DNA of 36,689 bases, from contig JBAZNJ010000003.1 in the NCBI GenBank assembly GCA_041649315.1, positions 1 through 36,689 on the forward strand, read 5' to 3'. Origin of the DNA: Patescibacteria group bacterium. GTDB taxonomy: Bacteria; Patescibacteriota; Patescibacteriia; Patescibacteriales; UBA12465. The notes beneath the pieces were generated by a model. It was not told where the DNA came from and ran no database searches. It saw only the letters and a program-made list of their open reading frames with translations. Positions within the stretch are counted from its first letter, which is position 1. Each line of letters begins with the position of its first letter. A program made the position numbers and the translations under genes. Positions 1 to 36,689 of the stretch are shown piece by piece.

Positions 1-51
1 TATCGCCACCATTACGACGAGAATAACTTACTATACGATTTAACCCTAACC

Positions 52-1182
52 ATGTCTTCAAGTTTGCGGCTTAACGAGATGAACGGTAAATTACTTAAGA
101 AGATTATAGGAGAAATGCATATCAGCCAGGGGGCGATCGTTCTAGTAAATCATGGGAGAATTTTTAATCTGAGCCATATCGGATATAAGCGGCCGCCAAA
201 ATTTTCTTCGGAAGATTTAATTGAGCTTACCGGACGCCGTGAAGTCGTGGTTTTTGACGAGCTTGAAGAAGATCGGCTCAAGCGGGCTCTTCGCCGTTTA
301 AGTATCAAGGTAATCGTGCCCTTACGAACTCAGAAAAAACGGGATAATATTCTAATTTTAGGCGAAAAGCTTTCCGGCGATCCTTATACGGATCAGGATA
401 TCCGCTTGCTTGAGGTTTTCGCGCCGGCCGCCGCGGTTGCCATAAGCAATACGATAAGCGTCGAGCAATTAATTCAATTAGACGAGCTTAAATCAGAATT
501 CATCGCCGTCGCTTCGCATCAGCTCCGCACTCCGCTGTCTGTCGCCCGCTGGAATTTTGAATTGGTTCTAGAGGGGGCTTTCGGCCATTTGTCGCCGAAA
601 ATCAGGGCGATTGTCGGTGATACCTACCGGGCCTTAATGGATCTTAATCAGGGCTTGAACAATTTAATGGTTGCGTTAGAGATTGAAGAGAGAAAAGTGA
701 ATATGAAATATGACCAGGTTGATTTTAATAAGGATGTCTTGGGGGAGGCCTTATCTTCGCTTAAAAAAGAAATCGCCGCTAAAGAAATTAAAATTTCTAA
801 GAAAATTACCTTTAAGGGCCTAATAAGATTAGATCGGCACAAGATAGTTGAAACTCTGAAAGCCCTAATAACCAATTCAATTGAATATTCTCCGGCCGGG
901 TCCAAAGTGGAAATTTTGGTCCAGGCGATAGAAGAAGGTGGCCGGCGCAAATTACTTTTTTCTATCAAGGACCAAGGCATTGGAGTTTCTTTGAAGAATC
1001 GGGCCTTTATTTTTAAGAAATTTTTCCGCGGCGAAGAGGCTAAAGAATTATCGCCGAATGGTTTTGGCCTTAGCTTATTTATTGCTCAATCTTTTATTGA
1101 ATTCCATGGCGGGCGGATTTGGTTAGAAAAGGGGGATGGAAAGGAGCCGGGAGCAACCTTTTCTTTTACTTTACCACTTTAG
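52..1182 (+). CDS. Cytoplasmic sensor histidine kinase (GAF-like N-terminus, HisKA, HATPase_c)
   Basis: H-box SEFIAVASHQLRTPLS. ATP-binding G-boxes DQGIGV and GFGLSLFIAQSFIEFHGGRIW. No TM segment. The reading frame stays open to window position 1, so the true start could lie upstream. Confidence 0.85.
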   Translation: MSSSLRLNEMNGKLLKKIIGEMHISQGAIVLVNHGRIFNLSHIGYKRPPKFSSEDLIELTGRREVVVFDELEEDRLKRALRRLSIKVIVPLRTQKKRDNILILGEKLSGDPYTDQDIRLLEVFAPAAAVAISNTISVEQLIQLDELKSEFIAVASHQLRTPLSVARWNFELVLEGAFGHLSPKIRAIVGDTYRALMDLNQGLNNLMVALEIEERKVNMKYDQVDFNKDVLGEALSSLKKEIAAKEIKISKKITFKGLIRLDRHKIVETLKALITNSIEYSPAGSKVEILVQAIEEGGRRKLLFSIKDQGIGVSLKNRAFIFKKFFRGEEAKELSPNGFGLSLFIAQSFIEFHGGRIWLEKGDGKEPGATFSFTLPL

Positions 1183-1268
1183 CTTGCTTATTTATTTGAT
1201 TAAGGCGGAATAACAGCGGATTATAGCAGAATAGCGCGACATAATTAGGTCTCCTTGTGGAAAACTTC

Positions 1269-1297
1269 TTCATATTTTTAAGTAAATATGGTATAAT
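1269..1297 (+). promoter_or_regulatory. Sigma70-like promoter for the major pilin gene
   Basis: TTCATA (1269-1274), a 17-nt spacer ending in TG, then TATAAT (1292-1297). This implies a leader of about 150 nt before the ATG at 1452. GGGAGA Shine-Dalgarno at 1438-1443. Confidence 0.45.
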
Positions 1298-1451
1298 TGA
1301 ATACAGAAAATCGTATAGAGATTTTATTTTTTGTTTAGATAAACGTTTTGGGAATGCTTTAAGGATAGATAGCTAAGAAGAATTTTAAATTTTTTACTTA
1401 TAATTTAATTAATAATAATTTTCGGCTTTCTAAGGCCGGGAGAAAAAAATT

Positions 1452-2141
1452 ATGAAAAAATTCCTTTCTAAAGGCACTAAAAAGGGTTTTACCCTCTTAG
1501 AGCTTTTGATCGTAATAGCGATCATCGCTATTTTATCGGTCATCTTGGTTTTGGTCTTGGATCCGGCCGAAACTTTGAAAAAATCGCGGGATTCGCAGAG
1601 GTTGTCGGATTTAGCGACGATTAAGACGGCGCTCGGCCTATATATGACCAGCACGGTTAATCCGCTTATGGACGGCAACGACAATAGCGCTTGTAAGGGT
1701 AATGATTCAACCGATGCTAACTATATTGCCGGTGATGAGATTTTTTATAGTATCCCGAGTGAAAGTGCTATTACTGACGCGACTCTTGACGGAGGGGCTT
1801 TAGCAGTCGCTTCCCAGGTAGCCGAAGCTAATTTAGGTAATGTTGACGGGACGGGTTGGTTGCCGGTTAATTTAGCGGGTTTGCCGACCGGTTCCCCGAT
1901 TTCTAACATGCCGGTTGACCCGATTAATTCTATCACGTCTCTAGCGGCCGTTGATAATACGGATTTAGCCTATCGTTATGTTTGCAGCCAGAAAACTTTG
2001 CGTTATGAAATTGCCGCAGTTTTAGAGAGTTCCGCTTATACGGTTGATGACAATAAGATGACTAAGGACGGCGGTAATAATGCTAATTATTACGAAGTCG
2101 GAACCGATCTTAAATTGATCGGCACCGGTACTGATTTCTAA
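1452..2141 (+). CDS. Type IV pilin (probable major pilin) with class III signal peptide
   Basis: N-terminus MKKFLSKGTKKG|FTLLELLIVIAIIAILS has the canonical G(-1) F(+1) E(+5) prepilin motif. Strong SD, and a strong terminator follows the gene. Confidence 0.9.
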   Translation: MKKFLSKGTKKGFTLLELLIVIAIIAILSVILVLVLDPAETLKKSRDSQRLSDLATIKTALGLYMTSTVNPLMDGNDNSACKGNDSTDANYIAGDEIFYSIPSESAITDATLDGGALAVASQVAEANLGNVDGTGWLPVNLAGLPTGSPISNMPVDPINSITSLAAVDNTDLAYRYVCSQKTLRYEIAAVLESSAYTVDDNKMTKDGGNNANYYEVGTDLKLIGTGTDF

Positions 2142-2172
2142 AATTTTATTGGAATTTTAGAGAATTTTAGCA

Positions 2173-2205
2173 AACAGCCCTGGTTTACCCAGGGCTGTTT
2201 TTTTG
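2173..2205 (+). terminator. Rho-independent terminator after the pilin gene
   Basis: AACAGCCCTGG-TTTA-CCCAGGGCTGTT stem-loop followed by a T7 run. Confidence 0.8.
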
Positions 2206-2317
2206 TTATAATATTAGCAGTGTTATTTTATTTCGTCTGTTTTTGAAATTAAAATTTACGAGGCCAGCGACGATTTAATAATTAGGATTAAAGCCTTTAA
2301 TTAGAAAACGATATTTT

Positions 2318-2974
2318 ATGAACATTCTTAAATTTTTATTCGGTCCTTTTGCTGTTTGGGCGCCAACGGTTTTTATTGCTTTAGTCGTTCTGATTTTAAT
2401 TTGGCGGGAGCTAATTAAAGAAAAATGGTTTAAGAGAATAATAAAAAAAGATTTTTTTCTTTGGGAACGGATTTTTACGGATAAGCGTTTGATTGTCGGC
2501 GTTCTGGTCGCCGGTTTTATTTTTGCGGCCTTTTTAACGGTTTCTCAATATTATGTCTGGAGTTTATCAGCTATCGGCCGCTTTTTCTTGCCGCCGGCTC
2601 AGCCGACTTACTTTATTAATTATGCTTTTTTACATTTTTGGCTCGGCCGGCTTATCAGCTTATTTTTGTCCCTGCTTATTTTCGGAATTTTTTACTTAAT
2701 TCGCCATTATCGGCGCGCTTTAAGCCGGGCGGAGATAAATTTAGTTTTTTTAGCCTGTCTTTTGGCCGCTTGGCCGCGTCAGGTTTTTTTGATTCCATTA
2801 TTTTTTTTAGTGGCGGTTTTAGAACTAATAAGCCTGGTTTTAATTTATAGAAATAAAGGATTTAGAGAAACGAAAATTAAAATTTTCTGGCCCTTAATCT
2901 TAGCGACGCTTTTGACTTTGATTTTTGGCGGCTATTTAATCAGGATTTCCGGCTTAGCGTCTTTAATCGTGTAA
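2318..2974 (+). CDS. Polytopic membrane protein of unknown function in the T4P locus
   Basis: About 6 hydrophobic helices in 218 aa. Lies between the pilin gene and pilB. No recognisable catalytic motifs. Confidence 0.6.
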   Translation: MNILKFLFGPFAVWAPTVFIALVVLILIWRELIKEKWFKRIIKKDFFLWERIFTDKRLIVGVLVAGFIFAAFLTVSQYYVWSLSAIGRFFLPPAQPTYFINYAFLHFWLGRLISLFLSLLIFGIFYLIRHYRRALSRAEINLVFLACLLAAWPRQVFLIPLFFLVAVLELISLVLIYRNKGFRETKIKIFWPLILATLLTLIFGGYLIRISGLASLIV

Positions 2975-3073
2975 TTGCTCGGATTATGCTATAATTTAAG
3001 AAGTTATTATTGGGCCGGGGGCCGGTTTTTAAGTTTGGCGGCTTGGATTTAAAATAATTTGTTATTAAGGTTT

Positions 3074-4810
3074 ATGTATATAAAAGAAGAAAAATTAAAG
3101 GAAATTTTGTTAGAATCCGGCTTAGTGGAAGAGAAGGCTTTTGAATCAGCTAAGGCGGAATCAATCCGTTCCGGCCAGACAATTGCCAATGTCCTGATTG
3201 GCCGGGAAGAGATAACGGAAAATTATCTTTTAGAATTATTGGCGCCTTATTTTGATGTACCCGTAGTTGATTTGAGAAAGATGGTTATTCCGACGGAAAC
3301 TTTACATCTTTTACCCGAGGCTTTTATCAAGACCAAGGGCGCGGTTATTTTTGCCGTGGACGAAAAAGAAAAAATCGCGAAGGTGGCGATGACGAATCCT
3401 TTAGATCTGGATACGATTAATTTTATCCGGGCTAAATACGATTATTGGTTGGAAATTCATCTGGTTTCTCCTTCTAATCTTTCCCATGTTTTCAAACAGT
3501 TTAATAAAAAGATTGGGACGGATTTTAATAAAATAATTGAGGAGAGCATTAAGGAGTCATCTTCTTTGGCTGGGGAGACTGATTTGTCGCGGATGGCCGA
3601 GTCCGTGCCGATAGTGACGATAATTGATAGTATTTTAGAAAACGCCGTTGTTATGGGTGCCTCGGATATTCATTTTGAGCCACTATCTAAACGGCTTTTG
3701 GTTCGTTATCGCGTAGACGGAATTATGCAGGAAATTTTGACTTTGCCGAAAGACATTACTTCTATTTTAGTTGCCCGGGTTAAGATTTTATCCGGTATGC
3801 AAATTGACGAGCACCGCGTCCCGCAGGACGGTCGTTTTCATTTTAGCTTTGAAGAAACGAGCCGAATTGATGTTCGGGTTAACGTGATGCCGGTTTTAAA
3901 TGGCGAGAAAGTCGAGATGCGTTTATTAAAGAGTTCCTTGAAGCCGCTTTCCTTAGTTGATTTAGGCGTCCATGAGAAACTGGAAAAAGTTATTGTCGGG
4001 GAAATTAAAAAGCCGCATGGCATGTTGCTCGTTACCGGTCCGACCGGCCACGGGAAAACAACGACGCTTTATTCTATTCTTCATATCTTAAATACCCCGA
4101 AGGTTAATATTACGACGATTGAAGATCCAATCGAATATGAAGTTAATAATATTAATCAAACCCAAGTCAATGCCAAAGCCGGCGTTACTTTTGCGAATGG
4201 ACTACGTTCGCTTTTGCGCCAGAATCCGGACATCATCATGATTGGAGAAATTCGGGATAATGAAACTGCGGATATTGCGGTTCATTCCGCTTTAACCGGT
4301 CATTTAGTTTTATCCTCCTTACATACCAACGACGCCCCGTCGGCGATTCCGCGTTTGTTGGACATGGGAGTCGAGCCGTTTTTATTATCTTCAACGGTTA
4401 ATCTAGTAATTGCTCAGCGTTTGGTGCGTAAGGTCTGCTTGTCCTGTATTGAGTCCTATAAATTAACCAAAGTACAGGAAGAAACCATTGCCCGCCAATT
4501 GTCTTTATTTGATGCCGGCGCGAAAATCGGCGGTAAAAAGAAAAGACCTCATGCGATTCCGAAGGAAGTTTTCCGCGGCCGCGGCTGCAAGGTTTGCGAC
4601 GGAAGCGGCTTTTCCGGCCAAATCGGAATTTTTGAAGTTTTAGTAGTTGACGATAAAATCAGAGATTTAATTAACCAGTCAAAATCGGCCGGTGAAATCA
4701 GAAAAGAGGCGATTGCTGGCGGCATGCTTTCAATGTTCGAAGATGGTTTAGAAAAGGTCCAGCGCGGGGTTACGACAATCGAAGAAGTTCTTCGGGTGGT
4801 TAACGAGTAG
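3074..4810 (+). CDS. pilB: Type IV pilus assembly ATPase PilB (GspE family)
   Basis: GspE-type N-terminal domain. Walker A GPTGHGKTT, Walker B-like IIMIGEIRD, tetracysteine CLSC...CKVC motif. ATG at 3074 is preferred over the TTG at 3059 used by the track. Confidence 0.93.
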   Translation: MYIKEEKLKEILLESGLVEEKAFESAKAESIRSGQTIANVLIGREEITENYLLELLAPYFDVPVVDLRKMVIPTETLHLLPEAFIKTKGAVIFAVDEKEKIAKVAMTNPLDLDTINFIRAKYDYWLEIHLVSPSNLSHVFKQFNKKIGTDFNKIIEESIKESSSLAGETDLSRMAESVPIVTIIDSILENAVVMGASDIHFEPLSKRLLVRYRVDGIMQEILTLPKDITSILVARVKILSGMQIDEHRVPQDGRFHFSFEETSRIDVRVNVMPVLNGEKVEMRLLKSSLKPLSLVDLGVHEKLEKVIVGEIKKPHGMLLVTGPTGHGKTTTLYSILHILNTPKVNITTIEDPIEYEVNNINQTQVNAKAGVTFANGLRSLLRQNPDIIMIGEIRDNETADIAVHSALTGHLVLSSLHTNDAPSAIPRLLDMGVEPFLLSSTVNLVIAQRLVRKVCLSCIESYKLTKVQEETIARQLSLFDAGAKIGGKKKRPHAIPKEVFRGRGCKVCDGSGFSGQIGIFEVLVVDDKIRDLINQSKSAGEIRKEAIAGGMLSMFEDGLEKVQRGVTTIEEVLRVVNE

Positions 4811-4926
4811 TTAATTTGGGCAGCTTGGATCTTATAAGTGTCTGTTAAATAAAAAATTCGTTTAAGGGGCAAGGTATAAAAAATTACCTAGGTTAAAAAA
4901 TAAAAACAGAAAAAAATTTTATTTTT

Positions 4927-6147
4927 ATGAGTTTATTTATTTATGAGGCCGCTGATAAAGAAGGGAAGGTAGTGGTTGGAGAAATCAATGCCTTGAACAG
5001 TGAAAGCGTGGCTTCGTCTTTGGCGCAGAAAAACTTAACGCCGGTGAAGATAGAACTTAAAACCGAGGCGGAAAGCCGTTCTTTTAAGTCCAAGAATATC
5101 TTGGAGCGGTTTACTACGCAGGATAAAATAGTTTTGATCCGTAATTTAGCGGCGACGGTCAAGGCCGGGCTTAGCTTGAATGAAGCTTTAGATATTTTAA
5201 TCGCTGATTCGTCCAAGAAAATAGTCGGGACTTTCTTGATTGACGCGCAATTCAATATCCAGAATGGCCAGCCATTATCAACGGCGTTTGAAAATAATCG
5301 GCGCTATTTTCCGCCGCTTTTTGTCGGCTTAATCAAGGCCGGCGAGGCCTCCGGGCGTTTAGATAATTCTCTTGAAGAATTGAGCCGCCATCTAACTAAG
5401 GAGCATGAATTAGTAAAAAAGGTAAAATCAGCCATGGCTTATCCCCTGATTTTGATTGGCGCCTCAATTGCGATTGTTACGCTCATGCTTATTTTTGTCC
5501 TGCCAAAACTTACAAAATCATTTGAGCAGAATAATTTAGAACTCCCCTTATTAACGCGAATTTTAATGAATTTTAGCAGCGCCCTAACTTATAGTTTGTT
5601 TTTAGATTTTGCGATAGTTGCCGCTTTGGTCGGATTTTTTCTTTATTTTCGGAAAACGCCGCGAGGCAAGAGAGTTATTAGTTATTTATTATTCCATACC
5701 CCGGTCGTGAAAAATTTAGTTAAAAAAATTATCTTGGTCCGTTTCGCCCGGACTTTAGGGACCCTGATCGACAGCGCCTTGCCGATTTCCGAATCACTTA
5801 ATTTAACTGCTAAAGCGGTCGGCAATGACCGTTATGAAGAGGCGATTGCTAGGGCCGATAAGGAAATCCGGAGCGGTATCCCGCTCTCGCAGGCCTTACG
5901 GAACGACCCGGAACTATTTCCTAAATTTTTAGTGAGCTTGGTCGGCGTTGGTGAAAAAACCGGAACTCTCGGGCAAGTTTTGAAAAATTTCGCGGATTTT
6001 TATGATAATGATGTTGATACGGCCTTGAAGGATTTAACGACTTTCCTGGAGCCAATCCTGCTATTATTTATGGGTTTAATGATCGGGACGATCGCCATGG
6101 CGATTCTGATGCCGATTTACCAGATGACCGGCAGTTTTAATTATTAA
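4927..6147 (+). CDS. pilC: Type IV pilus platform protein PilC (GspF family)
   Basis: Two GspF-type repeats (LIKAGEASGRLD and LVGVGEKTGTLG) and three TM segments. Sits directly downstream of pilB. Confidence 0.92.
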   Translation: MSLFIYEAADKEGKVVVGEINALNSESVASSLAQKNLTPVKIELKTEAESRSFKSKNILERFTTQDKIVLIRNLAATVKAGLSLNEALDILIADSSKKIVGTFLIDAQFNIQNGQPLSTAFENNRRYFPPLFVGLIKAGEASGRLDNSLEELSRHLTKEHELVKKVKSAMAYPLILIGASIAIVTLMLIFVLPKLTKSFEQNNLELPLLTRILMNFSSALTYSLFLDFAIVAALVGFFLYFRKTPRGKRVISYLLFHTPVVKNLVKKIILVRFARTLGTLIDSALPISESLNLTAKAVGNDRYEEAIARADKEIRSGIPLSQALRNDPELFPKFLVSLVGVGEKTGTLGQVLKNFADFYDNDVDTALKDLTTFLEPILLLFMGLMIGTIAMAILMPIYQMTGSFNY

Positions 6148-6198
6148 GATCGCTGAAGATATTCGTTTTTTTATTAATAATTATAAATTTCAAATTTC

Positions 6199-6690
6199 AT
6201 GAGGATACCTTCTGTTAATCGGAGTGGCTGGCAATCTAGTAACCGAAAGGCCTTTACTTTAGTAGAACTTCTCTTAGTGGTGGGTATTTTAGGAGTCATC
6301 GCTTCGGTCGTCCAGGGATTTTATGGCGATTTTGTCCAAGGAACGGTTTTAAGCGATAATTCTCAAAGCTTTATTTTTGATCTGCGTCAAGCTAGAAATA
6401 AAGCGATGGCCGGCGCGGCTGATCGTAATTGGGGGATTTTTATAGTTAACGATACAAATGATTATTATGAGATTTTTTCCAGTCCGACCGATTATTCTGA
6501 TTTAGAAAAGACGATTGAAGCGACGAATTATTTAAGAGATCAGGCCGGCTGGATTTTTCCGGTTGAAGGCGATAATCAGGAGATAGTTTTTAATAAGATC
6601 AGCGGCACAGCGTCTTCAACGGAAATTATTATCGGGATGAAGCGGTTATCGCGGACGATAAGGATTAATTCGCAGGGCTTAGTAGAATGA
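6199..6690 (+). CDS. Minor pilin, FimT/GspH-like
   Basis: RKA|FTLVELLLVVGILGVIA prepilin-like N-terminus (Ala at -1, Glu at +5). DLRQARNKAMAG resembles the GspH/FimT core. Confidence 0.75.
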   Translation: MRIPSVNRSGWQSSNRKAFTLVELLLVVGILGVIASVVQGFYGDFVQGTVLSDNSQSFIFDLRQARNKAMAGAADRNWGIFIVNDTNDYYEIFSSPTDYSDLEKTIEATNYLRDQAGWIFPVEGDNQEIVFNKISGTASSTEIIIGMKRLSRTIRINSQGLVE

Positions 6691-6712
6691 CTTGGAGCCA
6701 ATACTAATAATC

Positions 6713-7396
6713 ATGAGAAATAATCAGGTGCTAAAATTAAAGATAGAAGACGAGCCGTTTTTTAGCTTAGTTTTTAAGAAGGGATCTTTGCTTTTAGAGC
6801 TCTTGATCGTTATCGGCTTATTCGCGATTATCACTCCTTTAACCGCTCAGATTATCGTGAGCGGCCTTAATGTTAATAAGCATTCGTCCGAGCAGGCAAT
6901 CGTCTTTAATCTGGCCGAGGAAACGCTTAAGGCAGCGGAGAATATCAGTTTTGCTAGATGGCAGGATATTTATGATAAAGACAAAGGTGAGCCGAATTAT
7001 TATTATCCGGAAAAAGTTGCCGGTGCCTGGACGATTAAGGATGGGTCAGAAACGGTTGAGGTTAACGGTTTAGAATATTCCCGCTATTTTACGATTAACG
7101 ATGTTTGTCGCGATAATTCAACAAAAGAAATAATAAGCGGCGAGGGAATTCCTCCTTGCCCGAGCGGCGCGTTTCTTGACCCCTCGACGCAGGAAATAAG
7201 CGCGACAATCGCTTGGTCCGGCGGAACTACGACCAAGGAGATATATTTGACGCGTTGGCGCAACCGGATTTGTAAACAGAGCGATTGGGGGACGATTAAC
7301 GTCGGACCGAATGCTTGTCCGAGCAGTTTTTATGGCGAAGCGTTAGATATCGACGCGGCCTCGGTTCCCGGGAGTTTGATTTTGCTGGCGGAATAA
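6713..7396 (+). CDS. Minor pilin-like protein
   Basis: KKG|SLLLELLIVIGLFAII (G-1, E+5, Ser at +1). ATG at 6713 is preferred over the TTG at 6692. Confidence 0.7.
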   Translation: MRNNQVLKLKIEDEPFFSLVFKKGSLLLELLIVIGLFAIITPLTAQIIVSGLNVNKHSSEQAIVFNLAEETLKAAENISFARWQDIYDKDKGEPNYYYPEKVAGAWTIKDGSETVEVNGLEYSRYFTINDVCRDNSTKEIISGEGIPPCPSGAFLDPSTQEISATIAWSGGTTTKEIYLTRWRNRICKQSDWGTINVGPNACPSSFYGEALDIDAASVPGSLILLAE

Positions 7397-7463
7397 GCAA
7401 CAAATTTTGTAAAGGTTTATTTTCTTCCGGAACAGATAAAAAAATTTTGCGTAAATAAAAAAT

Positions 7464-10400
7464 ATGAGAAAAGAAAATTTTAAATTTCTTATTAATTCGC
7501 ATAAAAATTTGTCTAAAATTTTTAAAAAATCAGCCGTTTTTATCTTAACCTTTTTTTTGGTTTTTTCTGCGGGAAGTTTTCCTTGCCCCCCGGATTTTTT
7601 AACGGGAGAAGGAACTAATAATTTGGGAATTAATAATCTTAAAATCAAGAAAGCGCGGGCGGCGGCCAGCGAAGATGGGATGATTTTTTATGGCATATCC
7701 GGAAATACGACGCCGCAAGCAAGGATTTATGATGCGGCCTTAGGCGCTTTTGATTCGCCGGCCTCGCCAACCGTTGCCGGTGGTCAGCCCGTTATTACGC
7801 GAATCAAAGCCTCGCCGAATAAAAATGAATATATCGCCGCCTATCAGGATACGTCCGGTAATTTACAAGTAATGTGTTATGACGGCACGGCGTGGACTAA
7901 TGAATGGTCGGTTGCGGTCGCGCCAGGCGGCACGCCGACGACCCAGCGTTTTGATATCGCCTATGAAACCGCGAGCGGCGATGTGGTCGTTGCTTATTCC
8001 CGGAATACGAACGCGACCAATGCCTTGGCTTACCGGACCAAATCTGGCGCAGACGGTTGCGGCACAGGAAATTGGTCAACGGCGGCTAACTTTCCAACGA
8101 CTTCAACGATTACGACCGGAACGGTTCAATGGGTTAAGGCGGCCGAGGACGGTCGGTCCGGCTCGAATTTGGGTGCCTGGATTTGGGCGGATTCTAATCG
8201 TGATTTAGGCGGAACAATCTGGTCGGGAACGGCTTTTGGAAATTTAAAAAATTTAGAAACCAATTTAGAGGTAGTATCAACCGGCCAAGACGTTGATAGC
8301 TTTGATTTAGCTTATGAGTCCTTATCCGGTGATTTAATGATTACTTGGGGTTCGGGCGGATCGAGTAGCACTAATGGCGCCTGGTATAATATGTGTACTG
8401 GCGGCACAGCCGCTTGTTCTTGGGGGGCGTCGCGTACGGCGTTTCCGACTTTAGCTGATGATGCGACTGTTTTAGATTTAAGTGCTGATCCGAATTCAGA
8501 TATGATGGCTTTTGCTTCTATTGGTAATGGAGGCAATGATTTACAGGCCGCTTATTGGAACGGCAGTTCCTGGACCGGCTATGCCCAGATTGATGCTTCC
8601 TGTGAAACTCCGGCGGCCGGGATGAAAACGGTCCAGACCGGATGGCTTACTAATGGAGCGACGGTTAGATGGTTTTTAATTTATGACGATGGATCCGGGA
8701 CCGGGCTTAGTTGGTTTGCGACTACACCGGGCGGCACTTTAACGACTAGCCAAGGCAAGCAGAGTGATTGGACGGCTTCGCCGTCGATAAATGATATCCG
8801 GGGCCGTTATGATTTAGATACTAACCCTTTTAATTTAAGTGAGGTAATTTTAACTTTATCTGATTCTACTAACTCTATTTTTGCCAAGCGCTTGGTCATG
8901 GATTCGGTTGGCAATCTAACCTGGTCTAATGTTGACGGCGCCGCTTCCTTAGGGACTAAATATAGCCATCCGCGACAGGGTTTTTCTTTTGCTTATCGGC
9001 GCTCGCTTCCAGCGGTTCTAGTTTTAAGCGCGTCGGCCGGCGCCAAAATTATGACCATAAATTCCGGCGCGGTCGGACAGTTCGTCCATGATTCGGCTTG
9101 CACGAGCGACGGAACCTGCGCCGCCTTTAAGATGATGGCCAGCGGCGGTTCGGTTACGATTACTTCGGTCAAAGTTTCAGAAATCGGCTCGGCGGCCGCC
9201 AATACGGATTTATCTAATCCGGTCTTATTTTATGATACGGATGATAATTATGCTAACGGCGTTGCCGGTACCTTTGGTTCGGCCGTTAATTTTGCCGCGG
9301 ATCAGACCGCGACTTTTACGAACGCCGGTTTAAGCATTCCGAGCGGCGCGACTTATTATTTTTATGTTGGCTTTGACGCTTTAAACGGAACGAATTATCC
9401 GGCCGGTGGCCAAGGGATTGATTTTAGCATAGTTTCATCTTCGGATATTATAACCAGTGGCGCGACATTAGTGAGTGGCGCGCCGGCAACTCTGGTTTTT
9501 GCCGGCTCAACTTGCGCTTCAACCGCCCATACTTGCGTTCGGCCGCAGATTACCAGCTATACGAACACGACCGAAACGACCTTGGATTACGCGGCGGATT
9601 GCACGGATTGCGGGGCCCGAATTGGTCCGGGTGCGCCTTATCGCCAGACGATTGTTATCAGCGGTTACGGCTTCGGGACTGATCCGGGTTTGGGGTCGCG
9701 GTCAACGAGCAATAATAAAGTAGAGGTTGCCGGAACAGGCACGAAAATAGTTAGCGATGACGGTACGGCGGATACTAATGTATCTGCTTGGAGCAACACG
9801 GCGATTACTATTCGGACGGATACGATGGTAGCCGGAGACGATGATGCTTCTTGGGGGGATAATTTTGGCGGTTTGGCCGCTTTGGGAATAACGGCCGGTG
9901 GCCAGAGTGCGGTGGCGGGATTAAATTTTTATCTTTTTCCGCAGGTTACTTCTTTGACCGTGCCGACACCGGTAGCCAATGCCGCGCGGGAATATGATGC
10001 GGGCGATACCGATGGCGTAATAACTTTAAACGGGACGCGTTTCGGTTCAAGTGCAACCGGCGGCTGGGTGAGGATTTTCGATTGCGATGAAACGACTTGC
10101 GCCAGTCCAAGCGGTTCAGCGGCAATAAATAGTTGGAGCAATACGGCGGTTGAGGTCCAAGTGCCGGCGGTTATCGCCGATGATGTTTATACCGGTAGCA
10201 TAAGCCTGCAGCAGGGCTCGCCGGCTTTTAATAAGAACCATGTTTATACTACGACCGGTTTTCGGATTTTGCCGCGGATAACAGAATTGATTTCCAGCAG
10301 CGGAATCGTCGGCGACGCGATTACGGTAAGTGGCAATCATTTTTGTCAAAATAATGGAATTTGTCCGATTGCTTTTGACGCTAACAATAAAGTAACTTTT

Positions 10401-11645
10401 AATTCCGGCATTGAGGCAAGCGTATTTACTAGTTGGTCGGATACGGCGATTGCGACAATCGTTCCGGATGGAACAGGGAGCGGCGATGTTTTTGTGACCG
10501 CGAACGCTTATCTTTCTAATGGAAAATATTTTTCAATTTTAAGTACTACGCCGGGTGAACCGACTAATTTAGATCAGTTTAGGGACGCACTTTTAACGGA
10601 AAGCATTACGGTTGGCGGGACGTCCAGCACTACGCCAATCTATCTGACTATGATTATGCAAGCTGGAGTGCCGGGCGGGACGCTTTATCCGCAAGTAGAA
10701 TATCAGCCGATCGGTACGCCTTTTGTTTGCGGTAGCGGTGCCTGTGCGACTGCTACTGAGGGCGGCGGCCAGGCCGGCCCCGGTCCGGTTAATTGTGCCC
10801 AGACCGCGAATAGCTGCGCGATTGAAATTTCCCCGGAAGATGATGTTTATCATTGGCAGGCGCGCATCCGCTATAATGTCGGCGGAATAGATTATTTTAG
10901 CAATTGGGCGCCTTTCGGAGGGAATGGGGAAGACGCGACTGATTTTAAGATTGATGCTAGCGCGCCTATGATTACTTTTCCGGGTGGCAATACTTGTTCC
11001 GAGGCCGTGACTTCGCTTTCAACTAACGGCGCGACCATCACCTGGTATTTGAATGAATTGGCTGATGGCCAGATCGAGTATAGTAAGAATAGCAGTTTGA
11101 CTGGCGCCGTTTTTTTCCCGATTCCATCCGGCGATCCGGCTTTTTCCCATGTTTATAATTTAAATAATTTAGATTCTAATACTACTTATTATTTCCGGGT
11201 GCTTTCCGCGGACGCCGAAGGGAATCAGGCGCTTAAGCCGGATAGCTCTCCGTATTGTTCGTTTACGACTTTGAATGTTGATCAGCCAGCGAAAACCGTA
11301 CGTTTCTATGTTGAGGGGCGCCCGGATGTTATCAGTGGCGGCGTGTCGACCAGTACGGCTTTTTCTGTCCATATCCCTGAGGAATCAATTTCTTTCAAAA
11401 GCTCTTTCTTAGAATTAACCGGCCTGTCTTTAGTGTCCGGTACCAATGAAATTTCTGTCCAGATAAACAGCCAGCCTTCATTAACTTATGATATCGCCGG
11501 ACCGAGCAATTTTAAGATTTTGTATAAGGTCGATCCGTCTAATATCAATATTTATCCGGCCGCCAACCTTTTAACCTTAAACCCCAGCCAGGATACTAAT
11601 ATCATTTCTGCTAAGTTTTTCACCACTTATTCTTTTGAACCGTAA
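7464..11645 (+). CDS. Large exported surface protein (beta-propeller-like repeats, IPT/TIG-like domains, FN3), candidate pilus-associated adhesin
   Basis: N-terminal signal anchor AVFILTFFLVFSAG. Recurring blade-like motif (IAAYQDTSGNLQV, IAYETASGDVVVAY, LAYESLSGDLMITW, DLQAAYWNGSSW). IPT-like VISGYGFG, ITLNGTRFG and ITVSGNHF. FN3-like TITWYLNELADGQIEYSKN...TTYYFRVLSADAEGN. Confidence 0.8.
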   Translation: MRKENFKFLINSHKNLSKIFKKSAVFILTFFLVFSAGSFPCPPDFLTGEGTNNLGINNLKIKKARAAASEDGMIFYGISGNTTPQARIYDAALGAFDSPASPTVAGGQPVITRIKASPNKNEYIAAYQDTSGNLQVMCYDGTAWTNEWSVAVAPGGTPTTQRFDIAYETASGDVVVAYSRNTNATNALAYRTKSGADGCGTGNWSTAANFPTTSTITTGTVQWVKAAEDGRSGSNLGAWIWADSNRDLGGTIWSGTAFGNLKNLETNLEVVSTGQDVDSFDLAYESLSGDLMITWGSGGSSSTNGAWYNMCTGGTAACSWGASRTAFPTLADDATVLDLSADPNSDMMAFASIGNGGNDLQAAYWNGSSWTGYAQIDASCETPAAGMKTVQTGWLTNGATVRWFLIYDDGSGTGLSWFATTPGGTLTTSQGKQSDWTASPSINDIRGRYDLDTNPFNLSEVILTLSDSTNSIFAKRLVMDSVGNLTWSNVDGAASLGTKYSHPRQGFSFAYRRSLPAVLVLSASAGAKIMTINSGAVGQFVHDSACTSDGTCAAFKMMASGGSVTITSVKVSEIGSAAANTDLSNPVLFYDTDDNYANGVAGTFGSAVNFAADQTATFTNAGLSIPSGATYYFYVGFDALNGTNYPAGGQGIDFSIVSSSDIITSGATLVSGAPATLVFAGSTCASTAHTCVRPQITSYTNTTETTLDYAADCTDCGARIGPGAPYRQTIVISGYGFGTDPGLGSRSTSNNKVEVAGTGTKIVSDDGTADTNVSAWSNTAITIRTDTMVAGDDDASWGDNFGGLAALGITAGGQSAVAGLNFYLFPQVTSLTVPTPVANAAREYDAGDTDGVITLNGTRFGSSATGGWVRIFDCDETTCASPSGSAAINSWSNTAVEVQVPAVIADDVYTGSISLQQGSPAFNKNHVYTTTGFRILPRITELISSSGIVGDAITVSGNHFCQNNGICPIAFDANNKVTFNSGIEASVFTSWSDTAIATIVPDGTGSGDVFVTANAYLSNGKYFSILSTTPGEPTNLDQFRDALLTESITVGGTSSTTPIYLTMIMQAGVPGGTLYPQVEYQPIGTPFVCGSGACATATEGGGQAGPGPVNCAQTANSCAIEISPEDDVYHWQARIRYNVGGIDYFSNWAPFGGNGEDATDFKIDASAPMITFPGGNTCSEAVTSLSTNGATITWYLNELADGQIEYSKNSSLTGAVFFPIPSGDPAFSHVYNLNNLDSNTTYYFRVLSADAEGNQALKPDSSPYCSFTTLNVDQPAKTVRFYVEGRPDVISGGVSTSTAFSVHIPEESISFKSSFLELTGLSLVSGTNEISVQINSQPSLTYDIAGPSNFKILYKVDPSNINIYPAANLLTLNPSQDTNIISAKFFTTYSFEP

Positions 11646-11735
11646 AAGGGCTGGACAATAAAAGGGCGGTTGCTAATGCCGTTTTTTGTCCTATTTTCCG
11701 TGTTTAGGTAAAACATTAAATAGCAGTATAAATTT

Positions 11736-12437
11736 ATGGCTAAAAAAAGAAAAAATAAAAAAATTTATTTAATTGCCGGCGGCTTGGCCTTGGTAGCAAT
11801 TTTATTGTTGATGCTTTTTATTTTTAGGCCATTTTCTGATTCTAAAATAAATCGGCCGCAAAAAGGATTCAAAGGTTTAGTTATTGAAGATAATTTAGTA
11901 CTTCCGGATACGAGCCAAATTAGCGTTAATGACGGAGAATTTATTAGCCCGGGTGAATACGGCGTCAAGCTCCGGCCGCAGTCTGAACAAGAAGAAGTTT
12001 TTATTCCGCGCGCCGTTTTAACTTTAAAACAGGCCTATCAGTTAAGCGAAGCGGCGGCTCGAGAATGGTCGCCGGATGCCGCTTTGATTTTTATTAAATC
12101 ATTGGGCGCTTTAGGGCTAGACGGGAAAGCAAGCGCCTGGCAATTAGTTTTTGGTTCGGCCGGAAAAAAACAAGGCTATGAAATAATAATTTCTGTCGAT
12201 GAGATAATTAGCCGAGAAGAAATTGAAACGAGCGAGCCCGGCTTCGCTTTACCGGAGAATTGGTATGATTCCGGCGAAGCCATTAATTCTCTACGGAATT
12301 TAGTTCAATTTGATCGCGATTTTTTATCAGCAATCAGTTTTTATTATAGTCCGGCCGCCAAGCTTTGGGCCTATGGCCTCTCAACGACCCGGGAAGGCGA
12401 ACCGGCTCCGCGGACAACGGCGATGTGGGTTCGCTGA
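11736..12437 (+). CDS. Membrane-anchored hypothetical protein in the T4P operon
   Basis: KKRKNKK followed by the TM segment IYLIAGGLALVAILLLMLFIF. No recognisable domain. Confidence 0.6.
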   Translation: MAKKRKNKKIYLIAGGLALVAILLLMLFIFRPFSDSKINRPQKGFKGLVIEDNLVLPDTSQISVNDGEFISPGEYGVKLRPQSEQEEVFIPRAVLTLKQAYQLSEAAAREWSPDAALIFIKSLGALGLDGKASAWQLVFGSAGKKQGYEIIISVDEIISREEIETSEPGFALPENWYDSGEAINSLRNLVQFDRDFLSAISFYYSPAAKLWAYGLSTTREGEPAPRTTAMWVR

Positions 12438-12568
12438 TTTTAAAAATATAGGCATAAGGGGGACGAATTAATAAACTGAAGGGCGAATTAATAAATATGA
12501 TTTAGTTTCGCGGATTTGCCGCGCGGTTTAAGTAGCTTAAGAAGACGTTAGGCACTAGAATAAAAGGC

Positions 12569-13852
12569 ATGAAAAAAATAAACTATAAAAAATTTTTATT
12601 TTTTGTTGGCGCATTGGCGTTTTTATTTTTTTGTTCGCCAAAGATTACTTTAGCCGCCGAGCAAATCAAGACCACCGATTATTTTGTCGGCGCTTATCCT
12701 AATCAAGTAAGCGGCGCGGTTGATTTACCCTTTGCTCTTTATATCGGCGATAATCTTGAGGGCGTGAGCGACCCAATCAAATCCGCTTATTTTACGGTGA
12801 GCGGCGTTTATACCGGTTCCGGCTCTTTGTCGCTAAGCTTAAATTCCGACGCCAGCACGACTAAGGCCTTTTTTTTGCCGGCCGTGGCATCTCCGACTAA
12901 CTTTGAAATTATTTATCAGGATGAAACCGAAATTATTAATCCGACTAGCGCCGGCACTTATAATTATTCTTTGGATGTCGCACCGGCCGGCGTTACACTT
13001 TCCGGCTTAGGGGCGAAATTGGAAGCGACTTATCAATTCGTGCCGACGGCTTGTCCGGATGGCGTTCCGGCCAATGAAAAAATAAAGTCCACCGATTATT
13101 TTGTCGGTGCTTATCCTAACCAGGTAAGCGGCGCGGTTGATTTGCCCTTTGCTCTTTATATCGGCGATAATCTTGAGGGCGTGAGCGACCCAATCAAATC
13201 CGCTTATTTTACGGTGAGCGGCGTTTATACCGGCTCCGGCTCTTTGTCTCTAGGTTTAAACGACAACGCCTCTACAACCAAAACTTTTCTCCTTCCGGCC
13301 GTTGTGTCTCCGACTAATTTTGAGATTATTTATCAGGATGATATGGGAACCATTAGTCCGCTTAGCGCTGGTACTTATAATTATTCTTTAGATATCGCTC
13401 CGGCCGGTGTTACGCTTTCCGGCTTGGGGGCGAAGTTGACGGTTTCCCATCGTTATAAGCCGCCGATTTGCGGTTTAAGCTATCCTCCTTATGGCGATTT
13501 AATTTCCACGATTTTTGATTCAACCGGTTCCGCGGACGGGCCGGCATATAATTCAATTATGTGGCGCGGCGCTTTAGGTGGCGAAGAATTTGATATCGGG
13601 GAGGTTCTATTCCAGATTGCCGCCGCCGATGACACGATCGGACCTTGGGATTATATCGGACCGAATTGTATTGGCGGGCCTTATGATTGGTTTGAATTGC
13701 CGCCGGAGACCGCAGCGGAAATCGGGTGCTATTCGCTTTTGAATAATAAAAGATATTTCCGCTATAAAGCCCGTCTTTGCTCCACTGATTGCTCAGCTTC
13801 CGGGCCGACTACGCCGCAGGTGGACGAAGTTATTATTAATTGGAGTCCTTAG
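12569..13852 (+). CDS. Secreted protein with an internal 139-aa tandem duplication
   Basis: Sec signal peptide with probable cleavage at TLA|AEQ. Two copies of IK(T/S)TDYFVGAYPNQVSGAVDLPFALYIGDNLEGVSDPIKSAYFTVSGVYTGSGSLSL... and a Cys-containing C-terminal domain. Confidence 0.8.
   Translation: MKKINYKKFLFFVGALAFLFFCSPKITLAAEQIKTTDYFVGAYPNQVSGAVDLPFALYIGDNLEGVSDPIKSAYFTVSGVYTGSGSLSLSLNSDASTTKAFFLPAVASPTNFEIIYQDETEIINPTSAGTYNYSLDVAPAGVTLSGLGAKLEATYQFVPTACPDGVPANEKIKSTDYFVGAYPNQVSGAVDLPFALYIGDNLEGVSDPIKSAYFTVSGVYTGSGSLSLGLNDNASTTKTFLLPAVVSPTNFEIIYQDDMGTISPLSAGTYNYSLDIAPAGVTLSGLGAKLTVSHRYKPPICGLSYPPYGDLISTIFDSTGSADGPAYNSIMWRGALGGEEFDIGEVLFQIAAADDTIGPWDYIGPNCIGGPYDWFELPPETAAEIGCYSLLNNKRYFRYKARLCSTDCSASGPTTPQVDEVIINWSP
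12664..13497 (+). repeat. Two-copy in-frame tandem duplication, period 417 nt
   Basis: 12664-13080 aligns with 13081-13497. An 89-nt block is identical (12728-12816 = 13145-13233), and the distal parts are clearly more diverged. Confidence 0.9.
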
Positions 13853-13856
13853 GTTT

Positions 13857-14396
13857 ATGATTTTAAGAAAGAATAATAAAAAAAGAAAATTCAAGACCGG
13901 GTTTACTTTAATGGAGCTTTTGATTTATATGGCGGTTTTGTCGATCATGAGCGTTGTTGTGTCCGATTCTTTTTTAACCTTGAATAAAGGCCGGGATAAT
14001 ATTGAAATAAAAAGCGAATTAAATTCTAATTTGTCTTTTGTTTTAGAGAAAGTTAAATACGATATCAGCGTGGCTGAGGGCCTTAATTTTCCAGCCGTGG
14101 CCGGAGAGAGCGCAGCCGCGCTTGATTTGAGTATTGGCGGAGAAAATATTTATTATTCCCTTGATCAAGGCCGTTTATTGCGGCAGGCCGGTGCGGCCGA
14201 GCCGGAATTTATCAGTCCGGAAAACTTAAACATCAGTAATTTAAGCTTCACCCGGCTGGAAAACGTTAATCCATTTTTAGGAAGCAAGAAAGTGAGCTTG
14301 GAGATTAATATTTCCGGCGCCTATAACAGCGGCGATCCGGGCCGGCAATATGAACAAGATCGGAAAATAATGGTTAATCTTAACGCGGATTTTTAA
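13857..14396 (+). CDS. Minor pilin / pseudopilin (PilW/GspJ-like)
   Basis: KTG|FTLMELLIYMAVLSIMS is a canonical prepilin motif. Starts 4 nt after the preceding stop codon. Confidence 0.8.
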   Translation: MILRKNNKKRKFKTGFTLMELLIYMAVLSIMSVVVSDSFLTLNKGRDNIEIKSELNSNLSFVLEKVKYDISVAEGLNFPAVAGESAAALDLSIGGENIYYSLDQGRLLRQAGAAEPEFISPENLNISNLSFTRLENVNPFLGSKKVSLEINISGAYNSGDPGRQYEQDRKIMVNLNADF

Positions 14397-14498
14397 TAGG
14401 ATTATGGCCAGGGTTTTCCCGATCATTTAGCGGCCGATTTCTAATGATTCAGAAACTATCATTAAACTATTTTATAGAAAATTTTTAAGGTGTTTATT

Positions 14499-14915
14499 AT
14501 GAAAATATTTAAGAAAGAACAAGCGGGTTTAGCCTCTTTACCAACTGTTTTAGTTTTAATCGCCTTGATAATTTCTGTCGGCGTTTTTGTCTCCGCGGTG
14601 AGCGTTTCTGATAATTTATCAGTGAGCGGCGCGGGCGCTTCCGACCGGGCTTTGAATTACGCCCGTTCCGGCGCGCGCGATGCTTTAGAAAGAATTGCCC
14701 GTAATAAAGATTATGTCGGAGATTACGACATCGCGGCGGTTCCAGACGGTTGTTTAGAGCCATTTTCCGGATGCGTTTCAGTGAGTGTCGCGGCCGGAAA
14801 TCCGAAAATGATCAGCGCGGCCGGACGGGCCGGTGATTTTATAAGAAAAATCCAGGTGGCGGCCACGCTGGATGCGGATGGTTTAATTCTTGATTATGAT
14901 TGGACGGAGCAGTAA
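14499..14915 (+). CDS. PilX-like pilus assembly protein
   Basis: N-terminal hydrophobic helix GLASLPTVLVLIALIISVGVFV without Glu+5, as in PilX/GspK-type proteins. ATG at 14499 is preferred over the GTG at 14490. Confidence 0.6.
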   Translation: MKIFKKEQAGLASLPTVLVLIALIISVGVFVSAVSVSDNLSVSGAGASDRALNYARSGARDALERIARNKDYVGDYDIAAVPDGCLEPFSGCVSVSVAAGNPKMISAAGRAGDFIRKIQVAATLDADGLILDYDWTEQ

Positions 14916-15010
14916 GGATTTAGCAAGAGAGGGCGTTTAGAATAAAAAGATTGATTAGAAACTTGCCTGATAATTCATCGCGGAAGATTTATCTTAGGAA
15001 GATTCGATAT

Positions 15011-15736
15011 TTATTTATTACCAATAACAATCTGCAAATCATAACGAATATCATTCCCCAGGGTCTCAACGATAAAGTCATACTTTTCATCGACTAATCT
15101 GCTTATCTCCAAGAGTTCGCTGGCGTTCCGGTCTAAGCCGGATTTTATTTTTATCAGCGTTGCTTCTTCGCTTTTCGCTTGGTTGCCAATGTTTTCTACC
15201 GGGTAGCCGGCTTGGTCCAGGATTTTTTTCATTTCTCCAGCTAAACCGGCGCGGTTCGTTGAATTAAGTACGGAGATTTTAAGGTTTAAAGGCGCCTTAG
15301 CTTTAATCGATGCTGAATCATCCTGAACGGGCGCCGAATCATTGGCCGCGGGAATATTCTCCCCTTGTTCGTTGTTAGTTCCGAGTTCGTCCCCCGTTTC
15401 TAATCGGGTTGTCTCATCTTCATTAACGATTATGCCTAACTCATCCTCCTCCGATTTAATTTCCTTGTTTTCACTAATTAGCTCATCAGAAACGGGTTTA
15501 GTTAAATTTAATTTTTTCGCTAATAATAAATAATTATCAAGATCAAGTTGTAGTATTTTTTCGGGAGCGACCTGTTTTTCAGCCGGTTCTAAGGCCGAAC
15601 TAAGCGCTTGGTTTATAAATTTAATCATTAAGATAAAGGCAATAATTATCCCGATAAGATAAAGAGCAAAAATTAAAGGGTAGGTTAATTTTTCTATCTT
15701 TAAAGTTTTTGTTTTTTTTATTTTATTCTTGAGCAT
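15011..15736 (-). CDS. Membrane-anchored LytR_C-domain protein
   Basis: TM segment YPLIFALYLIGIIIAFILMI, an acidic linker, and a C-terminal LKISVLNSTNRAGLAGEMKKILDQAGYPVENIGN typical of the LytR_C fold. Overlaps the upstream pilO-like gene by 14 nt. Confidence 0.65.
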   Translation of the reverse strand: MLKNKIKKTKTLKIEKLTYPLIFALYLIGIIIAFILMIKFINQALSSALEPAEKQVAPEKILQLDLDNYLLLAKKLNLTKPVSDELISENKEIKSEEDELGIIVNEDETTRLETGDELGTNNEQGENIPAANDSAPVQDDSASIKAKAPLNLKISVLNSTNRAGLAGEMKKILDQAGYPVENIGNQAKSEEATLIKIKSGLDRNASELLEISRLVDEKYDFIVETLGNDIRYDLQIVIGNK

Positions 15737-16277
15737 AAAGCCGTCCGCTAAAGTTTATCGTTGAATTATTATTCCAGCCATTAGTGCCATTTATGTTTAT
15801 CGTCTGGATCGAGGAAAAATAAGTCAGTTTTTCGAGGTCTTTAAGATAAGCGACTAGGATATCAATATTAGCGTCCCTTAAGGATGCGCTGAAGTTTACT
15901 GAAGACAGGGAAATCGGTCCAACCGGCGAAACAAGAGGCGCAGGCTGGCTGAAGTTAAGCTCGGATTTAAGGTTGTATTTCTTAGCCAAACTGTCCAAGG
16001 CCTCGACAAAAGGCAGGACATTATAGACCGAAGGTAGGGCGGCGTAAATCTTAGCTTCATAATCAGAATCAATTTTTTTGAAATCGGCCTGGATTTGGCG
16101 GGTGGTTTCTTCCCGATTACGCAGAAGATAATTTATTTCTTTCTTTTCTCGGGTAGCTAAATTCAGTTGTTTGATTTTTTTAACCAAAAAATAATCAAGC
16201 GTTCCGGCAACGCTAATAATTACTAGAGCGACTAGTATTTTAATGCTTAGTTTTAAAATGAATTTATTCTTTAGCAT
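15723..16277 (-). CDS. PilO-like pilus assembly protein
   Basis: Single N-terminal TM, a coiled-coil segment and an alpha/beta C-terminus. Directly downstream of the pilM-N fusion. ATG at 16277 is preferred, because the track's TTG at 16316 lies inside a conserved intercistronic motif. Confidence 0.55.
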   Translation of the reverse strand: MLKNKFILKLSIKILVALVIISVAGTLDYFLVKKIKQLNLATREKKEINYLLRNREETTRQIQADFKKIDSDYEAKIYAALPSVYNVLPFVEALDSLAKKYNLKSELNFSQPAPLVSPVGPISLSSVNFSASLRDANIDILVAYLKDLEKLTYFSSIQTININGTNGWNNNSTINFSGRLYAQE

Positions 16278-16307
16278 TTTGATTTGGTTTTGATAAGACC
16301 ATTGCTG

Positions 16308-16344
16308 AATACTCAAAAGAGCATTTGGCGAAAGCCCAATTATT
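16308..16344 (-). repeat. Intercistronic RNA-motif copy 1
   Basis: Sense strand reads TAATTGGGCTTTCGCCAAATGCTCTTTTGAGTATT. It is 33/37 identical to 24751..24787 in the same orientation and starts at the pilM-N stop codon. Confidence 0.7.
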
Positions 16345-17776
16345 CAATATTTTTTTCTAAGATTTCCGGATCGGTAATTTTAAAAGTTAAAGAAAAAGGA
16401 ATATCCGCTTTCTTCCCGAGGTTGTCTAGGGGCAGAGTCACTTCCGTAAAAAGCTCAGAGCCGGCGAAAGAATCTCTTAGGGAATTAATCCGATCCCGGT
16501 CAACCGCGATTCCGGATAAAGAAAAAGTCGCTTCAGCGCCCGGCAAGGATAAGGTATTTACGGTAATGCCGGAAACAATTCGGTTTTTTATCTCTTCAAC
16601 AATCGGGCTCCAGGCAGTTTCCTGACGGGCTAAGGCATTGCTTTGGCCGACCAAACGGTTAAATGATTCCGCTCTAGTTTCAATTAAGATAGCATTATCT
16701 GCACCCGGCAAAGCGGACATGAAAGCGATCTCCTCGTTAAAATTATTTTGCATCATAACGAGAATAAACCAGGTTGCGCTTAGGGCCGCGCTAAAAAATA
16801 AAGATAGGGCGAAGCTGGCGCCGATTAAGAAGCCGGCCGTGGCGTTGGCCTTAGCTTGGCGAAAAGCCTCTTCTGTCCCGACTTTCATTAAGCTAATCAG
16901 TTCGTCGTCTTTCCGCGGGACTAAGCCGCGCCAAGCCGCGCCCAAAGACGTTAAGGACTCAGGTTTTATTTTTATTTTTTTACCTAATTCCTCCCGGAAT
17001 TCCGGATTAAGCGGTTTTAAGGGCAGGTCTTTTATTTCTTTAGAGTCAAAGGATCCGATAAGAACCAGACCGGAAATTTTCCGATCAAACCATTCCTGAT
17101 GTTTTATTATCTTATCAATTTCTTGTTTTAAGCCGGATTTTATTTTTTCGTTTGGCAAGGACTGGGAAAAAATGAGCAGATTATTTTTTATAACAGAAAA
17201 AGTCGTAGTTGAATGGTCTTTTTTTAAGATTAAGGATGTTTCGCCCGGTTTTTGCTTAAGAGCCCGGGCTAAGCTTAAAGAATGGCTTTCAATAGCGACG
17301 ATTTTCAGACCGGCCTTTTTTAGAGTGTTTAAAAAATTTTCTATCAAAGAGATCGGCGCGCTGGCCAATAAGAAGTTTTTATTAGCCTTATCTGCCTCCG
17401 CTGTTTCCCAATCGCAATAGATTTCCGAGCGTTGGCGCGGCAATTGGAAATCGGCAATTAATTTCATTGATTCACTTATTTTCTCATCCGGCATTACATT
17501 CGGGAAAGAATAGATTTTAGAGAAGATTTTGTCGGCGGGTAGGGAAACAACTAAATATTTCAGCCGGCGGCCGGAAAGCTTTTTTATTTTCGCGATAAAT
17601 TCACTCTCTTTTTTTATTAAACCATCATTTATTACATCGCTCGAAAGAGTCTCTTCAAGGAGCGTTTTAATTTCCAAAGACGATTTACCTCTTTTTAATA
17701 AGGTAAGCCGGATGTGGGAATCAGATATTTCCAAGCCGCCAATCGGCTCTTCATTGATGAGGCGCAGTAGATTCAT
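16340..17776 (-). CDS. pilM: PilM-PilN fusion protein (actin-like ATPase fold, TM, PilN-like domain)
   Basis: N-terminus IGGLEISDSHIRLTLL and about 300 aa of PilM-like sequence. Then the TM segment GFLIGASFALSLFFSAALSATWFILVMM and a PilN-size periplasmic domain. Confidence 0.8.
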   Translation of the reverse strand: MNLLRLINEEPIGGLEISDSHIRLTLLKRGKSSLEIKTLLEETLSSDVINDGLIKKESEFIAKIKKLSGRRLKYLVVSLPADKIFSKIYSFPNVMPDEKISESMKLIADFQLPRQRSEIYCDWETAEADKANKNFLLASAPISLIENFLNTLKKAGLKIVAIESHSLSLARALKQKPGETSLILKKDHSTTTFSVIKNNLLIFSQSLPNEKIKSGLKQEIDKIIKHQEWFDRKISGLVLIGSFDSKEIKDLPLKPLNPEFREELGKKIKIKPESLTSLGAAWRGLVPRKDDELISLMKVGTEEAFRQAKANATAGFLIGASFALSLFFSAALSATWFILVMMQNNFNEEIAFMSALPGADNAILIETRAESFNRLVGQSNALARQETAWSPIVEEIKNRIVSGITVNTLSLPGAEATFSLSGIAVDRDRINSLRDSFAGSELFTEVTLPLDNLGKKADIPFSLTFKITDPEILEKNIE

Positions 17777-17907
17777 AGTACTTATTATAATACCAAAATT
17801 ACCGAAATTTTACAATTTTTAAGCCGCTTTATTTTTAATGGTTTGGCGAGAGCCAGCCAAGGAATTAATTAGGGATTCAGGGTGAAAATGGTATTCGGCA
17901 GAAAATT

Positions 17908-19017
17908 TTAATAAGAAGTTTTTAGTTTTTTTTCTTGCTCGTGCCGCTCAAGCGCCAGCTGGATCAAGCGGTCGATTAGGTCGGTATAAGAAAGGCCGCT
18001 TGCTTCCCAGAGTTTTGGATACATGCTTGAGGCCGTGAATCCGGGGATAGTATTTATTTCATTTACTAAAATTTCTTCATTTTTTTTTAAAAACATATCA
18101 ACCCGGCCAAAACCGGCGCAGGAAAGGACGCGGAAGGTCTTGATAGCGAGGGTTTGGATTTTTTTAATAATTTCCTCTGATAATTTTGCCGGAATTTCCA
18201 AGGTAGTCGCATTAGCATCAAGGTATTTAGTTTCATAAGAATAAAAATCTTGATTGAAAATTATTTCTCCCGGCAGGGAAGCGAGCGGATCGTCATTACC
18301 CAGAACCGAACATTCAATTTCTCGGCCGATGATATTTTCTTCAATAATTATTTTTTGATCATAGCTAAAAGCTTCTCGGAGAGCCGGAGCGAAATCTTTT
18401 TCTTCCCGAACTTTGCTTATCCCGACGGAAGAGCCGAGATTGGCCGGTTTCACGAAAAAAGGTGAACCTAAAGTTTTAACGATTTCCGGATAGGTCGGGA
18501 TTTCTGTTTTCAGGCCGGCAATAAATTTAGCAATCGGAATATTGCTGTCGCGCAGGAGGCGTTTCATTACATCTTTATCCATACCGACCGCCGAGCCGAG
18601 GACACCGGCGCCGACAAAAGGAATATCGGCGAGTTTAAGCAGGCCCTGGATTGTTCCGTCCTCGCCGTAAGGACCGTGTAGAATCGGGAAGGCGACATCA
18701 ATGGTTATTTTTGTTTGGTCGCCCCTTAAATTAATAAGCCGGCCGCCGCTTTCATCCGGATGTTCGGAGTCGCGGAAGGGAATGAGCACGAGCTCATTTT
18801 CCGGATTAGCTTTATTTGTTTTTTCAAATAAATCAGCACTGTCGCCAAGCAGCCAGCGTCCGCCCTTATCTATCTTTATTAGTATTGGTTCATATTTTTC
18901 TTTATCAATCGCTTTTAGAATATTAGCCGCCGATTTTAAAGAGATTTCATGTTCGGCGGATTTGCCGCCGAAAATAATCCCGATTTTTAGTTTTTTCATA
19001 TTATTCAACTTATACAT
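17908..19017 (-). CDS. ddl: D-alanine--D-alanine ligase
   Basis: KIGIIFGGKSAEHEISLKSA, HGPYGEDGTIQGLL, FVKPANLGSSVGISKV and NEINTIPGFT are hallmark Ddl motifs. The start could instead be the ATG at 18999 (MKKLKIGIIFGG). Confidence 0.93.
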   Translation of the reverse strand: MYKLNNMKKLKIGIIFGGKSAEHEISLKSAANILKAIDKEKYEPILIKIDKGGRWLLGDSADLFEKTNKANPENELVLIPFRDSEHPDESGGRLINLRGDQTKITIDVAFPILHGPYGEDGTIQGLLKLADIPFVGAGVLGSAVGMDKDVMKRLLRDSNIPIAKFIAGLKTEIPTYPEIVKTLGSPFFVKPANLGSSVGISKVREEKDFAPALREAFSYDQKIIIEENIIGREIECSVLGNDDPLASLPGEIIFNQDFYSYETKYLDANATTLEIPAKLSEEIIKKIQTLAIKTFRVLSCAGFGRVDMFLKKNEEILVNEINTIPGFTASSMYPKLWEASGLSYTDLIDRLIQLALERHEQEKKLKTSY

Positions 19018-19113
19018 TTATTTAGCAATATATACATATTAGCATAAAAAGGGGAGTTTAGTAATGGAAATTTAATGTTGTGTAAGTTTAGGCTAACTAA
19101 CTTAAAATTTTTA

Positions 19114-19141
19114 TTGAAAAATATTTTGACTTTGTTATAAT
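19114..19141 (+). promoter_or_regulatory. Sigma70-like promoter for the 19258 gene
   Basis: TTGAAA (19114-19119), a 16-nt spacer ending in TGT, then TATAAT (19136-19141). Confidence 0.45.
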
Positions 19142-19257
19142 AAAAAAGTGGTTCGGTTTTAAAGATGCTAATGGTTCGGTTAAGGCCAGTATAGAAATGC
19201 TGGAAAAGGCTAATAAAATAAAATTTAATGTTGAGTAAATTTAAACAAATTTAATTT

Positions 19258-20466
19258 ATGAAGTTTATAGCGAAAGAAGAGATTAATAAAATAATTACCA
19301 AGACCTATTCTTATGAATTTTCTCTTGAAGAAGACATTCTTTGCCTGATTGAAATAATTGCCAGCGCTAAGAGTTGGTGGCAGAATTTTAAATCCAGCCG
19401 TGTCTTTTCCAAAGACGACGATATTTTTTTATTTTTAGATAACCAGGAATTAACTACGTCGCGGAGTAAAAAGCCGGACGCCCGTTCCTCCTGGAACGGT
19501 AATGAACTCAAAGAATTAGAAAAGACGGTTTTAATAGCGGTAAATTTGAAGCCGGGGAACCATACTATAACCCTAAGACCGAACCAGACCCCATATTTAA
19601 AAACTATCGCTGTATCCAAGGTAGAAGAAGGAGATAAGATAATCTATATCCCGACAGATAATAACCCAGCCCAAAAGGGCGAGGGGCGCCCTTGGCTAAG
19701 TTATATTATTCTAGATTTGTTTATTACTAACCTAACTATTACCGCCCGGGCTAATAAAAATCGTGGTGATGACGACGATATTAAATTGGTAATTAATGAA
19801 GAAATTCAAAAGAATGAAAATAAACGCGCTCATAAGTATTGGTATTGGTGCGGCAAGATATTAAAAGGCAAAGATAAAACATTTTCTAAGGATGTTAATT
19901 CGCAAGCGAAACAATATAATTTTGACTTGTATTCCGACGAGGCCCCGCGCCTATCAAAAATAGAAATAGGGATAAAGCCGGTTAACACGAAAAGAATTCC
20001 CACTGTTGACGATCCGCTTTGGACCGGAGATTTTAGGGACGATACGGAAGAAATGCTTTTGGCGAGAGCAATTTTTGGCGAGACAAACGGTGAGCCCCAT
20101 GAAGCAAAGATCTGGGTAGCCTGGTCGGTTAGGAATCGGGTAGCGGCGAAAGCTTGGCCTGACACAGTTGCAGGAGTAATTCTACAAAAAGGGCAATATG
20201 ATCCGTTTAAGCCTGATAATGATACTTTCAAAAAAATTATTAGCCCCTTGGATTATAAAAACGAAGGCGAAGCTGACAGAAATGAGTGGTTCAAGTGTTA
20301 TGAAATTGCCCAGAAAGTATTAACTGGAGAAATTGAGAGCCCGACGACAGCCACGCACTTCATCGGACGCGGAGCAAACGTAACTAGATTCGAGAGAATA
20401 ACAATCCCCAAAGGGGAATTTATAAAACAGATAGGGGGCACTCGTTTTTATTGGAGTCCAAATTAA
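19258..20466 (+). CDS. SleB/CwlJ-type cell-wall hydrolase with a novel duplicated N-terminal region and no signal peptide
   Basis: C-terminal LLARAIFGETNGEPHEAKIWVAWSVRNRV...VILQKGQYDPF matches the Hydrolase_2 (SleB) family signature. The first 260 aa or so look like two related modules, each containing a DDDI motif. Confidence 0.7.
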   Translation: MKFIAKEEINKIITKTYSYEFSLEEDILCLIEIIASAKSWWQNFKSSRVFSKDDDIFLFLDNQELTTSRSKKPDARSSWNGNELKELEKTVLIAVNLKPGNHTITLRPNQTPYLKTIAVSKVEEGDKIIYIPTDNNPAQKGEGRPWLSYIILDLFITNLTITARANKNRGDDDDIKLVINEEIQKNENKRAHKYWYWCGKILKGKDKTFSKDVNSQAKQYNFDLYSDEAPRLSKIEIGIKPVNTKRIPTVDDPLWTGDFRDDTEEMLLARAIFGETNGEPHEAKIWVAWSVRNRVAAKAWPDTVAGVILQKGQYDPFKPDNDTFKKIISPLDYKNEGEADRNEWFKCYEIAQKVLTGEIESPTTATHFIGRGANVTRFERITIPKGEFIKQIGGTRFYWSPN

Positions 20467-20469
20467 ATT

Positions 20470-21000
20470 ATGTTCAAAAATATTATTAAAATTATTTTTA
20501 TAGGATTAACCTGGAGCATAGCCTCTTTATTTGCTGTTTTTATTTTGTGGCCGCGTGCTTTTATAGATATTTCTATTATAGATGATACCGCTGTTTTCGT
20601 CTGTTGGAAGTTTATTCCCCGGTGCCAAGAAGTTTCCGGCACGTCTTCTTATAAATTTGATCTGAACTGGTCGCCTGACGGAAAATACTTATCGTTTTAT
20701 GATGACCTTAAAGAAAGCGATAATCGATTCAGTTTCTTAAAAATCGTTAATCCACTTACTCGGAGCGTTAAAATTGTTTTTATTGGGCCAGAGGGCACAG
20801 GTTATTCTCAATGGTTAGATAATGATACAATCAGGACTTACGGAAGAGGAGGGACTGGAGTTACTTCTTATTGCGATATTAATATTAATTATCAAGAGCC
20901 GTTTGTTCTTGAAGATAGATATGGTGATAGTAATTGTAAGTTTATCCAACTTTGGCTAGACGATCTTAATTGGTCTAGGGCCTATTCGGGTGAAAATTAA
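20470..21000 (+). CDS. Membrane-anchored hypothetical protein with a PD40/TolB-like repeat motif
   Basis: N-terminal TM segment IIFIGLTWSIASLFAVFILW. LNWSPDGKYLSFYDD resembles a PD40 repeat. Starts 4 nt after the previous stop codon. Confidence 0.5.
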   Translation: MFKNIIKIIFIGLTWSIASLFAVFILWPRAFIDISIIDDTAVFVCWKFIPRCQEVSGTSSYKFDLNWSPDGKYLSFYDDLKESDNRFSFLKIVNPLTRSVKIVFIGPEGTGYSQWLDNDTIRTYGRGGTGVTSYCDININYQEPFVLEDRYGDSNCKFIQLWLDDLNWSRAYSGEN

Positions 21001-21017
21001 CAAGAAACAAATGATGT

Positions 21018-21743
21018 ATGAAAAACTCTAAATTTATTTTTATTTTAATTTCTGGTCTTTTGCTAATTGCCGGCTTTTTAATTTTTGGCCTATTCTTGCA
21101 AGCGATCCATTCCCGGGCCGAGAGCTACGATTTATTATTAGTCAGCGGTTCGGCCAAAGCGCGTATTATTTCTAATAATGCCGAATTGAAAATTTTCATT
21201 TCCCGTTTAGCGCCGCTTGACGATTTGACTAATGCTTATGGATATTTTGAATATGACCTGGATTGGCTAAAAAAAACTTTAAAGGAAAATGGTCTTGATA
21301 TTAGTCGTTTAGAAATTAGCCCAGTTATTATTGAGGGGAAAAAGGAAGAAGATGCGAGTCGGGAAGCGATAAATATCCGACTAACAAGAACGGTAACTAT
21401 CAACGGAGAAACTGATAAAATTACTAAAGTTTCTCAAGCAGTTTCTTCGTTTAATTCCGCGGCAGTAACTTTTTCTGTTCAGTCTTTGGAATATTATAAT
21501 TCCGATTACCCGGATTTGTATGAGCCGCTTTTAAAAGAAGCTTTTCAAGACGCTAAAGCTCAAGCTTACCAAAAAGCGGCCGACTTAGGGCGTCATTTGG
21601 GTGAATTTAAAAGAGTGGTTAGTGGTTCGGAAAGGATTTTACCGGCCGATTCTCCGGATATTTTTTATGATAGATATTATGATACTTCCAGTATTGAAAA
21701 AGATATGGTGATTAAGGTCGTATTACTTTTCGGTTTTAAATAA
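21018..21743 (+). CDS. SIMPL-domain (DUF541, BP26/YggE-like) protein
   Basis: N-terminal TM or signal segment. Layout and the stretch EAFQDAKAQAYQKAADLGRHLGEFKRV resemble SIMPL-family proteins. Confidence 0.55.
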   Translation: MKNSKFIFILISGLLLIAGFLIFGLFLQAIHSRAESYDLLLVSGSAKARIISNNAELKIFISRLAPLDDLTNAYGYFEYDLDWLKKTLKENGLDISRLEISPVIIEGKKEEDASREAINIRLTRTVTINGETDKITKVSQAVSSFNSAAVTFSVQSLEYYNSDYPDLYEPLLKEAFQDAKAQAYQKAADLGRHLGEFKRVVSGSERILPADSPDIFYDRYYDTSSIEKDMVIKVVLLFGFK

Positions 21744-21775
21744 CCAATTAAAATAACTATCCGCCAGTTGGCGGA

Positions 21776-21801
21776 CTCCGCACATCGCTCCGGCTTTCGA
21801 A
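21776..21801 (+). repeat. Left copy of the 26-bp direct repeat flanking the R-M cassette
   Basis: CTCCGCACATCGCTCCGGCTTTCGAA is identical to 24296..24321. Confidence 0.9.
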
Positions 21802-22037
21802 GCTCTTGTACGGAGCAATACTAATGAAAACAACCTAAAATTGAAATGTATCTCGTTTAGTAGACACAGGCAAAAAACAACTAAGCAATTTTTAAAAGAT
21901 GATTTCGGTATTGGACGGAGTTTTTGGATTCATAGCTATTTATTAGGTAGTCCGTAAATTTCTACCAGTTCTTATTTTTAACATAATTTTAGGTAAAATA
22001 TACTATATTAATAGTACTTTAAAGACCATTTTACAAG

Positions 22038-22066
22038 TTGTTTCCTCTTATAAAAAATGATATAAT
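22038..22066 (+). promoter_or_regulatory. Candidate promoter of the R-M operon
   Basis: TTGTTT, a 17-nt spacer with extended TG, then TATAAT (22061-22066), 33 nt upstream of the ATG. Confidence 0.4.
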
Positions 22067-22098
22067 GGTTCATATAATAAACTCCTAATAATCTCCGC

Positions 22099-23235
22099 AT
22101 GAAAAAACAGCTCGGACAATTTTTTACCAAGCAATCCGATTATATTCTTCAGGGGTTTGAAGAATATGTTAAAGGCAAAAACGTTATTGATCCTTTTGCC
22201 GGGAATCGAGATTTAATGGATTGGTCTAAAAAAAATAGTTGTAAATCAATTAAGGGTTTTGATATTGATAAAAATTATATCGACAATAAACTTGTTTTTT
22301 TAAATGATTCCATTAATAATCCTCGGAAATACAAGTTTATTTGCACTAATCCTCCTTATTTGCATAAAAATAAGGCGGATATTAAGACTAAAAATCAATT
22401 TTTTTCCGGCCAAAACGCCATTTTTGAAGATTTATATCAAGTTTCCATAATATCAATGCTTGATAGCGACGAAGGCATTATTATTGTTCCGCTTAATTTT
22501 CTTAGTGCTGAAAATTCAAAAAAAACAAGAAATCTATTTTTTGAAAAATTTAAAATAGTAAAATTAAATATTTTTTCTGAACAGGTTTTTGAAGATACTA
22601 CTTATAACGTTATCGCTTTTTATTATAAAAAGAAAAATAAACCTACTGAGAAAGATATTATTAACGCAATCATATTTCCGGAAAAGAAAAAAATAAATTT
22701 TACCGTTGAAAAAAAGTATGATTGGCAACTAGGTGGAGAATTTATTAAAAAGGTCAATTATATACAAAATTATTTAGGAGTTTTCAGGTTAACTGAAAGT
22801 TTTTTGATACCTGGTAATCAAAAAGTTGAAATTGCTATTCAGAATATTAAGGATAAACAGATTTTTAAAGTTCCTAAAGATGTAAAAGAAATACTAGAAA
22901 AAAACATTCTCATGTTAAGAGCTATCGATAGTAAAAATGGTAAAAAGATTCAACTGGAAGATATAAGAAAATATCGAATACTTGGATTAGCTGGAAAAGT
23001 TTCTTCTAGGAATATGGCTCATTTAATATTCAAAGAAAATTTAACCCCGGAGCAACAGCAAAAACTTTTAAAAGAGTTTAACGAGGAATTAAATAAAAAT
23101 AGAGAAAAATATTTTTCTTATTTTTTAACAAATTTCCGAGATAATAACCGTAAAAGAATTTCTTTTGATTTTACCTATAAATTACTCAATTATATATATA
23201 AGAAAAACTATGCCAAACAGCCTTCATTATTTTAA
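22099..23235 (+). CDS. Type II N6-adenine DNA methyltransferase (gamma-class motif order)
   Basis: Motif I-like VIDPFAGNRDL lies upstream of motif IV FICTNPPYL. Paired with a PD-(D/E)xK gene. Confidence 0.8.
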   Translation: MKKQLGQFFTKQSDYILQGFEEYVKGKNVIDPFAGNRDLMDWSKKNSCKSIKGFDIDKNYIDNKLVFLNDSINNPRKYKFICTNPPYLHKNKADIKTKNQFFSGQNAIFEDLYQVSIISMLDSDEGIIIVPLNFLSAENSKKTRNLFFEKFKIVKLNIFSEQVFEDTTYNVIAFYYKKKNKPTEKDIINAIIFPEKKKINFTVEKKYDWQLGGEFIKKVNYIQNYLGVFRLTESFLIPGNQKVEIAIQNIKDKQIFKVPKDVKEILEKNILMLRAIDSKNGKKIQLEDIRKYRILGLAGKVSSRNMAHLIFKENLTPEQQQKLLKEFNEELNKNREKYFSYFLTNFRDNNRKRISFDFTYKLLNYIYKKNYAKQPSLF

Positions 23236-24130
23236 GGTTTCACAGGAAAACCCGGAAGATCAGTTAGATATTAATTATTTCATTCTTGAAAAAGATCCTA
23301 AAATTAAAGAATATATAGCACACGTTAAAAATATCAAAGAAACATTGATAACTATTAAGAAATTAAAAGAAAATAAGGAAAGCCAAGAAACAGTAGAAAA
23401 ATATTATAAAAAATTGTTTAATGATTTTAATGATTATTCTAATTGTTCTGAGCTGGGTTGTTTTGTAAACGCCTGTGATACGACGAGAGATTTAATAAAA
23501 AACGATTTTAATTCTTTTAAAAAGATAACGGATTTATTTATTAAAAAGAGAGTTATAGATGATAAAGTTCCGGAAAATTGGATCCAAGCGATTATTGATA
23601 CAAATGCTTCGAGAAAAAAGGGCAAACTTGGAGAAAATAAATTACTTGCTTTTCTAACCGATACTTTCGGATACAAACCCGTAAAAAATTGGGAAGATTT
23701 TTATAAAACAAAGAAGTGCGTGGTTAGTTTCTCAAAAGATATTTTCCATAACGACGAAGTAATAAAAAATCTTGGAATTAACTTAAAAACAAAAAATCAA
23801 GGAAAAATGTTAGATTTGATTATTAAACATGATAAGAAAATTTTTATTTTAGAAGCAAAACATTTAAACACCGGCGGTGGCGAACAAAATAAACAAATTG
23901 ATGAATTGATTAAGATATTAGAATTAAAAGAAAAGAAAAAAGATATTTACTATATATCTTTTTTGGATGGAACTTATTCAAATAAATTAATTAGTGAAAA
24001 AATAGAGAAAAAATCTAAAAAATTATTTACCCAAAGAAGCCAGATCGAAAAATATTTAAAAAGCCAGGCAGCAAAAAATTACTGGGTTAATACGGCCGGA
24101 TTTATTCAGCTCTTTCTAGATCTGGGTTAG
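23210..24130 (+). CDS. Type II restriction endonuclease (PD-(D/E)xK fold)
   Basis: MLDLIIKHDKKIFILEAKH gives a D-x13-E-x-K catalytic motif. ATG at 23210 overlaps the methylase 3' end by 26 nt. The track's start at 23165 is a TTG extension. Confidence 0.7.
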   Translation: MPNSLHYFKVSQENPEDQLDINYFILEKDPKIKEYIAHVKNIKETLITIKKLKENKESQETVEKYYKKLFNDFNDYSNCSELGCFVNACDTTRDLIKNDFNSFKKITDLFIKKRVIDDKVPENWIQAIIDTNASRKKGKLGENKLLAFLTDTFGYKPVKNWEDFYKTKKCVVSFSKDIFHNDEVIKNLGINLKTKNQGKMLDLIIKHDKKIFILEAKHLNTGGGEQNKQIDELIKILELKEKKKDIYYISFLDGTYSNKLISEKIEKKSKKLFTQRSQIEKYLKSQAAKNYWVNTAGFIQLFLDLG

Positions 24131-24154
24131 TTCAATATTAATACTGGCATAAAC

Positions 24155-24186
24155 AACAATCACCCAAATAAATTTGGGTGATTGTT
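24155..24186. terminator. 12-bp hairpin, paralogue of the tRNA-Ala terminator
   Basis: AACAATCACCCA-AATAAATT-TGGGTGATTGTT. Located after the REase stop codon and immediately beside the tRNA 3'-end fragment. Confidence 0.6.
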
Positions 24187-24189
24187 TGT

Positions 24190-24210
24190 TAGTGGACCCT
24201 AAGGGATTCG
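24190..24210 (-). repeat. Duplicated 3' end of tRNA-Ala (att-like fragment)
   Basis: The 21-nt TAGTGGACCCTAAGGGATTCG is identical to 24381..24401. It covers part of the T-loop, the T-stem, the acceptor 3' strand and 3 trailing nt. Confidence 0.9.
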
Positions 24211-24295
24211 GTCACGGTCGCTAAGCCTCGCTTGTTTGCTTCGCAAACTGCGCTCGCTAAGCGCCCCGACCCGGCCTCGCGGTGCGTTCGCTTCG

Positions 24296-24321
24296 CTCCG
24301 CACATCGCTCCGGCTTTCGAA
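24296..24321 (+). repeat. Right copy of the 26-bp direct repeat flanking the R-M cassette
   Basis: Identical to 21776..21801. Followed by TCCCTTAGG, which makes TTCGAATCCCTTAGG, an inverted copy of the tRNA-Ala T-arm/acceptor sequence. Confidence 0.9.
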
Positions 24322-24346
24322 TCCCTTAGGCGGATCAGCAACAAAT

Positions 24347-24378
24347 AAAAACAACCCAAAGCAGTTTGGGTTGTTTTT
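24347..24378 (-). terminator. Terminator hairpin downstream of tRNA-Ala
   Basis: AAAAACAACCCA-AAGCAGT-TGGGTTGTTTTT, with a U-run on the minus-strand transcript. Confidence 0.7.
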
Positions 24379-24383
24379 ATTAG

Positions 24384-24457
24384 TGGACCCTAAGGGATTC
24401 GAACCCTTGACCCCCTGCTTGCAAAGCAGGTGCTCTAGCCAGCTGAGCTAAGGGCCC
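24384..24457 (-). tRNA. tRNA-Ala (anticodon UGC)
   Basis: Hand-folded cloverleaf: GGGCCCT/TA/GCTC-AGCTGGCTA-GAGC/A/CCTGC-TTTGCAA-GCAGG/GGGTC/AAGGG-TTCGAAT-CCCTT/AGGGTCC/A. G3:U70 identity pair is present. CCA is not encoded (CTA follows). Confidence 0.93.
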
Positions 24458-24482
24458 AACCATTATTCAATTATACTTAAAA

Positions 24483-24728
24483 TTAATTATACTTCAAGAG
24501 AGGGCCGGTGAGCCAGCGGGCGAAATCGCCGCCACTGCCCGTCAAGCTTACGATGCCGATGAACAGAAAAATTATTCCGATAAGCTTATAACCGAGACGG
24601 GAGCCGCCCTCAGTTCCGAGTTTTGCTTCAAACCAGGCAATCCGGCCGAAATTGCTTAAGAACCATTCGGTTTTTAAAATTAATAATGTTCCGGCCCCGA
24701 TTAGTAAAATTCCGACGATAATCGACAT
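24483..24728 (-). CDS. Small membrane protein, unknown function
   Basis: 81 aa with an N-terminal and a later hydrophobic helix. Lies downstream of the M23 gene and after the intercistronic motif. Confidence 0.55.
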   Translation of the reverse strand: MSIIVGILLIGAGTLLILKTEWFLSNFGRIAWFEAKLGTEGGSRLGYKLIGIIFLFIGIVSLTGSGGDFARWLTGPLLKYN

Positions 24729-24750
24729 ATCTTTATAGAGGCCATCTGTA

Positions 24751-24787
24751 AATACTCAAAAGAGCATTCGGCAACAGCCCATTTATT
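24751..24787 (-). repeat. Intercistronic RNA-motif copy 2
   Basis: Sense strand reads TAATAAATGGGCTGTTGCCGAATGCTCTTTTGAGTATT, starting at the M23 peptidase stop codon. Confidence 0.7.
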
Positions 24788-26195
24788 ATTTTATATAATT
24801 AAGCGGGTTAACTCTTTGCCCGTTGATAATGATCTCAAAATGGAGATGCGAGCCGGTTGAGCGTCCAGTCGAGCCCATTAAGGCGATTATCTGTCCCTGG
24901 CTCACGCTTTCGCCCTTGCTCACCAATAATTTTGAAGCGTGCCCATAGCGGGTTTTTTGTCCGTTACCATGATTGATTAAAATCGTGTTGCCGTAGCCGC
25001 CGTTCCAGCCGCCTTGGGAAATTTCAATGACTCCATCGGCCGTAGCGTAAAGCGGGGTGCCGACGGCGTTAGCAATATCAAGACCTTGATGACGCCAGGA
25101 GAAATATTGGGAAATGCGATGGCCGTCTGTCGGCCAAAGCCAGGCTCCGGTTGCAGGTTTTGCGGCCGAGGGTTTCGCTAAATTACTAATAACATTCAAA
25201 CCGCTTTTAGCTGTCGTCGTTATTTTTGGCGCTTCTATGATTTTGTTAGCGCCAGGCAAAATAATTTTTTGGCTGATTTTAAGGCCTTCCTCCAAGCGGT
25301 TTGCCTCTAGTATTTTTTCTTCCTCAATTTTATATTTTTTCGCTAAAGAAGCAACTGTATCACCCTTTTTTACGGTATATAATAATCCGCTATAAGGCAA
25401 GATGGTGAGCGTTTTACCCGGTCGGATAAGGGTATAAGCCGAGAGATCATTAGCCCAAAGAATCGTATTGGTCGTAATATTAAAATGTTGGGCGATAGAA
25501 CTGACCGTATCGCCTGGCTGAATCGTATATTCAATTATTTCCGTGCGTGGCGGGGCGAAGCCGCCGCTCTCATTAACGCTGTTGGGCTTAAAGATTAAAT
25601 CTCCTTCATTATTGAAAGCGACAAAATTTTCTAAAGCTTCTTCGCTTACAATTTGTTCAACCGGTTTGTCTAAGATAGCGGAGTCCTCTAAAGACAATTC
25701 ATTTTTCGCGGCCAAACGGTTCAAATCTATAGTTTCTTCAATCAATTCTTCTTCGATTTGCCCGCCAAATTCAGTTTCGACCAGATTGGCCATTACTGTT
25801 TGAGAAATTCCTCGTCCGGCGGCCGCGGCCTGGTTTTTGCCGTTTATATTATTAAAAACCAAAAAAATCGTTAGGACTAAGACGAACAGGTAAACTAAGC
25901 GGTTTCGGGTTAATTCATTTATGGCCTTACCGGCTATTTCACTTTTTTTTAAACGAAAGATATTATAGTAAATTTTTACTAATATTTTAGAAAAAGTTCG
26001 GCCGAAAAGCCAACGAAAAAAACCGGTGGCGAGCCGGATAAAGCCAAAGGATAAGCGCCCGATCAGCCGCAGAAACTTTATTGAAGCCAATCCAAGCTCC
26101 AGGCCGATATTTTTTAGTTGTTTTTTGAAAGATTTCCCGATATGGTTAGCTATAATAGGGCTTCTATCTAATGCCGTTTTTGTCCTATTTCTCAT
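24786..26195 (-). CDS. LysM-domain M23 family metallopeptidase
   Basis: N-terminal TM segments. Two LysM repeats (YTIQPGDTVSSIAQHF and YTVKKGDTVASLAKKY). M23 motifs HQGLDIA and GSTGRSTGSHLHFEI. Confidence 0.9.
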   Translation of the reverse strand: MRNRTKTALDRSPIIANHIGKSFKKQLKNIGLELGLASIKFLRLIGRLSFGFIRLATGFFRWLFGRTFSKILVKIYYNIFRLKKSEIAGKAINELTRNRLVYLFVLVLTIFLVFNNINGKNQAAAAGRGISQTVMANLVETEFGGQIEEELIEETIDLNRLAAKNELSLEDSAILDKPVEQIVSEEALENFVAFNNEGDLIFKPNSVNESGGFAPPRTEIIEYTIQPGDTVSSIAQHFNITTNTILWANDLSAYTLIRPGKTLTILPYSGLLYTVKKGDTVASLAKKYKIEEEKILEANRLEEGLKISQKIILPGANKIIEAPKITTTAKSGLNVISNLAKPSAAKPATGAWLWPTDGHRISQYFSWRHQGLDIANAVGTPLYATADGVIEISQGGWNGGYGNTILINHGNGQKTRYGHASKLLVSKGESVSQGQIIALMGSTGRSTGSHLHFEIIINGQRVNPLNYIK

Positions 26196-26341
26196 ATTTT
26201 GGCAAAAACCAGCCCTTCTATACTATCATTTTTAAACTTTTATCGTCAATTTGTGGCTAAGGGGGCTAGCAGGTGCCAATTTTTTGGATATTTTTTTCTA
26301 AGTTTGGCCTTTTGGGACTAATCAAGTATTTTTGATAATCT

Positions 26342-26376
26342 AAAAATAAAAACAACCCCCTGTTTCCCCTGGGGGC
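26342..26376 (-). terminator. Rho-independent terminator of the receiver/HK operon
   Basis: On the minus strand, CCCCC-AGGGGAAACA-GGGGG followed by TTGTTTTTATTTTT, directly after the HK stop codon. Confidence 0.75.
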
Positions 26377-26379
26377 GCT

Positions 26380-27954
26380 TTAAGCGAGCGGTAAAGTAAA
26401 ATAGAAGTTAGCACCGTGTCCTGGTTCGCTGGTTAGGCCGATTTGGCCGCCGAGAGAATCAATGGTTTGTTTACAGATATAGAGCCCGAGCCCCATGCCG
26501 TCTTGCGAACGGGATAAAGAAGGTTCTAATTGAGAAAATTTTAGAAATAATTTTTTTTGTCGTTCTTTAGAGATGCCCGGCCCGTCATTGATTACTTCGA
26601 CCTTCGCGGTTTTATTGTCCGGTTGGCTTAGAATAACGCGGATGTTTTGTTTTTCCGAACCGTATTTTACCGCGTTATCGACAAAATTATAAATAACTTC
26701 GGAGATTTTTTTCTGGTCGCTTTCGATAACGATATCTTCAGCCGCAATTTCTATCGTGACTCGGGAGGCAGATCTTTTTGCCAAAGCATCTAAAGATGTT
26801 TTCAGCCCCGCGATTGCTTGGCTAAGATTAAATTTTTCCTTAGAGATTTCTACTTTGCCGTGTTCATTTTTTATGGATTTAAGCATTTCTTTAATCAAGC
26901 CGGCAAGTTTAGAGCTTTCTTCATGAATAACCCCGAGATATTTTTCCTGCTCAGGATTCAGATTTTTTGCGGTTTTTATCATCACTTCCGACAAACCCAT
27001 AATAGAAACTAAAGGGGTCTTTAATTCGTGCGTGGCAATATTCATGATTTCATTTTTCATCCTATCTAATTCCTTCAGTTGGCTTATCTCTAATTCGCCG
27101 CTGGCGACTTGTTTTCGCGCTTTGATTAATTTTTCATTGTATTCTTTAAGTTTTTCAATATTGGTTCTTAAAGAAAAAAGCATCGTATTGAAAGAATTGG
27201 CTAAGCTGGAGATTTCATCGTTGCCTTGGAGTAAATCGCCGCGACCCTGGAAGATATGGAGGAGTTTCTGGTCGACCGTGGCGCTAAGGTCGCCGCTTTC
27301 AACTTTTTTTGCCAGGTCGGTTAAGCTTACTAAGGGTTCGATTATTTTTTTAGAAAAACGGAAAGAATAAATTACACAAGTAATTATAACAAGCAGCCAG
27401 AAAGTGCCGCCGATCAAGTTAAGCCAAAGCTGAGTATGGTTTATTTTTTTTTGAAGTTCTTCGACGTATTCTAATTCGTGTAAGATTAGGTTAGTCGCTG
27501 TTTCCTGGGCAAGAATGGCTTGTTTTTGAGCGACGTAAAAATAATCTGCCGCGGCCAGCCCAGGTTCGTCCGCCAGGACGCTTAAACCCTCGTCGCAGTC
27601 GGAAATCAAATCATTTATTATTTTTTTCAGATCAAGATAAGCGATTTGGCTCTTTTCATTAATAATCGTTTGGTTGAGCCGGGAAAAGATCAAAGAAATT
27701 TCTGCTCGAATAGCGCGGTATTCGTTTATTTTTTCTGTTTGTTTAGCATCGGCGGCGCGAGTATCGCAAGCACGAGTTAAATTATCTGTTAGCCCAATTA
27801 GCCTGTACTCGGAAAGCATGTTATTAGAAATATCCTTGTAGCGCTTGATCATGGCGAAATGGGAAATGAAAAAAAAGACGTTAAAAACGAAGAGAATCGT
27901 GATAACTAATAAAAAAGAAGTTATTATTTTTGTTTTCAGGCTTTCCATAATCAA
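26380..27954 (-). CDS. Membrane sensor histidine kinase (two TM, HAMP, HisKA, HATPase_c)
   Basis: TM1 SFLLVITILFVFNVFFFI and TM2 GGTFWLLVIITCVIYSF followed by a HAMP-like segment. H-box IATHELKTPL and G-box GMGLGLYICKQTIDSLGG. Confidence 0.88.
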   Translation of the reverse strand: MIMESLKTKIITSFLLVITILFVFNVFFFISHFAMIKRYKDISNNMLSEYRLIGLTDNLTRACDTRAADAKQTEKINEYRAIRAEISLIFSRLNQTIINEKSQIAYLDLKKIINDLISDCDEGLSVLADEPGLAAADYFYVAQKQAILAQETATNLILHELEYVEELQKKINHTQLWLNLIGGTFWLLVIITCVIYSFRFSKKIIEPLVSLTDLAKKVESGDLSATVDQKLLHIFQGRGDLLQGNDEISSLANSFNTMLFSLRTNIEKLKEYNEKLIKARKQVASGELEISQLKELDRMKNEIMNIATHELKTPLVSIMGLSEVMIKTAKNLNPEQEKYLGVIHEESSKLAGLIKEMLKSIKNEHGKVEISKEKFNLSQAIAGLKTSLDALAKRSASRVTIEIAAEDIVIESDQKKISEVIYNFVDNAVKYGSEKQNIRVILSQPDNKTAKVEVINDGPGISKERQKKLFLKFSQLEPSLSRSQDGMGLGLYICKQTIDSLGGQIGLTSEPGHGANFYFTLPLA

Positions 27955-28028
27955 GATTGCCCGTGATAGGACTATCGTTAGATATTCAAGAGAACATTTA
28001 ACGTTAGCCCCTTATATGTTTAAAGATT

Positions 28029-28418
28029 TTAAGATCGTGCCGCTGCTTTTTGGATTTCTGCCATCAAACTGTCGAGTTCAAAAGGTTTTTCTAATATTCC
28101 TTTAACGACGCCGGTAGCGTTGAATTGTTCTAACATTTCCCGCAATTCTTTAGAGGCAATCGGCAGGGCGGAAACGAGCAGGACTGGGATGCCCTTTAAT
28201 TTTTCGTCCTGGCTCATGGCTTTACAGACATCAAGCCCGCTGACGACCGGCATCATAATATCCAGGATAATCAAGTCGTAGCCGGAATCAGCAGCCATTT
28301 TTTCCAAACCCTCTTTTCCGCCGTAAGCGACTTCAATTTCCGCCGGCTCGCGGCTGGAAATCAAGGCCTGGAGAGTGGTGACGGTGTTGGTGTCATTGTC
28401 AATGATTAAGATTTTCAT
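28029..28418 (-). CDS. Stand-alone response-regulator receiver protein (CheY-like)
   Basis: MKILIIDND...DLIILDIMMP...LLVSAL are receiver signatures. At 129 aa there is no output domain. Confidence 0.88.
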   Translation of the reverse strand: MKILIIDNDTNTVTTLQALISSREPAEIEVAYGGKEGLEKMAADSGYDLIILDIMMPVVSGLDVCKAMSQDEKLKGIPVLLVSALPIASKELREMLEQFNATGVVKGILEKPFELDSLMAEIQKAAARS

Positions 28419-28487
28419 ATTTTTGTTGTTAATCGCGAGATTATATTTTCAGCTCTGGCGATTAAGATAAATTATTTAAAAGATAAA

Positions 28488-29417
28488 TTAATTTCCGGGC
28501 ACGATAACTTCAAAGGGCTTGTCCCGTCCATAAGCTTTATACCCGTAATCTAAGCAGTAATTGGCGATATGTTTTTTAAAATAGGCCGGGCGGTCCGCTT
28601 GGATCAAACCAATCAGATAATAGGAAAGGCACATTAACAGGCCGGCGCCGGCATGGCCGGGCAGCTTGATTTCCCAGCGGCTTTTCGGATTGCCAAAATA
28701 TTCATTTTTTTCAAAACTGATGATTAGCTCCTTTGGATCACGGATAACGAATTTAGCGTGGCGCGCTTCACTATAAGAAAAAGCGCGGATTGATACTTTT
28801 GGACCGAAAAGCTCGTCCTGTTTAGTCCGGATCATCAGACTGAGCGCAGCGTGTTCATCAGGGATAATAAAGGCGTAGCTATGATAATTTTGGAAATTTT
28901 TTGGCAAAGCAGCGCTTAATCGGACTAAGAATTTTTTAATTAAAGATGGATTTTCTCCAAAAACGCTTAAAATCATTCCGAGGTAAGTTGAGACATTATA
29001 AGTATATGGTTCGGGTAATTTATGGAAAACAAAAACTTCGTCGGCGATTTTTGCCGCCGTTGATTGCGGGGAGCAGGTAAATAGGACTGTCTTTAATCCA
29101 TATTTTTTCGCAAGTTTCAATTCCCAGACCGAATCCTTTTCGCCGGAAGCGGAAATAACAATTATCTCGCTGGCCATCTTCTTTTCCATGATTAGTGGAA
29201 CTTCGTTTCGGATTATTTTTTTCAAATTACTTTCATTAGCGAAAAAAGCGGCCTGATTGGCGAAGATAAGCTTGGCGGTGTTGTAACTATTAACACTGCC
29301 GATAACCAGGGGAAATTTAAAGCGGCTCAAATTTAAAGGTTCCGGCGGGTTAGCCGTAAAGAAATCTAAAGCCTTAAGAACGGTTTTATCTAAACAATCA
29401 AGTTTTAAATCAGGCAT
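28488..29417 (-). CDS. SIS-domain-like protein (sugar-phosphate binding/isomerase fold)
   Basis: IIVISASGEKDSVWELKLAKKYGLKTVLFTCSPQSTAAKIADEV resembles the SIS nucleotide/sugar-phosphate binding segment. The rest is unassigned. Confidence 0.45.
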   Translation of the reverse strand: MPDLKLDCLDKTVLKALDFFTANPPEPLNLSRFKFPLVIGSVNSYNTAKLIFANQAAFFANESNLKKIIRNEVPLIMEKKMASEIIVISASGEKDSVWELKLAKKYGLKTVLFTCSPQSTAAKIADEVFVFHKLPEPYTYNVSTYLGMILSVFGENPSLIKKFLVRLSAALPKNFQNYHSYAFIIPDEHAALSLMIRTKQDELFGPKVSIRAFSYSEARHAKFVIRDPKELIISFEKNEYFGNPKSRWEIKLPGHAGAGLLMCLSYYLIGLIQADRPAYFKKHIANYCLDYGYKAYGRDKPFEVIVPGN

Positions 29418-29621
29418 AAAAATTAAACATTTTCTCTTATTTTACCGATGTTTTTATTATAACTGATATTGATTTTTATTTCAATTTGCGTTATCATCAA
29501 AGAGAGGCAAAAAAGACGGCCATAGCGGAAAAATACGGCCGTTATATTAAATTTATTAAGGGGTTACCGCTGAATATAACTTTTTTCAAAGGCATCCAGC
29601 GATAGTTTTGTTAGTTTTTTT

Positions 29622-30341
29622 ATGTCTGGACACTCTAAATGGGCGACTACTCATCGTCAAAAAGAATTAGCCGATGCTAAGCGTGGCGCGGTTTTTACTA
29701 AACTAGCGAATTTAATAACGATTGCGGCAAAAAAAGGCGGTGATCCGAACGCTAATCCGGCTTTGCGATCGGCGGTTGATCGCGCTCGCGCATCCAGTAT
29801 GCCGAAAGACAATATTGAGCGGGCGATAAAGAAGGGGACCGGAGAACTGGCCGGCGATCAAGTTGAGGAATTATATTATGAAGGGATAATCCCGCCCGGT
29901 ATTCAGGTTATGGTAAAGTGCTTGACCGATAATAAGAATCGCAGCGGCTCTACGGTCCGCCATTCTTTTACTAAAAATGGCGGCGCTTTTTCTTCGGTGG
30001 CCTGGAATTTTTCCCAGCTTGGAGTTATACGTATTCCGGCTGAGACAATTAAAGAGAAAAAGATGAATAATGAAGAGTTGGAGCTGGCCTTAATTGATGA
30101 AGGCATTATTGATTTTCAAAAAGCCAGTGAAGGGATTACGGTCTATACTGAAATTCAGGATTTTCAGAAGATCCGTGATTGGTTGGAGAGCCGAGGATTA
30201 ACGCCGGAGTCGGCGGAGATAGAATATGTCGCCAAAGAGAAGATGGTTTTACCGGCGGCCGAGCAGGAAAAGATCGATAAGTTTTTTGAAGAATTAGAAG
30301 ATAATGAAGATGTGAGTGATTATTATACTAATTTAGAATAA
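29622..30341 (+). CDS. yebC: YebC/PmpR family DNA-binding transcriptional regulator
   Basis: MSGHSKWATTHRQKELADAKRG...FTKL is the family-defining N-terminus. Length of 239 aa is typical. Confidence 0.93.
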   Translation: MSGHSKWATTHRQKELADAKRGAVFTKLANLITIAAKKGGDPNANPALRSAVDRARASSMPKDNIERAIKKGTGELAGDQVEELYYEGIIPPGIQVMVKCLTDNKNRSGSTVRHSFTKNGGAFSSVAWNFSQLGVIRIPAETIKEKKMNNEELELALIDEGIIDFQKASEGITVYTEIQDFQKIRDWLESRGLTPESAEIEYVAKEKMVLPAAEQEKIDKFFEELEDNEDVSDYYTNLE

Positions 30342-30376
30342 GAGTTTTAGCCAAATCGGGATTTAATATTTAAAAT

Positions 30377-30865
30377 ATGGCGAAAATAATTTTAGGAATC
30401 GATCCGGGAATCGCCGATACTGGCTATGGAGTGGTTAAAGAGGATAAAGGGCGCTTGACCTGTTTGGCTTATGGTTCGATTAAGACTGCATCCGGGCGGG
30501 AATTGCCTGATCGTCTGGAAGAATTGCAGGATAGTTTAGAAAAAATAATCAAGAAATATCGACCGGATTCGGCGGCGATTGAACAGTTATTTTTTAATAA
30601 GAACGTCCGGACTGCTTTGATTGTCGGCCAGGCGCGCGGCGTGGCCCTCTTAACTTTAAGCCGGCATGATTTGCCGATTCTTGATTTAACGCCGGCACAG
30701 GTTAAACTGGCGGTATCCGCTTACGGCCGCGCTTCAAAAACTCAGGTACAAAAAATGGTAAAATTAATCCTTAATCTAAAAGAATTGCCGCGTCCGGATG
30801 ACGCCGCCGACGCTTTAGCCGTCGCGATCGGCGCTTTAAATTCCCGTTTATGTCTAAATCGCTAA
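30377..30865 (+). CDS. ruvC: Crossover junction endodeoxyribonuclease RuvC
   Basis: ILGIDPGIADTGYGVV, AIEQLFF and DAADALAVAI carry the catalytic acidic residues in canonical context. Confidence 0.93.
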   Translation: MAKIILGIDPGIADTGYGVVKEDKGRLTCLAYGSIKTASGRELPDRLEELQDSLEKIIKKYRPDSAAIEQLFFNKNVRTALIVGQARGVALLTLSRHDLPILDLTPAQVKLAVSAYGRASKTQVQKMVKLILNLKELPRPDDAADALAVAIGALNSRLCLNR

Positions 30866-32361
30866 AAATCGTCCATATCGCTTCGGAAGTCGCGCCTTTT
30901 TCTAAAACCGGCGGGTTAGGAGATGTTACCCGAAGCTTACCTAAGGCCTTAAAACGTTTAGGCCATAAGGTGGCGGTTATCACTCCGCTTTATGGAAAAT
31001 TAATGGAGCCAAAAAAGTTAAAACTTGAATTAGTTTTTTCCGATGTTAATGTATGGCTTAATAGCGAAGAAAATATCAAGGTTAATTATTGGCGCGGATA
31101 TTTGATTGAAGGTTTGCCGGTTTATTTCATCGAATGTAAAAAATTTTTTTCCAAGCATAACAGGATCTATGGTTCGTCTCGCGAGAATGCGAGGTTTTTA
31201 GTATTCAATGTGGCGGCGCTTAAGCTCCTATCCCTTTTAAAGATGAAAGCGGATATTGTCCATTGCCATGATTGGCAGTCCGGCTTAGTGCCTTATTATT
31301 TAAAAACTGATTTCCGCTATTCTAAAACCTTGCACGGAGCAAAATCGGTTTTTACGATTCATAATCTTATTTTCCAGCTTGGCCATAATTGGTGGGAGAT
31401 TGAAGCCGCTGATAAAGATTATGGTCGGAGCCGTTTGCCGCATTTAAGCGATCCGAAGATCGAGACGATTAATTTCGCCAAGCGGGCGATTTTATCGGCG
31501 GATATCGTTAATACGGTGAGCGAAAAATATCGGGAAGAAATAATGACCAAAAAATTCGGCCAGGATCTTCATCGGATCTTGAAAAATCGTGCTGATCGCT
31601 TGTTCGGAATTATAAACGGGATTGATTATAATGTTTATAATCCGGAAAAGGATCAATCCCTGAAAGAACGCTATTCGGCCGCCTCTCCCGGCGCCAAAGC
31701 CGTTAATAAGGCCTGGTTGCAGAAGAAATTCGGTTTGCCGCTCAAGAAGGAAACGCCAATTTTATGTACGACTTCGCGCGTGACTTTTCAAAAGGGCTTT
31801 GAGTCGATTATTAGTATCCTCCCGCGCTTGGTCCAGCTTAATATCCAATTTATAATTATCGGTTCCGGCGACAAGAAATATCTTAAAGAACTGGAAAAAA
31901 TCGCTAAAAAATATCCGGAAAAAGTTGTGGTTATCCCCTCGCATGAAGCTAACCAAAAATATGAAACTAATGTTTACGCCGGTGCGGATTTTTTTCTTCT
32001 CCCTTCGAATCATGAGCCCTGCGGCATAAATCAATTAATCGCCATGCGCTACGGCTGTGTGCCGATCGTTCGGGAAATCGGCGGCCTCTATGATACGGTT
32101 GAAAATTTTAATCCGACGACGAAGCGCGGCACTGGCTTTACTTTTAAGTCGCCGGATGAAAATATTTTTTACGCCGCGATTATCCGCGCCCTGGAGAATT
32201 ATAAGCATAAGGCGGCCTGGCAGTATCTAGTCAAAAAAGTAATGAGCCGTTCCAATAGTTGGGAGATTCCGGCCAAGAAATATGTAGAGTTGTATAAGAA
32301 GGCGATGAAGGAAAATAAGGGTAATGCCGCGAGAAACAAAAAACAAAAAAACGGGAAATAA
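30850..32361 (+). CDS. glgA: Glycogen/starch synthase (GT5)
   Basis: IVHIASEVAPFSKTGGLGDV N-terminal signature, plus PSNHEPCGINQLIAMRYG. Overlaps the ruvC 3' end by 16 nt. Confidence 0.92.
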   Translation: MSKSLKIVHIASEVAPFSKTGGLGDVTRSLPKALKRLGHKVAVITPLYGKLMEPKKLKLELVFSDVNVWLNSEENIKVNYWRGYLIEGLPVYFIECKKFFSKHNRIYGSSRENARFLVFNVAALKLLSLLKMKADIVHCHDWQSGLVPYYLKTDFRYSKTLHGAKSVFTIHNLIFQLGHNWWEIEAADKDYGRSRLPHLSDPKIETINFAKRAILSADIVNTVSEKYREEIMTKKFGQDLHRILKNRADRLFGIINGIDYNVYNPEKDQSLKERYSAASPGAKAVNKAWLQKKFGLPLKKETPILCTTSRVTFQKGFESIISILPRLVQLNIQFIIIGSGDKKYLKELEKIAKKYPEKVVVIPSHEANQKYETNVYAGADFFLLPSNHEPCGINQLIAMRYGCVPIVREIGGLYDTVENFNPTTKRGTGFTFKSPDENIFYAAIIRALENYKHKAAWQYLVKKVMSRSNSWEIPAKKYVELYKKAMKENKGNAARNKKQKNGK

Positions 32362-32420
32362 AGGGATTGTTTCCGAATGTTCTTTCGGATATTCGGTGCT
32401 GGTCCTATAAATTTTTTATT

Positions 32421-33653
32421 ATGCTTTGGCTTAATTTTTTACATTTTTACCAGCCGGCGAATGCCGACTTTTTCCATATCCGCCAGGCTTTAGATAAAAG
32501 TTATTGGCGCTTGATTCGATTATTGGAAGAGCATCCGGATTTGCGTTTTACGATTAATATCAGCGGCTGTCTTTTAGAGCGCTTGCTTGGAGAAAAAGAA
32601 ACGGCTTTTATCGACCGCTTGCAATTTTTAGTTAAGAAGGGGCGGGTAGAGCTCACCGGTTCAGCCGCTTATCATGGATTTTTACCGCTTTTACCGGAGG
32701 CGGAAGTTATTAGGCAGATCAAAACTAATGAAAAAATATTAAAGAAGTGTTTTGGGAAGGATTTTAAACCGCGCGGATTCTTCTTACCGGAAATGGCTTA
32801 TAGTCCGGCGCTCAGCGTTTTGATTAAGCGCGCCGGTTATTCCTGGATTATTTTAGATGAGTTCGCTTATCGCGCTTCAACTCGTCGGGAGCCGGATCCG
32901 CGGCAACTTTATATTGACGCGGCCAGCGGCTTAAAAGTAGTTTTTCGCCAACGTGATTTTTCTAACGCTTATCCGCCGGATAAGATTGGCTCGATTTTTA
33001 AGAATATTGAGAAAGCCACCAAGAAAAAAAACGGCCAAGGCAAGGAGAATAATCAAAATAATAAAGAAAAAGTTTTTATTACCGCGACCGATGCCGAACT
33101 TTATGGTCTGCGGCATGAGGACCATACGGCCGAAATGGAAAAAATCGCTAAGATTAAGGAGCTTAAGACAATGACTTTGTCTAAATTTATTGGTTCCTTG
33201 CCGAAGCCAGGCGCGGAAAAAATAAATTTAAAGCCGTCAACCTGGGAATCAAGCTTAAAAGAAATCAAGCGCGAGCGTCCTTATCTTCTTTGGCAAGATA
33301 AAAATAATAAAATCCAGGTTAATCTTTGGAAATTAGCTTATTTAGCTTTAGCAGCCGGAGAAAAATTTAAAGGTGACCAGAATTTTTATTGGTATCGCTG
33401 GCATTTAGTCCGCGGTTTGGCTAGCTGTGTATTTTGGTGGGCGAGTGCTCATGATTTTTCCCGTTCTTACGGCCCTTATGCCTGGAGCCCGGATCAAATC
33501 GAGAGCGGCTTAGAGGATCTAGTGCGCTCAGTCCGGTCATTCGCTGACCCAAAGAGCAAAAAAATAAAATTGGAAGCAGAAGCTTATTATTTGAAAATTA
33601 AAAAATTAATTTGGGAAGAGCATTGGCGCAAGCATTGGCGCAGAATCGTATGA
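32421..33653 (+). CDS. Glycoside hydrolase family 57 protein
   Basis: GH57 conserved regions HFYQP, GRVELTGSAAYHGFLPLL, GFFLPEMAYSP and ATDAELYGLRHE. ATG at 32421 is preferred over the TTG at 32367. Confidence 0.8.
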   Translation: MLWLNFLHFYQPANADFFHIRQALDKSYWRLIRLLEEHPDLRFTINISGCLLERLLGEKETAFIDRLQFLVKKGRVELTGSAAYHGFLPLLPEAEVIRQIKTNEKILKKCFGKDFKPRGFFLPEMAYSPALSVLIKRAGYSWIILDEFAYRASTRREPDPRQLYIDAASGLKVVFRQRDFSNAYPPDKIGSIFKNIEKATKKKNGQGKENNQNNKEKVFITATDAELYGLRHEDHTAEMEKIAKIKELKTMTLSKFIGSLPKPGAEKINLKPSTWESSLKEIKRERPYLLWQDKNNKIQVNLWKLAYLALAAGEKFKGDQNFYWYRWHLVRGLASCVFWWASAHDFSRSYGPYAWSPDQIESGLEDLVRSVRSFADPKSKKIKLEAEAYYLKIKKLIWEEHWRKHWRRIV

Positions 33654-34672
33654 ACAAAATAAAATCTTTATTCGACGAGGTCTTCGTGCGTGATTTTTTT
33701 CGGAAAGAATTGCTTAAATTTTATCCAGGTTTCATTGATATCGGACAAATTAAGATTACTCCTTATAAAAATATGGTTTGGGAAACGACTTATCATGTCG
33801 TTCTTAGCTTTAAAGTCCGATTATTAGGCGCTGGCGGGGAAGAAAAGGCCGTATCAATTGTCTGTTCGGCCCATAGCAGCGAAGAAAGAAAAAATGTTTA
33901 TGACGGGCTTAGTTATCTTTGGGGAAAGGATTTTCCGGATGGCGAGTTTGATTTGCCGAAACCCTTGTTTTATTCTGAATATTTTCGGGGGATTTTTTAT
34001 CAGGCGATTGAAGGAGAAAATCTTTTATATTATATTAAGGAGCGCGATTGGGGTACGGTCGGGAAAATGATTAAATCCTCCGGCTCTTTGTTTGCCCGCC
34101 TTCATTCTCTGCCGGCTGAAGCAGAAACAAATTTCAATCCCTACAATGCTCGGATCCCGACCGTGATTCCGGGGATAGAATTGATTTTTAAAGAAATGGG
34201 CCAGCGTTATGATAATAAGTATAATGAAGCGTTGATAAAGATTTATGATTGTTTGATTACGGCAGAAGATAAGTTTTTTTCTTCCGGTCAGCCGTTAACT
34301 TTTATCCATGGCGACGCCCATGCCGAGAATATTATCAAAACCGGCGCGGACCGAATCGGGCTGATTGATTTTACCGATCTTTGCTTAGCGGATTTTGCCC
34401 GTGATCTAGGGACTTTTTTACAACAGGTGGAATATAAAATCGTTTTAAAGACCGGACGGAAGCGTTTAGCGCGCCGGATGAAGCGAATTTTTCTGCAAAG
34501 CTATCTGAAGGCATCCGGCCGGCAGATGACTAAAGATTTGCGAGCGCGGATTAATTTGTATTATAATTGGACGGCCGTCCGGACCGCAACTTTTTATTTT
34601 TTAAAGTTCGGGCATGATGAAGTTTTAGCTAAGGAATTATTAGAAGAAGTTAAGAAAAATTTAAAAATTTAA
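33650..34672 (+). CDS. APH/choline-kinase-fold phosphotransferase (maltokinase-like candidate)
   Basis: Catalytic loop FIHGDAHAENII and metal-binding LIDFTDL. ATGA start/stop overlap with the GH57 gene, and ATG at 33650 is preferred. Confidence 0.75.
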   Translation: MNKIKSLFDEVFVRDFFRKELLKFYPGFIDIGQIKITPYKNMVWETTYHVVLSFKVRLLGAGGEEKAVSIVCSAHSSEERKNVYDGLSYLWGKDFPDGEFDLPKPLFYSEYFRGIFYQAIEGENLLYYIKERDWGTVGKMIKSSGSLFARLHSLPAEAETNFNPYNARIPTVIPGIELIFKEMGQRYDNKYNEALIKIYDCLITAEDKFFSSGQPLTFIHGDAHAENIIKTGADRIGLIDFTDLCLADFARDLGTFLQQVEYKIVLKTGRKRLARRMKRIFLQSYLKASGRQMTKDLRARINLYYNWTAVRTATFYFLKFGHDEVLAKELLEEVKKNLKI

Positions 34673-34731
34673 TTAAATGGTTTTTAGTAGTTTAAGGCGA
34701 ATAAAAATTTAATATGATATAATGTTTATAT

Positions 34732-36689
34732 ATGGCTAAGAAAAAGAAAAAACAAAATCCGCTTGATTATATTGCTTTGCCGGAGTTTGATTTAGACGAA
34801 CATGCTAAGCGCAGCATTTTTATCGTTGTCCTTTTAGCGCTCGGTTTAGTAAGTTTGCTGGGTTTGTTCAATTTATCCGGCCATTTCGGGCAATTTTTAT
34901 CTAAAGAATTGACGCTTATTTTCGGTTTCGGAAAATGGCTTGTCCCTTTAATATTTTTATATTGGGCTTTTATTTTGATTCGCCAGAGCCGCCGGCCTTT
35001 GAAGTTTTCTGATTATTTAGGTTTAGGTCTGTTATTTATCTCTTATCAGACCTTATTCCATTTTTTTATCAAGAGCGTTGATTGGTTAACGGCGGTTGAA
35101 GCCGGTCGCGGCGGCGGTTATATCGGTTATTATCTGAGTCGGATGTTTTTCTATATCTTTGGTTTTTGGGGCGGAGTATCGGTCCTAATTGCCCTTTTGC
35201 TTATTTCTTTAGTTTTAGTTTTTAATGCTTCTTTAAATAAAATTATCGGTCGGGAAAGTTTTTTCGCCCGGATTGGCCGACCTTTCGTGTTATTTTTTAA
35301 GAATTTATTTTCCGGCCGGGAAGAAGAAAATGACGGACAGAAATTTGTGGCCGAGGCCCGGGAAGAGATTCTTGGCGCCTGGGAGGAGAAAGCGGTGCCG
35401 GTTAAAATGGAAAAATTAGCTGTCGGCGAAGATGAGAATGAGGAAGAAGATGGCGAGGAGGAAGAAGAGGCGGGAGACGATGAACCGAGCCCGGCGGCCT
35501 TAAAAGATAAATTGGCCGCTGGCAAGCCAAAGATCCAGGAAAAGATTACTTGGCCAAAACGATCCATTAAGATTGATTTACCTTTAGAATTATTAAATAG
35601 CAAATTTTCTAAAGCTATCGGCGGCGATACGGATGCGGCGGCGGCGCGGATCCAGAAGACCTTGGAAAAATTTGGGATTGTTGTTGAGATGGGGAGCACT
35701 AAAGTCGGACCGACCGTAACCCAATATACTTTCCGACCGGCCGAAGGCGTAAAATTATCACGCATTACGACTTTGAATAACGATCTAAGTTTAGCGCTTG
35801 CCGCGCATCCGATTCGGATTGAGGCGCCAATTCCCGGAGAATCTTTGGTTGGCGTGGAAGTGCCGAACAAGGCGAAAGCGATTGTCGGCCTGCGGGAAAT
35901 ATTGGAAGACGGGGCTTTTAAGAACCGGAAAAATAATCTGATGGTTGCTTTAGGCAAAGATGTTGCCGGTACGGTTTGGCTTTATGATTTGACGCGGATG
36001 CCGCACCTGCTTGTAGCTGGCGCGACCAATTCTGGAAAATCCGTCTGTTTGAATGCGATCATTATCAGTTTGCTTTACCAGAATAATCCGGATAATCTCC
36101 GTTTTATCATGGTTGACCCGAAACGGGTTGAACTCCCGACTTATAACGGCATCCCGCATTTATTAACGCCGGTTATTACCGATGTCAATAAGACCATTAA
36201 CGCCTTGAAATGGTGCTTGAACGAAATGGAACGGCGTTATGATGTTTTAAATAAAGCTGGGAAAAGAAACATCCAATCTTATAACGCAACGAGTAAAGAG
36301 AAATTGCCTTATATTGTTTTCATTATCGACGAGCTGGCCGATTTTATGATGACGAGCGGCAAGGAAATGGAAGCGGCGATTATTCGTTTAGCCCAAATGT
36401 CACGGGCGATTGGAATCCATTTAATTCTGGCGACCCAGCGGCCGAGCGTTGATGTTATTACCGGCTTGATTAAAGCCAATGTGCCGACGCGGATTGCTTT
36501 TTCTGTCGCTTCTCTTGTCGACTCAAAGACGATTCTAGATTCTTCCGGCGCGGAAAAATTATTAGGTCAGGGCGATATGTTGTTTACGACCGCTGAGTTA
36601 TCAAAACCAAAACGGATCCAGGGGGCCTATTTAAGCGATAATGAAATAAATGACGTTATTAATTTTATTAAAGAGAAGAGTGGCCCGGC
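34732..36689 (+). CDS. ftsK: DNA translocase FtsK/SpoIIIE, 3'-truncated by the window edge
   Basis: Translated by hand. Start MAKKKKKQNPLDY, 4 to 5 TM helices, acidic linker EDENEEEDGEEEEEAGDDE, Walker A GATNSGKS, Walker B YIVFIIDELAD, then ATQRPSVDVITG. No stop codon before 36689, so it is absent from the ORF track. Confidence 0.93.
   Translation, partial: MAKKKKKQNPLDYIALPEFDLDEHAKRSIFIVVLLALGLVSLLGLFNLSGHFGQFLSKELTLIFGFGKWLVPLIFLYWAFILIRQSRRPLKFSDYLGLGLLFISYQTLFHFFIKSVDWLTAVEAGRGGGYIGYYLSRMFFYIFGFWGGVSVLIALLLISLVLVFNASLNKIIGRESFFARIGRPFVLFFKNLFSGREEENDGQKFVAEAREEILGAWEEKAVPVKMEKLAVGEDENEEEDGEEEEEAGDDEPSPAALKDKLAAGKPKIQEKITWPKRSIKIDLPLELLNSKFSKAIGGDTDAAAARIQKTLEKFGIVVEMGSTKVGPTVTQYTFRPAEGVKLSRITTLNNDLSLALAAHPIRIEAPIPGESLVGVEVPNKAKAIVGLREILEDGAFKNRKNNLMVALGKDVAGTVWLYDLTRMPHLLVAGATNSGKSVCLNAIIISLLYQNNPDNLRFIMVDPKRVELPTYNGIPHLLTPVITDVNKTINALKWCLNEMERRYDVLNKAGKRNIQSYNATSKEKLPYIVFIIDELADFMMTSGKEMEAAIIRLAQMSRAIGIHLILATQRPSVDVITGLIKANVPTRIAFSVASLVDSKTILDSSGAEKLLGQGDMLFTTAELSKPKRIQGAYLSDNEINDVINFIKEKSGP

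Follow-up and report, generated by a model that had tools for sequence, protein, structure and literature searches.

The gene at 7464..11645 (plus strand) of the window analysed here, a stretch of 36,689 nt from a Patescibacteria group bacterium, probably encodes a large non-pilin subunit of the type IV pilus tip (priming) complex of a Parcubacteria-type CPR bacterium, a reading that we hold with moderate confidence. Based on the ORF, which starts with ATG, on 89 homologues and on AlphaFold2 (AF2) models, its product is a 1393-aa non-pilin protein, predicted to be Sec-exported, that combines a beta-propeller with an Ig-like stalk. We infer its tip location and its function in adhesion; the placing at the tip rests on the finding that the propeller is fused elsewhere to a homologue of the minor pilin encoded upstream. 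The first-pass annotation had put forward a non-pilin tip or host-contact protein in the genomic niche of PilY1, and this candidacy is supported by structure prediction, synteny and prepilin fusions.

The propeller belongs to a family of 732 cluster representatives (E<=1e-3) and forms a module of ~445 aa that starts with GDGxxxYG and ends with FSFAYWR, both of which are present in the 1393-aa protein. Homology over this module (query residues ~71-513) extends to all but one of the 89 listed proteins, with 33-72% identity and E values of 1e-50 to 0, and the exception (P0089) still matches at E 5.6e-17. The module is mobile, with 40-60% identity between different architectures. Among 69 species-level loci, 34 encode it as the C-terminal part of a prepilin, and this fusion occupies a fixed slot, PilB-PilC-mp163-[pilin::propeller]-mp179-p141-pilA, in which p141 is PilX-like and pilA the major pilin. 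A further 14/69 loci have a pilus context, and PilB lies <=3.5 kb away in 38/69. In the fusions, the pilin half aligns collinearly with the gene at 6692-7396 (plus strand), encoding a 234-aa minor prepilin (KKG/SLLLE), up to a conserved YL[TS][ND]W[RK] junction, indicating that the window holds a clean split version of the fused protein. The 234-aa product, assigned by this homology, matches P0056 and P0074 by BLASTP (E 2e-7 and 3e-6, respectively) and fused proteins by phmmer (down to 9e-12). The split falls exactly at the pilin-propeller junction, with 6692-7396 as the pilin half and the target gene as the propeller half plus stalk. Fused homologues stop 0-4 residues past a conserved strand, PFSFAFW[RQ].

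The surrounding genes form a type IV pilus locus. On the plus strand, genes for a major pilin (1452-2141), a conserved membrane protein (2318-2974), the PilB ATPase (3059-4810) and the PilC platform protein (4927-6147) precede the minor pilins; PilB and PilC are assigned from synteny and from the Pfam domains T2SSE and T2SSF, respectively, listed for the orthologous genes, and the pilin/PilB/PilC block (1452..6147) is syntenic in L002 and L082-L085. The next gene (6199-6690, plus strand) encodes a GspH/FimT-like minor prepilin of 163 aa (N_methyl E 5e-6; weak match to TIGR01708) and keeps its place immediately upstream of the pair, whether fused or split. Downstream of the target, also on the plus strand, lie genes for a 233-aa membrane-anchored protein (11736-12437), a 427-aa secreted protein in which the C-terminal domain of the target occurs twice in tandem (12569-13852), a 179-aa minor prepilin with the sequence GFTLMELLIY (13857-14396) and a 141-aa protein with a hydrophobic N-terminus lacking Glu5 (14490-14915). 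The last appears to be of the PilX/GspK-like family on the basis of its sequence and its being a conserved partner, with no profile match to the family. The target gene thus lies inside a minor-pilin block as originally described, but the PilW/PilX-like genes are not its immediate neighbours because the two non-pilin genes precede the next prepilin. On the minus strand follow a LytR_C protein, a 197-aa ORF and a PilM-PilN fusion (16340-17776), together spanning 15011..17776 (Pfam PilM_2 6.6e-16, PilN 7.5e-4, LytR_C 2.4e-8); this trio is also present in L001 and L083.

Full-length orthologues (32-72% identity) have the same pilus gene order in 10/10 loci, and a check of co-occurrence finds every one of them beside minor pilin genes. 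They accompany PilB, PilC and other minor pilins wherever the flanks are long enough to show them, and are always accompanied by both extra non-pilin genes. Homologues of the 233-aa protein adjoin the target orthologue in L002, L009, L010, L013 and L082-L085 and are restricted to split-type loci, being absent from fused-type loci. Orthologues of the 427-aa protein, whose gene contains an internal direct repeat of 300 nt with 86% identity, occur in all complete split-type loci (E 1e-67 to 1e-155) and in split-type loci only. In fused-type loci, it is the gene for the 179-aa prepilin that is conserved directly 3' of the propeller gene. Whether homologues are routinely found away from pilus loci, the doubt attached to the initial proposal, has a divided answer: full-length orthologues are not (0/10), whereas the propeller module alone is in 21/69 loci, mostly as part of giant Elusimicrobia proteins, and also in P0041, meaning that the module as such is not specific to pili.

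The N-terminal region of the 1393-aa protein (aa 1-66; 7464..7661, plus strand) comprises a signal/anchor, a linker and a conserved A-x-A, and is modelled with pLDDT <50. The signal anchor noticed in the first-pass annotation corresponds to a single hydrophobic stretch at aa ~23-39, and inspection of this N-terminus found the prepilin motif G/[FS]xxxE to be absent. The sequence ARA (aa 64-66) represents the A-x-A immediately ahead of the propeller, which precedes the GDG start by 3-6 residues in nearly all orthologues; its spacing from the hydrophobic helix ranges from 0 to 60 residues across orthologues and is 26 in the window protein. The protein contains 22 Cys, and Gly/Ala/Ser/Thr make up 42% of its residues, a composition of extracellular type since it is within the 38-47% reported for pilins as opposed to 24-32% for intracellular proteins (PMC11623550). 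The N-terminal helix, Cys content and composition together mark it as an exported protein. The higher GC content first judged by eye is real (0.487 versus about 0.40-0.45 in most neighbours), with the p141 gene nearly as high at 0.484; GC3 of the target gene equals that of its neighbours and the surplus is located at codon position 2. It is purely compositional and uninformative on the origin of the gene.

The propeller module (aa 67-515; 7662..9008, plus strand) was delimited using AF2, Foldseek and hhalign self-alignment. The AF2 model (pLDDT 88, pTM 0.85) shows an all-beta propeller at residues ~70-513, with pLDDT >90 in the module, and the strand FSFAY (aa 507-511) closes it. Profile self-alignment with hhalign gives offsets of ~105, 220 and 331 residues (E 5e-22, 6e-8 and 3e-3), and three such off-diagonal offsets imply four two-blade super-repeats of ~110 aa; together with the strand groups in the AF2 model, they indicate a propeller that probably has eight blades. 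Of the five or more blade repeats originally counted, the strict motif is present at two sites only (FDIAYETASGD at aa 163 and FDLAYESLSGD at aa 280), but the propeller itself is borne out by AF2 and the self-alignment. The best Foldseek matches are the lectins PLL/PHL/BP39L (E 3e-9 to 1e-7), with TM scores of 0.59-0.65 (normalised to the target) and 12-14% identity for PLL/PHL-type lectins, and the matches also include GH145, PL25 ulvan lyase and a sialidase. PLL/PHL-type lectins have a seven-bladed fold with sugar sites between the blades, in contrast to the apparently eight-bladed target. Since such matches are generic to propeller folds, glycan binding is a guess. A Pfam profile search returned no match for the module. 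It is the most conserved domain of the protein (mean identity 52% versus 36-46% for the other domains), a pattern to be expected of a docking or structural part no less than of a host-specific adhesin.

As expected from the initial description, the structure prediction and Foldseek comparison recovered an Ig-like chain after the propeller. These ~880 residues are modelled as seven beta-sandwich domains, including three of IPT-like and one of FN3-like type as well as a distinct domain at the C-terminus. The first (aa 516-690; 9009..9533, plus strand; from AF2) has its strands at model residues 515-637 with pLDDT about 90, and is common to P0018, P0019 and P0028. Three IPT/TIG-like sandwiches follow (aa 691-1025; 9534..10538, plus strand), consistent with the minimum of three first proposed; their core motifs lie at aa 730, 853 and 953. 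Pfam gives no TIG match in the 1393-aa protein itself; the assignment comes from these motifs, from AF2, from a match of the third module (aa 926-1016) to the PDB IPT/TIG chain 8co1 (E 0.0017) and from PF01833 precomputed in the orthologues P0004 and P0014. Foldseek matches for the stalk model are to multi-Ig proteins, in keeping with Ig-like sandwiches. A Cys-rich beta-sandwich (aa 1026-1170; 10539..10973, plus strand; AF2 pLDDT about 90) is a second mobile module, with local matches in P0047, P0049, P0067, P0072 and P0083. The anticipated FN3 module lies at aa 1171-1272 (10974..11279, plus strand), where the model has a beta-sandwich; its sequence matches are weak yet consistent, to Pur_ac_phosph_N (E 1e-5, 26.4 bits versus a cut-off of 30) and fn3 (E 0.031), and PF16656 is precomputed for most orthologues. 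The distinct C-terminal domain was also correctly recognised: aa 1273-1393 (11280..11645 including the stop, plus strand) form a beta-sandwich that shares homology with each of the tandem repeats in the 427-aa protein (E 4e-7 and 1e-4), with a conserved end, SA[KD]hhhTYxYTP, at the extreme C-terminus in 10 orthologues.

PilY1 is located at the pilus tip, has a calcium-binding loop in its propeller and is required for piliation, and the extreme C-terminal beta-strand of PilY1/PilC completes a sheet in minor pilins of the PilK/PilX type. PilY1 and the target have in common that they are large non-pilins with a Sec-type N-terminus, encoded in a minor-pilin block and combining a beta-propeller with other modules. 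There is no sequence resemblance, as had been noted: PF05567 has no match in the whole protein at E<=0.1 or in the propeller at E<=10, phmmer and profile searches found no PilY1 chain among PDB sequences, and the 50 best Foldseek matches of the propeller do not include PilY1. The propeller of PilY1/PilC (PF05567 / IPR008707) is C-terminal and of a modified seven-bladed type, whereas that of the target is N-terminal and apparently eight-bladed, and with the lack of a PF05567 match this rules out a PilY1 homologue. Like PilY1, the 1393-aa protein is proposed to dock on minor pilins for display at the tip, an arrangement for which PilY1 is a precedent (PMC7541494), as are PilC/PilY1, MshQ and CpaL (PMC13533445). 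The conserved propeller with variable modules across the target family also matches what has been described for PilY1 as "carrier plus module" logic (PMC8179133). The probable partner differs, being the second (PilV-slot) minor pilin instead of the PilX/PilK-type pilin shown for PilY1 (PMC13533445). MshQ of the Vibrio MSHA pilus has a similar gene context, being a non-pilin of about 1200 residues that is encoded beside minor pilins and for which a place in the tip complex is predicted (PMC13533445); both are large non-pilins, homology between them is not expected, and MshQ is proposed to attach to a PilK homologue by a strand at its C-terminus.

The idea that the tip protein of a CPR pilus may bear a propeller has already been published, for PilX2 of Saccharibacteria (PMC11623550). 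PilX2 of TM7x is a minor pilin whose C-terminal part is a heptabladed propeller resembling PLL-type lectins. Its deletion halves host binding (PMC11623550 / PMC12206443), which provides the best experimental precedent for CPR pili using a propeller as an adhesin. For comparison we used an oral-metagenome copy of pilX2 found via a published primer in the gene order pilZ2-pilV2-pilW2-pilX2-pilA2. This PilX2-like ORF (L088:2936-4663) is of RCC1 type (PF00415 E 8e-45); the target propeller has no RCC1 match in Pfam, and kinship between the two is ruled out (BLASTP E 0.53, hhalign probability 0.4%). PilX2 is moreover pilin-like and in the last minor-pilin slot, whereas the 1393-aa protein is not a pilin.

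We propose that the 1393-aa protein would be exported by Sec and then probably cleaved at the conserved A-x-A right before the propeller. The propeller would dock onto the 234-aa minor pilin at its globular head, forming non-covalently a pairing that is covalent elsewhere, and the four minor pilins would prime assembly on PilC/PilB/PilMN, so ending at the distal tip and bringing the 1393-aa protein along. There the lectin-like propeller and long Ig-like stalk would touch the surface of a host or partner cell, most plausibly at a glycan, and the protein would function like PilY1/PilC or MshQ despite being independently built. The distance from the helix to the A-x-A is atypical for signal peptidase I, however, and the protein may therefore stay membrane-anchored, unable to leave with the pilus. 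It could then be a surface fibril or adhesin, regulated together with the pilus but not one of its parts, whose propeller and stalk project from the cell body through the wall or S-layer on an uncleaved anchor, as the single N-terminal TM helix, the long and partly conserved linker of several orthologues and the signal/anchor-then-propeller layout with varied C-terminal modules of 135/211 family members examined (some outside pilus loci) would suggest. We regard this as unlikely given the prepilin-fused propellers split exactly at the junction, the A-x-A placed directly before the propeller and the invariable company of minor pilin genes among full-length orthologues.

Less probable again is that the protein, binding no ligand, serves pilus biogenesis or priming or crosses the envelope as an accessory, and together with the 233-aa and 427-aa proteins licenses or stabilises assembly in the way that PilY1/PilC do with their C-terminal strand. 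The superior conservation of the propeller and the conserved C-terminal end are in favour of this, and the terminal strand of the fusions recalls the beta-strand addition described for PilC/PilY1, GspK and CpaL (PMC13533445). The same C-terminal motif closes both internal repeats of the 427-aa protein, though, and is thus a feature of the domain instead of a free plug, and priming alone hardly accounts for so long a stalk; such a role is also compatible with adhesion, as PilY1 does both. A secreted carbohydrate-active enzyme or lectin merely adjoining the pilus genes, or a T2SS-like substrate of the machinery, is very improbable: enzymes do appear beside lectins among the Foldseek matches, but these are generic for propellers, no enzyme family matches by sequence, and the pilin fusions and strict synteny favour a structural association.

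Going beyond a tip subunit, we tentatively suggest, as a possibility short of even odds, that Parcubacteria-type CPR bacteria independently invented a PilY1-like tip adhesin by detaching the propeller, adding the Ig-like stalk and recruiting the two secreted proteins of 233 and 427 aa, giving a multi-protein host-recognition tip fibre. If so, the fusion/fission pair would show precisely where a non-pilin tip protein and a minor pilin meet, and tip proteins can dock via a PilV-slot pilin and not solely via the PilX/PilK partner known for PilY1. The principle of a pilin carrier presenting a module at the tip is shared with the pilin-like tip proteins CofB and CpaL/TadG and with the modular pilins, for which S. 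sanguinis PilB/PilC are the precedent as tip adhesins (PMC8179133); the 1393-aa protein would be the detached module, with its pilin half encoded by a separate gene. The CPR pilin::propeller fusions have a homologous propeller, and the minor pilins, PilB and PilC encoded around them are homologous too. These fusions are prepilins with a length of about 600 or 770 aa, stopping just behind the propeller and lacking the stalk and the two extra genes. Because the propeller has no database signature, signature-based censuses of modular pilins would miss these fused forms. Some of them carry the JGI label "Tfp pilus assembly protein PilV".

Judged by its gene content, the window carries a complete type IV pilus locus. 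This comprises genes for a histidine kinase (52-1182), the major pilin (1452-2141), a conserved polytopic membrane protein of 218 aa belonging to no family (2318-2974), a PilB-like ATPase (3059-4810) and a PilC-like platform protein (4927-6147), the last two recognized from their own sequence and from T2SSE/T2SSF matches of their orthologues in syntenic loci. They are followed by a GspH-like prepilin (6199-6690), a second prepilin of 234 aa (KKG/SLLLE; 6692-7396), the 1393-aa target protein (7464-11645, + strand), a 233-aa membrane-anchored protein (11736-12437), a 427-aa secreted protein (12569-13852), a third prepilin (13857-14396) and a 141-aa PilX-like protein (14490-14915). LytR_C, a 197-aa ORF and a PilM-PilN fusion are encoded on the strand opposite to the target. 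The first-pass annotation had placed the target between minor pilin genes; it does lie within the minor-pilin block, but its immediate downstream neighbors are the two non-pilin genes. Every split-type locus, that is, every locus encoding pilin and propeller as separate genes, retains the gene for the 218-aa protein in the interval from the major pilin gene to pilB (E 1e-5 to 3e-31); the protein has no Pfam or NCBIfam match and does not resemble a prepilin peptidase. Besides the upstream kinase, a second kinase/regulator pair is present at 26380-28418, and in three comparison loci (L002, L083, and L085) the pilus genes are preceded by histidine kinases, together with single-domain response regulators in arrays of three to four.

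The target gene is the longest ORF of the window, starts with ATG and, as first annotated, encodes an N-terminal signal anchor, consisting of a basic stretch and a single hydrophobic helix (aa ∼23-39). We rejected a cryptic prepilin, as the N-terminus lacks the Gly/Ala-1...Glu+5 prepilin motif and the helix is short. The gene is also more GC rich than most of its neighbors, as previously noted (0.487 vs. about 0.40-0.45), and its GC3 of 0.468 equals theirs (0.44-0.49). Codon position 2 (0.525) accounts for the excess, because Gly, Ala, Ser, and Thr make up 42% of the protein; it is compositional, and a foreign origin was rejected on these grounds. This composition falls within the range of Gly/Ala/Ser/Thr content published for shed surface proteins, pilins among them (PMC11623550).

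Structure prediction followed by Foldseek, the check proposed in the first-pass annotation, yielded a propeller followed by beta-sandwiches. Two AlphaFold2 models were each built from homologue alignments: aa 41-700 (pLDDT 88, pTM 0.85) form an all-beta propeller (aa ∼70-513) and then a beta-sandwich, and aa 681-1393 (pLDDT 80) form a row of beta-sandwiches matching multi-Ig/FN3 ectodomains. The top PDB fold matches of the propeller were the lectins BP39L, PHL, and PLL, with GH145, PL25, integrin alpha, and LGI1 also found (E 3e-9 to 1e-7, TM about 0.6 on the target, 12-14% identity), a likeness that is generic for propellers. Profile self-alignment of the propeller gave off-diagonal matches shifted by about 105, 220, and 331 residues (E 5e-22, 6e-8, and 3e-3). 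Together with DSSP strand groups, this indicates four two-blade super-repeats; the propeller therefore probably has eight blades, with a composite N/C-terminal blade closing the ring. The strict blade motif said to recur at least five times occurs only twice.

Downstream of the propeller, the expectation of at least three IPT/TIG-like modules held, with IPT-like cores at aa 730, 853, and 953; the sole match of the target to PDB sequences was an IPT/TIG chain (aa 926-1016, E 0.0017). An NCBIfam scan of the target returned no match. The proposed FN3 module gave a below-threshold Pfam match (Pur_ac_phosph_N/fn3, aa 1182-1269) and is a beta-sandwich in the model. The last ∼120 residues do make up a distinct C-terminal domain; each of the two tandem repeats in the 427-aa protein, whose gene lies two genes downstream, is homologous to it. 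Among orthologues the propeller, which contains invariant Trp, Glu, and Asp residues, is the best-conserved domain (52% vs. 36-46% for the others), a pattern that would suit docking no less than ligand binding. Within the gene of the 427-aa protein, 300 nt are duplicated in tandem (86% identity, spacing 417 nt); each copy encodes the shared domain, and a Cys-rich C-terminal part comes after them.

A word-indexed search with the target recovered 89 relatives, and mapping these onto the target delimited aa ∼71-513 as a discrete module with 40-60% identity across very different proteins. Some proteins have it behind a signal/anchor and ahead of diverse C-terminal parts (Ig-like, LamG+DUF2341, and others), some have tandem copies, and some are giant proteins that enclose it; in proteins of ∼600 aa and ∼770-850 aa that open with a canonical prepilin signal (e.g., KGFLLVEILL), it forms the C-terminus. 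When the propeller alone was searched exhaustively with HMMER, 732 cluster representatives matched at E≤1e-3, 473 of them at E≤1e-10. Among 211 sequences, the propeller was N-terminal behind a signal/anchor in 135, fused to a prepilin in 35, and internal in 38. It had no Pfam match even at E≤10, and a full-text literature search found no description of the family or its split form. Using the alignment of the ∼770-aa fusions as a database query gave 169 relatives, the named ones being “hypothetical protein,” “PilV,” or “PulG,” with no characterized protein among them.

We scanned one genome per species and obtained 74 loci. Most belong to CPR lineages (Wolfe-, Taylor-, Berkel-, Collier-, Shapiro-, Roizman-, Woese-, and Daviesbacteria, records labeled Saccharibacteria, and others), and there are also Elusimicrobia, a single Acidimicrobiales MAG, and remote matches in DPANN archaea. 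ORFs called in the loci were searched with a regular expression for prepilins and with the pilus proteins of the window, and 69 non-redundant propeller loci were classified; the loci nearest to the window's are from Parcubacteria-group MAGs (Taylorbacteria and Wolfebacteria). A prepilin with a C-terminal propeller is encoded in 34/69 loci, in the invariant order PilB, PilC, GspH-like pilin, pilin::propeller, pilin, PilX-like, and major pilin. A further 14/69 are in pilus context: six split-type loci like the window, five with the propeller in the fusion slot that escaped the regular expression or ORF start, and three 5′-truncated. PilB is encoded within 3.5 kb in 38/69 loci, and within the set examined the propeller is the most common extra module of CPR minor pilins. 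Pilus association of the target is strong, with the window's gene order kept in all ten independent loci having its full architecture (L001/L008, L002, L009, L010, L013, L022, and L082-L085; 32-72% identity). This conserved order takes in the 233-aa and 427-aa genes, which are found in split-type loci only and are missing from fusion-type loci. In L002 (9057-9977) and L085 (9030-9974), a Beta-lactamase2-family gene separates the target orthologue from the 234-aa-type pilin gene, and in L002 an 888-aa PD40/Tricorn-like gene directly follows the orthologue.

The 234-aa pilin is homologous to the pilin half of the fusions (BLASTP E 2e-7 and 3e-6; phmmer to 9e-12). In a MAFFT alignment with ten ∼600-aa fusions it is collinear through the whole pilin part to a conserved YL[TS][ND]W[RK], past which the fusions pass directly into the propeller (G-x-h-h-h-Y-G ... 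TTP[KR]YR-Y), whereas the window pilin ends after a 40-residue tail and the propeller is supplied by the target behind its own signal/anchor. A conserved strand, PFSFAFW[RQ], lies 0-4 residues before the end of the fusions, its equivalent in the target being FSFAY (aa 507-511). By sequence, the two window proteins make a textbook Rosetta-stone pair, and we therefore predict that they interact.

The observation that the target occupies the PilY1 niche is confirmed, and its interpretation as a candidate tip protein analogous to PilY1 is supported. As first reported, sequence resemblance to PilY1 is lacking: none was found by Pfam at permissive thresholds, PDB phmmer, or a PDB profile search, and PilY1 was outside the best 50 Foldseek matches. 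The target shares the niche and logic of PilY1/PilC, but differs in having the opposite domain order, an apparently different blade number, and a different inferred pilin partner. In Saccharibacteria, the minor pilin PilX2 bears a propeller, and its loss halves host binding (PMC11623550/PMC12206443). We initially suspected that this published TM7x propeller was the target's and recovered a pilX2 locus from oral metagenomes through the published primer sequence; this reading was rejected, as the recovered propeller is RCC1-type (PF00415, E 8e-45), unrelated to the target's, and occupies the last minor-pilin slot. CPR pili have therefore recruited at least two unrelated propellers. The recovered locus (L088, 1188-5170) reproduces TM7x T4P locus three, encoding FimT-like, PilV2, PilW2, PilX2, and PilA2; its PilX2 begins MMRKKDGYSLVLIVL, with a PilX-like N-terminus lacking Glu5. 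The fused homologues of the window's propeller match the “modular pilin” concept (PMC8179133); since no database signature exists for the module, signature-based censuses would overlook them.

Export signals, fold, module identity, fusion/fission, and synteny form the established part of the mechanism that we propose. The target would be exported by Sec and probably cleaved at an A-x-A located ahead of the propeller in almost every orthologue (ARA/AAS in the window). It may instead be held by an uncleaved N-terminal anchor, a possibility raised by the variable spacing between helix and A-x-A (0-60 aa among orthologues, 26 in the window). Under the export-and-cleavage model, the propeller would bind the head of the 234-aa minor pilin. 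Minor pilins of T4aP are established to prime assembly and to stay at the tip (PMC7541494; PMC13533445); if those of the window do likewise, the target would be displayed distally, with the propeller and ∼880-residue stalk making contact with a partner cell. The 427-aa and 233-aa proteins are candidate partners, because the former has the stalk's terminal domain and the latter is inherited with it. A pilus-specific role of the propeller itself is weakened by its presence outside pilus loci: the expected co-occurrence holds for the full architecture, but in 21/69 loci, mostly encoding Elusimicrobia proteins of 2000-4500 aa and a few CPR proteins, the flank has no pilus gene. A putative tip-adhesin function is plausible, and the target is a candidate non-pilin pilus-tip protein built from a propeller family without Pfam match and having a natural fusion/fission partner.

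CPR/Patescibacteria presumably live in attachment to other microbial cells, and no surface organelle is better conserved among them than the type IV pilus; to our knowledge, the occupant of a CPR pilus tip has been described in one Saccharibacteria strain only. Which minor pilin binds a non-pilin tip protein has been addressed only recently, for PilY1/PilC. The locus and comparative data define a large propeller family, and its occurrence fused to a pilin or separately encoded is a natural experiment giving a concrete, testable prediction of such binding. Propeller and stalk provide a defined target for work on host recognition by uncultivated Parcubacteria.

The ∼770-850-aa pilin::propeller proteins have two ∼85-aa repeats (VINHG...DFAPYKVG...TFSGDC...CTITNEEK) between pilin and propeller that recall stalk domains of Gram-positive pilins; in one, P0056, aa 328-406 weakly match a SpaA-like prealbumin fold (PF19403, E 1.7e-4). 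In the giant proteins P0091 (6719 aa), P0094 (7926 aa), and P0138, up to 11-15 stretches match the query, suggesting repeated propeller copies, and giant propeller proteins are encoded in L036, L038, L045, L054, and L075 too. Elusimicrobia proteins of about 4500 aa have the propeller embedded, with no pilus genes nearby. The DPANN and Methanosarcinales MAG loci L077, L079, and L080 gave remote tblastn propeller matches (23-27% identity), of which phmmer confirmed the L079 ORF only (E 1e-13), and no pilus context was seen. Elsewhere in the window, two ORFs occupy a low-GC island at 22099-24130 (GC 0.26 vs. about 0.42; GC3 0.21-0.24). The second ORF matches the Tsp45I family of type II restriction enzymes (E 1.6e-7), and the island is probably a restriction-modification cassette of acquired origin.

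What the first reader, a model, noticed from the sequence alone, without database searches (positions are those of the whole stretch)
21776..24321. Type II R-M cassette bracketed by identical 26-bp direct repeats beside tRNA-Ala, with no integrase
CTCCGCACATCGCTCCGGCTTTCGAA occurs at 21776..21801 and 24296..24321 and encloses only the methylase/endonuclease pair, about 2.5 kb of the most AT-rich-looking coding DNA in the window. Weaker similarity continues to the right of both copies, with AAAACAACC[T/C]AAA at offsets of 26 and 27 nt. In each copy the repeat start can pair with a downstream pentamer (CTCCG/CGGAG on the left, TCCGC/GCGGA on the right). No integrase, transposase or recombinase ORF lies between 19 and 24.5 kb. 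The picture is an R-M unit mobilised by, or fixed through, recombination at a short repeat next to a tRNA integration hotspot.
Basis: partly seen in the sequence, partly recalled or inferred. Interest (0 to 1): 0.7.

Follow-up and report, generated by a model that had tools for sequence, protein, structure and literature searches.

The report
R-M cassette in tRNA-Ala island stack
The two identical 26-base repeats are real, but they are the most conserved stretch of two copies of a widespread GC-rich folded element that marks gene-cassette junctions stacked behind tRNA genes in Patescibacteria; the restriction-modification pair is ordinary mobile cargo there, and the repeats are not the sites at which it was inserted.

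Summary
Observation confirmed. The 26-mer occurs exactly twice (21776, 24296), the enclosed DNA is 25% GC against about 42% outside, tRNA-Ala lies alongside, and the window has no recombinase gene.

Interpretation only partly holds. The 26-mer is not cassette-specific. It occurs in 20 other contigs, always inside a conserved GC-rich three-way-junction element of about 135 nt. The closing stem of that element pairs a 5' arm with a duplicated tRNA 3' fragment. The right copy is intact. The left copy is a truncated relic of another subfamily.

The same R-M block (21972-24137) is found in a close relative without the left repeat, and beside tRNA-Glu in other Patescibacteria.

Cassette boundaries are marked by a terminator hairpin, a 7-nt tRNA-end core (TTAGTGG) and a roughly 27-codon tail. 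That tail reads in frame with large serine recombinase genes that run into the tRNA. The window keeps a decayed copy of this boundary at 21857-21935.

Best reading: a recombinase-less R-M cassette in a stack of serine-recombinase integrations at the tRNA-Ala 3' end. The folded GC-rich elements are in no RNA family library, and their function is unknown.

The parts
21018..21743 (+). SIMPL-domain gene, the left neighbour. In relative L005 it is followed directly by a short GC-rich remnant, a hairpin and tRNA-Ala.
   Evidence: Pfam SIMPL; L005 sequence
21760..21819 (-). Truncated relic of a GC-rich three-way-junction element, subfamily B. It keeps the tip hairpin TCCGCCAGTTGGCGGA (21760-21775), the left 26-mer (21776-21801), and a degenerate arm plus linker. 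Its pairing partners are missing, so it cannot form the family fold.
   Evidence: Alignment with L022 and L014; no covariance-model hit
21820..21856 (.). Degenerate terminator hairpin. Only the left arm, ACTAATGAAAACAACCTAAA, is recognisable.
   Evidence: (I15)
21857..21863 (+). Decayed tRNA-end core TTAGTAG (family form TTAGTGG). Proposed distal crossover site of the cassette.
21864..21935 (+). Decayed 'P-arm', a remnant of the roughly 27-codon serine-recombinase tail (..RYWTEFLDS*). It carries internal stops and an 11-nt deletion.
   Evidence: tblastn and alignment with L015, L025, L026 and L016
21972..24137 (+). R-M block shared at 82-89% identity with eight other loci. The left breakpoint is the same in seven of them (22028 in L028). 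It holds the promoter region, M (22099-23235) and R (23210-24130, overlapping M by 26 nt).
24150..24191 (.). Terminator hairpin T2, which works in both directions.
   Evidence: I17, D1
24189..24210 (-). Exact 22-nt copy of the tRNA-Ala 3' end (core TTAGTGG + ACCCTAAGGGATTCG). It forms the 3' strand of the element's closing stem and is a candidate secondary attB.
   Evidence: D1; in L013 a recombinase element sits at the equivalent fragment
24198..24330 (-). Intact GC-rich three-way-junction element, subfamily A. The 13-bp closing stem pairs 24198-24210 with 24318-24330, and the right 26-mer (24296-24321) lies inside it.
   Evidence: Fold z = -4.3; consensus structure and covariation; covariance model 165.7 bits
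24331..24379 (.). Linker plus terminator hairpin T1 (arms 24341-24360 and 24365-24384).
   Evidence: I11
24383..24457 (-). tRNA-Ala(UGC). Its 3' end (24380-24401 including the trailer) is the primary attachment site. Its promoter-like site is at 24497-24470.

Best explanation
The tRNA-Ala 3' end in this Patescibacteria lineage is an attachment site where mobile gene cassettes pile up one behind another.

Shown. Across relatives, each cassette boundary consists of a terminator hairpin, a 7-nt core identical to the last bases of the tRNA plus trailer (TTAGTGG for Ala, TAGTAGTC for Glu, CTCTCCGC for Ser), and a conserved tail of about 27 codons. Where a recombinase is present, it is a roughly 500-aa large serine recombinase whose ORF reads through a hairpin and the core into the antisense tRNA, in the same frame as those tails.

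Inferred. attP therefore lies inside the 3' end of the recombinase gene. Integration splits the tail off to the far end of the insert. Recombinase-less cassettes are either fossils or are moved in trans.

The window's R-M pair is such a cassette. Its distal boundary is the decayed TTAGTAG plus tail remnant at 21857-21935. Its proximal boundary is T2 plus TTAGTGG at 24150-24195.

The two 26-mers are not these boundaries. They are the best-conserved stretch of two copies of a separate, non-coding, GC-rich three-way-junction element. That element repeatedly occupies the tRNA-proximal end of cassettes, the position a recombinase gene would otherwise hold. It carries its own copy of the tRNA 3' end. 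One copy (A) is intact, between the R-M cassette and the tRNA. The other (B) is a truncated older relic next to SIMPL.

The R-M genes are a gamma-class N6-adenine methyltransferase and a PD-ExK endonuclease. They presumably act as a defence and addiction module that helps the insert persist (inference).

The function of the folded element is not established. My best guess is a structured RNA or DNA module that travels with cassettes and supplies a spare attB. In L013 a recombinase-bearing element lies next to the equivalent tRNA fragment.
For: - The 26-mer lies inside a conserved element in 20 other contigs.
- The element folds as a three-way junction: 98.5% of cells are paired, 7 pairs show compensatory change, 0 of 500 shuffles reach this, and slid controls give about 32%.
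- The element core is 77-97% identical, while the adjacent M23 peptidase is only 52-55% identical.
- The left copy aligns with subfamily B and with the hairpin / TTAGTGG / tail module of L015 and L025.
- The R-M block has fixed ends at 21972 and about 24137 in eight other loci. L016 lacks the left repeat, and L028-L034 carry the block at tRNA-Glu.
- Large serine recombinases abut tRNA-Glu, tRNA-Lys and a tRNA-Ser fragment.
- The tail peptide recurs at 17 boundaries, always directly after the core and in the recombinase frame.
- Recombinase C-terminal remnants lie next to the tRNA in L028 and L032.
- Other cargo found at these sites in relatives: Drt2, MTase+ResIII, Fic, HerA, an SMC-like ATPase, Abi, patatin and PLD. 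Drt2, the MTase+ResIII pair and Abi are recognised defence genes.
- Element-bracketed cassettes recur in L019, L026 and L028.
Against: - No recombinase, and no excised or empty form of exactly this cassette, was seen.
- The window's distal boundary is decayed. The tail match alone has E about 1 and is convincing only by position and by the nucleotide alignment.
- The hairpins next to the R-M block differ between the window and L016, so the whole cassette is not simply co-inherited.
- Recombinase catalysis at the core is inferred from sequence architecture only.
- The junction between the GC-rich element and the tRNA fragment lies in the T-loop, not at the core, so a second, unidentified process must create or spread those elements.
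- All element copies were retrieved through the exact 26-mer. That makes the 26-mer's invariance partly circular and the sample small (10 distinct full copies).
Confidence: 0.68

Rival explanations
1. One reading: the 26-bp direct repeats are the att sites or a target duplication produced when the R-M unit itself inserted. The mobile unit would then be exactly 21776/21802 to 24295/24321.
For: The 26-nt identity is exact, similarity decays outward, the interior is compositionally foreign, and a tRNA is nearby.
Against: The 26-mer is shared by 20 unrelated contigs, with or without cargo. The two copies belong to different subfamilies, and family homology extends on both sides of the left copy. 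L016 has the R-M block without the left copy. R-M homology ends at 21972. L005, which has an empty-like site, has no 26-mer.
Confidence: 0.04
2. Homologous-recombination exchange. The conserved GC-rich elements and the tRNA act as portable homology, so that cassettes such as R-M are swapped between strains by transformation and double crossover. No site-specific recombinase would be involved in this particular acquisition.
For: Perfectly conserved 26-32-nt stretches flank cassettes in the window, L019, L026 and L028. The R-M block is 89% identical between the window and L016, while the adjacent 319 nt are 99.7% identical. The window encodes a type IV pilus cluster, which could serve DNA uptake. 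No recombinase is present.
Against: The R-M homology block does not extend into the elements. Its ends are the same in tRNA-Glu loci that lack the element. The left copy is too short and decayed to have served recently. Boundary modules carry recombinase-tail remnants, which points to site-specific events.
Confidence: 0.15
3. The GC-rich element is a resident host non-coding RNA gene downstream of tRNA-Ala, transcribed in the tRNA sense. It was duplicated locally, and the R-M genes landed between the two copies by chance. This matches Furuta's class 'chance insertion between repeated sequences'.
For: There is covariation and strong conservation relative to flanking proteins. The tRNA-sense strand folds better, at -54.5 against -42.9 kcal/mol, with five G-U against two on the other strand. 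The element sits between housekeeping genes in several loci.
Against: No promoter-like site was found for it. tRNA fragments within one locus differ from the resident tRNA (L021, L026), which suggests import rather than local duplication. It is absent in relative L005. It occurs at tRNA-Ser too, and a second unrelated core (type 2) has the same architecture at tRNA-Ala and tRNA-Glu.
Confidence: 0.12

Closest known systems
Tandem accretion of integrative elements at tRNA genes (tycheposon islands of Prochlorococcus; CIME/ICE accretion)
   Same: Successive integrations at one tRNA push older inserts outward. Partial tRNA copies lie between inserts. Remnants are degenerate and cargo-only units lack a recombinase. 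A minority of tycheposons use large serine recombinases (10.1101/2020.12.28.424599).
   Different: Here the units are very small (0.5-3 kb, often one or two genes) and the recombinase is a large serine type. attP appears to lie inside the recombinase gene's 3' end. Many junctions carry a conserved GC-rich folded module closed by the tRNA fragment.
SCC elements moved by Ccr large serine recombinases at the 3' end of rlmH (orfX)
   Same: Large serine recombinases are involved; the weak best NCBIfam hits are to CcrA/CcrC. Integration is at the 3' end of a conserved gene. Composite arrays include cassettes without their own recombinase, bounded by short direct repeats (own knowledge).
   Different: The target is a tRNA 3' end plus its terminator. 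The recombinases are only distantly related, well below the family cut-offs. The GC-rich modules have no SCC counterpart.
Repeat-flanked R-M units (Furuta, Abe and Kobayashi 2010, PMC2853133)
   Same: R-M genes are flanked by direct repeats near a tRNA. The paper separates three classes: site-specific recombination, insertion with long target duplication, and chance insertion between repeated sequences.
   Different: This case is not a long target duplication. The repeats are two members of a pre-existing element family, and the actual junctions lie elsewhere.
Integron gene cassettes with attC sites
   Same: Arrays of promoter-poor small cassettes are separated by conserved, folded, imperfectly palindromic non-coding sites, with cassettes captured at one fixed site. 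By analogy, chromosomal attC sites of one array are likewise highly similar to each other (own knowledge).
   Different: No IntI tyrosine recombinase is present. The R'/R'' GTTRRRY boxes are absent. The fold is a three-way junction. The fixed site is a tRNA 3' end. The associated recombinase is of the serine type.
Integrase genes that span attP (Mx8 intP, SSV1 int)
   Same: Integration alters or splits the recombinase ORF (own knowledge).
   Different: Those are tyrosine integrases. Here about 27 codons of a serine recombinase are displaced, and this is inferred from reading-frame continuity only.

Membership tests
Type II restriction-modification system | DNA methyltransferase with SAM-binding and catalytic motifs and the matching fold | tested here: met
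   Motifs DPFAGNRDL and TNPPY. The AlphaFold N-domain is confident, and the top Foldseek hits are CamA, M.BseCI and M.TaqI at E 1e-9 to 1e-6. Homologs carry PF07669 and PF02384. The window protein itself gets no Pfam hit.
Type II restriction-modification system | Adjacent endonuclease with a nuclease catalytic motif | tested here: met
   Pfam Tsp45I at 29.5 bits, above the 25-bit cut-off, with weaker DpnII and BsuBI/PstI matches. LDL...ILEAK fits PD-ExK. The M-R pair is conserved in eight other loci.
Type II restriction-modification system | Matching recognition sequence and demonstrated activity | not testable with these tools
   No REBASE access and no assay; the specificity is unknown.
R-M insertion with long target duplication | The repeat is single-copy at the empty site of relatives and unique to the locus | tested here: not met
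   L005 has no 26-mer between SIMPL and tRNA-Ala. The repeat is found in 20 other contigs. The two copies belong to different subfamilies.
tRNA-integrating island moved by a site-specific recombinase | Recombinase gene within the island, next to the tRNA | tested here: not met
   Absent from the window. Present in related islands L013, L025, L029-31, L035 and L038, and as remnants in L028 and L032.
tRNA-integrating island moved by a site-specific recombinase | Direct repeats of the tRNA 3' end at both island ends | tested here: inconclusive
   TTAGTGG at 24189-24195 and 24380-24386; a degenerate TTAGTAG at 21857-21863; a 22-nt exact tRNA fragment at 24189-24210. The distal site is decayed.
tRNA-integrating island moved by a site-specific recombinase | Foreign composition and variable presence among relatives | tested here: met
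   GC 0.25 against 0.42. Absent in L005, L009 and L011; present in L016; found at tRNA-Glu elsewhere.
Integron cassette / attC | IntI integrase and attC with R''/R' (RYYYAAC/GTTRRRY) boxes | tested here: not met
   No tyrosine recombinase appears among the families matched by two or more of the 86 neighbouring ORFs; single-member families were not listed. The arms CCTAAGGGATTCG / CGAATCCCTTAGG lack the boxes, by direct reading.
Any described RNA family (Rfam 15) | Covariance-model match | tested here: not met
   Only tRNA is found at gathering score, and nothing over 24196-24333 at E<=10.
MITE / insertion sequence | Constant terminal inverted repeats, target-site duplication, dispersed copies | tested here: not met
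   The arms co-vary with the attached tRNA fragment (Ala, Ser, Glu and variants). Copies lie only at tRNA 3' ends, one or two per locus.

The most novel reading that the evidence does not exclude
Patescibacteria may have an integron-like gene-capture system built on a large serine recombinase, with the tRNA 3' end as the fixed capture site. In this reading the GC-rich folded modules (at least two unrelated cores, each closed by a stem between a 5' arm and a carried copy of the tRNA 3' end) are a new class of structured RNA or ssDNA. They would act as portable attB landing pads, or otherwise direct or insulate cassette capture. That would allow recombinase-less cassettes such as this R-M pair to be inserted and excised in trans.
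Probability: 0.2. Interest if true: 0.8.

Novelty: new variant of a known kind. Interest (0 to 1): 0.55.

Why it matters
Patescibacteria have tiny genomes, and few of their mobile elements have been described. A tRNA-anchored stack of small cassettes driven by a serine recombinase would explain how they exchange defence genes (R-M, Drt2, Abi). The conserved folded modules at the junctions are candidates for a new structured nucleic-acid class with a role in recombination. For the finding as written, the practical lesson is that an exact short repeat bracketing an island can be two members of an older repeat family rather than the scar of that island's insertion.

Tried and rejected
- Rfam at permissive thresholds found no family for the element.
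- IMG/VR, phage and plasmid collections hold no copy.
- The element is not the Drt2 non-coding RNA. That reverse transcriptase occurs in only 1 of about 15 loci, lies in a separate cassette, and has its own promoter-proximal leader upstream.
- The long arm of the element is not a decayed tRNA-Ala body. The alignment score is no better than shuffles, with 342 of 2000 shuffles reaching it.
- Group II intron domains V/VI, a hammerhead, an integron attC and an IS200/IS605-type end were each considered and rejected by reading the motifs and the architecture.
- The exact-protein look-up of the 81-aa ORF next to the tRNA returned nothing.
- Contexts of recombinase homologs (L035-L038) confirmed the recombinase-hairpin-tRNA layout but added no copy of the element.
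- No sigma-70-like promoter was found for the element on either strand.
Full report
**1. Observation**

The 26-mer CTCCGCACATCGCTCCGGCTTTCGAA occurs exactly at 21776-21801 and 24296-24321 and nowhere else in the window, even with three mismatches. None is expected by chance. Similarity continues to the right of both copies (55 nt at 78%). The motif AAAACAACC[T/C]AAA is one arm of a terminator-type hairpin.

GC falls to 0.24-0.29 between 22000 and 24000, against roughly 0.35-0.5 elsewhere. tRNA-Ala(UGC) is at 24383-24457 on the minus strand.

The two enclosed ORFs form a genuine R-M pair:
- The 378-aa protein has DPFAGNRDL and TNPPY motifs. Its confidently modelled N-domain matches the N6-adenine DNA methyltransferases CamA, M.BseCI and M.TaqI.
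- The 306-aa protein passes the Pfam Tsp45I threshold and has an LDL...ILEAK nuclease motif.

No recombinase is present at 19-24.5 kb or anywhere in the 36.7-kb window. The rest of the window encodes a type IV pilus cluster, Ddl, a cell-wall hydrolase, SIMPL, an M23 peptidase, a two-component system and YebC. So the description is correct.

**2.

Three features were missed.
- There is an exact 22-nt copy of the tRNA-Ala 3' end plus trailer (TTAGTGGACCCTAAGGGATTCG) at 24189-24210. Like the tRNA itself, it is followed in the tRNA's direction of transcription by a terminator hairpin (T2 compared with T1; 64 nt at 70%).
- Between this fragment and T1 lies a 64-69% GC segment. Its ends, CCTAAGGGATTCG (24198-24210) and CGAATCCCTTAGG (24318-24330), are perfect inverted repeats. 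The right 26-mer lies inside this segment.
- The segment folds far better than shuffles (z = -4.3).

**3. The 26-mer belongs to a widespread element**

Exact-match scans found the 26-mer in 3 GTDB genomes and 17 JGI metagenome contigs. In all of them it occupies the same position in a conserved element.

Read on the window's plus strand, the layout is: an antisense tRNA 3' fragment, a GC-rich core (GTCACGGTCGCTAAG ... GCGCCCCGACCCGGCCTCGCGGTGCGTTCG ... 26-mer), the inverted arm, a 10-16-nt linker, a terminator hairpin, and then usually an intact tRNA. That tRNA is tRNA-Ala(UGC) in most loci and tRNA-Ser(GGA) in another group.

Ten distinct full copies align with variation confined to two hairpin tips, which change length with compensatory substitutions. 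The consensus structure is a three-way junction of 41 pairs:
- 98.5% of cells are paired.
- 7 pairs show double changes.
- 0 of 500 column shuffles reach this.
- Slid controls give about 32%.

The tRNA-sense strand gives the lower consensus energy (-54.5 against -42.9 kcal/mol) and turns more mismatches into G-U pairs.

The core is 77-97% identical between loci whose neighbouring M23 peptidases are only 52-55% identical. Invariance of the 26-mer itself is partly circular, because it was the search key. A one-mismatch variant exists in L019, and the 30-mer in the middle of the core is invariant without having been selected for.

Nothing in Rfam 15 matches. No copy is found in the IMG/VR, phage or plasmid collections.

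**4. The two window copies are different members**

Left of the 26-mer, the right copy reads ...GGTGCGTTCGCTTCG (subfamily A, as in L015 and L025). The left copy reads TCCGCCAGTTGGCGGA, the extended tip hairpin of subfamily B (as in L013, L014, L018 and L022). The left copy starts at that tip, about 16 nt after the SIMPL stop. It therefore lacks all the pairing partners of the 26-mer and is a truncated relic; it does not score with the covariance model.

To its right come a degenerate hairpin, then TTAGTAG (21857-21863), and then about 70 nt that align with a module shared by L015, L025, L026 and L016.

**5. The R-M block has its own, different boundaries**

L016 is 90-99.7% identical to the window on both sides. 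It carries the same R-M pair at 89% identity but has neither SIMPL nor the left repeat, and it has an extra GC-rich unit on the tRNA side.

Methyltransferase homologs of 88-94% identity lie in seven further loci (L028-L034). Nucleotide homology to the window starts at 21972 in six of them (22028 in L028) and ends at or just past the R stop (about 24121-24141; fragmentary near the end of R in L028). Those loci are islands beside tRNA-Glu with Abi, Fic, patatin, PLD or rolling-circle Rep cargo, and they have no copy of the element.

**6. What marks cassette boundaries**

L029-31 carry a 507-aa large serine recombinase (Resolvase + Recombinase + zinc-ribbon domains). Its ORF runs through a hairpin and the tRNA-end core into antisense tRNA-Glu. 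The same layout is seen at tRNA-Lys (L038), at a gapped tRNA (L035), and at the tRNA-Ser fragment of an element copy (L013). L025, a tRNA-Ala-type island, has a recombinase 71% identical to the tRNA-Glu one. L028 and L032 keep only its C-terminal remnant next to the tRNA.

Directly after the core, at the distal end of inserts, there is a conserved open tail: LVV(L/V)K..IS.N.D.II.EI..W.E.L*. It is in the same frame as the recombinase ORF across the core. This tail recurs at 17 boundaries, for example five times in L028 and three times each in L029/30 and L032.

The simplest reading is an inference: attP lies inside the 3' end of the recombinase gene, and integration at the core moves the tail to the far end of the insert. 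On this reading, repeated integrations at the tRNA stack cassettes, and many of them have lost the recombinase or never had one. L019 shows two single-gene cassettes of the tRNA-Ser type, each ending in ...GTCCCACC|CTCTCCGC plus a hairpin.

Cargo elsewhere includes Drt2, an N6/N4 methyltransferase with a ResIII helicase, an SMC-like ATPase, HerA and Fic. Several of these are recognised defence genes, so this is at least partly a defence-island hotspot.

**7. Reading the window**

In the direction of tRNA transcription (right to left on the plus strand) the order is:
1. tRNA-Ala
2. core, then T1
3. linker
4. element A with its tRNA fragment and core
5. T2
6. R, then M
7. decayed tail
8. decayed core TTAGTAG
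9. degenerate hairpin
10. linker
11. truncated element B
12. SIMPL

The R-M cassette is thus bounded by core-plus-hairpin sites at 24150-24195 and 21820-21863, and the 26-mers lie outside these on both sides.

Relative L005 has SIMPL, a short remnant of a second module type, a hairpin and tRNA-Ala directly. That fits everything in between being inserted in the window.

Whether the cassette entered at the tRNA itself or at the tRNA fragment of element A cannot be decided. The hairpins next to the R-M block differ between the window and L016, so flanks have been reshuffled.

**8. The GC-rich modules**

A second, unrelated core ('type 2') has the same architecture in L016, L022, L026, L027 and L028, with a fragment in L005. 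It consists of a 5' arm, about 140 nt of GC-rich sequence, and a tRNA 3' fragment.

Its closing stem co-varies: AAGGG/CCCUU in most copies, AUCGG/CCGAU in L026, and AGGGG/CCCCU at tRNA-Glu. 15 of 28 consensus pairs show double changes.

Fragments within one locus can differ from the resident tRNA (L021, L026). This suggests the module travels together with its fragment.

Immediately upstream of each hairpin-core-tRNA there is either a recombinase 3' end, its remnant, or one of these modules. At internal boundaries a module is present in 7 of 17 cases.

The junction between module and fragment lies in the T-loop, not at the core. No promoter was found for the module, and no protein gene is consistently linked to it. 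Its function is open. A portable secondary attB is the most concrete idea, because in L013 a recombinase-bearing element sits at the equivalent fragment.

**9. Comparison and verdict**

The R-M pair is an ordinary type II system. Its methyltransferase family is very common in Patescibacteria, with 1316 homologs.

The locus as a whole resembles stacked integrations at tRNAs, as in tycheposon islands, and SCC arrays built by Ccr serine recombinases. It does not fit Furuta's 'long target duplication' class. It differs from known examples in three ways: the small cassette size, the recombinase gene that spans attP, and the folded GC-rich junction modules.

I rate the finding as confirmed in observation, partly supported in interpretation, and moderately interesting. 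The interest lies mainly in the cassette system and the undescribed structured modules that the repeat led to.

Noticed in passing
L025:172-1632 (minus) and leader 1633-1925: A 486-aa reverse transcriptase scores as Drt2 (NCBIfam NF041746, 416 bits, above the cut-off). A sigma-70-like promoter and a roughly 250-nt leader lie upstream, probably its non-coding RNA. It sits in the same island as an N6/N4 methyltransferase and a ResIII helicase.
   Followed up: partly
L016:4261-4429; L022:272-441; L026:2017-2180; L028:2226-2392, 3989-4154, 7147-7315: A second family of GC-rich folded modules ('type 2', about 165 nt) has the same layout: a 5' arm paired to a tRNA 3' fragment. It occurs at both tRNA-Ala and tRNA-Glu, with strong covariation.
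   Followed up: partly
L030:8700-10223 with tRNA-Glu at 10185-10257; L013:127-1665: Large serine recombinase ORFs end inside antisense tRNA sequence. A conserved tail of about 27 codons, in the same frame, sits at the far end of inserts. This implies that attP lies within the recombinase gene.
   Followed up: partly
L030:7349-7442: A long, near-perfect GC-rich hairpin lies just upstream of a REP_ORF2-G2P rolling-circle Rep gene in the island. It may be a replication origin.
   Followed up: no
L008, L009 (GTDB records CAYUEO010000035.1, CAYYDR010000001.1): These records are titled 'uncultured Gammaproteobacteria bacterium'. However, L009 shares gene order with this Patescibacteria-like window over at least 8 genes, and L008 shares the tRNA-Ala, element and Ddl stretch. 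The label looks wrong.
   Followed up: no
L029-L034, about 4460-4897 (minus): In other genomes a conserved 145-aa gene is transcribed divergently from M. The window and L016 lack it, and homology starts at 21972, within its first codons. It could be a controller or accessory gene of the R-M unit.
   Followed up: no
window 10688-10847 and 12333-12447: Sharp GC spikes (0.72 and 0.69) occur inside the 1393-aa ORF of the pilus cluster and at the end of ORF 11736-12437. They were not examined.
   Followed up: no
window 21972-24141 compared with 24182-24500 (against L016): The R-M block is 89% identical to L016, while the adjacent element/tRNA stretch is 99.7% identical and the M23 peptidase is 99.5% identical at the protein level. 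This uneven divergence suggests allelic exchange of the R-M block.
   Followed up: partly
window 1452-17776: A large type IV pilus gene cluster is present: PilB-like T2SSE, PilC-like T2SSF, several N-methyl pilins and PilM/N. This fits DNA uptake or host attachment in Patescibacteria.
   Followed up: no
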